Below are positions 1-64,000 of a stretch of DNA of 64,000 nt, piece after piece (position 1 is the first letter of the stretch; the number at the start of each line of letters is the position of its first letter). Below the pieces are notes generated by a model. The model was not told the DNA's origin and made no database searches. It saw only the letters and a list, made by a program, of their open reading frames with translations. A program made the translations under genes and the position numbers. The DNA is from Nageia nagi (taxonomy: Eukaryota; Plantae; Pinophyta). The stretch covers positions 59,086,001-59,150,000 of the forward strand of contig JBITNC010000001.1 of assembly GCA_050084985.1 (NCBI GenBank). The letters are read 5' to 3'.

Positions 1-1249
1 TTTGTTATGATGATAATATTTATTCTTTAATCATCATTAAAGTTATTATTGATTTGTCAAGTAATTTTCATATTGCATGATATTATAACAAACTATTAGT
101 ATGATAGAATTTTTTTTTAACAAATTTGTTTATTAAAAGATTAAAAGTTATGAAAATCTACCTCAACTTGTTAATAAAATTGTTACAAGATCATTTACAA
201 ATTTACTACCACCTTGATCAAGTAATAAATTTGTGATGAATTATCAACAATATGTTAGAGGTTCATAAATTTATTATTGATCATTAATAAAGTTATTATC
301 CATTTGTCAATTAATTTTAGTATTGTGTGATATAAAACAAATTACTGGTAGCATTGCTTCCTTCAAAAATAAATCAAGATTTATTTGAAAGGATTGAAAA
401 TGAAATGGGGAGATGTAGATCATTGACATTTAATACATATATGGAGGAAAAAGTGGATATATTATTATATATATAATATTTTAAATTAAAAATATTTTTA
501 TAATAAAGAAGAGATGTGATATATGTTATATCTTATACTATTTTCATAATAAAGGTTAGGAAATTTATGCAAAATTGTCATGTTAAATTTAATCATGGGT
601 TAAAAAAAGAAATTTCATCCATAATTATAACAATAAATGAGCGCAAAGCCAACATAAAATAGTGGTTACATGAGTATTTAATAAATATCAAGAGGTTTTG
701 TAGGATTAGCCCATGGTAGGAGCTTCATAATCTACCATTCATTGCCATTGATTGGAGGGAATGGCATGCAAATTCTATCAATCATTGGTATGAAAAGAGT
801 TATCCTTATCTATTTCATCATTTCAACTAGATATAGGCTAGATAGGAGTGGGGGGATGAGATCAAGTATGCTGCACAAAAGTATCATTAATGGTTCGAAC
901 ATCGATCTGAGTATCTTGCATTGATAACTTCCATCTATCATGTTGGTGATAGGAGCTCATCCTTGCATCATTGTATCATTTATGCATCAAATCTGGTTAA
1001 GGCCATTGATGGTCCACATGTTGTGATTGCACACTTGATGAAGGATATCAATGTGAGTGGAACTATGAGCATTTCTATATTGAAGGATTGAGAGGTAGTA
1101 GGATGATGACAAATGAAGCATTTTCTTAGTAGTCTAGAAGGGTATGTAGGTGAGCTAGCTCAACCTTAACTTTGTGGGCTTGATCAATAATTTGTAGTCA
1201 AATATCAATAAAAATTTCCTACTACAATGTAATGCTCACTAATAATTAC

Positions 1250-4200
1250 ACATATGAATGATAGGTTTTATAAATTTACTTGTGATACAACCATTATTTT
1301 TTATGGTGTATACAAGATTTTAGCACCAGAAAGAGAATATACATTTGGTCCCATTATGGGTAAGCCTACACAACCTCCCCTTAGATTATTTGGACATGAA
1401 TGTTATTGCAGGAAGTGAACATGGTCAAATCATAGTGTCAATTGACAAAGTAACATGATTTAAAAAATAAGGATTGTAGAAAGATTTTTTGTGAACATTG
1501 ATATCACCAACGATATCAGCCATGAAAAATTATTGGATGAAGAAAATGGAGATTCATGGGAACAAAATATTATATATGAAAACCTCCAAGTAAGATATAA
1601 TATTTATGGAAAGTATGGAAAGTTTGATCACTATGCCAAGGAGTGTCCTGAAAGCAAAAATAACAAACAAGAAAATCTAACAAAAGAACATGAAGATCAA
1701 AAGGCAATAAGTAGGTGAAATAAAAGCTTCCAAAGGAATGATCTAGACCCTAGGAAAATAAGGGGAGGAATAACTACGAATAATCAAATGTGTTTGCTAT
1801 AAGATATTCATTTCAACCTCTAGATCCAAATGGAGGCATCTAAATTATGGAAATAACTAACGTATAAGTAGAGAAAAAACCTTTCATTATCACTAGTGGT
1901 AGGGAAGGTTCCTAGGAGGATGGATGGGATTTAGCAAGAGGAAGAAAGAAGCAAATATATAGTGTAGATATCAGAAAGAAGATCACCAGGTGAACATAAT
2001 TGTACTCCCCACATAGTATTGATAAAGGATCAATAAATTTAGCAGGTAAAAATAGAAATAAAAATAAACAAAATAAGTACTATGATGATATATTGTTAAG
2101 AACACCCAATGTAGGAAAAAGAAATATCATAAGGGTATCGTGTGAGAGCAAAGATAAAGTATATTACTAATAATACACAACACACCTTAGAGAAGGGTGG
2201 GGTTCGTAAGGCCTCCAATAAGTTCTAGTAATTATGCTCTATTGGAATGTGAGGTGTTGCAATAACCTTGCTTGATGGAGGGAAATCAAGAACCTTTGTA
2301 CATAAGTTAGGCCAAATATAATAATGATTCAAGAGTGGCTACACTATGGAACCTAATCAAGGTGGAAGGTACCCCTCTACTATTATTAACAAATAGAAAT
2401 GTGCCTTTATACTCATTTTCAAGTAATTGAGTTCAATTTTGAATTTGTAGCTACAAATATTTATGCATTAATGATGCTTACGAAAGAAAGATACTACTGA
2501 AAAATATTACCAAATATAGATAAACCTTCAATGATATTCCATCATTGGTTATGGGGGACTTTAATACTATAATGTATAGCTTTGAAAATATAGGAGGAAG
2601 GGAGGAGTCTCAAGGCAATATGGAGGTTCTCAGAAAGTACATGAATGATCAATGTTTTATAGATCTACATATGACTAGAAATTAATTCACATGGTTAAAC
2701 AACCATGAAGATGAGATATTTTCTAGTACAAGTTGGATTAGGATTTGTGCTCCTTGTGTTGAATAAGCGATTACCTAGATTATTCTATGAGCTATAAGTT
2801 AAAAATAGACTTAGCTCATAGCCCAATTTTTGTATCAGTAAAACCATTTACAAAGAATAATTTTCCCTTCATATTTGAGATAATGTGGATTCAGCACTAG
2901 CAGATAGAATATAGGATACAAAAATGGTGGGTGAAAAAATAAGTTTATGGAATCAAAATGTATCAAGTGGCAATTAAGTTATAATTTTGAAAGAAGAAAT
3001 TGAAGGAATGAAATAAATTTATCTTTCATAATATTACAAGGAAAAAGGAGGGGATCAAGGAACAACTAGAATAGATATAAAATGTCTACCAACAAGAAAG
3101 AAGAGGAAGAACAAATCTAGAAGTAGAATAGGAGAAGGAATTAGGAAAGGAATAGAGGAGGACCAGGGAATAGGAAGCTACCCATTAGATGTAAAAATCC
3201 CAAATTGATTGGTTATGTAAAGGTGACCAAAATACTCCCTTCTTCCACATAAAGACCATAAAAGCACCAAGCCTACAACAAAATTATGGCATTGGATATG
3301 GATGATGATTCTATAATTCTATATATAGATATGATAAAAAAGAAAAAGAAATCAAATTCTATGAAAAACTACTTTCCTCTAATCAATTAGGTGAACCTTA
3401 ACTCAGCACAAAAGAGCCTCAACAATATCCTTCCCTTCTAAATGCTGGAGATAGTGATGTTGTTACTAAATCCTTTATGGATGAGGAGATAGAAGAAGTA
3501 TTTTTTAGCATGGGAAAATATAAGGCACCTGGTATAGATATATTCTCTACATTATTTTCAATACTTTTGGTACATAGTGGGAGTGGATGTAAAATAAGCA
3601 ATCATGGAGTTCTAGGTGAATCATGCCTTACTTAAAGTTGGAATGCTACCATTTTAGCACTAATTCCAAAAAGAAATTGAGCCACAAATAGAAGATTTTA
3701 GGTTGATAAGTTTATGCAACATAATATAGAAATTATCACCAAAATACTAGCAAATAGTTGTAGGGACTTATTCCAAAGATAATTTCTAAAGAATAAGATG
3801 GGTTTGTTAAACAAAAGAAAATAGGAGATGGAATAATAATGGTGCATAAATTTATTCACTCAATTCAATATAAGAATGTGGTTAGAATGATAATCAAATT
3901 AGACATTTCAAATACGTATGATGGAGTTTCATGATTGTTTCTTAATAGTATGTTAAAGAAATTTGGATTCTGCTCCAAATTGTGGAAATGGATAAGGATA
4001 TGCATTTCCACTACAACCTTGTCAATGCTAATGAATGGGGAGATATCATGATTCTTCAATTGTTAAAGGGATATCAAGTAGGGGGATCCAATTTCCTCAT
4101 ATCTATTTATAATGATGGTAGAGGATCTTGGGAGGTATTTAAACCATATAAATTTTGATAGGAAACTAAAATAAATACCCTTGGCCTATACTATGAAGCA

Positions 4201-6240
4201 ATCACACATAAGCAATTTGTTGATGATACAATTTTAGTGGATCAATCATCCATCTAGGAAGCAAGGGAGATGAAAATGTTTCTTAAATAATATGAAAGAA
4301 CCTCATATAAGAGAGTCAATTTTGATAAGATCTGGATCTTTTTCTTAAACATTATAGAGGGAAGATAGAGACAAATTGCTAACACTTTCAACTATAACAT
4401 TGATACCTTATCAATAATTTACCTAGGAATATGCTATCTAGTGGAAGAGTGAAAAATAAATTCTAGGAAAATGTAATAGAAAGGATTAATAAAAATTTGG
4501 TTACATGGAAAGAAACCATATTGAGCTAGGAAGAAAAATACTAAAAGTGAAGAAAACATTGTAAAGTATTCCTATGTAGTTTGTAAGTATATTAAAAATA
4601 TCAACCTTGGTGGTAGATAAGATTAATTAGAAGTAGAAACTTCATATGGACTAGAGGAGAGAAATGGAAATAGAAGAACCTAGTGGCATGGGATAAAATA
4701 TGTAGAGTCAAGTACTAAGGGGGATTGGAACTAAGAAGTATGAGATGGGTAAATCAAGTTTTCTAAATCTTAAATCGCACTAAAGCTAACCTTTGACTTG
4801 ATAAAAGATTAGATCAGGGTAATAAGAGAAACATACATGATATTCATAAACAACCTATCACAAATATCAAACCACCCAAAGGTCAATCCTTTTGGAATGG
4901 GCTACTAGATGTCAGAGATCACTTCCAAAAAAATTTAAAGTGGAAAGTAAACAAAGGATATTATGTCATGTTTTAGGAGGATCTATGGTATTGTTAGTGG
5001 CTAACCCATAGCTAAATGGATAAAGTTTAGATTTCAAAATTTGGATCTGGCTCTATAGGAAGTTCTACTTCAAATATGTTCACCCCAATTTTATTTATTT
5101 TTATATTTTTATGAGAAATAGCCCCACATATAAAATAGGTTTTGCTTCTTATATGCCTTAAAATTATAAGTTAAAAAATATCATTAACATAATCACTTGT
5201 TATAGGGAAAACACATACACACACATATATATTTGAAATTAAAATTTGATTATACAAGAAAATAAAATATGTGAATTAAGTATTTGAATGATTATTTACC
5301 TTATATTTATATATTTGGCTCTTCTTTATAAAAAAGTATAACATGATCCAAAATTGATTCACCTCATTTTTGAATAGATTTCAAAATAGATCACCCTTCT
5401 ATTAAAGTATTTTTTGAAGAGGATTCTTGAAATTTTCCCTGATGGCTATCAAAGCCCCTCTAGATCAACAATAATCCTTTGTACATGTACATAATGGGTT
5501 AACATCCATATATGGAGAAGATCAAGAGATCATATGAGTAACAAGGATCAAGAAATTAGATGGATCATCCTCTCAATACCTAATATAGATATAGAGAGAA
5601 CATTGCAAGAAGTTCAAAGGTAGTTAATATAATATAAATTGTATCTGACTACCAAGTTAGATAGTTTGAGTTGTATGAAAGCTACATATAGAAAGTTGAT
5701 GTACTACTCAGTTAAGATTCGATATTAGAAGCTCAATATAAATAAGGTGGATACAAGGAGATTCATACGGATTAGAATCTCACCAATGATAATCTGATAA
5801 GGGAAATGATTTTTTTTAAATAGATGTGTTATGTAGTATGAAGGAAAGGATACTATGAATCACCTACTAATACAATTCCAAATTACTTCTAATATATAGA
5901 GTTCTCTATATCATGAACTAAATAGGTAATGGGTCATACCGTTTAATATTATAGATCTAATTAAAAAATGGGCTTCAGATGGATTGAGTGCAGAGTTGTC
6001 TCAAACATGGAATATGATAATACCCCATATTTCTATGGCCAATATGGAAAGAGTGAAATCACCATATATTCAAAAATTGCAACTATCTGGTAGAAAATAT
6101 CCTAAAAAAATATCAGCATGAATAATTGAAAATATAAATGTAGACATAAGAGTAGACCCTATAGCAGTCAAAGAAAATGTAGAGTTAGGAGAGTGACTCA
6201 ACTTGGAGACCCCACCTTCCTAACTAGAGGATGAGGTGGA
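1250..6240 (+). mobile_element. Decayed L1-type LINE, copy A (ORF1 plus ORF2 EN/RT/zf-RVT)
   Basis: ORF1 remnant PLWVSLHNLPLDY...VNIDIT...QNIIYENL...GKFDHYAKECP (DUF4283/zinc-knuckle-like, ORF 1491-1718). ORF2 starts near 2233 (MLYWNVR) and carries KAPG, WNATILALIPK, ISLCNII, IKLDIS, GDPISSYLF, QFVDDTIL and VAWDKIC motifs, plus a zf-RVT-like LTNDNL...RCVM...TMNHLL near 5780-5875. Many stops and frameshifts. Confidence 0.92.
5023..5441. mobile_element. About 420 bp AT-rich non-autonomous insertion in L1 ORF2
   Basis: Interrupts the LINE. Flanked by atggata (5016-5022) and atggcta (5442-5448). Copy B has perfect atggcta at 56635-56641 and 57060-57066. Confidence 0.6.
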
Positions 6241-6332
6241 GAGGATTTTATAAGTATCATGATGACTAAAAATATCATACAAATAGGGGGAATGAGGGAT
6301 TACATGTCCCTTATTGTATACAATTTAGAGGA

Positions 6333-7361
6333 GATAAACTAGATCATGAACAATAGAGCAACTACGAAGGTAGATGCAAGTGACCCCAACAACAAGATAA
6401 AGATCAAGAAAATTGTATATAAAGTTCAATGATCATAAAATGGATCTTCCTTTACTTAGAATACTATTTTGGTAGTTTATAATGGTAGTATCAAAGTATC
6501 TCTATTATGATTATGGATAATATGTGATAAAAAATTGTATCTTGGATTTGTACTTTTGGCTATTGTTTGGCTACAACTAGAGTAGGTAACTCTAATATAA
6601 AAAATATGTTATGTATGATTTTGATTTAGTTGTGGTACTTGAGAAAACTCTTTTTTACTTGTACCAAAAAAATTTATTGATATAGAAAGAAGTATGCTAC
6701 AAATAAATAAATTAAGCAATATGAATTGGGTTGATTCAGTTATGATAACCACTTATATTTTGGATAGAATCTCCACTAGTAGCTTAGATGGTATACCTCC
6801 ATATGAAGCATGGTATATAAAGAAACCAAATATAAATTATTTAAAAGTATTTTGTTATTTTCCTTATGTAAATATTCCAAAATAACATATGAGAATTCAA
6901 CTTGATCTGAAGGATGAGGCATGCATTTTTATTGGGTATTCTAAAAAAACTAAAATCTATAGGTTTTATAATCTAAAAAATCACAAGATTGAGGTGTTAA
7001 TATATGTAATTTTTGATGAGGGGATAATATATGGTAATAAAAACCTCTACATTAATGATGGTTCTAATTACAAAAGTTCTCTAAAATTGAATCTAATGTA
7101 TTAATCAGCAAATAAAGTTCTTCAAATTTGCAGGCCACTATTCAAGTAAGAAAGAAAATAATTGTTTGAAGTTATCCAAAGATTTTTTCTCCAAGTCCTA
7201 ATTCAATAGCACTTATATTGAGTGAATTTTATTCTCCAAATGATGTTGGTATCAATGCCAAAAAATGTAAAAGAATACTTCAATGCTATCCATTTTCTCA
7301 AATGTTAGATAGTAATTTTTAAAGAAGAGCTACTAGAAGTCAATTACATGATTTCCATTAT
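6333..7361 (+). mobile_element. Copia integrase fragment (copy A only)
   Basis: ORFs 6694-6885 and 6889-7104 read WVDSVMITTYILDR...PPYEAWY.KKPNINYLKVF and ACIFIGYS...YRFYN...VIFDE, typical Copia integrase C-terminal and SH3-like motifs. Confidence 0.88.
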
Positions 7362-7399
7362 ATAACTCAATTTTACCATTATAAAAAGGAAAATATTTA

Positions 7400-8830
7400 T
7401 AAATATTTTGATAATTTCTTAGCTACAACATTTCATAATTTTATTCAAATTCTTGTATATAGATATTCTAAGATGAGAGTTAAAAGAATCATTTCTATTT
7501 GTAGTTGCAAGAAGAATGCCAATTATATCTTTAGATAAGGAGAAAGAGGTAATTAAGACCAGCCTACTCTTATCTTCATATTATGATTTTGAAGATGTAT
7601 TTTTGTAAGGTAAAAGGTTTTCATAGTAGATTAAAGAAATTAAAAAATATTCAAAAGAAAATTACCTTATGCATATATTTGGGATTATATTATTTCACAA
7701 ATAAGATGCATAATATAGTTCTATTACAAGTTTAATATGATAATAATGATTTATTTAGTTGAAGTATTGATAACTCTCTTTCACTAGACCTACATGGTCT
7801 ATAATTTCAATAGGAATTGAATCTAGTTTGAAAAAACTGAATTGTATTTTTTTAAAAATTTGACAACCTATAAACCATATATTTCCACTCTTGGAGTATC
7901 TTATAATTACTATAGTCCTTGAGATGGTATCTTTGTATAGCATATATTTCAAAAATTAGTATACATTTCTATCAAAGCAATTTTTATAATGATATCATAG
8001 GGTACCTAAGATGATGGTTTTAAATTTCCATCATAGAGAATAAATTTTGATATTTTTTTAGGCAAGTTATAATAATTCCTGTATGATGCTTACTTTTTAA
8101 AAGGGAATTTCAAACCATCACAAAAGATCATTTCTATTTTAAAACTAGGAATTAGATTATCTATGTATATAATAGTGAGTGAAGTTAATTTATATTTTAT
8201 TTACATATTTTTACAATATAGTTATAATCTAGATCAATAATTGTTGAGGTATCAACAAGGGTTTAGATGAAAAATATGGAATTGAGTAATATTTTTTTTA
8301 AATATAATTTGATAATTGATAAACCTTTTATAAATTTTTATGTAATAAATATTTGAAATAAGATTCTTGTAGAGAATTTTTTGATAATAATTATAGATTA
8401 TAATCAAATAAGAAAAAAACTATAATAAAATCTTGGAGAGATAAGATATTTTATAATAATCTAGACCATCATGCTAAAAAATAATTAGAATAAAAAATTT
8501 AAAATGTTGATGATGTGAGGGTGGAGAGTTTTGAACTTGGATCCTCCCTTTTTGACTTGAGAGTTTTATCTTGCTACTATTCTCCAAATTCCCTCACATC
8601 CTTAGATGCAGGAAAAATATGTTGATATAGGATACAAACTCCCATATAAATTGTATATTACAAACATGGATAATTTTGATTAGTATTTTATAAGGTGATT
8701 AGTACAAGGGATAAACTTAGTAGAAAATGATTTGAACATCCTAATTTGTATGGTATATAAGCAAAATGAAGAATCAATTAATCACCTACTTATGACATGC
8801 AAAATATTTTGAAAAGTTGGTAGCAGTTTA
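7400..8830 (+). mobile_element. Very decayed AT-rich LINE-like 3' fragment
   Basis: zf-RVT-like CMVYKQNEESINHLLMTC at about 8746-8800. Relatives at 57990-58925, 51060-51290 and 59000-60370. Confidence 0.5.
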
Positions 8831-9539
8831 TCAATTTATAATATAGATAAGATTATATTGAGAATGATAAAATACCTCAAAAGAAAATTCAATGTATTGA
8901 ACAATTTCAATGATAATTATAAATTAAAATATACTTCAATTATATAAAACTATAAAATATAATTGAATTATGAATGAAAGTATGAAAATATTTTTGGGAA
9001 GGTGGGTGGGGAGATTGACAATTCATATGAATTTCACACTTTTGATGCTTGAGTTCATCATGGAAATCATCGAAGAAATTGGCCTACAAATCACTATAGC
9101 AAATCCAATACACCTCACACATATTTTGGTTGTGTGAACATTGATCCATATGATCTATTAAGGAAAATTGAAGATTTTTTGGAAAGATCATAGCCAAGGC
9201 ATGGATCGTGAATACAATCAATCATTGATAACACTTAGGATTAGATGGAAAACATGTCAAGTGTAGGGTGTCAATACCTTAGACATAAATTAGAAATGAT
9301 CATTTTTATACTTTTCTTTTAGTAATGCCCTATCTTAGATCAATTACAACTATCCTAGGCTAGAAAAGACTAGAACATACCAATGGGAGGTTTTAAAGAA
9401 AGAATTATTATGTGGGAGATCCTTGTAATGGGGGTATTTAGGAATTCATCCATTCACTCCATGGGCATGAAAAAAATTGGTCTCAATAAGTTACAAAGTC
9501 CTAGGATGAAGCAAGGGTTATCATAGATAGGTAAACTTC

Positions 9540-10560
9540 ATAATTAACACAAATCTAATTACAACCACTAGGGGTATGGTGAAGAGGGGATTCACACTCC
9601 AAACATGTTTACACTTTACAAGATGATATCATGAATTTCTTAGATAAGGGTGAGTCAATGCCAACTTAAATAATGTCAAGTTATAAGGTAAATTCTTTAG
9701 TTTACCCATGAAATATTGTTGCAATGGCACTATGCAAGTTATTTACTTTAAAGGACACCACTCAAAGATTGGAGGCTACCATTTTGTGCTAATGGCCAAT
9801 TTTAGGGAGAAGCTCCAAGTAAATCTCCCTTACTTTTTGTATCACTCCATGGAATCATACATTCATAAAAATAGGGGCCAATTCCCACTCACCATCGGTT
9901 TATTAAGATTTTGGTTGAATTTTCCTATAGCAGAACTGAAATTGTAGCACCACTTCAATAGAGACCTCAACTGTCCCATGCTAGCCACTATCACCTTGAC
10001 CCCCATGACCTCTATGCCCTCCATAAGAACAACCCACTCCTCTTCCACCTCCCTCACATCCCCCACATGATCCTCTTCTATCACTTCCTTGAGATAAAGC
10101 TCTTCCCTTGGATTGAGTTCCTTTATCCTCTTCACACCTCTACTCTCTGTCTCCCCCTAAAACCCAAGGTACGATCACCATTTCTTTTAATTATAAGGAT
10201 TCAATTAGAGATGTTAAGAGGTTTTGGCTTCAGTGGTTGAGGCATAAAGTGACAAATAACTCCATGGAAGGAGTCATTTGAAGAATGCAATGCTGTTATA
10301 TCCTAAGGATCAAACTAAAGAAGCAAAGATGGAAGGACACAAGAGAAAATTTAGTTATTCTCTTCTCACACAAAATAACTAAATTTTGTAAGGAGGGAAT
10401 GAAAGTGTAAGCTACAAAGAGTGAAAACATCATCAAGAGGCTTTTGGAGGACACCTAGTTGAATAGAAGGACTTATCAGTAAGAGAATATCATTAAATCT
10501 TTGTGGGACTTCATGGACAAGATGAAGAATGCTAAAATCAGCAAAAGGTAGGGCATGGAG
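9540..10560 (+). mobile_element. Remnant of an LTR-retrotransposon accessory ORF
   Basis: ORF 9708-9947 (YFKGHHSKIGGYHFVLMANFREKLQVNLPYFLYHSM) resembles the YHF.L..HF....NLPY(F/Y)L..S motif of plant retroelement accessory proteins (recognised from memory), followed by Pro/Ser-rich and coiled-coil-like decayed sequence. Confidence 0.5.
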
Positions 10561-10824
10561 ATGACACTTTTCCTTATGTTATTGATATCTACTCTTTTTG
10601 ATTAGGATATATGGATGGAAAATCCTTCCAAAGAGGGAAGTGATATGTAAAATACCATAGATAGTCATTTTGTTCAATGATATATCATAACAATTTTGTA
10701 AGAAAACTTTTTGAGCCTAGTTAATATTAATTTACCTTCCATAAAACAAAAGCATGTTAATTATTTGTAAGATAATGAAAAGTAGTATAAATTTTTAAAT
10801 TTTTAAATATTATATATATATAAT

Positions 10825-11305
10825 CCAAAAATTACAAAATCTTTTAAACATTTTTACAAATCATTCATATGAATAACTTCTTTTTATATCTCAAATCAAA
10901 ATACTTAAACAAAATATATTTATATTTTAACAACCAAAAATTATAATTGAATCATTATAAAAGCATAAATAATATGATGATAATTTTTAATAAACATATT
11001 ACTAATTCTAAAAATCTTTTAAATTTTAATCAAAAATAAAAATCATTTTAAAATTTAATTCAAAATTAAAAAAATCTTTTAAACTATTTTACTCAACCTC
11101 GATATGAATCACTTGTTTTCTCTCTCAAATAAAAATACTTAACATACATTTAAATTGTATTAGCTATAAATAATGACCAAATCACCTATATAATGATAAA
11201 TTTTAGTAAGAAAATGAAATAACCTTCTAACTTTTATTTTTAATTAAAAAAAAAGGGTCTTTCATATGATAACTTCGTTTATCTCTTTTCAATCAAGATA
11301 CTTAG
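10825..11305. repeat. Two to three degenerate AT-rich direct repeats
   Basis: Motif catatga(a)taactt...tcaaatcaa(a/g)atactta recurs near 10866, 11101 and 11263. Confidence 0.6.
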
Positions 11306-12697
11306 GAAACAAAGAGAAGTACAACATAGAAACCAATTAATAATAATAAGTAGTAGTTCTTACACCGCAACATACAACATAATAACAGTTTGCTAGTACT
11401 TGTTTAGCAGAAAAATATTAGCATTCGTTGCTGATGATCTGAAAGCAGCAGCTTCTACAACTTTGGATATCCGTAACTTCAATTCCTTGGGAGTCCATGG
11501 TATGATTGAGAAAGTCCATTATATCCTGTCCTTTAGGAGAAGTTTTTCTATGGGAAGCATGATCTATGGAAACGAATCAATGAACTCATCCATAAATCAT
11601 CTACGAAGAAGATTTTCTTGGACATCAGACTACAAAAGTATTTTTGAGGCATTGGACAAGTAAGCGTTTTTCTTTTCTTGATCTGAAATATGCATGTTGA
11701 TGTCTTTTGTCAAAATTGGAATTTTAGATATTGTGTTTTGAATCACCTGTTCCCTACATGTTGTGTATTTGTTGGGTGATAGTAAGGCTAAATTTACTGA
11801 AATTTAAGTTATAGAAGACATGACAATAAGCATTGGTGTTATCTTTCATATTTTGAATTTTAAATTATGGTAGATTGATTGATAGTCTCTCCAATGTGAT
11901 CATTTTACAAGGAAGTGTGAAACTTATTCAACTGTTTATATGTCAACATATTTCAGTTTCTGTGTGTTTATTTGAAAATGTAAAGGAAGGCTTACATGTT
12001 AGAGGAAGTGATCTAGGTGAATTGATTGTTTCTGAAAGCATTGTACTATGCCAGAAAGACCATCTTAAAGCTATAAACATACTTCACAAAGATCTCAAGT
12101 GTTCCCCTCTATAGATCAAGAGTTTTACAAAGAAACTATACAACTACTTACTTTGGAAACCATCCATTAATTCTAAAAATAAGTGGTTGTGTTATACTCT
12201 TTAAAACTTTTGATCTGGAGAGAAGAGTTAATTAGTGAATATTCTCAAAAGTAGTTGTGTGATTCCCTCGTAAAACTATTGGTCTAGGGAGGAAAACGCT
12301 TTGAGATGCTTATGAAGTAGTTTTATAGCTGGTCTTTCCTGCATAATACAAACTTTTAGAAGCAATCAATTTTCCTATATCACTTCCTCTAAATTATAAA
12401 CCTTTCTCTAAATCTTCAAAGAGACATGTAAAAACTAAATTATGTACTATATAGTTTTTGAGCAAAAATCAACCAATCTAACATAATTCATTGTTCAAAT
12501 ACGAAGAATAAATCCAATGCTTGTGACCTTATCTTGTATAACATAAACTTTCACTAAAAATTAGCCTTAGTGCCAACCAATAAATACACAATATCCCAAC
12601 ATGTAGGGAACAGGTGATTCAGAGCAAACAATCTAAAATGCCAATTGACAAAAGAGATCAACGTCAATATTTAAGATCGAAAATGAAAACTACTTAC

Positions 12698-13121
12698 TTG
12701 TCAAAGTGCCTCAAAATTCTTTTGAAATGTGATATAGTACACTCGCCTCCACGTGTCATGATATCAATAAAACTAGAATATAGGTATTCTTCAAAAACAT
12801 ATCTCCCACATTCCAGTTGCAAGCAGTCTTTTTTCAAACGTAATAAGTGCAGTAATATCACGAACCCAAATCCCTACAATAGAAATGAAACCAAGAGAGA
12901 TCAAGGCCATTGGATTCGGACGAGACACTAATCGGTGGACAATGTCGGTGAAAGTCTCCTTCTTTAGAAACTTATGAATGGCATACACAAATTAATTGTT
13001 TAATAGATGAGACGCATCCATTGCCACCTCACTCAAAACTCCAGAGACGGGGAGGCTCAAATGTCCTTGGCTTTTTTCCAATTCCAATCTTTCTTCCCTT
13101 CATAATCCAAGATAAGCGAAA
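12698..13121 (-). other. Predicted non-coding exon looped out of the hairpin
   Basis: Minus strand: ggttttttgtatttttcAG acceptor at 13122 and gacaa|GTAAGT donor at 12697. All three frames contain stops. Confidence 0.45.
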
Positions 13122-13139
13122 CTGAAAAATACAAAAAAC

Positions 13140-13560
13140 CAATATAAATTAAATTGTTTTAAATACAGATCTGAGAGTGAAGCAGAAGTCTAGCATGTTA
13201 AATATAAACATAAAATTTAAAATAACAAGCAAAAACATTGTTCTTTTCCAAGCCTCCTCATTTGATAAAATACTATAAGTAAGGGTGATCCTTGAAAATA
13301 AGAACAATTATATAAATTAAATTGTTCTAAATACAGATCTGAGAATCAAGCATAAGTCTAGCATGTTAAAAATGAACAGAAAATTTAAAATAGCAGCAAA
13401 AACTTTGATTACTTCCAAGCCTCCTTATTTGATAACAAATTATAAGCAAGCTAGGAGAATTCTAGCATACTAAAATTTCACAGAAAATTTAAAAAACACA
13501 GCAAAAACTTTGATCTCTTCCAAGCCTCCTCATAAAAACTATAAGCAAGAGTGATCCTTC
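13140..13560. repeat. Tandem repeat, about 170 bp unit, about 2.5 copies
   Basis: tataaattaaattgtt(t/c)taaatacagatctgaga at 13143 and 13311. ttccaagcctcct at about 13246, 13413 and 13518. Confidence 0.9.
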
Positions 13561-13939
13561 AGCGGTTGGCAAAGTATAAAATCTTGACATATAAAACGGA
13601 TCTAATAGATGATTTATGCAATAGTTGATTGCTTCGTTTCCATAAATCATACTAATCGTAGAAAAACTTCTCCTAAAAGACATGAAATAATGTGGTCTTT
13701 CTGAATCGGGCCATGGGATTGCAACAAGATATTGAAACCTACTTACTTTTGCAAATCTTGCGAATAAGCAGTACGAAATGCACTGGTGCTTCATGAATTG
13801 ACATATACTATAAAAATTAAAATTCCCCAAAGCTGTGAGAGAGGGATCAACAACAATACCAGACTGTCCACATATAGCACACACCCACACACTTTTGAGC
13901 AAAGCGAAAGTTTAGTGGCTTGGATGGCTGGATACCCTT

Positions 13940-14495
13940 TCTGTATATAAATTCAGCTAACACAATGGAAAACTCTTGGATATTCTAACTACCCAAACCT
14001 AAGACGTTGATAATACTACTTATAGATGATCTTATACATGAGTGATTCCTAATGTGTAATGTGATCACTACACCAGCGCATTCCTTCCTGTGAGTGTTGT
14101 CCCTAGACTTCACTTTTGGCTGCTTCCCGTGAGTGTCGCCGTAGACTTCACTTGTTCAGCTTGGCATCCACCACGGACATGATGGACAAAACCCTAATCC
14201 GATGTCTCCTACATTTCCTTGGTGAACTCTTCACGCGCATCACCGTTCGATTTTCTTGAGATGCTCCCCAATTCGAGCCAGGGCACTTTAATGGCTGAAA
14301 TGATCCGTGTAGGATACAGCTAAGATTACGTGGAGAAATGTTGCTTCCTTACCTTATAAAACTTCCATGTTTGCTTCTCATGGCCTGTATCTTTTCCGAG
14401 TATATCTACATGAATAACGTACTTATAGCTTATCTTATACATGAGTGATTCCTAATGTATAATGTGATTCCTAAACCAGAGCATCCCTTCCTTTT
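13940..14495 (-). promoter_or_regulatory. CpG-rich putative promoter with a duplicated 70 bp module
   Basis: Highest CpG density in the window. Direct repeat 14017-14089 / 14420-14493, each giving CTATAAGTA (TATA-like) on the minus strand. Telo-box AAACCCTAA at about 14189-14197, CGCG box at about 14234, ACGTGG at about 14328, and a 39 bp tandem repeat at 14084-14153. Confidence 0.5.
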
Positions 14496-16332
14496 ACACA
14501 TTTGTGTTGCTAATCTCATCAAACTCTAATTATCTTTAAAGCCCCATGGACTAAATTGCACCCAATATTTTTATTTGGGTATTGTACAAATTGGCCTCTA
14601 ACATGTATTCTTCAATTTTATCTAGACTAAATTTTAGATTTATTTTGACTATCTTGGGATCTATCATTAGCAACATGTACATATGTATAACATACTAAAA
14701 TATTTGTCTTTGAAAATATTGGCTCCTTTTATGTGATGATGGTATGATGTTAAACTTCTTAAACATGGGTTTCATTGAATTTTTTTTTTTATATAAATAG
14801 AATACTTATAACCAGAAAATTATGTAGAATTTGTGATACATAGAATTAAATATTATTTATAATTAATGTTAGTTAAAAATTTGTTAATTTCAAATTTATT
14901 TTATTGTAGTACTGAATATTTTTATTTTTAAGTATTTTTTTATTAAAGTAGAAAAGAGGATTTTAAAAGGTTCCCTTTAGCATTTATAGATTTTCAATTA
15001 AGCTTTTGAGAAAAACATTGATCATACAAGGGTATAAAAAAATATTTAAACCCTTCCAAAGAAAATTGAACAACTATTCCTCTAATGGAATTAAACACTT
15101 CAAACAACACATAAATATCTAAAAAACTTATAAACATAGGAGTCTCATCCTATGCTTGAGCTCCTTCACATGGAGTTTTAGTTCTTAGTATAAATTACAA
15201 CCATGTGATTTATATGATAAAGAAAAGCCAACATCTCCTTCATATTCTCCATCATATCTCAAGTAGTAGATGAGATTCAAGTTAAGGTCATTTAATGTAT
15301 CTGTGATCCTTCACCTTTGAATTTCTTTTTGCGATATAGAATGGGATTCATATTTTTCATGAATCCATAAAGCTATCAAAATGGATATGTAACCTCAATG
15401 ACTAATGCTTTGGTAGGACTTTGATCTTAAGGGAAAGAGAATTCTTCTTTCAACTACATTCTCATTTCATGATTTCTCCTTTCTTCTTGATGTTGGCAAA
15501 CTTAGGAGATACCAACTACATAGCCTAGACCTCTTCTTATGTTTCCTCTTCTTGGACTTGTTGTGGCTCCTCTTCTCTCCCTTATGTAGCTTCTCCAATC
15601 TCTAAAGCCTTAGCAGAATCCAATTCTATATTATAGCTAAGAGAACATTAGAAAAGGTAAGCCAGATAATATGCCAACTCCACCAACTTAGTTTAAAGGA
15701 GCTAGAACTTGCATAGGATGAATCATTTATTACAAGGTTATGTGTACTACATTCTAATCATATAAAATAAAAAAATTATGATAAAATGATTTTGAAATCA
15801 TGGATTATATCCTAAAAATTAAGTAAAAAAACTATGATATTTCAAATTTTTGATAACTATGTTATAAAAAAATGGCTATTTAATATCATTTCTTAAAGAT
15901 TTTGGTGCTCAACTTGTATATCAAGATGGTCATTTTTATGATATTGCATGCTTGTTTTTGAAGTTGTAGAATGCTCAAGTTGTGGTTATAGAGTTCCTTT
16001 TATTTAATTATAAATATTTTTCATCAATGTATTTTTTATTTTCTTTAGACTCACCTCCATGGGGAGGTAGAGGGCTTAGCCCATACTATTATAATTAAGG
16101 AGGGAGGTACTTGAAGGTGGCTAAGGATAATTTTTGAACCCCCTGGATCAGGTTCAAGGACAACATCCTTGAAGAAAAAAATACATTTATTTTTGTATAT
16201 CAATATTCTATATATAATTCAAGTTTTTTACTATGTAATAGAAATATTGGTTGTCATTAACTTAAATTCATAAGATGCTCACTTTCTATTTTGTAAGCTC
16301 ATATTGGATGCACATCCTATTCCTATAAGATG

Positions 16333-17390
16333 TGTAATATTCTAAAATTTAGGGTCCATTTATTTTAGCATTGTAAAATTTGAAATTTGTATTTTGAAGT
16401 GGGACACCCCATTTTATTAATAGTTAAGAGTGATTTTAATTAATTTAGGAGTGTTATTGATATTTTTATAATAACAAAGCATTATAATAATGCTAAAATA
16501 CTTGTATTACAATATGATTTCTATTAAAAATTACAATTTCTAGAGGTAATAACAACTCCTAAAATGGGATGCTTCTTTTAATGGCATGATTATGGTCACT
16601 AATAATGAAATTTATAATCCCAATAATGTAGTATGACCCTCATTATGGGATGTACCATCCATAAGGATGATTTAGATCCATAAGATATGATTTTTGTGAT
16701 ATTGAGGCACTCAAATAAACTTCTAGATGAGATGTCCAACTTGAGGGAAAATTGGAGCCTATTTATGGGTGAAGTACAATACTCTTTAGCATGCTTGAAT
16801 TAGAATTAATTTCTCTTTGGAGTTTCTAAAAATTTCTCTTATGAACGAAAATCTACAAGAGAGATCTTGAGAATGAAAACCCTCTTGACTTTTGATATGT
16901 GAATCCACACAAAATTTCTATTAAGATTCATTAGCCTAATTAGCATTCAAATCCATAGTTTGGATCATCTTGGAGTGATACATTTAGCCTTATGGAGGAA
17001 AGTTTTATCTTGGTATCCAATATCCATATTTAGAGGATGACTTTACTTAAGTGTCTTCCAAGTAGGATGTCAAGCATATGAGAGGTAATTCAATATTTAG
17101 ATATCATTTGTTGTACCTTGGAGAGGATCTCCTAGCCTCTAAATCTTATTTTGACTCATTTGATATTTATGCTTGATATCCTTGGTGAATAATTTTATTT
17201 TTAAACTCTTATTTTGGCAATTTTGATGGAATATTTTGGAGTCATTTCAAATTTAATTTGTGGTATAAATCTAAATTTATTTAAATTAGTTTTATGTAAT
17301 ATTTTAAATTTTATTTAATTAGAGTAAAATTAAAAATGTAAAATTATGTTGAGTAATGTTTTTGATTTTTTCTTTGTTTAGATCATTACA
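16333..17390 (+). mobile_element. LTR of a decayed LTR retrotransposon
   Basis: Termini TGTAAT (16333) and ATTACA (17390), followed by ttggtattaaag, a decayed tRNA-Met PBS (TGGTATCAGAGC). Confidence 0.65.
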
Positions 17391-19540
17391 TTGGTATTAA
17401 AGTCAAGATCATGTCAACTTATAGGGAGAATTTGATGTAGATTTGATAAGAGATAACTGAAGTTATGAATTTGTATGAGGAGAGAACAAAATTAGAAATC
17501 CCAAACTCAAGATTTGAAAATATAATGAAGGATTTTTAGATACTTTTGGATTAAATAAATAGCCTTTTGGAGAAAATGATTTGCTTGCAAATAACTCAAA
17601 TAGGCTAAAGAGACCAAGAAGATATTTTTTTAGGTTTCCTACATTATATCTAAGGAGAAAGGCATATGAGTTATTTTCCCTACATCAACAATATAAAGGT
17701 ATATCTAACAATTTCATAGTTATTTTCAAAAATATTTGAATATCTCTTTGGAATGATGTAAAAGGAACTTTAAGTAGAGATAGATACAAAGAAAAAAGAA
17801 ATAAAAAAAAAAAACTACACTACATCTAAGCATGTACCATCAAAACTTCATGGGACTACATAAGATCTAGAAAGGAATAACTCACATATATGGATACCAT
17901 TATATATAAAAAGTAAGATAAGCACACATAGATCTGAAAATAAAGGCAAGATTAGAGAAAATCAAAGAAGTGATAAAGAAAATTAAAAATATAAATTTAT
18001 AATAAAAAGAGGAAATCCCTAGATCTAAAGAAAAGAAAAATATGAAAGAAAATAGAAGTAAAAATATTCCTATAAATAATAAAAAGGAAGAGTTTGAGCA
18101 GGTTGTATGCATTTGAGATCCAAACATATGCTATAGAAATCCAATGTCCTATCTTGGAGACCATTATTATGCATTAGAATTTTAATTTTTAATTCCCAAT
18201 AGTTTTACCAACCTTAAGAAGGAAGGGGAACATTTTTTAAGCATTATGATAGTAGGATTTGGTCATCCTAAATAAAACATATATCGCATGGGACTCTCAT
18301 ATGATGTTCTTGAATAATAAAATGAAGAAATTCCTTCACCATATGAGAAAACATGTAACTAAAATGTTATGGAGGTACTGATTTGGATCTTAGAAATAAA
18401 TGAGATCAAGAAGTACCCTTGTCATATGATGTATGTAGAAAAAGCTTTCAAGAATTTTTTATGAAATTAATGATAGCAATGGTATAATTATATTTCACAA
18501 AGTTTTTAAAGAGGCTATGATGAACATAAATATATTGAAGATATCAAATCTAATTTAATTTTTGGTGTATGTTTGTTTTATTTTCAAACTATACGGTTGT
18601 AGATAGAAATGTTCATAATAATTTTAGTCTATTTGATTAGGAGAATAAACATGAGGTTCATAATAAGCATGCTTTCTTAAAAAGATATCATTCATTAGAT
18701 GCATGGGATCAAGGTATTTTACCATCTAAATATAATGAGGGATTGGTTTGGAATGAATTTCATATTGAAGGAGTTATCCAAAATTTATTTTAAGAATCAT
18801 GTAAATGATAAAATATTGAGATGGATAATTTTTGGAAATCAGAATTGAAATTTAATAGGGTTAATTATGATAAAAAAAGAAGAGGGGATAAGAATTAGAG
18901 TGAAATATTTGAGACATGGAGTAACCATGAAGACAATGTTTAAAGATAAGAGAATAATTCTAAGATTTTAATGAATTTGAGCAACACTTCATTAGCATGA
19001 CATAATTTTGGTATTCATGATGATAGTTTGAATGAATCATTATGTGTAATTTCTAGAAATGAGGCACATGCATTATATAAAGTAGATAATGCGAAGGGTT
19101 TGGTTAAGAATTTGATTTAAAGGAATGAGAAAATTATTTCCTTTGATGATTTACAAAATATTAAGGTCACCATGGAGGAATTAAAGGTAGTATTCTTGCA
19201 CATGATTAGTGATAAGCTCTTTATATGTGAATTTTTTAAGCACATGATATAAAAGTTTAAGGAACTCATGCATGAGCTTGAAGTAGCAAAGATTTTAGTG
19301 AAAATCACTCAAATGCCCTTTTAAGAAGTAGAAAATAAATTTCTATGCTTAAACAAGTTCAAGTACTTAGGTATGTGGTTAAATAACTTGATAATATGAG
19401 GAAGATATTTAAGCTAGTACATTGTCCCATGGAAGACGATAATTAAAGTTTGTTCTAAAAAAAGGATGGGCTAAGGTTAGAAAATAAAAATTATTTTCAA
19501 TGTGATGAGCCACTATACAAGGTAAGGGATACATTTTTGA
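17391..19540 (+). mobile_element. Decayed internal region downstream of the PBS
   Basis: Directly follows the LTR/PBS. Purine-rich with stop-riddled frames and no recognisable domain. Confidence 0.4.
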
Positions 19541-19699
19541 TAAGCAAAGGTAAGTCTCACTAGGCCTAAAACCCTACTACTACAATGTATCATAATACAA
19601 TCTAGTGGCATGCACTATTTCCACTATTATATGTCACAATAGGCCTAAACACCCTACTACTACTACTTACTTTGTCTATATATGGACATCCCACCTAAC

Positions 19700-21340
19700 A
19701 ACTCACTAGAATTCATCCAATGAAAGTTAATTATTTCCTTGGCACTATAATATTTACTCCTAAGTACTATAATGTCCTTATCTCTTTTCTATATCATATC
19801 CATAAGCTACTGAATAAAAACCCATTGCTCATTGGATGGTGGCATGTCCACTGTAGGCTTTAATCTCTCAATATCTACCTCTAGGTTAGTAATTTAGTTG
19901 CTCACATCTCCTATGAATATATAGAGGTCATAAGTTAGTAATCCGTAGTATGTTAACCAAAAGTAAGAAAAAAAAAACTCATAAACCTATAAGTATCTAA
20001 TAGATTTTTACCTACTAAAACAAGTGGAACAACCCTCAACTAAATCCTTTCACCTTGGTGCTAGGATGGATGGCTTCTTCCACATAGGAATGTCATGTAT
20101 GGGGTTATTAATATTCTACTCATTCATATTGAAAGACTTCTCCAAGGGAGTAGCAAACATATCCTCATCCTCATCATCCTTATCCATGTCAATGGGGTTG
20201 GTATAACTATAAGAAACCATGATCCATAACCCCTCATAGTTCTTGGATATATAGAAGTATGATTTTTGGGATCCATCTTCTATGGCTCCTACCATGTAGT
20301 CTTCCATGTAGGCTAATTTGTGCCCCTGGTAGGGCATCCCTCTTGGCTCTCTACTAAATGTAGTAGATTGGGTAGGTGGAATACCTTATCATATACCAAA
20401 TTGCCTCAACACTTGTTATGGTAAGTATGGTTCTACAAGCTTCCTTTAGTCTAAAAAATGCATGGATACCTTACCCATATTTTTGGTAAGCATACTCCTC
20501 TCAAAATTAATTAGCATAGGATGCCCACACTAGGTCCTATGGCTTCAGCCTCTCAATCTCCCATTACTTAGCCTCTAATATATGTGGATATTTTTATCCA
20601 CAAAGTCTAGACACCCAACAATTTAAAGCAATATGTGTAGGATAATCCCTACTCTCTAGAGTCCCAGAACCTGATCATAGCCATCTTCTTGTGGAACACA
20701 CTTGTAGCAAACTAGCTTAAGCAATAGTAATGTTGAATTTATCTATAGAAACAAAATTGTATAAATATCTATAAATTTGAGCCAAAATAATAGGAGCCTA
20801 AGAATAGCATGTGTCCCTAGCATAAGTATCTTGCATAATCCACACCGTCCCTAAAGGAAATACCAAACTACTCTTATCTAGGCATAGATAACTAGAAATA
20901 AAGAGACAATAAGGAGCCTCAAATTCCTAGAAGGAGAAATGAACTTATAGGCTTCATGCAATGGGAGGACCTATGCTTCCAATCATGGTCCTCTTCTCCT
21001 ATAAGCCACATTGCATATTTTGCATCTCATCATTGTCTAAAATCTTGACATGATGAGTTAGTCAATCATGAATAGGAATACTACATATATGGTACACATC
21101 CAAAATGGTCACTATCATTTACCTAGTGGTAGGTGAAAGTAGTTAGTGTCTTGGTCCCAATGCTCTACCAAAGTTATCAAATTAGGGAGGTCATTATCGA
21201 TATGATGGGTAACCGCAAGGTCATTTAACCCTAATCGCATAGCATATTATCCTCATGATTTGTCCTAGGCCACTACCTAGCCTTATGATAAAAATCTATA
21301 GACATGGCTCCATCCCTAATTATAATTTTCTTCTCCTACA
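19700..21340 (-). pseudogene. Plant mobile domain (aminotransferase-like PMD) remnant, TE-associated
   Basis: Minus strand LITLVEHWDQDTNYFHLPLG..IVTILDVYHI (about 21080-21190) matches the PMD consensus L.ERW...T.TFHLP.GE.T.TL.DV. EPYLP.QVLRQFG near 20400-20435. Confidence 0.8.
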
Positions 21341-22559
21341 TAATTAAAAAATTGAAATTCACATTAATAATTGAGAAGACAAGCTCAAAATTCCTCTTAG
21401 CCAAAGACACACAAAAATGACTATAAATGTTATCAAAATCAAGAAAAAGTGAAAAGGAAATGCAAAATGATCTTGTTGGGATAAATAAATTATTCAAATG
21501 GTAAGACAAGTAAGCCTTAGGATTTTAATTCAACAAAATTTGGGTAAAAATTTGAAGCAAATGAAATGTTAGTTTTGAAAAACAAATAGCTAGGAATAAG
21601 GTATTACCACATGGTGAAAAAGAAGGTAATGAAGGTACTTGACAATGTGTCCCTTGCACCTAGTCAGAGACCTATCCATTGTATGCTACACATAATCTAC
21701 AATCTTAAGAGGTAAGTAACCAAAATCGAATGATTGGGGGTAAGGAGATCAACAACTAGGGTAAAGAGATCAATGAAAGTGTGAGGAGAAGTTATAGAGA
21801 TTGCTAGAGACCATAGGGTGGGAAAAAGATAGTGTAACATGATAAAAGTTAATGGCCAAACCTACTTTTTAATTGATTTTCCAATTAATCCTAACCTAAA
21901 TGCATCTCTTTTCAAATATCAACAATATTTCTTGAAAAATGGTGGATCTAAACGAAAAAATATATGGAATTATTTTAATTGGTTGTACCTTCTTTTTGAA
22001 AACTTAATTTTACCAATTAAATGCTATCAACAACATCCAAAATGTGAAATTGTTATGCAATTCAATGCATGATGATCATAAATGGTAAATATAGTGAAAT
22101 TCAATGCTTATATTATGCATTCATAGGGAAATTTATTATGTTCCATTTTTCTTGATTATTTATATTAAATGGGTATTGTTAATAGCATAAGTTATGAAAA
22201 ATTAGAAAAAAATTCAAGTGCTAGATTTTAATTCTATTTTTACTAGATGAAAATTAAGGTATATGATAGATGTTACATGATGGACAAGAAAAAAATTTAA
22301 ATTGTCAAAATAAAGGTATGTGTAAAATTTTAATTTTTGAATAGATACATGTAATAGAATATTGAATTCTAAACTACAACATTATGCATAATGATCAATG
22401 GCAAATTAAAATTTTCAAATTTTGACAAACATAATTCATATTCATGGTGAAAGGTGTTCAAAACTCATGAGGTGAAAGTGGTGAAAATATTTTTTTTTTA
22501 AGTTAGAATTTTTTAGTGACATATAATATTTTTTAATTTTATGATAATTACTAGTGTAA

Positions 22560-23010
22560 ATGTCTAGATGATCATATAAATAAAGGTAGGGATGATCATA
22601 CCTAAAGTCAAAATGATCATCTGCAATTAAGCACTAAGCTATCATCTACATAAAAGCTTAGATGATCATCAGCATAGAAGTTCAGATGATCATCTGTATA
22701 GAATCTCAGATGATCATCAGTGCTTCTTCATAGATTGATTATCAAGGCTTTTATGGATATGATCATCTATAATCATGCAAAGATGGTTGTATGCATTAAT
22801 TAGAAGATTATCATCTATAACAAAGCACTGATGATCATCTGCATAAAAGCATTGATGATCATCTGGATTAAAGTCTTAATGATCACATGTAAAGAAAAAT
22901 AGATGATCATTTATATTTTTATGTAGATGATCATTAGTTCATTTATATGATTGATCATCTATTCATATGCATTGTTGATCATTTGTGCATTTGCGTGATT
23001 GATCATCTAC
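22560..23010. repeat. Array of palindromic GATGATCATC motifs, about 22 bp spacing
   Basis: About 20 degenerate copies, e.g. agatgatcatc near 22660, 22685 and 22708. Confidence 0.9.
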
Positions 23011-23289
23011 TATAAAAATAAAATGACTTGTTGGAAATTAAAAATGCATTAAATATGATCATACATCATTAATGGTAACATGTGTCACTTATTATAAAAG
23101 GTATTTTTTAAGTCATTTTCATATATTTTGATACCATTTCATTCCTTCAAACTCTCTAGTTCTACCATTGCCTCTATATTCTATTACCCCTCCTTTCCCC
23201 ATGCAACCTTTCAACTCATTCTTGCCCTTCTGATTCTTAAATCCACCATATCAACCTCTAATGCTCTTTTAATGGTTAGTGTACTATAT

Positions 23290-26200
23290 TATAGCTACAA
23301 GAATCTCATTTGCCCTAAAATTTATGAGATTCTTACCACTTAGCAAATACAACTTCACCTTGTTGCAAGAATTTGGCCTTATACCCTTGGTTTCAATGGG
23401 CACATTTCCAAATGACATTCTTCTTTTGGATGCCATTATTAACTCCTATGACAATTACAATTTGACTATTACAATGAAAGTCCATGGGAAACCTATTTCC
23501 TTCTCTATAAAACCCTCTATTATACATAGATTGATAGGTTTGTCATTCAAGGATGATGAAGAGCATGTCAAATACAAAGGCCACTTTGTTAAATGATAAA
23601 GACAAAATTCATTTGGAAATAAATTATAGTATTCAGGTAGAGTGTTTAATAGGTGAGATATCTAGTATTATGTGTATTAATTTTGATGTATCTTTTATTC
23701 TTTTTTATTTGTTTCACTTTAATGATTTTATAATTTAGTTTATTTTTTGCAATTACATACAATCCCTTGAGAAGGGGTCTCAATTTGTATGATGTCCACA
23801 ACCCTTTCTTGAAAGTTGTTATAAATTTTTTCCAAGCAAGAATAGTTTTATAGGGTAGAGCATTATACATTCCATTTTGGGGGCTCATTTTACATTTTGC
23901 AATGTATTGAGCATAAAATATTAGACTAGTGCTCTTTTATTGCTAATACAATTCGAACTAATATTAGCACTGTCAAAATATCAAATTCTCAAAATGTTTA
24001 CTTGTCCACCTATAACTATTTGTTTGCTTTATACAATGAGGCCCTCTATTCTCTTTAAACTACCCCAATTCCAATAATTAATCTTGGTCAACTCAAAGCC
24101 TTAACACTAATTGTAGAAGAAGTGCAAGTACAAAAGTCATTAATTATGTTTTTATTTAGAATTTTATGGGTACTTAAATTTCAATACAATATTGGTAATT
24201 TTAATGATTCATTAAAAATGTTATTTAACCTTAATACAAAGGATGGCAATAGATTCAATCTTTCGTAGATAGACTACAACAAAAGGAACACAACCAAAGG
24301 ATTATGGAGATTCATAAGGAGAGTTTGACTCACCTTAGTGAGGAACTCTTCAAAAAGGTGTAGGAGAAATGTAAATGTCATCTCAAATTATTATGATAAT
24401 TCTACTATAGTCATATTCCATCTCCTCAATTAAAAAAAATTCTCAAATTAATATTGATGAAGAAAATGAAGTTGAACAACAAGAACAACATAACTCTACT
24501 ATCTCAGTCCTATGTAATTACAGCATTGATGATCATCTTTAGGATACGTTGACATTCATCATGTCTAACCTAATGATGAATTTTAGTGAAATTATCCATG
24601 TTATCATCAGTGAAATTGCCCATACAAACATCCATAAGATTGCATAGATAATTGTTTATGCAATCTCATTGATATCAACATGAATAACTCATTAATAATT
24701 GTTAATTACTTATTTAATATTCATGATGGTCATCTTTAAAATTGTTCATTGCAGATAATAATTTATTCTAGTTTGTAAATATATTTAATTACTTATTGTT
24801 TATATATGCAAACATGTTTCAAAATATAATTTCTCTAGTACGAGTAGGGCAAGTCACACAGACACAACCCATTTCCACAGAATCCACACAACTCTTATAG
24901 CTAGAAGGTGGGAGAAGTTGTTTAAAGTGAATACCTTCATATAATGTTTTATTTTTTTAATAAATTAATAATTTAATAAATTTCATTTTGAATAGTTGTA
25001 TCCTAATATTTTAGTTCCATAGAGCCAATTCCCAATTTTGCAAGCAACACCTCCACCCTCTATTCCTTCTATGAGAGGCTAGGTGAAGTTGTAGCTAAGA
25101 GGAAAATAGATACCTTTAGATGTTTTAGCAAATGCATTAGTTATTTGGAGATTTGATCCTATAATAAGGGATAAAAATAAAAATAATGAAATAGGGAGCC
25201 TCTAGGCCATACAATATTCCATCTCTTGATGAAATCCCAAATTTCACTTTATTAAATATCAATTCAGTTACATGTAACACTATTGGCCTTTACACACCAA
25301 AGCTTGATGAGGATTACCTAAAAGGAATTATGAAGAGCAAGAAAGTGAGGGGAAGGGGAAAGAGTGTCAAATTGGTAATACAACTTGAAATCCTCTATAA
25401 CAGGTAACACAAGTTACACAAGAGACTATGGCTGAACTAAAGTTGTAGAAGAAAATGTAGAAGAAGAGGATGATGATTTAAATTCCTCTATTTCTAGTGA
25501 TAGTTTAATTTCTCAAATATAAAGGGAATAATCAAAAAGTATATTCTTCCTAAACTTCTCAATGCAAATATGTGGGAATATCATGCCAAAGTATTGTTCA
25601 AGGAGATCAATTCAAGGTTTGTAAACCATGGTAAGAGGGAAAGATATTTTTAGAATTAGAAAACTCTCCAGAGAAGTTTGTGGCATATTTCAAAGTAGCC
25701 ACATCAGTAAAGACAAATTTTACTTCTCCATATGCTGACATTGATTCAATCACATTTTAACAAGGTTAGAAAATTTAGATTCTGAAGCTCAACCTACTAC
25801 AATTACTAGAACACTACATGCAAAAGGTAGAAATTGCCAAAGCTATAAAAGTAGTAGAGGTAAAAATTATATTAGCAATTTCATTTTCATTTTTTTATTT
25901 TATTATGGTTTTCATATCTAATTACTAAGTATCATCTTTTTTTTTAATTTTGTATTCCAACTTTGATAATTTGAGAAAATAAGTACACAACTCAGTTTTC
26001 CAAGTTCAAAAAGAAAAGAAAAGTCTAGTTAATGCATCTATGACTAAGGAGAAGCTACTCAAAGCTTTGAATGATAATAATGCACTAAAATTAATAATTA
26101 AATAACATAATATGGACTACCATAATTTTATGAAACAAAAAAAGTAAGGACTAAAGCTACGGTGATACCAGGAGAGAATGGGTGAAAAGATATGAGAAAC

Positions 26201-26350
26201 TTAATACAAACATTTGATATTGCACAAAGATGAGTGTTGAAAGTAGCCTAGTTGGGATCAACATAGCAACCTACATCTATTGAAAGTACCACTCTTAAGG
26301 AACAAAGTGAGGAGATGCCAGAGAATGCTAAGGAGTTTATGTAAAGGACA
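23290..26350 (+). pseudogene. Decayed multi-exon gene remnant between repeat arrays (possible transposon accessory gene)
   Basis: ORF 23279-23596 (FTLLQEFGLIPLVSMG...LLDAIINSYD) and later protein-like patches alternate with T-rich intron-like stretches (about 23640-23750, 24700-25010, 25860-25960). Coiled-coil-like tail. No domain recognised. Confidence 0.4.
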
Positions 26351-26869
26351 ATATTTAATATTTAAACATGAAGTGGGCATATGGAATGATGCTTGTTTCA
26401 TGAAAACATTTTCAAAATGTTTTTAAATTTAGAAAAATGTATTATACTTATTTCTTAAATGGTGTTATTTATATTAAAATCATATTTTTTCAATTATTAC
26501 AATTGTTAGTGTACATTGAATGTTTGCATAAGTATGAACAAATGTTTTTTGAGTATGTTTTTTTTACAACCATTGAATGTTTGTATAATTATGAGTGAAT
26601 GTTATGGATGTATGATCTATTTCCATTAATATGTGATTTAAAATGGTATTTTGTAATGATTCTAGAAAGACATTGAAATATTCAAATGAAAAATAATGAA
26701 CATAACTAAATTAAAAATTTAGAATGTTTGCATACATATTTGTTTAATATTATTATTTTTATAATTTGCATTGGAAACCATGTTCAAATTTCATTACAAT
26801 TAGAAATTTAGAATTGGAATTAAGATCATTTTTGAATCATAGCATTTATATTGAATTTCAAATGTAGAA

Positions 26870-27270
26870 TCATCAGTGTCTTGACACTAACGATCATCAG
26901 TATCCAGGATTTCAAATGTAGAATTGTTAGTTTCTTGAAACTAATGATCATCAGTGTATGACACTAATTATTATTAGTGTTTTGATATGTATGATCATAG
27001 TGTCTTGATACAGATGATTATTAGTGTCTTGATATAGACTATCATCTATGTTATGATAATGACAATCATCTACATCAAAACACATATGAGTGTCTATGTT
27101 AAGACATAGATGAGCATTAATGTCAAGACACAGATGAGCATTAGTTCAGATAAAGATGATTATTAGTGTCAAGACACAAATGATCATATATATATAGACA
27201 TTTATGATCATTTGTATTTAGATACTATGATTGTTTGTATCAATATACTATCGAAACATCTGTGTCAATT
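26870..27270. repeat. Array of gatgatcatc/gatgagcatt motifs with gtgtcttga spacers, about 21-22 bp period
   Basis: Directly visible repeats, e.g. tgatcatcagtgt, agtgtcttgata, gacacagatgagcatt. Confidence 0.88.
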
Positions 27271-27569
27271 ATCAAGATTCAAAAGGTATGCATTCATAAG
27301 AGAAATTAGAATAAGTATATTTAATTTAATCTAATTTAACAAATCTAAAATACAATGTCTACATAACATCATTTAAAAAGAAACATTCACTTGCATCCAT
27401 AGAAGGAAAAATCCATGAAGTTCATAAGTTCTAATAGATTAAATTATATGGATCATAATATAAAAATTAACTCATAGTTATGGTATCTAGAACATATTCA
27501 TAAGAGAACCAACTCGATTAGTGCATGCATCTAAATCTTCTAAACATTCAAAATATGGTCTATAAAGAT

Positions 27570-29290
27570 ATCCTCATCTTCTATTAAATTTGTTTGATTT
27601 ACTCCCCTTCTCTTGCTCAATGATTTCCATAATGCTATTGCTCTATCATAGGGAAATGGTTTCAAAGTATGATGTGAAACATAAATTCACAAACAAATTT
27701 CAAGATTTTTTTCCAATCTATTTCTTATTTTTTATTTAACATACTACAAAGCACTAAGACCCCTTTCATCTTCCATGGAACCTGAAATCATTGTTTGATA
27801 GAGTTTGTATAAATTGAAATACTCTAACATTGAATCTCATAGCATACTACTTGGATACAATTTTTTTCACAATCATGTTATAGAACCAAAACTATAATGC
27901 ATTCAATAATTATTTAAACCAAACAACCATTATCAAGCCAAAAGATCCAAATTGTTGAATCAAATATTTTTTGTTCAAAATTCCATTTATTTTAACACCA
28001 TTTATTTCAATAGTTATTCCAAAATGGTTAACTATATTCTCCATATGTTTATTAAAAAATTAACTTGTATTTTTATAATCTAATATTGAATTCCAAAAAT
28101 TCATATTCACCATAGCCACAGCTTCAAGAAAATCATCTCTACAAAATCTCTCTCTTATTTCTTTGGTTAATGTATCTAAAATTTTATTAAGCTTAATCCT
28201 TGATTCTTGCAAAATTCTTTCAAATCTAACCAGAGTTATAGGAACTTGCTCAAATTTAATTTTATTGTATGACATTACACCTTGTCTTTCGAAACAATAT
28301 AGAGGAATATCAATATTATTGACACTGATGTAAAGTTTATTAACAATATTGAATCTTAAAAAACTATTTGGATTTTTCACATTTGTTAAAGATTTTTAAT
28401 TTTCAAATAGAGGATTTGTAAAATTTGTTTCATACAACCTATTGATAATATAGCATACCATTTTTGTTCACTTATGAAATCAATTATTATAGATCTCCTT
28501 AACATCTTGTCAATTTGTTCATTCATATAACATGGTATCATTCATATAATATTAGTAATTCTCCAATCTATCATGCATATAAATCATAGCTCTATAACAA
28601 CTCTTCTATTTGGTAAAGAAACTTGTCAAAAATTTAATTGGTCAAATACTCTTTTTGCAGTTTAGCATTGAAATCCATTTGGTGTCATATGTTTTAATAT
28701 TCTTTTGCTCATATTTCAAGAGTGAATTGTTAGAATTCGACATTCCTTTTGGAGCTTTTTAAAAAATAAGAATACACTTCATCTATCAATTCCTACACTT
28801 TGGCACCATAAGTATGTGTGCTTACTATTATGTATGTCAAGTTCAATCTATGAGTCATACAATGAATAGGAATCATATATGGAGTAATTAATGTTTAAGA
28901 TGAATAGAAAGTTCATTTCTATTTCCTTGCATTACTAAAGCACCATATACACCTACATATATTAGCTTTCTGATAATTTCTACATAATCCATATTAGCAA
29001 TCTCTTCCAAATTGATTACAACAAGATTGAAAAGGTTTTCTAAATTACAAATTTCTTTCATTCTATGTATTGTTAGAAAATGGGGTTTTCTAACATATTT
29101 GATGAATGTGTAAACATGTATACATACCTAGGATATGCTATGTACCATATTTACCTTATTAATTGATACAAAAATGAATTTTGATTTTTTTACACTTTTC
29201 ACTAAATCTTCCTTTTTGACCAATGCAAGATATTTAGCCATTTTGTACCCACTTCGATCAAACCAATGAGAACTTGAGAGGTGCTTCACA
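27570..29290 (-). pseudogene. hAT-family (ZNF862-like) transposase, 3' part
   Basis: SSSHWFDRSGYKMAKY...KFIFVSINKV (in ORF 29128-29442), ORF 28060-28380, and a C-terminal hAT dimerisation-like EYFNLYKL...GSMEDERGLSAL...KIRNRL...FPYDRAIALW at about 27620-27830. Confidence 0.82.
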
Positions 29291-29295
29291 CTTGC

Positions 29296-29800
29296 TAAAG
29301 GAACTAACACTAAGAAGATAATTCCTAAGCAATCAAGATCTCTTGAAAGCTTAAAATACACATATAACAAACTCACAAATAATACAATTTTAGAAAGTAA
29401 CTCACGATTTAAAGTGGTTCCTCCAACTAGGATTCCATCCACTAACTAAATCTTTACTTCAATCACAAATACAACTCTCTTACAATCTTCTTAGTCTTAA
29501 ATTCTACACTTCTATCTTATAGCATAACTTTATCTACAAATCGGTATTTTATTACAAAGTGGAAGCCTTCTATTTATAGGCCAAAATCTCTCTTTGGATC
29601 ACCTTTTTATCCAATGTACAAAAGCATGACATGCACATCCTTTTACCTAAGGGGCATGCTCAATACATGGAGTGTAGGACAAGTTACATTATCATATTCA
29701 CTTAAATACTTAGGGGATCAAATGATACCTTTAAGTTTTAGTGAACTTACATAGAAGATTTAATACAAACCTTTACAAGAATGCATTATACATTCCAACA
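29296..29800 (-). repeat. Copia 3' LTR
   Basis: Ends cattatacattccaaca like 37110. Matches 36704-37110 from 29396 onward. Confidence 0.9.
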
Positions 29801-30619
29801 CTCCTCCTTAATGCAATATTGGGATAGAGCAAGTAAGAGAGAAGAAGAAGAGAAAGTAAGAGAGTCATCCTCCAAATAGATACAATGGATATGAGAACTT
29901 TTGATATATTTGTAAAGTAAGAAAGATCTAATTTGAGACTTACTACTTTGCCAAATAAATCATTAACCACAACCAATTTCAATGTGAAGTAATCATCCAA
30001 TTGGAAGTCATGAAGAGTGTCTAAGAGCCTGCATACCTAAGGTAAGTAACTTACAATCTCAAAGGAACCTACAAGTCATAAGTAGCTCAAATAACAAGAT
30101 CAATTAGATGCAACATATTTATCTCATCAAGGATAGATGAAATCACACAAATGCCATCATGAATTGATCAATGTACTATAAGTCATCATGAAGATGCCAT
30201 GTCAAAAAAACTTATAGTCACCTACTATATATAAAACATATATTGATTATCATTACAAAATAGATCATACATATACAAGTTCTTCATATATGGATAACAA
30301 AATAGTGCCAAAAGACACATAAAAGTTCCTCACATATGGATAACTAAACAATGCTAGATTGACCAAAAAAAGAGTATGCACATACGAGTTCCTCTCATAT
30401 GGATAATTGAATAGTGCCAAAAGACATATAAGAGTTCCTCACATAATTTGTATAATAAGTTTCTCATGCAAAGCAAACTTACCATGAAAGTGTACAACAA
30501 AATCAACACTATACAGCACAAAATCCTTTTAAGGATGAAGTTGTCACCACAAATATGAATTCAACATAAGAATTCAAACTTCACCCCCCTTTAGGGCAAC
30601 TTCACCAACCTAATAGCAA

Positions 30620-33600
30620 TTCTAAGCTTACAAAATTGAGCTTTCAAGAGGAGCTTAGTGAAAAATCAATGAAGTTCAAGGTGGATGGACAATACTCTAG
30701 ATGTATGATACCATCAAGAACCTTCTTCCTAATAAAATGGGCATGGATTTTCATATGTTTTATTCTTTTATGGAACATAGGATTCTTAGAAAAAAAATAT
30801 TTTGATTGATTATCTAAAGAAATCAAATATGAGCCACTTTTATTCATACCTAATTTCTTTTAGAAGATGTCTTAGCCAAATGGCTTCTTAGGCTACAATA
30901 GATATGGCATAATATTCAACTTCTATGGTGGAAAGAGAAATAGTAGGTTGATTCTTGGAAGCCCAAGAGATAGCTTTTAAACCAATGCTAAATACATACA
31001 TAGAGGTTGACTTCCTATCATCTCTATCTCCCCCATAGTTAGAATCTAAGAATCGAAAGAGAACAAATGAGGGTAAATTAGAATACTTGAAAGCAAGATC
31101 GTTAGTCCTTCCAACATAACTCAAGATTTGCTTAACAAAATTGAGGTGCTTAACATAAGGTTTTTGCATGAATTGTGCCATCAGATTCATTGCAAAGGTA
31201 ATATCTATCCTAAATATAATCAAATACAAAAGACTACCAATTAATTATCTATAAGTTGTAGCATTAGCTAACTGAAAGTTGGAGTTTAGAGAAATAATGA
31301 TTCTAGGAGAGACTAGTATTATAGCATATCTACACTTCTCCATTTCAAACTTCTATAAGATGTTTGATATACTTATATTGACTAAGTATAATCCTTGTAT
31401 TGATACACTTGCATTTCAAGATAGTAGTGCAAGAGACCAAGATCAATCATTTCTAATATTACCTTAAGTTTGGATATGCAATCTTGAATAATTTCATCAT
31501 TATTCCTAGTATTCAAAAGATCATCCATATAAAGGAGAATCAATACCACATCTTTTCTTTGATTGAGCACATATAGATTTGAGTTATAAAAACACTTAGA
31601 GAACCAATATCTGCAAAGTACCTTGAAATCTTTCTATATCAGGCTCAAGGTACTAACTTAAGTCCATACATTGACTTTTTTAGCTTGCATACAAAGGACT
31701 CTTTTCCCTTCATAATAAACCCTTTTGGTTGATTCATGAAGATTTCCAAATCCAATTCACTATTGAAAAAGCCACTCTTAACATCAAGTTGAAAAACTTT
31801 TCATCCTTGAGCTATAGAAAGAGCAAAGATAACTCTCATAGTAGGCATCTTTGCCATAAGAGCAGAGGTTTTCTCATAATCTACATCATATTTTTGAGCA
31901 AAACCTTTAGCTACAACCCTTGCCTTATATTTTTCAATATCTTTTACTAAATTTAATTTTACCTTATATATCCACTTATTAACAAACACATTCTTTTCAT
32001 TGGGATAAGGAACCAAGTCCCAAGTTTTATTTTTCATAAGCACCTCATACTCCACTTTCATGGCTTCCATACAACACTCATGCTTAGAAGATTCTTTGAA
32101 GGTTGAGGGCTCATGCTTGTTATTAATCTTAGAAATTAAGGATTTGTTCAAGGTCATGCTCCTTATTACCCTTTGAGTTGGAGAGTTTTATTTCTAAGAT
32201 GACTTGTCTACATTAATATCTAACTAGCCAGGTGTAACTAAAGAGTCCTTTAGATCACCAATATCCTCATTAGAATTAGATTCATCAAGAAGTTTATTAA
32301 ACTTTACATCTCTTGAAATGAATATTGCTTTATATGTTGGAGAGTAGAGCCTATAGCCTCTATGCTAGCTATTATAACCCATAAAGATATATTTTTTAAC
32401 TCTTTTTTTCCAACTTCTTCCCTTTCTCAAAAACAATGTAAGAGAATGCTTCACAACCAAACATCCTAAGGTGAGAAATGTTAGGTTTTCTTCTTGACCA
32501 TGCCTTAAAAATAATTTTACTCTAAATGGATTTTATGGGACACCTATTCAAGGTGTAAATAGTAGTACTCATAGCTTCACCCCATAAGAATTTAAGAAGA
32601 TTACCCAACATACATCTAACCATCTCCATAATTGTTCTATTTTTCTTTTCGACAACACCGTTCTACTGAGAAGTGTATGGAATTATAAACTACCTCTAGA
32701 TTTTATACTTGGTATAATAGTTATTGAACTCATTACTATTATATTATTCTCCATTATCTGATCTCAACATCTTCAATTTAAGGTTAGTTTGATTCTCAAC
32801 AAAGGCTTTAAAAACCTTAAAACTTTTAAATGTTTAATACTTATGCTCAAGTAGATACCAAAGGTCATCCTATTAAATTCATTAATGAAGGTTAAGACAT
32901 AAGATGCTCCTCCAAGTGATTTAGTTTGAAATAGACCTATCAAATCTGAATGCACAAGTTGAAGAGATTGAGATGCTCTTGTTGTATTATTATTTTCAAA
33001 CTTTTGTCTATGCATATTACCAAAAAATCACTTCTTACATAGACCAACTAAAGAGAAATTGAAGGCAAATCTTCCATAAGTTCTTTGTCTTTCATGAATT
33101 GAATACTCTTATGGTTAAAGTGCCTTAAATGAGGATGCCAAACATTGCATTTAGAACACACATTAGAAGCAAGACACATCTTTGATGAAACTTGATTCAC
33201 AATATAGAGGTTATCTTTCACAAATTCTTTAACCAAAGTGGTGAATCCTTTTGTAATGAATTGGGATTAAGAGTCAAACTCAAAAGAGTATCTTTTTCTA
33301 GCAACTAGGATCATGGAGAGAAATTTCATCCTTAACTTAGGAACATAGAGAACTTTACAAAAACCTTTTCATGAATCAACATACTTCCAATTCCTTGGAC
33401 TTCAATGGTAGAGTTATCACCTATCACAACTACATCTTTTTTATACTTGTGAAAGTTCTCAAATTTTTCCTTTTCAAAGCATAGGTGATTAGTGCAACTA
33501 GAGTCAACAATCCATTTTGATGAAAAAGATTAAGACATGGAGTAGAGTGTCATAACAAAACTAGCATAAATATTCTCTCTCCTTTGTACTTATTTACATT

Positions 33601-34520
33601 TACCATTGCCTTTATTCTTTTCCTCTCTTTTCTTTTTGTAGTAATCAATTTCTTTATGATCTTGAATGCCATAATAATTACAATTACCATCAAACTTTTC
33701 CTTAGGATAAGGAGTGTTTGCTTTGTCTTTTCTTTCTCTTTTCTTGAAATGATTATTGTTGCCATTCTTTTTACTACTTGGTTGTTATTTCTATTATTCT
33801 TGCTATTTTTGTAGCCATTGCCTCTCTTTCCAAACCTTTTGGAGGAAGAATGATAAAATTTCTTTTGATAGTTGAAATTCTTCTTGAAAAGAGTTTTCAT
33901 TGCTCCAAGAGCAATGTTATTATCCTTAGGAGAAGAAATAAAAACTTTATTGTTAAGAGTTTTCTCATGCTTCAAAAGGTGTTTTGAAAGTTTCTCAAGG
34001 GAGAAGACTTATTCATCATCAAGTCTTATTTCATAACCATTACAAAGTTTCCAAACTTTGAAGAAAGGATTTGAAGAAAGATGAAGACCATAAGCTCATC
34101 ATTAATCCAATTGCCCCACAACAATAAGTTGGGTCCTTAGGTCAATGATTTTGTTTAAGTAGATAGCCACATTTTCATCTTCCCTTGATGAGATTGAAGC
34201 AACTTTTGAAGAATGGTAAATCTTCTTGAAAGGTTTGAATCAAGGTAGATTTGTTTAAGCTTATCCCACATTTCCTTTACTAAGGTTGAAAAAAAATTAT
34301 TAGCAGCACATCATCTAAAACTACATGGTAAATCATGGAGGTTCCAACTCATTCTTTGTGTTGTAAGCCTTTAGTGCCTTCTCATCTATAGGAGGTATAA
34401 GGTTCTCATTCATTATTTGCCAAAGCTTCCTTGTCTGCAATTCAACTCTCATCCAAGGTTCCCAAATCCCATAGTTGGAATCATCAAGAATGTGTTTGGG
34501 TAAAAAGGATTATTTCATTT
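30620..34520 (-). pseudogene. Copia gag-pol remnant
   Basis: Gag NYGIWEPWM...LW (about 34420-34480), protease WIVDSSCTNH (about 33490-33515), GAG-pre-integrase VWH.HL.H, integrase LQLVHSDLIG, RT KTWDLV...KYKARVVAKGFAQ and LYMDDLL, RNase H DSNYGGDRDDRKSTS...ISWASK and FHKRIKH. Confidence 0.93.
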
Positions 34521-36703
34521 GCTACAAAAGAATGTGAAATAATAAGCATGTAGTTTCAATAAATTAAAATAATATATGTTATATTTAACACTAAATACAT
34601 GCTTGATTTGATTTACAAGTGTAAATGTTTTATAATTCAAATAATAACCCATGTACCCAAATATATTTCTCATCTCAAGAATTGTAGATGTAGAGTGACA
34701 TTGTTGAGGCTTATTTTTCTATCAAAAAATAGGTCTTCACCTAGATGCCCACACAAGAGGAGCCCAGGTCCTACTAATCCTCAAGCAATTCACCTTGGGT
34801 AGCAATATACTCTCACAAGGATAAGTACTAGCTATTTTTCAAAGTTTAAATATTTATTGGATTGACCAAATTATTAATTTTGATTAGGTTTCAAATTTTC
34901 CTCCTAGGTTATCAAGATAATCCTTGAAATACATGTGTGGACATGTGGTATCACTACACACATGCTTATCTACCTAATAGAGTTATGTTCAAATCAATAG
35001 AGAATGTAAGGGCAATTAAGAAGTATGAACTTTTCACCACTTGGATCATTAGACTTAAAGGCTCCAATTTGCTTATCCTCACCTCATGCCTCCTCAAACA
35101 AGTCATGTTGTAGAATGTACATGTGGATGTGTTCATTTGAGGGGCTTAATCATATCAATGTTTGCATTTTTGTTTGCATAAGTAAAAAATGAAACATAAA
35201 GTAAGGAACATAAATAAAACATCATCTATTTAATTTAAAACATAAATTTCCAATGGGTTTTATTTACCAACCCCTAAAGGACATCTTTACATCATTCTTA
35301 TTTTTGCACAAGTTTATTTATTAACTTTGCATAAGGAATAAATACTTAAGCATAAACTAAATACTCAAGCATAAACATGCATAGCTTGAAGATATCCCAT
35401 CAAATATACCATGCAACATTTCCATAACTTGCATAAGGAAGTAAAAAGCATTATAACTTAAGTAATAAACATACATTATTCCAACTTAAGTACTAAACAT
35501 GCATTATTCCAACTTATGTACTAAGCATGCATTATTATTTTAACTTAAAATTTTTTAATTTATAAGCATAAGCATGCATTATTGACCTAAAAAATCTATG
35601 TCCCTAAAAAATTTAAAGTAAAGGAATTCCACACATATTTCTCCCTCCTTTTACTTTAAATTGATGTTTAAGCAATATGATAAGTACTTGAAAAAAATTT
35701 ACGTAATTACAAATGTACTTTTACTTCAAGGTAAAAAAAATACCTATCATAATATCAAAAAAGAAAAGGAATTATGTATTTTAAATTTTAACACTTAGTA
35801 AGCAATGATGATGATAAATACTTTTATAAATTACCTTTTAATGTCAAGTAAAAAACTAATTTTGACATTAAAAAATATACTTAAGTAAAATATCTCAAGT
35901 AAAATATCTTCCCCAAAAATTGGCATATTTAAAAAAATAAACACTTTGACTCAACCATTAATGCATTTTTCTTCTAAGCACACTAAGTCAATAAGGCACA
36001 TCAAATTCCCTTACACATTCCAAGCATTTAAAGTAGGTAGTAATGATGAGAAGTTTTCTAGCAAGCAACAAAAAAATAAATGCAAAAAAAGGCATTTTTT
36101 CTTGGTTGAAAAAAAAGGCATGCAAGCAACCCAAAAAAAAACTTTAGAGAAGGAAAAAAAATTAAATGAACCTCATTAAAGGGAAACATGTTCAAATGAG
36201 TAGTTGGAAAAAAAATAAGGCCAACACCATCACTAGTGAGGATCCACAAGGAGCTATGTGCATAGGGGAGATAAAATAAAAAAAAAGGACTGCATGAGAT
36301 GGGAAGCACAGAGAAGGTTGTGCATAAGAAATTGTGTGATGGGGATGGCAGGTTGTTGTAGGGCCATGATAGGGTCAACAAGTGATAGTAGGTCTAAGGG
36401 TTTACAATGGAGTAGCTTCAGATGGTAAAGGGTTGATAGGAAGTCCACAAAGGGAGAAAAAATCATGTCATCAACAAATTGGGCCACTATCACTACCACA
36501 TAGTTGGACAAAAGGAATGGGTTAAGTGCCTTAAGCAACTATGAGGTAGGGGTGCCACCATCGCATGGAGGAAGAGGCAAGTAGGCAACTTCTTATACTA
36601 AGCCAATAGAGAGTGTTAAAAGCACAAGGGAGGTGGATGGTGGGTAAGAGGCTAACAAGGGAGAGAGCTAAGCATGAAGAGGGAGAGGGAAAGGGACAAG
36701 GAG

Positions 36704-37110
36704 GAGTAACTCAAGATGTAATGTGGTTCTTCAAACTAGGAGTACATCCACTAACTATATCTTTACTTCAATCACAAATACAACTCTCCTACAATCCTCC
36801 TAATCTCAACTCCTACACTTCTATCCATAACATAACTTTACTCCACAAATTGGTTTTTTATTATAAAGAGAGAGCCTTCTATTTATAGGCCAACATCCTA
36901 CTTTGGACCACCCTTTTATCCAATGTATAAAAGCATAACATGCACATTCTTTTATCCAAGGGCCATGCTCATGACATTGAGTGTTGGACAAGTTACATTA
37001 TCATATTCACTTAAATATTTAAGGTATCAAATGATACCCTTAAGTATTAGTGAACTTACGTAGAAGATTTATATACAAATCTTTACAATAATACATTATA
37101 CATTCCAACA
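36704..37110 (-). repeat. Copia 5' LTR (inner end truncated, no PBS seen)
   Basis: Matches 29396-29800 at roughly 88-90%. No similarity left of 36704. Confidence 0.88.
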
Positions 37111-37115
37111 CTTGC

Positions 37116-37950
37116 TAAATCAAAAAGTATTTTATGATTATAAAAATCTATTATTGGTATGCCCTATTTCAAAAGATAAAATATAATAGCAAATTGTAAA
37201 CTTTTTGAAACTAATGTTTTATCTTTTGCTTTTCTATATTCCACTATAATTATTGCACCAGTTTGATCATGAATTTGTTTTTCTTCCAACATATTGTTAT
37301 ATTCAATTTCATATTTCTTATGAAAATATTTAGTCTCAACCTTTACTATTTATTTTTTTTCTAACTATTCCATCTTGGTCTATTATTTTCACATATACCT
37401 TTCCATAATATTTTTCAATTGTATCATATTTGAGTTGCATCTTCTGATTCCATCCTAATTTCCAAGAAAAAATCTTGTCTTTGCATTTTGTTAGTGGGTC
37501 ACCATTCTCATGAAGCATAGGGACAATGAATGAAAATTGTGATGATCACTCCTCCTTAAATGATCTTCCAATAGACCAATGACTTTGTTTTTTATTAGCT
37601 TTCAATGAAGCGTTACTAGTAGATTTAGGTTTTTGTATATTTTTTTTTATCTTTTTCAAATTTGATATTTTGAATTTCAATAGGATTTTTAGGAGCTATA
37701 GTAGCTGCATTAGGTTCAAAATCTATGCATTTGTGGTTCACAATATTATCATTTTCATGCATATCATCATCAAATGTTTCTTCAAGTGATGGGATATCAG
37801 GATTGATATAGTTATTAACATGATTTTTAAGTTGTCTCATATTAGGATTAGTTGTATTTTGAAAAATATCATCAAATGGTGGCATATTTAGATCAATGAA
37901 ATTTTCAAAAATATCTTCAATTAGCTACTTATTTGGATCAATAGTTTTCT
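37116..37950 (-). pseudogene. hAT-family transposase, 5' part
   Basis: QFAIIFYLLK.GIPIIDFYNHKILFDL joins in frame to ASVKHLSSSHW once the Copia and one TSD are removed. ORFs 37336-37518 and 37625-37885 lie upstream. Confidence 0.78.
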
Positions 37951-38329
37951 CTAAAATATCCTCATGCAATGGCAAATTGGGATCAACTATGTTTTCTACA
38001 TAGAAGAATATTTCTAAGCATATGATGACTAAACCATGATTAAACTATTGATATGTAAAAGCAAAAGAATAAGTGATTACACAAAAGAACCTATAAAAAT
38101 CATATCATTGGATTCTGATGCTTGCTTGCATGTGAAATACTTTCCAATTTTTTATTTAACAACCTAATTGTCCCACTTCTTTCCCTTCAATTTTCCAACA
38201 GGAACCATTCCTCAAATATTAGATTCTACAATTGATCACAAATGAGTGTCTGTAATATCTAAAAAAATAGAATCTGCTAATTAAAAAATAGATTGTGAAG
38301 TTCATCTTATAATTGAATTACTCTACTTG

Positions 38330-38890
38330 ATGAGCATCTTCAATACAACAAGAAAAGCATCTTAAATTTTCAATAGATGAGCATTTGTAATTTTTAGAAA
38401 TGGGCATTTGTAATTGTGCAAAGATAAGCATTTATAATTTTTCAAAGATAAGCATCTATAATATTGCACAAATGAGCATTGCAATATTGCTAAGATGAGC
38501 ATCCATAATATTGCATAGATGAGCATATGCAATTTTGTAAAGATGAGCATCTATAATATTGCATAGACAAGCATCTATAATATTACATAGATGAGCATCT
38601 ACAATGTTGCACTGATGAGCATCTCCAATTTCTCGTAGATGAGTGAATGCAAATTTGCACTAACAAGTAGCTCTAATTTGTTATACACAAGCATCTTCAA
38701 TCCCACATAAATGAGCATCTTCAATTCTTTACTAATGAGTGTCTTTAATCTTACACAAGTAAGCATATTCAATTATACATAGATGAGCATCATAAATATT
38801 GCATAGTCAACCATCTCCAATAAAACATTACCAAGCATCTACAATAAAGCATTACTGAGCATCTGCAATCCCTTCCAAATGACCATCTTG
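38330..38890. repeat. Array of GATGAGCATC motifs, about 22 bp period
   Basis: About 25 degenerate copies of (ta)gatgagcatctataatattgca. Confidence 0.9.
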
Positions 38891-40344
38891 GAGAATTTAG
38901 AAAATTGAAATGGTATATTTGACCAGTGTAATAAACTTTATATATAGGGTATAATTAGTGATTTCATCAAGAATTTTTTTTTTTCAAGGTGATTGCTTGT
39001 GAAAGTATAGGAGGTATAGGTGTCTATTTGCACTTATTTTTATAAAAAAATATAAAATATTGACAAGCTGACTCATAATTTTTTTTGGTCTTGAAAAATT
39101 CAAGCTAAATGGTGCATTATCCAAGGTCTAAATTTTTTAAATATTTTAACTTTAAAAAACCTAATATTAGCCTATTAGTGAATATTCACCACTATGCATA
39201 ACGTTGTTGAAATGTAGTGTCTTAATACCAATTGAATATGCTCTTTTTTTCAACAATCAATTTTACATTTTAACATTGTTAAGTGCATGATTAGAGTGAA
39301 ATTATGGATTCTTTCAAATATCAATAATGTTCTCATGGTTTTAATAGTTCAAAATGGTTAACATTGTGCTTATATGACTTATATGTAGATCAAATAGATA
39401 TAAAATCAAAATGGGTCAAATTAGTACTTATATGGAAAATGTTATGATGTTATTTCATGGTTTCTATGATGCCAAATGTTATTACTTGTTGTTAATTTAT
39501 TATGATTAAAGTTTGTAGATTTGATATTACTATTTCCATTTTGCTAAAATGTGTCTACTACAAATTCATTGCAATAGGGCATGTTACAAATCCTTGAATA
39601 TCTATTTGAAAATACCATTATTTTACAAATATGCACTGCAATAGAAATATAGAAAAAAATTGTAAAATATATGGTTAAAAAATTTTGTGAGACTAACGCT
39701 ATCAACAATGTTATTTTACTTTGAAAATGATAAATTTAATCGATGCAATGAAACCAAATGTGCTAAATTGATAAGTAAGACCAATGGACATTTGAAAATT
39801 GAATACTTTTTATGAAATCAAATGAAATTGCCTCAATGATGGATAAAAATTTAGTGTTATGCTAACAAATGTGTTCTAGGACATTATCACTCCATGAGCA
39901 AAATCTCTCATAAATTATAGGTTATCTAAGCTTGAGGCATCAAAGCACCTCATCATCTTGATAATAATGGTTCAATAGAATTATGTGTCTCAATGATCAT
40001 AGTGATATAATAGATATTATATTTATTTCATCCTTGCTTCTTTAAATTAATTATTCTTTCATTAGAGGTAATCTATGCAGGTATTACATTAGATTGTTCT
40101 CAAAAAGGTATTATCTAGGAGAGTAGGACCCAAATAGAGGTACTCTCTCATACATGGATTTTGATTTTTGGCTTGATTCCCCAAAGAAGCTAGAGAAAGT
40201 GGAAATAAAATACTAAAAGGGGGTAGAAGACATATTATACTTGACATATCAATCGAAAAAGGGATGTCCACTTTACTATTGAAAATTTTCTTCTCTTCTT
40301 TAAACTTCTTTGGATTATGAAATTTCAATGCTTTTCATTTTATA

Positions 40345-41722
40345 TCCAAAGAGGTGGAAAATGTAGATGCCTAAAATTGATTCATTATTTATTTAATAAA
40401 TCATATTTATACTTTCTAAATGACATTGTAATATTACAAATGTCAAGATAAAGTTGCTATTACAATGCAATACCATGTGTTATATTAAATGCTATATTAC
40501 TTATCATGGTTCATATTATAAAGAATCTTGAATAAAAAAATGATTATATAGGCCTAGATGCTAGCCTTCACTTCTTTCCATGTCTTTACAAGTTATATAT
40601 GCAAGATGAATAGGTTGACTTGCATATATTGAAACTCTTTTATATGACAAGATCTTAGATAGATGGTTGTCTACTATAATCTTCATCAAGAAACAATCTC
40701 TTATTGCCACCTATTATGAGAAATTGTTATACTTTTGGATTTTTAAACTTTTTATCTTTGATGCACTTCATAATTATGCATATACAATGCTATTAATGGC
40801 ATGCATATTGAGGATTGAGGATTCCATATTTTGGTTGCCAAGGGTATTGATTCATGCATATGAATATCCATTGAGATCTTACCTCCAATTTGATCTCAAT
40901 CCTTTGAATATTCATTGTCATTTACTTTTGAGGATGTCTGTCATTTTTTAGATTGTCATTTATTGTATATGTATATTTATATTTTACACAATTTAGAGTC
41001 TACATGAAATATTTTTTTCACTCTAATAAGAAAATGATTGTTACCATAAATTCCCCTTTTCCTACATTATTATCTAATTCTAAAAGTACTAAGCACACAC
41101 ATCCACACATCCGATTCAGTTATTATGGGAATCTTGATAATTAAGTTTAAAGATTCCTCAAGATAGCTTGCTTGACTAAGAAGGTTAATAATTCTTGTCC
41201 AATTATTCATCCCAAGAATAATGTAATAAAATCAATTCTTGATGCAAAAAAGTAGATTACATACAAAGGTTATGCTATCAAGGTTGATTCCTAAGAGCTT
41301 CACTAGATCAAATAGTTTAAGGGAATCTTTGTTATAACCATGGATAATATATCCTCTAACCATTACATTCTATGAAACTATGTTTGTATAATGCATCTTA
41401 TCAAATAATTCTTGATCCTTGTGTATTCTTCCATATTTTACACAGAGGGTATTCAAAATGTAATATTCAATCAAAAGCCATTTTTTTAGCTACTCCTTAA
41501 TGGATGTTCATACTTCTTGAAGAGATCCCATTGTGTGATATGCCGAAATTGTGTTTTCAAAGGTTCAAATTTAGCTTTACACATGAAAATTGCATGCACT
41601 TAAAATTCTTTAGGCACTTTTTAGACAATACATTTTGTGCATATCATGGTATTATTGCACATCATGAGATTGCATCTAGATTAAGTTATATCCAAAGAGG
41701 GGGAAAATGTAGATGCCTAGAA
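40345..41722 (+). mobile_element. Two PPT + LTR-start remnants of one retroelement family
   Basis: tccaaagagg(t/g)ggaaaa|tgtagatgccta at 40345 and 41691, a purine tract directly followed by TG. Confidence 0.5.
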
Positions 41723-42039
41723 TATTTGAAATTATTTACAATATGTCCTACTACATTCATAAATTGGGGAAGTTTGCTATATTTTTAATATGAATTATTT
41801 ACTAAAAAAAGTTAAATCTATCATCATTTTACATATATTTTTTATTTGATTCATCTACAAATTCTACTTACTCCAAGTTATGAATTCTATAGGCACAAAG
41901 AAAACAAGTCCACAAATATTGACTACAATGTTTGATCCATAAACCTATATGCTCATAGCATTACAAGGTTCATCAATTATATATTTTAAGTTTTATTATA
42001 TACCTTTTTCCAATCTAGAAATTAATATTATGTAAAGTG

Positions 42040-43284
42040 TAGATTTAGTAATTATGGAAATAAAATTACTCAAAATCAAATGCCAAAAAGAATTAAAGAG
42101 AAATAAACCATAATTTGAAGACACTGGTATTTACCCTAGTTCACCCAATGTTGGATAGTATGCCTTGGCTCTCTCTTATTATGGTTTGGATTTATGCAAC
42201 TATGCACTATTGCACATATAATAATCTACAATATCCCTCTTTTGTAGTCTCCTATCTCAACACTTGAAATATCTGCACTCTTCTCCACACTTTCTTCCTT
42301 TCTAGAACAAGCAAACTTAGATTATAATGTAAAATAACATTATATATAAAAAACTCTTAACTCCACCAAATGTCATATAGTATCCTTTTATAATATTTTA
42401 AGGAGCTCTGAGACAATTAAATGGTTGTAACAATACTTAGAAAAAGCAAGATTTGATTTTGGCTAGAAATCCCATCTCAACTTCCCTTTTTCATCATCCA
42501 AAAAATTATATGAAAATCACTAAAATAGCCTCAGAAAATATATGAGAATATTATAGAGGTTGGGAATAATACCTACAAGTTTTCCCAACAATAAAATACC
42601 AAAAAATACCTTTTCTCAACAATGCATAGGTAGATGCAACCGAAATAAAATATGTGGTAGTCAACGAGTCCACATTCATAAAAATACTCCATACACCATT
42701 TTAAAAAAACTTTCAATAAAATACCCATAAAATAATTCCATCTCTAAGTTTGACATGTAGCGACACCTTGGATGAGTATTTTTGAATCAAATTTGGTGGA
42801 AAATAGTACATACTACCATGGGTCCTTTCTTGGAATTTGTGCACTTTATTTAGGTCATATTTTCCTCTAAGAAACCAACACCTACTTCCATGAAATTAGC
42901 ACCTTTTTTGGAGTGGAAAATTCAGCCTTAGTACATATGTACTTTCATTGGTGATTATGCACATGTTTAGTGGGTTTTTGACTTGCCCACTTCCATGTTG
43001 AGGTGATATTTTTTATATTTATTTTTGTATATATTTTTTCTTTTCTCTTTTGTAATTTTAGAAAAAATAAATACATATTTATATTTTTTTCTACAGGTAT
43101 TTTAAATATGAATTTTTTTCTTCATTTTGTATTTTAAATAAAAATACTATAAAACTTAAAAATCACATATCTTACACACCATGAGTAGGATTTTGATTCC
43201 ATAAGAAGTCATGGAATCATGGAGGAGAAAAGAAATAAATGAGATACCCATGATTTCAATTCAAAACAATCCAATTTTAGATCA
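42040..43284 (-). mobile_element. Probable 3' LTR of an internally deleted Gypsy element
   Basis: Ends tagatCA followed by ctccttccc (PPT complement). 42621-43284 matches 49957-50626 at about 85%. Left boundary is uncertain. Confidence 0.55.
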
Positions 43285-43589
43285 CTCCTTCCCATTAAGA
43301 GAGAACTTTTATCCCCAAAAAATTTAGAAACTATAAAATTGAGGAACCTAGTTTTGCATTATGGATCCTAGCCAATAATGCCTCCATGCTTTCTTTGCTA
43401 TGAATGCTAGTGGATACCATGGAGTTAACCTAGAAATATATATAAAATATAAATTAATCCCATGAGGATTTTGTATTACCATTTTATCAATGTGCATAAC
43501 CTATTGTTTTGATTGCAATTCCTCTTCTTGCTTCTACACTACAACTTTTCTTCTTCTCTCATTATGACTAAAATTTAATTTTAAGAGGA

Positions 43590-44260
43590 ATTAAATAATC
43601 TTTTTACTTAGCTTACAACAATAATAGGACTCCTACTTATATGAGATTTCATAATAAAAGATTTACCATCCTTCTTCACATGGTACTCATTCCTTTTGTA
43701 GAAAAAGGTAGCATCTCTATCATACAAGTATGTGTTACCCAATGCCATGCCATAAATATCCAAAGGAACAACATCTAATTCTACCTCATAAAAAAAGTAT
43801 GCATAAATAGTAAACTTCAACTTACATTTTTGAGTAACTTGCATTTTGGTATCCTTACTCAACCATCCAAGTGGATATGGTTTTGAATGAAGTTGAGCCT
43901 TTAAATGTAGCTTGTTCACTAAATTTGCAAAAATCAAGTTAGCTTGTGAACCAAGATCAAATAAAGCATCAACTAGGTTTTATTTTCTTGAACATTCATA
44001 TGGAATAGCTGAATTCTCTTTTCCTCTTCATCTACAATAATAGATATTTTTACTCCCATGAAAGCCAATTTCTCATCAGCCTCTGATGTATCTTCGATAA
44101 GATAAACTTCCTCTTTATCTTTGGAAGCTATTGAATTTTTCTTTTCCTTTATTTTATTAGCCCATTCAGGAGATTTCTTAGGGTGTAGCTTCCAACACTT
44201 CTCATCAACATGACCATCTCTATCATAATAAGAGAAATGGTATTTCTTTTCTTTTTCATA
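43590..44260 (-). pseudogene. Gypsy gag zinc knuckle + aspartic protease fragment
   Basis: DGHVDEKCWKLHP (about 44180-44220), then DALFDLGSQANLI...PYPLGW...ELDVVPLD...YLYDR (ORF 43608-43937). Confidence 0.88.
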
Positions 44261-44298
44261 CTTTGTTATAGATATTCTGAATAATGCATATGTAGATG

Positions 44299-47200
44299 GA
44301 AAAATTAAAAATAAAGTATATTAGAAAGAATACATATTATGATGTTTCTATGCAAGAGATTTATGTAACAATTATTATAAGTGTAAGAAGGTATTTTTCC
44401 ATGGCATCAAGCCTTGGGGGTTCCTATGGGACCCTAGATTCTCACTCCTTCCATGATGTAGTCCACACTAGGCTAATGGATTCTAAAAAATTTGGAAGTA
44501 ATTGATCTAGCACTAGGCACTTCATCTAGAGGAAACCAAATCTAGGAAAAATGGATTCTGATTAGCTCCATGCCTCTCCTATGATCTAAGAAATCATTGT
44601 CCAAAATGAGGAGGTATGAAGTCAAATTTCCATACTAGATTCTATGCATTGATATGCAAGTTCCTAGGTTTTAGAATTCATCCAAATATGACTAGAGCAT
44701 GGATTTTACACTACTAATAGGCTAAAGGTGATGTATCTCTTAGCTTTAACTCCAATGGCTACTTTCTAGTCCTATTTTCATCGTAATGGATTAAGATATG
44801 GTTTTTAAAGGGGGACTATGGTTCCATGAAAGAGCAAGGATCTTCATGAAACCTTGGCATACAAGGTTTAAACTAGTAGAAGAAACTCCTTTCTCTACAT
44901 CTATCTAGGTCATGCTACCAAATTTGCCTAAATAAATTTGGAAAGACATATTACTTCACCATTGGTAAAGCCTTAAGGAGTTATATGGGGTTAGCTAATA
45001 AAATGGGAGAACTAGAGTCCCTAACCTATATCTGCATTTGTGTCTAGTTGTAAATGGATTATCATTTATCACTCAAATTAAGATAAATGTCCCATTAGAG
45101 AACATGGTTACTCTTAGTCCATGGACTATGAAGATTTTCCCTTTAGGTGATGATTTGGTATGAATATGGCCATTTGGCCAAATACTACCCTCATGCCTAA
45201 ACTCCTACCCTAAGTTTAGAGCCCCTTAGTGATGGATTCCATGTTCCTAGATGAAAATATCGAGCCACAAAAACTTCCACTCATGGCATAAGTAATAGAC
45301 ACTCCAATAGCTTTTAGTCTTTACAAATAGTTGACCTAAATAATGCAAAAAAGACTATATCTCATAAAGAATAGGATCCTCTAAACACTATTAATTTGTC
45401 ACAAGGCCCTCAAATTATACCAAGTTTGCATAATGAATCAATACACACTCCTCCTCAACCTCAACATCACCACAACAATTTTGGTTCCAAACTAGAAATC
45501 TCCCAACATTTATAATAAATAAACATGAACATAGATGAGGATACCTCCCAAGAACCAACTAATACCAATAGTATTATTCTAGATAATTTGAAAACTATAG
45601 TCATTACCAAAAGAACTCCCTTAAGAGGTTTGATCATAAAGCAAACTCTAAGTTTTCTGAGAATTGCAATGGTAGGAAAATAAAAACCAAAAGGTCAAAT
45701 GTCAAACCAAGCTAAATGCACACAAGTTGCTCTAGCAAGTATAGAGAATGGGACTTAGTAGTATATGAGGAGTCTTGGGCTCCTAAAATAAAACATTTCT
45801 CCATGTTATTGACATCTTGGAATACAAGGGGCTTACATGAGCAAAAAAAAAAATCAAAAAAGTAAAAGCATTAGTCTGGTTAAATACCCCTGCAATTTTG
45901 CTCATATAGGAATCAAATATGGCAACTATAGAAGTAGGTAAATACAAGTAAAAAGTTTGGTCAAAGAGTGTATTCTTTGCTATTGATTCTAATGGTCAGT
46001 AAAGGGGATTTATTACCTTATGGGACCCCTTAAAAGTTAATGCTACTTGGATACTATTTCAAAATATTAGCTAGCAATTTTGATCACATGCAATGTCATT
46101 ACTCTCATTTTCAATCTAATCAATGTTTATGGACCCAAGATGTAGAAAACAAAATTTGCTTACTAAGATCATATTTCAGCTTGTCTAATAGTTCACTTTG
46201 ATATCCCTTTCATCATTAGTGGGTATTTTAATGCTATCATATCTTTAGATGAAAAATAAGGAATACACAAGTTAGAGAGGTGTGATGAAACCTTTAACAA
46301 CTTTATTGACTTACAATAGTTAATGGAACCTATTTGCATCTTAGAAAATACACTTGGACATATAAATGTTCAAATAATAGCAAGATTTTCAAAAGCTTGG
46401 CCACTTCCTTCATACTCACCATTGGATAGAATAAGGAATCATCACCCATTCAGAAGTGGTGTCGCATGGAGGATCAAATCATTGACCAATATCCTTTTTA
46501 TAGAGAAGGAAATCAAATGAAAAAAAGGATCTTTTTTTAGGTTCAAGAATATGTGGTTATATCATCCCTCTTTTGTATATAAGGTGGAATATTAGTAGCT
46601 AGATGATTTATGGGTTAACAATTCCTCGATGCACAAGTTTACTCCAAAAATGAGTAGACTTAAGGATAGACTTAAATCATGGAACAAAGAGATTTTTGGG
46701 TTTGTCTATGAAAATAGAACCATTAGAGTTAGAAATGGCTCAAGTCAAATAAACCTTACAAACTAATCATAATGAAATCCTCCCCAAACAAGAAGAGGAG
46801 ATTCTAAACAAATTGGATGAAGTATACATGTCGGAAGAAATATTTTGGAAATAAAAAACTTGCATTCAATGGCTAAAAGAGGGTGATAAAAACACCAAAT
46901 ATTTTCACCTACCTATAATGAATCATTAGGCTCTTAATAGGATTTCCAAACTAGTTACTCGCATTGGTAATATTATCACTGATCCAAATGAGTTAGATGC
47001 CCATATTATTTTATTTTTCCAATCCTTGCTTACAAAAATGACTCTAGATCATGATAATATTTATAATTTTTTCTTGACATTATACCCCACTTGGTTTCCC
47101 CCTCAAAAGTTTCAAACTTATAGCTCCTATCTTTGTGGAGGAAGTAGAAAAAGTTGTTTTCCAAATGAAAAGATATGGGTCTCTAGGCCTAGACAAATTC

Positions 47201-49953
47201 CCTCCTAGTTTTAATCAATAGTTTTGGCACATTTTAAAATATGAAGTGGTGGTAGTTGTTAGAGAATCCTTTGCTTCCAAAAAACTCTTAGGTAAATGAA
47301 ACTATACCTTTTTGGCCCTCATACCTAAATTAAAAAATGCTACATTGATTTATGTCTTTAGAACTATATCCCTTTGTAATTCTATTTATGAGATAATCTC
47401 AAGGTGGCTTGCAAATCATCTAAAAGAAATCATTCTAGACATCATCTCATATGAACAAAAGGCTTCCATAAGGGAAGAAAACTCATATATGGTCCTATTC
47501 TATTTCATGAGCTCATTCATTGCCTTAAAACTAAAGGTGACAAAGGCTTCTTATAAACTTGACATGAAAAAGGTATTTAATAGAATCAATTAGGCTTTCC
47601 TCATTTGTACAATGCAAAATTTTGGGTTTAAAAAGGAGTAGAATCAATGTATTTTTGCTTTAATTAGCAACCCCTTCTACTCCTATTCTAGTCAATGGTA
47701 GTGCCCAAGGTTTCTTCAAGAGATCATGGGGTCTTAGACAAGGTGATCTCCTCTCATTATAGCTCTTCATAATTGTTGCTAAGGCATTAGGTAGAGGCAT
47801 GTCATATTTGTTAGCCAAAGGTTGCATCAAGGGTATAAAAATCAATCACCTTTGCCTAGCCTGCACCCATTCTCATTCACTAATGATACTCTATTAAATG
47901 CCTACCCTCCATTCAAGAAGCTAATATGATCAAAATGCTAATAAACATGTATGAAAAGGCATCCTGCTAAGAAGTAACTACAATATATCTCAGTTGTATG
48001 GCATCAATGGTAAGGATCACAAGCATGAGCCTAGGATCATTTTCAAGTGCCTACTTGGGGCTTCCTCTCTTTCAAAGTGGGAATCTTGGTAATTTTTGGT
48101 ATTCACTATTGGAAAAACTCAAAGCTAAATTGAAAGTTTGGAAAAGCAAATGGCTCACAACATCTGGGAGGCTCATTAAAATAAAGTTGTCCTAAGTGCC
48201 CTACTTATTTTTTGGCTTGGAGTATTTTGGCTACCAAGTAAAATAATATCTTATATGGAACAAAGCATGAAGATTTTTTATGGAAGGTAATTTAGAAACT
48301 AGAAAGATCCACATATCTCCTGGAAAACTATTTGTTAGAACTTCAAATAAGGGGTTCTAGGTATAAAATATCTAAGAATGATGAATACAATGATGTTTTT
48401 AAAGTTAATATGGAGATGCTATATCATTAATCCTCACTTTGGAGAAATGATCTCAAATCAAAATATCTATAAAACCAAGACCCCTCATGGAATTTCACAA
48501 CAAAGAATGTACATATCAGCTATATGATTTGGAATGGAATCAAGAAGGTTCACCATCACATATTAAGATATCTAAAATGGAATGTGGGATAAATTAACAA
48601 AGTATTTTTTTGGGATCATTTGTGGTTAATTTTGGAGCCTCTTGGTAATAATTATGAACTAGATTTTATAAAAAATAATCCATGTCAATTATGGGATCAA
48701 GTTTTATACATTATTATGAATGGTAGGGAGAAGTGCAACACAAAACTCCCACTTGGTGTAATTTTCATAGCTATTCCCTATCCAAGAGGAAGTATCCAAA
48801 AATCTTGAGTCCTTACTACAAAATTATAAGCTAAAACCTACTAAAGAGGATAAGCTTATACAACATCTCTCCCCTTCAGGTTGCTACATAGTCAAATCAA
48901 CCTATTTAGGCTTCACAACCTGGGCAATTCCCATAGTCTCCCAACATATGAAAAAAGGTATGGAAAAGTAAAGCTTGGAAAAATATCAAATCTTTCTATG
49001 GGATGCCACACATAATAAATTCCTATCTAGAGAACAATTGCACAAGAGAGGATTTCCAACAATATGAAAATGCATACTATGTGGAAAGGAGGATGAAATA
49101 GGGGTCACCTTTTTTTCCATTGTAACTATGTAGTAGAAATTTAGAGCACACTCTTAAGTATTTTTAATACCTCTTGGGTAATAGCCAAATTGTGTGGGAA
49201 ATGTTTTTTAGGAGTGGGAATATCCTAAACATAGAAAGGTGCCAATGATCATTTGGCTAGTAGCTTTGATAAGATTTCATGAAATTTATGGATTGAGCAA
49301 AACAACCACATATATAAGGGAGAATTAAAATATACATACAAACCATGAAACTAGATAGGAAAATAACTTGCACAAATCCAAGGGCATACTATGTTTTGGA
49401 TGAGAAAATGAAATTGGAGCTTCTAAGCTTAGTCTATGGGATCATATTATCTTAGCTTAGTCGATCTGGTTTCATAAATTTGATGAAGAAACCCATACTA
49501 CCATCTAGATTAGGTTATAGAGCCACTCTATCCTCTTGTCCATAGCTCATGATCCCATATAGCCTTGAATGTTTTTGACAAGTCTCCAATGAGGAGGGTA
49601 GCAGACTCACATTATCTAGACTTTAAAAATAATACCCATAAGCATCAACCTTCTACAATATAGAGATTTAGCTTCTCCTCTAGTATGGTGTTATCTGATC
49701 TTCCCATGGGTAACAGATCATACACCTATAGGCCCAACATTCTTCCATAATGGTAACTAATCAGCCCCCTTTTGTTATCCTCAAGCATATATTTTTTTTA
49801 ATTATCTAGTGTATTCAACCTTCAACATTTATCAACTCATTTTTTTATTCTAGAACTATATATTCTCTATTATGATTTGAGGCCCTATGGTCATCATTTT
49901 ATTTTTGTAATCATATTTCATTATAATAGAATCTTAAATTTACCTACCAAATA
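44299..49953 (+). mobile_element. Decayed near full-length L1 LINE
   Basis: ORF1 remnant, ORF2 start MLLTSWNTRGL at 45803, RT motifs LIPK, FRTISLCNSIY, KLDMKK, GLRQGD, YLGLPL. 3' end ttacctaccaaa. TSD aataatgcata(t/g)g(t/c)agatg at 44280-44298 and 49954-49972. Confidence 0.92.
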
Positions 49954-50626
49954 AATAATGCATAGGCAGATGCAACCAAAATTAAACACATGGAAATCAT
50001 GAAGTCCTCATTCATAAAAATACTCCATCCACCAATTTAAAAATACCTTAAATAAAATACCCAAAAAAATAATTCCATCTCTAATTTTGGCATGTGGTGG
50101 CACCTTGGATGAGTAGTTTTAAGTCAAATATGGTGGAAGATAGTACTTAGTACCATGGGTCATTTCTTGTAATTTATGCACTTTACTTAGCTTATATTTT
50201 CCTCCAAGAAACCAATGCCTACTTTCATGAGATTAGCACCTTTTTGAAGTGTAAAATTCAGCCTTAGTACATGTGTACTTTCCTTGGTGAATGTGGACAT
50301 GTTTAGTGGAATTTTGATTGGCCCACTTCCATATTGAGGTGACATGTTTTTTTATTTTTATGTTTTGTATATTTATTTTTATTCTCCATTTTGGTATTTG
50401 ATAAAAAATAAATATAGATTTGTATGTTTTTCTATTGGTATTTTAAATACAAAATTTTTTTCTTCATTTTGTATTTTAAATAAAAATACTATAAAAGTTA
50501 AAAATCACATGTCTTTCACACTAGGAGTCGAATTTTGATTCTATATGATGTTCTAGAATCAAGGAGGAGAGAATAATTAAACGAGATACCCATGATTTTA
50601 ATTCAAAACAATCCAATTGTAGATTA
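49954..50626 (-). repeat. Partial second LTR of the Gypsy element, split by the L1
   Basis: Direct repeat of 42621-43284, beginning at the L1 TSD. Confidence 0.7.
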
Positions 50627-50639
50627 AAGTTTCATGAAT

Positions 50640-52238
50640 GAAAATATGAATAAGATTGGCAAGTATTAATGTAATCAAATGCATCAACTTCTTAGACAAT
50701 ACTATGATCACAATGTAAATCGATATTTATGATAATATCACTCCTTTTCCATCTTCTTGAAATTTCTTGATCAATAGTAATCATTCTTCCATACATATTT
50801 TGAAAGTTGGATTTCTAGTATTCATGAATACAAAAAAGACAATTTCTAAGGTATATTTCATCTCCTTTACCTCTTAAATTTAATTGAATTAATTTTTTTA
50901 TTATAATTTATAATTTGAAGAGGTAATATTGAAACTTTTTATGTTATAAATTCTACTAACTCTGAGTTGTTATGAATTTAATTGGCATGCTATATATAAA
51001 TTTTTTAAATGTCTAACACAGGCCAATAATTTAAATCATATATGTATAATTCTTTGTAGGTGTAGTATGATAATAATTATTCATGAATTTGAATATTGAT
51101 ATCCCTCTTTCACTAAACCTACATGGCTACATGTGGATAATAAATAAACTAATAAATGTTACAATATATAGCTTATGGACCACATATTCCATTTTTTCAA
51201 ATAGTTTGATGGTGTCCTTGATACAAACATTCCTTACATATCTTGTAATCATTGCATTTTAGGAAATTATTTATCGATTATGCATCTTATCAAACAAAAT
51301 ACTTACCTTCTTAATCTACCTACATTTTGAATACACGTCTATTAGGATTGTTATCACATGAAAAATAAACTACATATTATTATAAATGATAAACTAGTTA
51401 ATTTAAAAGTTAAAAAAGTTGCACATATAGAAAGAATATTTCTAAAGGTTGTTGTATCTAGGATGAAACTAGTTAATTTCATCTTCTATGTACTAGTTCT
51501 TTTAGTTCTATTTTAACCATAGTTCTAGATACTAAAAATAAGTAAAATAAGGCATCTTGTAAAATAAAATATTTTCTTCTTATTTTAGTTCTTTCATTTA
51601 CTTTCATTTTTTGTATACATGTCTATGGATGTTCTTATCTCAATTACATGCAAAAGCAATTTATATATAGTTATTTATCTATGACTATCTATGATCCACT
51701 TTAAAGCTACAAGAGTTACACTTAGTAAGAATACTTACAATGTATATTAAATATAGTTCAAAAATGATCAATTGTATTTTGTCAAAATACTTAAAGGCCT
51801 CCAAACAATACCCATTTAATGCTATATTTGGAGAATCTTTCATACTCTCTAATAATACTCCAATAATAGGCTAAAGATTATCATGGTTGATCGCTTGAAT
51901 TTCAACAGTATAACCATGTAAGAAATCAAAAATCTTACTTAGATTCCAAGTATTGATATAATTTTTCTTAGTTATTTTGATCCTTCATTGCATTAAGTAT
52001 GTAATTTAGCACCATATTCACCAATAATGAGATTTTTTCTATGGTTGATCCTAAGTAATAGACCCAAATGCAAGCTATAAATATTGCTAACTCCAAGCTA
52101 TTATAAATTCTATAGGGATCAAGAAAATTTGATCAAGAATTTTTTGGTTGTTAGCACAATTGCATCAGGTTTTATTGGTATACTATTTATAAGTATTTTT
52201 GCTTCATCTAGATGCCCAATATGACCAATAAGTTCACA

Positions 52239-52276
<38 letters not shown>

Positions 52277-53975
52277 ACACACACACACATAGATATATAT
52301 ATATATATATCTATATATATATATATATATTATAACAACATATTACATGTAAAAAAAATCCACATCTAGTTATTTATCCATTCCCCATTTCAATTTAATT
52401 TTCTAAAAATAGTTGATAGCCTCCAAATTATACCCATTATTTGTAAATCCTAAGACCATAGTATTCCATGATCAAGTATATTATGCATTGCTTTAGTTGT
52501 TGCAAGGTACACATTAGCATTATCATCAAGTACATCAAATTTGTTTAAACTCTTCCATGTTTCTTTCAAAATATTTCAAGAAAAGATATGAGAACACAAC
52601 ATTAATAAAAGTAACTTTTATATATCTATATTGTTTACTTTTTCATCAAAGTGATGTGTAATTTTTGAATATCTTCATAAGGTTATTGTTAATTATTTTT
52701 GACTTGTTATAGATATATGTAATTTTTTTGGGCACATGGGGTGGCAAGTTTATTTTTATGAGTATGATCCTATGGTCTCTACAAATGGATCTTTTTCCTT
52801 TCCTCTATTGTAATGAAGATAGAGTGAGAAGGCACATATATATAGTTCAATATTTTCTCCTTATTGTTATCTTCATAATCTACAAGAATTGCCTCCCAAA
52901 ACCTAAATAATCATAATTCTTATACATAAAACTAAATACAACTATGAAGAATCCATAAATTTACCATATGAAATTAATACAAACTCCTCACTCTCATTGG
53001 AAATAAATGTTTATGCACTCTATGTTTTTCCTACTTTCAATCATGTGAAGGCAATCATGAATGCAAAAGTAAGTCTCATTAGTTGTACTCATTCATTTTA
53101 GCCCTCCCATTAGTTGCACTCATTCATTTTAGCCCCTCCCTTATAATATGTCTTGCAAGCTTCATTTTCAAGTATGTTGAAATCTTACACTAAATTATAG
53201 TTTTTCATCACCATGAATGATGCAAGTATATTCATACTAAAGAGTGCAATCTTGATTGTTGATTTCTTTTTAAGGTTGTATAAATGTATATTACGCTAGG
53301 GAATTACCTTGTACATGAAATATAGTTGGGAACATTAAATGATAATACATATATTCTCTCACACATTTTACCCCTTTTCAATGTACTCCTCCACACCAAG
53401 GTTTTGTACCTTATTACATTGGCTAATTTCTTTAAATAAGTGTTGTTGTTGTTATTTTTAACAACTTCAAGAGTGGACATTAACAAAAGGATGTTTGTTT
53501 TAAGCTAAATGTTGAAGTGATAAATATGACATGTATTCTAGTGTTGCAAGATCTCCATTACTAGCATCTATTATGATATTTATCTAATTTAATCCAGTCT
53601 CCACGGAGCTCTTATTACTTTGGCTTTTTCCATAGCACATAAAAAATTAAAAAAAGGACCTAATACATAGAAAATACAATATGCATTCATGTATTCATAA
53701 TATACTTGCATTAAGAATCAAATTACTAACTCCAAATTTCCTCAAAATTTTATACTATGCATATGTTAGATCAAAATTGTCTACTTGTAACTATTATTGA
53801 ATCTATTATGAATGTTTTTAAAATAATCAAGGCCTCCAAATCATACCTATTCAGTGATATATCTGGATAATCTTCTATACTCTCTAATAATACTCTAATA
53901 ATTGATTCAATACTATTAATGGTGATCACTAGAGTTTGAACAACATGCCCATGCAAGAAATCAAAAATACTTACA
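50640..53975. repeat. Mosaic of very old AT-rich repeats, probably LINE-derived
   Basis: 51060-51290 resembles 7735-7980 (ctctttcacta.acctacatgg). 51790-51945 resembles 53825-53975 (atactctctaataatactc). 31 bp tandem duplication at 53078-53140. Confidence 0.5.
52235..52330. repeat. Compound microsatellite (CA)n(TA)n
   Basis: Directly visible. Confidence 0.98.
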
Positions 53976-54012
53976 ATGTATATTATAGAACTACAAGAGT
54001 TTAAAGCTACAA

Positions 54013-57000
54013 TATGCCTCTATACTCTTTTGCAAGTAATTGATCCAATTTTGAATTTGTAGGTACAAATATTTATGCATTAATGATGCTTATGAAAGAA
54101 ATCATCTACTAAAAAATATTACCAAATATAGATAAATCTTCAACAATATTCCATCATTGGTTATGGGGAACTTTAATATATAGCTTTCAAAATATAGGAG
54201 GAAGGGAGGAGGCTCGAGGCAATATGGAGGTTCTCAGAATGTTTGTGAATGATCAATATTTTATAGATATACATATGACTAGAAATTAATTGACATGGTC
54301 AAACAACCATGAAGATGAGATATTTATCTAATGCAAATTGGATCAGGATTTGTGCTCCTTGTATTAAATAAGCCATTACCTAGATTATTCTATGAGCTAT
54401 AAGTTAAAAATAGACTTAGATCATAGCCCAATTTTTCTATCGATAAAACCATTTACAAAGAATAATTTTTCCTTCATATTTGAGATAATGTGGATTCAAC
54501 ACTAGTAGATAGAATATAGGATACAAAAATGGTGGGTGAAAAAATAAGTTCATGGAATCAAAATATATCAAGTGGAAATTAAAGTATAATTTTGAAAGAA
54601 GAAATTGAAGGAATGAAATAAGTTTATCTTTCATAATATTACAAGGAAAAAGGAGGGGATCAAGGAACAATTGGAATAGATATAAAATGTCTACCAATAA
54701 GAAAGAATAGGAAGAACAAATCTAGAAGTAGAATAGGAGAAGGAATTAGGAAAGGAATAAAGGAGGACAAGGGAATAGGAAGCTACCCATTAGATGTAGA
54801 AATCCCAAATTGATTGGTTATGTAAAGGTAACCAAAATACTCCCTTCTTCCACATAAAGACCATAAAAGCACCAAGTCTACAACAAATTAGGGGACTAGA
54901 TATGGATGATGATTCTATAATTGTATATAGAGATATGATAAAAAAGAAAAAGAAAACAAATTCTATGAAAAACTACTTGCCTCTAATCAATTAGGTGAAC
55001 CTAACTCAATACAGAAGAGCCTCAACAATATCCTTCACCTTCTAAATATTGGAGATAATGATGTTGTTACTAAATCCTTTACAGATGAGGAGATGGAAGA
55101 GGTATTTTTTAGCATGGGAAAATATAAGGCACCTAGTATATATGGATTCTCTACATTATTTGTAATACTTTTGGTACATAGTGGGAGTGGATGTAAAATA
55201 ATCAATCATGGAGTTCTAGGTGAATCGTGCCCTACTTAAAGTTGGAATGCTACCTTTTTAGCACTATTTCCAAAATGAAAATGAGCCACAAATATGAAGG
55301 ATTTTAGGTTGATAAGTTTATAGAACATAATATATGAAATTATCACCAAAATGCTAGCAAATAGGTTATAGGGACTTATTCCAAAGATAATTTCTAAAGA
55401 ACAAGATGGGTTTGTTAAACAAAGGAAAATAGGAGATGGAATAATAATGTTGCATAAATTTATTCACTCAATTCAATACAAGAATGTGATCATAATGATA
55501 ATCAAACTAAACATGTTAAAGATGTATGATGGAGTTTCATGATCCTTTCTTAATAGAATGTTAAGAAATTTGGATTCTCCAAATGGTAGAAATAGATAAG
55601 GATATGTATTTACAATACAACCTTATCAATGCTAATGAATGGGGAGATATCATGATTCTTCAATTGTTAAATGGATAATAAATAGGGGGATCCAATTTCC
55701 TTATATCAATTTTAAATGATGGTAGAGGATCTTGGGAGGTATTTAAAGAATATAAATTTTGAGGGGAAACTAAAATAAATACCCTTGGCCTATAGCTATG
55801 AAGTAGTCACACGTAAGCAATTTGTTGATGATACAATTTTAGTGGATCAATCATCCATCTAGGAAGCAAGGGAGATGAAAATGTTCCTTCAATAATATGA
55901 TAGAACCTCATATAAGAAAGTCAATTTTGATAAGACTTGGATCTTTTTCTTAAACATTGTAGAGGGAAAATAGAGACAAATTGCTAACAATTTTAACTGT
56001 GACATTGATACCTTATCAATGGTTTACCTATTAATATTGCTATTTAGTGGAAGAGTGAAAAATAAATTTTAGGACCATGTAATAGGAAGGATTAATAAAA
56101 ATATGGTCAGATGGAAAGAAACCATATTGAGCTAGGAAGGAAAACTACAAAAAGTGAAGAAAACATTGTAAAGTATTCCCATGTACTTTGCAAGTATATT
56201 AAAAATATCAACCTTGGTGGTATACAAGATTGATTAGAAATGTAGGAACTTCTTATGGACTAGAGGAGAGGAATGGAAATAGAAGAACCTAGTGGCATGG
56301 GATAAAATATGTAGAGTCAAGGTACTAAGGGGGATTGGAACTGAGAAGTATGAGATGGGTAAATCAAGGTTTCTAAATCTTAAATAACACTAAAGCTAAC
56401 CCTTGACCTAATAAAATATTGGATCAGGGTAATAAGAGAAACATACATGAAATTCATAAACAACCTATTACAAATATCAAGACCTCCCAAAGTTCAATCC
56501 TTTTGGAATGGGCTACTAGATGTTAGAGATCACTTGCAAAAAAATTAAAGTGGAAAGTAAATAAAGGATATGATGCCATGTTTTGGGAGGATCTATGGTT
56601 ATTAGAAAAATGTTAGTGGCTCACCCATAGCTAAATGGCTAAAATTTAGATTTCAAAATTTGGATCTAGCTCTATAGGCGAGTTCTACTTCGAATATGTT
56701 CACCCTGATTTTTATTTATTTTTATATTTTTATGAGAAAGTAGCCCACATATAGAATTAGTTTTGGTTTTAATATGCCTTAAAATTATAAGTTAAAAAAT
56801 ATCACTAACATAATCACCTATTACAAGGAAACACTACACACACACATATATATTTGAACATTAAAATTTGACTATAAGAAAAATAAAATATATGAATTAA
56901 GTATTTGAATGATTATTTACCTTATATTTATATATTTGGTCTTTTTATAAAAGTATAAAATGATCCAAAATTGATTTGCCTCATTTTGGAATAGATTTCA

Positions 57001-57860
57001 AAATACATCACCCTCCTATTAAAAATATATTTTTAAGTGGAGTCTTAAAATTTTCCCTGATGGCTATCACAAGCCCCTCTAGATCAATAATAATCCTTTG
57101 TAGCAAGTACATAATTGGTTAACATCCATATATGGAGAAGATCATGAGATCATATGAGTAACAAGGATCAAGAAATTAGATGGATCATCCTCTTGATACC
57201 TAATATAGATATAGAGAGAACACTACAAGAAGTTCAAAGGTAGTTGATATAATATAAATTGTATCCAACTACCAAGTTAGATAGTTTGAGTTGTATGAAA
57301 GCTAATATAGAAATTTGATGTACTACTCAGTTAAGATTCAATACTAAAAGCTAAATATAAATAAGGTGGATACAAGGAGATTCATTAGGATAAGAATCTC
57401 ACCAATGATAATCTAATAAGAAGGGAAATGATTTTTTCTAAATAGATGTGTTATGTACTATGAAGGAAAGGAAACTATGAATCACCAACTAATACATTTC
57501 CAAATTACTTCTAATATATAGAGTTCTCTATATCATGAACTAAATAGGTAATGGATCATACCATCAAATATTATATATCTAATTAAAAATGGGCTTCAGA
57601 TGGATTGAGTGCAAAGGTGTCTCAAACATGGAATATCATAATACCCCATATCTTATGGGCAATATGGAAAGAGTGAAATCACCATATATTCAAAAACTAC
57701 AACTATATAGTAGAAAATATTATTAAAAAATAATAGGATCAATAATTGAAAATATAAATGTAGACATGAGAGTAGACCCTGCATCAATCTAAGAAATCGT
57801 AGAGTTGGGAGAGTGCCTCAACATGGAGACCTCACCTTCCTACCAAGAGGATGAGGTGGA
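54013..57860 (+). mobile_element. L1 LINE copy B, lacking ORF1 and the start of ORF2
   Basis: Shares the same stops and the same 420 bp insertion (56642-57059) as copy A, so it arose by DNA duplication rather than retrotransposition. Confidence 0.92.
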
Positions 57861-57950
57861 GAGGATTTGATAAGTATCACGATGACTAAAATAACATACA
57901 AATAGGGGACTGAGGGTTTACATGTCCCTAATCATATACAATCTAGAGGA

Positions 57951-58943
57951 AAATACTAATTGAATGAGTGCTTGCAAGAAAGTTTCAAGTGATTAAACAA
58001 TAAAAATATTCAAAGAAAATTTACTTTTGAAATTATATATATTTTCAAAATGAGATACTATATTTTATTTATATTAATATTTATGATATTTATAAGTAGT
58101 ATAATACTCTTTATAATATGGATTATATTGCAATAAAAATTGAATCTTTGAATAATAACCATTTGTATTTTGTACAAAAATTGAAGTCATAAACTATATA
58201 AAATATTACTGTATGATGTCTTAGTTTGTTAGTTATTAAAAATTTATGACTTTACAAACAAATTTTATTATAATAAATATCTAGGAATCTAAATAATTGA
58301 AGTTTAAATTTCTTGAATATTATGATAACCATTTTATGGATTTTATTATAGATCCCTTATATGCTACTTTAAAGGTAATAACCCCATCATAAAGCATGTT
58401 CTAATTTAAACCAAATTAATACTATTATATATATAAGTATTATTTTATTTTTTACATTATTTAAATATTTTCATAATTAACATATGAGGTTCACAAGTTG
58501 ATCTAAAGATGGGGGCATAATTTTTTAATGGTATTTAATATAAACTTTTTAAATCTATTAATAATTTTGAAAAATCATAAAAATTGAGCAATATTAAGGG
58601 GTTATAAAATAGAAAAAAATTTATATGAAGGGAAAATAAGATATTAAAAAATCTGACATATCTAAATTAATTACATAAAGTTTAAAATGAAGTGAGGAAT
58701 TAACTTGATTATTTATGACAATTTTATCTTGCTAATTTTCCAACCCCTATCATTAGAATAAAAAATTTGGTTATCATAGGATACAACTCGCTATCAAATT
58801 GTATATTACAAACATGGATAATTTTATTATATTATAGTGTTGTATCAAGGATAAAGTTATAGAATACTTATTGCTATCCATTATTTCAAATGTATAGATA
58901 AGAAAAATAAGAATCAATAAATCAATTATCAAAATTTAAATTG
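57951..58943 (+). mobile_element. Diverged member of the AT-rich LINE-like family (copy B only)
   Basis: taggatacaactcgctatcaaattgtatattacaaacatggataatttt (about 58777) matches 8628 and 60185. ttttatcttgcta and aagaatcaataaatca are also shared. Confidence 0.6.
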
Positions 58944-61099
58944 ATAACTCAATGTTTCCATTATAAAAAGGAGAATATTTATAAATATATTGATAATTTC
59001 TTAGCTATAACATTTCATAATTTCATTCAAATTCTTGTATATAGATATTCTAAGATGAGATAAAAGAATCATTTCCATTTGTAGTTGCAAGAAGAATGCC
59101 AATTATATCTTTAGATAAGGAGAAAGAGGTAAATTAAGACCAACCTACTCTTATCTTTATATTGTGATTTAGAAGATGTCTTTTTGTCAAGTATAAGGTT
59201 TTCATAGTAGATTAAAGAAATTAAAAAATATTCAAAAGAAAATTACCTTATGCATATATTTGGGATTATATTATTTCATAAATAAGATGCATAATATAGT
59301 TTTATTATGAGTTTAATATGATAATAATGATTCATTTACTTGAAGTACTGATAACTCTCTTTCACTACACCTACATGGTCTATAATTGCAATAGGAATTG
59401 AATCTAGTTTGAAAAAACTCAATTGTATTTTTTTAAAAATTTGAGAGCCTATAAACCATATATTTCCACTCTTGGAGTGTCTTATATCTCTGTATAGCAT
59501 ATATTTCAAAAATTAGTATGCATGTCTATCAAAGCAATTTTTATAATGATATCATAGGGTATCTAATATGATGGTTTTAAATTTCCATCATAGAGAATAT
59601 TATTATGATATTTTTTTGGGTAAGTTTTATTAATTCTTGTATGATGCTTACTTTTTAAAAGGTAATTTCAAACCATCATAAAAGATCATTTCTATTTTAG
59701 AACTAGTAATTAGATTATCTATGTATATAATAGTGAGTGAAGTTAATTTATATTTTATTTACATATTTTTACAATATAGTTATAATCTAGATCAATAATT
59801 GTTGAGGTATCAACAAGGGTTAAGATGAAAATATGGAATTGAGTAAAATTTTTTTAAATATAATTTGATAATTGATAAACCTTTTATAAATTTTTATGTA
59901 ATAAATATTTGAAAGGAGATTCCTATAGAGAATTTTTTGAGCAATAATTATAGATTATAATCAATTAAGAAAAAAATTATAACTAATGCTTGGAAAGATA
60001 AGATATTTTATGGTAATCTAGACCATCATGCTAAAAATTAATTAGAATAAAAGATTTAAAATATTGATGATGTGAGGGGGGAGAGTTTTGAACTTGGATC
60101 CTCCCTTTTTGACTTGAGAGTTTTATCTTGCTACTATTCTCCAAATCCCCTCACATCCTTAGATATAGGAAAAATATGTTGATATAGGATACAAACTCGC
60201 ATATAAATTGTATATTACAAAATGGATAATTTTGATTAGTATTTTATAAGGTGATTAGTACAAGGGATAAACTTAGTAGAAAATGATTTGAACATCCTAA
60301 TTTATATGGTATATAAGAAAAATGAAGAATCAATAAATCACCTACTTATGACATGCAAAATATTTTGAAAAGTTGGTAGTAGTTTATTAGAAACTTTATA
60401 ATATAGATAAGATTATATTGAGAATGATAAAATACCTCAAAATAAATTTCAATGTATTGAACAATTTCAATTATAATTATAAATTATAATATACTTCAAC
60501 TATATAAAACTAAAAAATATAATTGAATTATGTATGAAACTATGATAATATTTTTGGGAAGATGTGTGGGGAGATTAACAATTCACATGAATTTTACACC
60601 CTTGATGCTTGAGTTCATCATGAAAATCATTGAAGAAATAGCCCTACAAATCATTTAGCAGATTCCAATACACCTCACACATATTTTGGTTGTGTGAACA
60701 TTGATCCCATATGATCTATTAAGGAAAATTGAAATTTTTTTGGAAATATCATAGCAAGGCATGGATTGTGATACAATGAGTCATTGATAACACTAAGGAT
60801 TGGATGAAAAGCATGTCAAGTGTAGGTGTCAATACCTTAGAGACAAATTAAAAATGATCATTTTCATACTTTTCTTTTGGTAATGCCCTACCTGTAAATC
60901 AACTACAACTATCCTAGGTTAGAAAGGACTAGAACCTACCAATGGGTAGGTTTTAAAGAAAGAATCTATTATGTGGGATATCCTTTGTAATGGGGGTATT
61001 TGGGAATTCATCGATTCGCTCCATGACCATGACAAAAATTGGTCTTAATAGGTTACAAAGTCGTAAGATGAAGCAAGGGTTATCATAGATAGGTAAACT

Positions 61100-62110
61100 T
61101 CACAATTAACACAAATCTAATTACAACCACTAGGGGTATGGTGAATGACGGGATTCGACACTCTAAATATGTTTACAGTTTAGAAGATGATCTCATGAAT
61201 TTCTTGGATAAGGGTGAGTCAATGCCAACTTAAATAATGTCAAGTTATAAGGTAAATTCTTTGGTTTACCCATGAAATATTGTTGCAATGGAACTATGTA
61301 AGTTATTTACTTTAGAAGGACACCACTCAGAGATTGGAGGCTACCATTTTGTGCTAATGGCCAATTTTAGGGGGAAGCTCCAAGTATACTCCCTATTTTG
61401 TATCACTCCCTTGAATCATACATTCATAGAAACAAGGGGCCATTCCCACTTACCATCAGCTTATTAAGATTTTGGTTGAATTTTCCTATAACAGAGTAGA
61501 AATTATAGCACGCTTTGATAGAGACCTCGACTCCCCCATGCTAGCCACTACCCCCTGACCCCCATGACCTCTATGCCCTCTATAACAACAACCCCCTCCT
61601 CTTCCACCTCCACCACCTCCCTTATATCCCCCACATGATCCTCTTCCATCACCTCCTTGAGATAAAACTCCTCCCTTGGATCGAGTTCATTCATCCTCTT
61701 AACACCTCTACTCTCTATCTCCCCCTAAAACCCAAGCTATGATCACCATTTCTTTTCATTCTAAGGATTCAATTAGAGATGCTATAGAGGTTTTGGCTTT
61801 GATGGTTGAGGCACAAAGTGATGAACAACTCCATGGAAGGAGTCATTTGAAAAATGTAGTGCTGTTATATCCTAAGGATCAAACTAAAGAGGCAAACATG
61901 GAAGGACAAAAGATAAAATTTAGTTATTGCTTTCCACACAAACTAACTAAATTTTGTAAGGAGGGAATGAAAGTGTAAGCTACAAAGAGTGAAAACAATC
62001 ATCAAGAGGCATCTAAAGGACACCCGATTGGATAGAAGGACTTATAGTAAGAGAATATCATTAAAGCTTGGTGGGACTTCATGGACAGGACGAAGAATGC
62101 TAAAATCAGC
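61100..62110 (+). mobile_element. Copy B of the retroelement accessory ORF remnant
   Basis: Colinear with 9540-10560. Confidence 0.5.
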
Positions 62111-63030
62111 AAAAAGGTGGGCATTTTCCTTATGTTACTGATATCTATTGTTTTTGGTTAGGATAGATGGATGGAAAATCCTTCAAAAAGGGAAGTGATA
62201 TGTAGAATACCATAGATTGTCATTTTTTTCAATGATATATCATAACAATTTTGTAAGACAAATTTTTGAACCCAGTTAATATTAATTTACCTTTCATAAA
62301 AAAAAGCATGTTAATTATTTGTAAGATAATGAAAAGTAGTATAATATATATTATATATATATATAATTTTTAATCCAAAAATTAAGAAAATCTTTTAAAT
62401 CTTTTTACAAATCATTCATATGAATAACTTCATTTTATATCTTAAATCAAAATACTTAAACAAAATATATTTATATTTTAACAACTAAAAATTATAATTG
62501 AATCATTATAAAAGCATAAATAATATGATGATAATTTTTAATAAACATATTACTAATTCTAAAAATCTTTTAAATTTTAATCAAAAACAAAAATCATTTT
62601 AAAATTTAATTCAAAATTAAAAAAATCTTTTAAACTATTTTACTCAACCTCGATATGAATCACTTTGTTTTCTCTCTCAAATCAAGATACTTAACATACA
62701 TTTAAATTGTATTAGCTATAAATAATGACCAAATCACCTATATAATGATAAATTTTAGTAAGAAAATGAAATAACCTTCTAACTTTTATTTTTAATTAAA
62801 AAAAAATGGTCTTCCATATGATAACTTCGTTTATCTCTCTTCAATCAAGATACTTAGGAAACAAAGAGAAGTACAACATAGAAACCAATTAATAATAATA
62901 AGTAGTAGTTCTTACACCACAACATACACATAGTAACAGTTTGCTAGTACCTTGTTTAGCAGAAAAATATTAGCATTCGTCGCTGATGATCTGAAAGCAG
63001 CAGCTGCTACAACTTTGGATATCCGTAAAC

Positions 63031-64000
63031 TTCAATTCCTTGGGAGTCCATGGTATGATTGAGAAAGTCCATTATATCCTATCGTTTAGGAGAAGTTTTT
63101 CTATGGTAAGCATGATCTATGGAAACGAATCAATGAACTCATCCATAATCATCTACGAAGAAGATTTTCTTGGACATCAGACTACAAATGTATTTTGAAG
63201 CATTGGACAAGTAAGCGTTTTTCTTTTCTTGATCTGAAATATGCATGTTGATGTCTTTTGTCAAAATTGAAATTTTAGATATTGTGTTTTGAATGACCTG
63301 TTCCCTGCATGTTGTGTATTCGTTGCGTGATAGTAAGGCTAAATTTACTGAAATTTATGTTATAGAAGACATGACAATAAGCATTGGTGTTATCTTTCAT
63401 ATTTTGAATTTTAAATTATGGTAGATTGATTGATAGTCTCTCAAATGTGATCATTTTATAAGGAACTGTGAAAATTATTCAACAGCTTATATGTCAACAT
63501 ATTTCAGTTTGTGTGTGTTTATTTGAAAATATGAAGGAAGGTTTACATGTTAGAGGAAGTGATCTAGATGAATTGATTGTTTCTGAAAGCATTGTACTAT
63601 GCCAGAAAGACCATCTTAAAGCTATAAACATACTTCACAAAGATCTCAAGTGTTCCCCTCTATAGATCAAGAGTTTTACAAAGAAACTATACAACTACTT
63701 ACTTTGGAAACCATCCATTAATTCTAAAAATAAGTGTTGTGTTATACTCTTTAAAACTTTTGATCTGGAGAGAAGAGTTAATTAGTGAATATTCTCAAAA
63801 GTAGTTGTGTGATTCCCTCGTAAAACTATTGATCTAGGAGGAAAACGCTTTGAGATGCTTATGAAGTAGTTTTATAGCTGGTCTTTCCTGCATAATACAA
63901 ACCTTTTAAAACAATCAATTTTTCTATATCACTTCCTCTAAATTATAAACCTTTCTCTAAATCTTCAAAGAGACATGTAAAAATAAATTATGTTACTATA
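63031..64000 (-). ncRNA. Second copy of the candidate hairpin RNA locus (truncated by the window end)
   Basis: Left arm 63031-63700, loop, and right arm from 63799. Nearly identical to 11478-12450. Confidence 0.62.

Follow-up and report, generated by a model that had tools for sequence, protein, structure and literature searches.

A long inverted repeat within a CpG-retaining island of Nageia nagi, perhaps an ancient duplication decaying without constraint

It is well established that young plant MIRNA and hpRNA loci can arise by inverted duplication, a precedent that counts for reading the locus described here as a hairpin gene. Hairpin-siRNA loci that produce 24-nt RNAs usually carry methylation. 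Long inverted repeats (LIRs) have been catalogued in LIRBase, which holds 6.6 million of them in 424 genomes and defines them by arms of 400 nt or more in which matches reach 80% and indels do not exceed 10% (PMC8728187). The same source states that a long inverted repeat is not necessarily transcribed into a hairpin RNA, and only 159-280 siRNA-producing repeats were found in rice libraries (PMC8728187). Unmethylated regions (UMRs), a different class of locus, have been described for large plant genomes as a mark of genes and of cis-regulatory space (bioRxiv 10.1101/2020.05.21.109744). In this study, we have explored a long imperfect inverted repeat that has traits of both.

The window, by which we mean the whole stretch of 64,000 nucleotides that was analysed, has a GC content of 29.6%, a CpG observed/expected ratio (o/e) of 0.12 and a CWG (CAG/CTG) o/e of about 0.3; in a plant, such low CpG and CWG values are to be read as the footprint of long-term CG and CHG methylation. 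This composition agrees with that published for the Welwitschia genome (29.07% GC; PMC8275611). Within it lies an island of about 3.4 kb where CpG o/e is 0.4-0.75 (0.07 in the background) and CWG o/e is about 1 (0.23-0.32 in the background), and positions 11100-14418 hold 48 of the 163 CpGs of the window. The first-pass annotation had described this as the only CpG-retaining island; the island is real, but it is not the only one, as its duplicate at about 62.6-64.0 kb also keeps CpG. The features to which we refer are the following.

11000..14450 (approximate bounds): whole CpG/CHG-retaining island, about 3.4 kb
11495..11603: outer left arm, inside an 87-aa ORF without homolog; 81% identity to 13716-13606
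11624..12149: inner left arm, pairs with 12733-12254; 1 CpG (o/e 0.08), CWG o/e 1.06
12150..12253: loop and centre of the inverted duplication, about 100 nt; identity in the arm alignment about 46% here
12254..12733: inner right arm; 5 CpGs, each a TG or CA in the left arm
12734..13605: bulge, present in the right arm only, 872 nt
12734-13140: CpG-rich piece of the bulge, CpG o/e 0.75
13142-13560: three degenerate repeat copies in the bulge
13606..13716: outer right arm, inside the 137-aa ORF 13489-13902 (minus strand); CpG o/e 0.77
13741..14418: CpG-dense core, GC 41%, 19 CpG, CWG o/e 0.93
14189-14197: AAACCCTAA in the CpG-dense core, one copy
14017-14089 and 14420-14492: direct repeats bracketing the core, 73 nt, 89% identity
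62852..64000: paralogous copy of 11300-12451, 96.45% identity, covering the left arm and loop plus the first 200 nt of the right arm

On its left the island begins near 10900-11100, at the point where the two paralogous copies become less diverged. This edge is formed by degenerate, AT-rich repeats (10830-11304, 19% GC) with a spacing of about 235 bp, which are 98% identical between the copies. On the right, segment 13741-14500 has a CpG o/e of 0.61, and CpG density reaches its maximum for the window in the 330 bp between the 73-nt direct repeats. A partial tandem duplication or the insertion of a small element could explain this arrangement. The telobox in the core is no more than expected by chance, one having been found and 1.14 expected in the window.

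The two inner arms, of 526 and 480 nt, were recovered by blastn as an opposite-strand self-match (68% over 1191 columns, E 1.8e-114), which a repeat search of the window split into blocks of 72-84% identity. In a global MAFFT alignment, 379 of 523 sites are identical (72.5%), with 64 gap columns in addition and with indels of 8, 7 and 32 nt, while the mean identity across ungapped blocks is about 80%. The inner stem of about 500 bp with its loop of about 100 nt, as described at first reading, is therefore present. So is the distal stem (81% identity, E 8e-24), slightly shorter than the 11478-11603 / 13606-13736 that had been claimed, and together the two stems give a foldback spanning 1110 nt (inner) to 2259 nt. 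The one-sided bulge, previously put at about 880 nt, has 872 nt and does hold three degenerate repeats, which received no score from Tandem Repeats Finder; the "exon" of the first reading has neither a homolog nor a codon pattern. The splice-like signal common to both arms was found again, as GACAAGTAAG at 11655 (+) and 12693 (-). We also agree that the structure is a tail-to-tail inverted duplication, with a unit of about 730 bp; the description of this unit as "intron-containing" was drawn from nothing more than an ORF adjoining GTAAG. Two further candidates were rejected: a fourth GACAAGTAAG at 21505 lacks extended homology (local alignment score 23, below the shuffle maximum of 29), and a 21-nt direct repeat at 12679/13728 is at chance level (about 1.6 expected, by a rough estimate). 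Elsewhere, a palindromic inverted repeat of about 290 bp (22641-22931, 69%) lies in methylated background, and, with this second imperfect example, such repeats are not rare in the window.

Using a number of protein searches, we found no sign that the locus encodes a protein. Pfam gave no match for the 87-aa left-arm ORF, the 137-aa right-arm ORF, the bulge ORFs or the other ORFs of the island; phmmer found no homolog of the 87-aa ORF among 1.84 billion representatives, and a word-indexed protein search returned no relative of the 137-aa ORF at 13489-13902 (-). The outer arms differ evenly by codon position (6/6/7) and by a 2-nt, frameshifting indel, and the left-arm ORF carries 1-nt indels between the paralogous copies. 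These observations bear out the earlier statement that the locus has no conserved ORF. By the same token, as there are no homologs, no codon pattern and several indels, "exon" and "intron" are labels without support: a protein-coding exon would be expected to show homologs or a codon-position pattern of substitution, and neither is apparent here.

The history of the locus can be read from a segmental duplication in direct orientation (2398-12451 / 54011-64000, at least 10 kb, spacing 51.6 kb), which reaches the end of the window, so that the second copy is visible only up to 64000. This second copy has its own inverted self-match at 63496-63994, which places the inverted repeat before the segmental duplication. 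The arms are separated by a K2P distance of about 0.35, and the same sequence differs by about 0.026 from one paralogous copy to the other; the inverted duplication is thus roughly 13 times older than the segmental one. Inside 10901-12451, 9 of 14 CpG sites are common to both copies, against 0 of the 27 sites that either copy has in the flanks (2400-10900 vs 54011-62450). The latter count implies a complete CpG turnover at about 7% divergence in the methylated part of the genome, and the contrast argues that the island stayed unmethylated in the germline. We infer this state from CpG survival and not from a measurement of methylation; the evidence, although indirect, points to a UMR-type lack of CG and CHG methylation that is stable over time. 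The divergence between the copies also falls from 7.4% in the flanks to 2.6% from about 10900, every substitution class being about 3-4 times lower inside the island than in the flanks. As even the A<->T transversions are reduced (1.02% in the flanks and 0.26% in the island, p 0.002), deamination alone is insufficient as an explanation, and the slow divergence could stem from constraint, from a locally reduced mutation rate or from gene conversion between the copies. With respect to gene conversion, the frequency of indels is not lower in the island (10/1531 vs 59/6966), but these are 1-nt events and may be assembly noise.

The two inner arms have not lost their CpGs in the same manner. Each of the five CpGs of the right arm has TG or CA as its counterpart on the left, and CWG is not depleted in the left arm. 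Such one-sided CpG loss with intact CWG is unlike symmetric siRNA-directed hairpin methylation, which would be expected to erode both arms in all contexts; the pattern looks more like CG-only methylation of one side.

Several other features of the window were recorded. The flanks of the segmental duplication are 89-95% identical between the copies, and an internal stretch (6226-7360 vs 57846-58942) aligns at only 62-73%, as if replaced or evolving much faster. In a GC-richer segment to the left of the island (9450-10530 vs 61012-62091), copy 2 has 9 CpGs that copy 1 lacks and copy 1 has 4 that copy 2 lacks, which points to unequal decay of the copies. Direct repeats of 409 bp at 29396-29802 / 36705-37112 (87%, 7.3 kb apart) enclose decayed copia-type ORFs at 30888-33975 (-) with RVT_2 (E 8e-15) and a weak rve, and together these are probably an old LTR retrotransposon; a second such pair of direct repeats lies at 42618-43282 / 49954-50624 (85%).

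Folding of both strands placed the locus far below shuffled controls on plus and on minus. The inner hairpin reaches -433.2 (+) and -431.1 (-) kcal/mol, while its dinucleotide shuffles lie at about -220 kcal/mol (z -32 and -35), and the whole locus reaches -702.6 (+) and -764.6 (-) kcal/mol (z -18 and -34 vs shuffles). The longest surviving helices have 28 consecutive pairs on the plus strand and 23 on the minus strand. For the whole locus the minus strand has an advantage of 62 kcal/mol; the strands of the shuffles differ by 28 and those of the bulge alone by 69, and the lower minus-strand energy is explained by base composition, mostly in the bulge. A weak preference for a minus-strand transcript had been drawn from a hand count of G:U-compatible transitions (about 15 on minus, about 9 on plus). 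We could not reproduce this count: the MAFFT arm alignment gives 35 G:U-compatible mismatches on minus and 33 on plus (binomial p 0.90), and the preference is not real. The inner fold is equal on both strands as well.

The arm-to-arm mismatches comprise 68 transitions and 76 transversions in 523 sites (ts/tv 0.9). When the paralogous copies are compared, no part of the island has diverged more than the inner left stem (19/525, 3.6%, vs 20/996 in the rest), whereas 0 of 103 sites differ in the loop, and the longest plus-strand helix (11734-11761) has accumulated 2 substitutions. Of the stem, 196 columns can be compared in both copies, and 12 of these differ, with 1 compensatory change, 3 pair gains, 5 pair losses and 3 neutral changes. 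The compensatory one is a double change from G:C to A:T at 12017/12374, for which we roughly estimate a chance of about 0.05. All the sequence tests for constraint on pairing (fold, wobble, ts/tv, paralog comparison and pair changes) were negative, and the inner arms appear to drift apart with no detectable constraint on pairing. Even if most of a 500-bp stem is free of selection, one short miRNA-like duplex within it could nevertheless be selected.

These data bear directly on the possibility that the locus is a working hairpin-RNA or proto-miRNA gene, which we consider doubtful. The gene would produce a candidate spanning transcript, probably of the minus strand, from the CpG-dense core; the transcript would fold back and be diced to 21-22-nt small RNAs acting in trans on the parent gene family. 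Such a gene would fit the very stable fold, the position in an unmethylated, slowly evolving island adjoining a CpG-dense, promoter-like core, the retention of the repeat in both paralogous copies, and the single compensatory pair with helices of up to 23-28 bp. It sits less well with the mismatches, among which ts/tv is below 1 and neither wobble pairs nor one of the strands are favoured, and with a stem that is less conserved than the rest of the island, its best plus-strand helix included. Changes that break a pair also outnumber those that keep one, and the global alignment, at 72.5% matches and 11% gaps, falls short of the LIRBase thresholds for identity and indels, while the ungapped blocks reach about 80%. 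No parent gene or target was found. A word search of sequencing runs returned no RNA run containing the locus, and Rfam 15, searched over 10830-15500 with E up to 1, gave no family but only two chance-level matches to unrelated ones; a tRNA scan was empty, and metagenome pattern scans with a 21-nt block identical in both arms and with the bulge repeat each gave 0 matches. A narrower form of the idea, in which a proto-miRNA or hpRNA locus would have escaped RNA-directed DNA methylation in a plant genome that ranks among the most methylation-eroded known, with two unmethylated, slowly evolving copies and selection on only a short part of the stem, seems to us quite improbable. If expressed and diced, the locus would be a small-RNA gene midway between inverted duplication and miRNA in a giant, methylation-eroded genome.

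The arms could also be the ends of an element rather than duplicated host sequence, that is, a remnant of a repeat family, either of the foldback/MULE type with long terminal inverted repeats or a transposon-captured fragment; we regard this as unlikely. In its favour, four small DNA-type sequencing runs (153-312 million letters, from four studies with four organism labels) contain 7-23% of the sampled words of 11300-14400, while other species in the same four studies contain none of them. As these runs are thin and the genome is large, with a single chromosome piece of more than 150 Mb, this would hint that part of 11300-14400 is multi-copy or enriched. Degenerate tandem repeats, which lie both in the bulge and left of the locus, would agree with such an origin. 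Against this, a scan of all boundary pairs within about ±30 nt found no target site duplication (TSD), a scan of low power given ends that are 20% diverged; the only flanking matches that resemble one are due to the palindromic CCATGG inside the arms. No terminal signature of a transposable element (TE) was found at the repeat boundaries, no ORF has a transposase or other TE domain, and the 64 kb hold no further copy of the repeat apart from the segmental duplicate. These negative results support the earlier judgement that the locus is not recognisably TE-derived. The CpG and CWG contents are stable, which sets the locus apart from all recognisable TE remnants of the window. The locus could also derive from a recent transfer of organelle DNA, non-coding and of mitochondrial type; this would account for the normal CpG content, the lack of homologs and the presence in thin DNA runs. 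The locus is partly present in low-coverage runs and, like organelle spacers, it matches no protein, tRNA or Rfam entry. Yet usual plant mitochondrial values exceed the GC of 28-41% and the CpG o/e of 0.4-0.75 seen here, and the words are absent from the other species of those studies, which is not what slowly evolving organelle DNA would give. The insertion would also need to be older than the segmental duplication and yet have retained 9 of 14 CpGs, and arms that are 27% diverged do not make a young insertion, all of which leaves this origin very improbable.

Based on our results, the reading that we prefer, and to which we give an even chance, is an ancient inverted duplication that decays, free of constraint, within an unmethylated island that is itself non-coding. 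In this reading, about 730 bp of non-coding (or long-dead) sequence would have been duplicated tail to tail at the left side of a 3.4-kb island free of germline CG and CHG methylation, in an AT-rich and heavily methylated genome. The island may represent a cis-regulatory unmethylated region, or it may be the stretch next to the promoter of a transcription unit that is non-coding or lineage-specific. Its likeliest functional part would be the CpG-dense core at 13.7-14.4 kb, as the promoter or regulatory region of an unrecognised transcription unit, and the inverted repeat, some 13 times older than the segmental duplication, would be a passenger. Leftward transcription from the core, if any, could yield a leaky, imperfect hairpin RNA as a by-product, and nothing in the sequence says that a hairpin RNA has been selected. 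The base rate in LIRBase counts for the passenger reading, such repeats being common and few of them giving small RNAs. Against it stand the retention of the repeat in both paralogous copies, the compensatory pair at 12017/12374 with the helices of 23-28 pairs, and the rate at which the whole visible island evolves together with its hairpin, about one third of that of the flanks in every substitution class, which could reflect function. As it stands, the locus is one of many long inverted repeats and an ordinary candidate hairpin locus. The comparison of the two copies nevertheless reveals a sharp and stable unmethylated island from sequence alone, and CpG sharing between paralogs can serve as a cheap flag for regulatory or genic DNA in methylation-eroded genomes.

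Compared with described systems, the locus shares features with several. Like foldback/MULE elements, it has inverted arms of several hundred bp; it differs from them in that no TSD, terminal motif or transposase is found and the arms do not consist of subterminal repeats. With young MIRNA genes that arose by inverted duplication of a target (MIR161/MIR163 type), it shares the tail-to-tail origin, an intermediate decay of the arms and a few near-perfect helices. The distinctions are that no parent or target gene is identifiable here, and that plant MIRNA genes have short foldbacks of less than about 300 nt, each yielding a single precise miRNA/miRNA* duplex, while this one exceeds 1 kb (1110-2259 nt), lacks a defined miRNA/miRNA* pair and matches no miRNA family described in Rfam 15. 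The hairpin-siRNA LIRs of LIRBase, Arabidopsis IR71/IR2039 and the rice germin-like-protein LIR are closer in form, with two arms of more than 400 nt and a short loop, and the arms of 526 and 480 nt found here exceed the LIRBase minimum. As in those LIRs, ORF- and splice-like sequence is overlapped, and a long hairpin would be possible if the locus were transcribed. Its arms are more decayed (72.5% matches and 64 gap columns of 587 by MAFFT, or about 80% in ungapped blocks), and, unlike the usually methylated loci that make 24-nt RNAs, the locus keeps its CpGs. This last trait brings it near to UMRs. Methylation is here deduced from sequence decay, and no annotated or recognisable gene is attached, in contrast to UMRs; what the island has in common with them is that it forms a discrete, kilobase-scale block without CG/CHG decay amid methylated repeats, stable in two copies.
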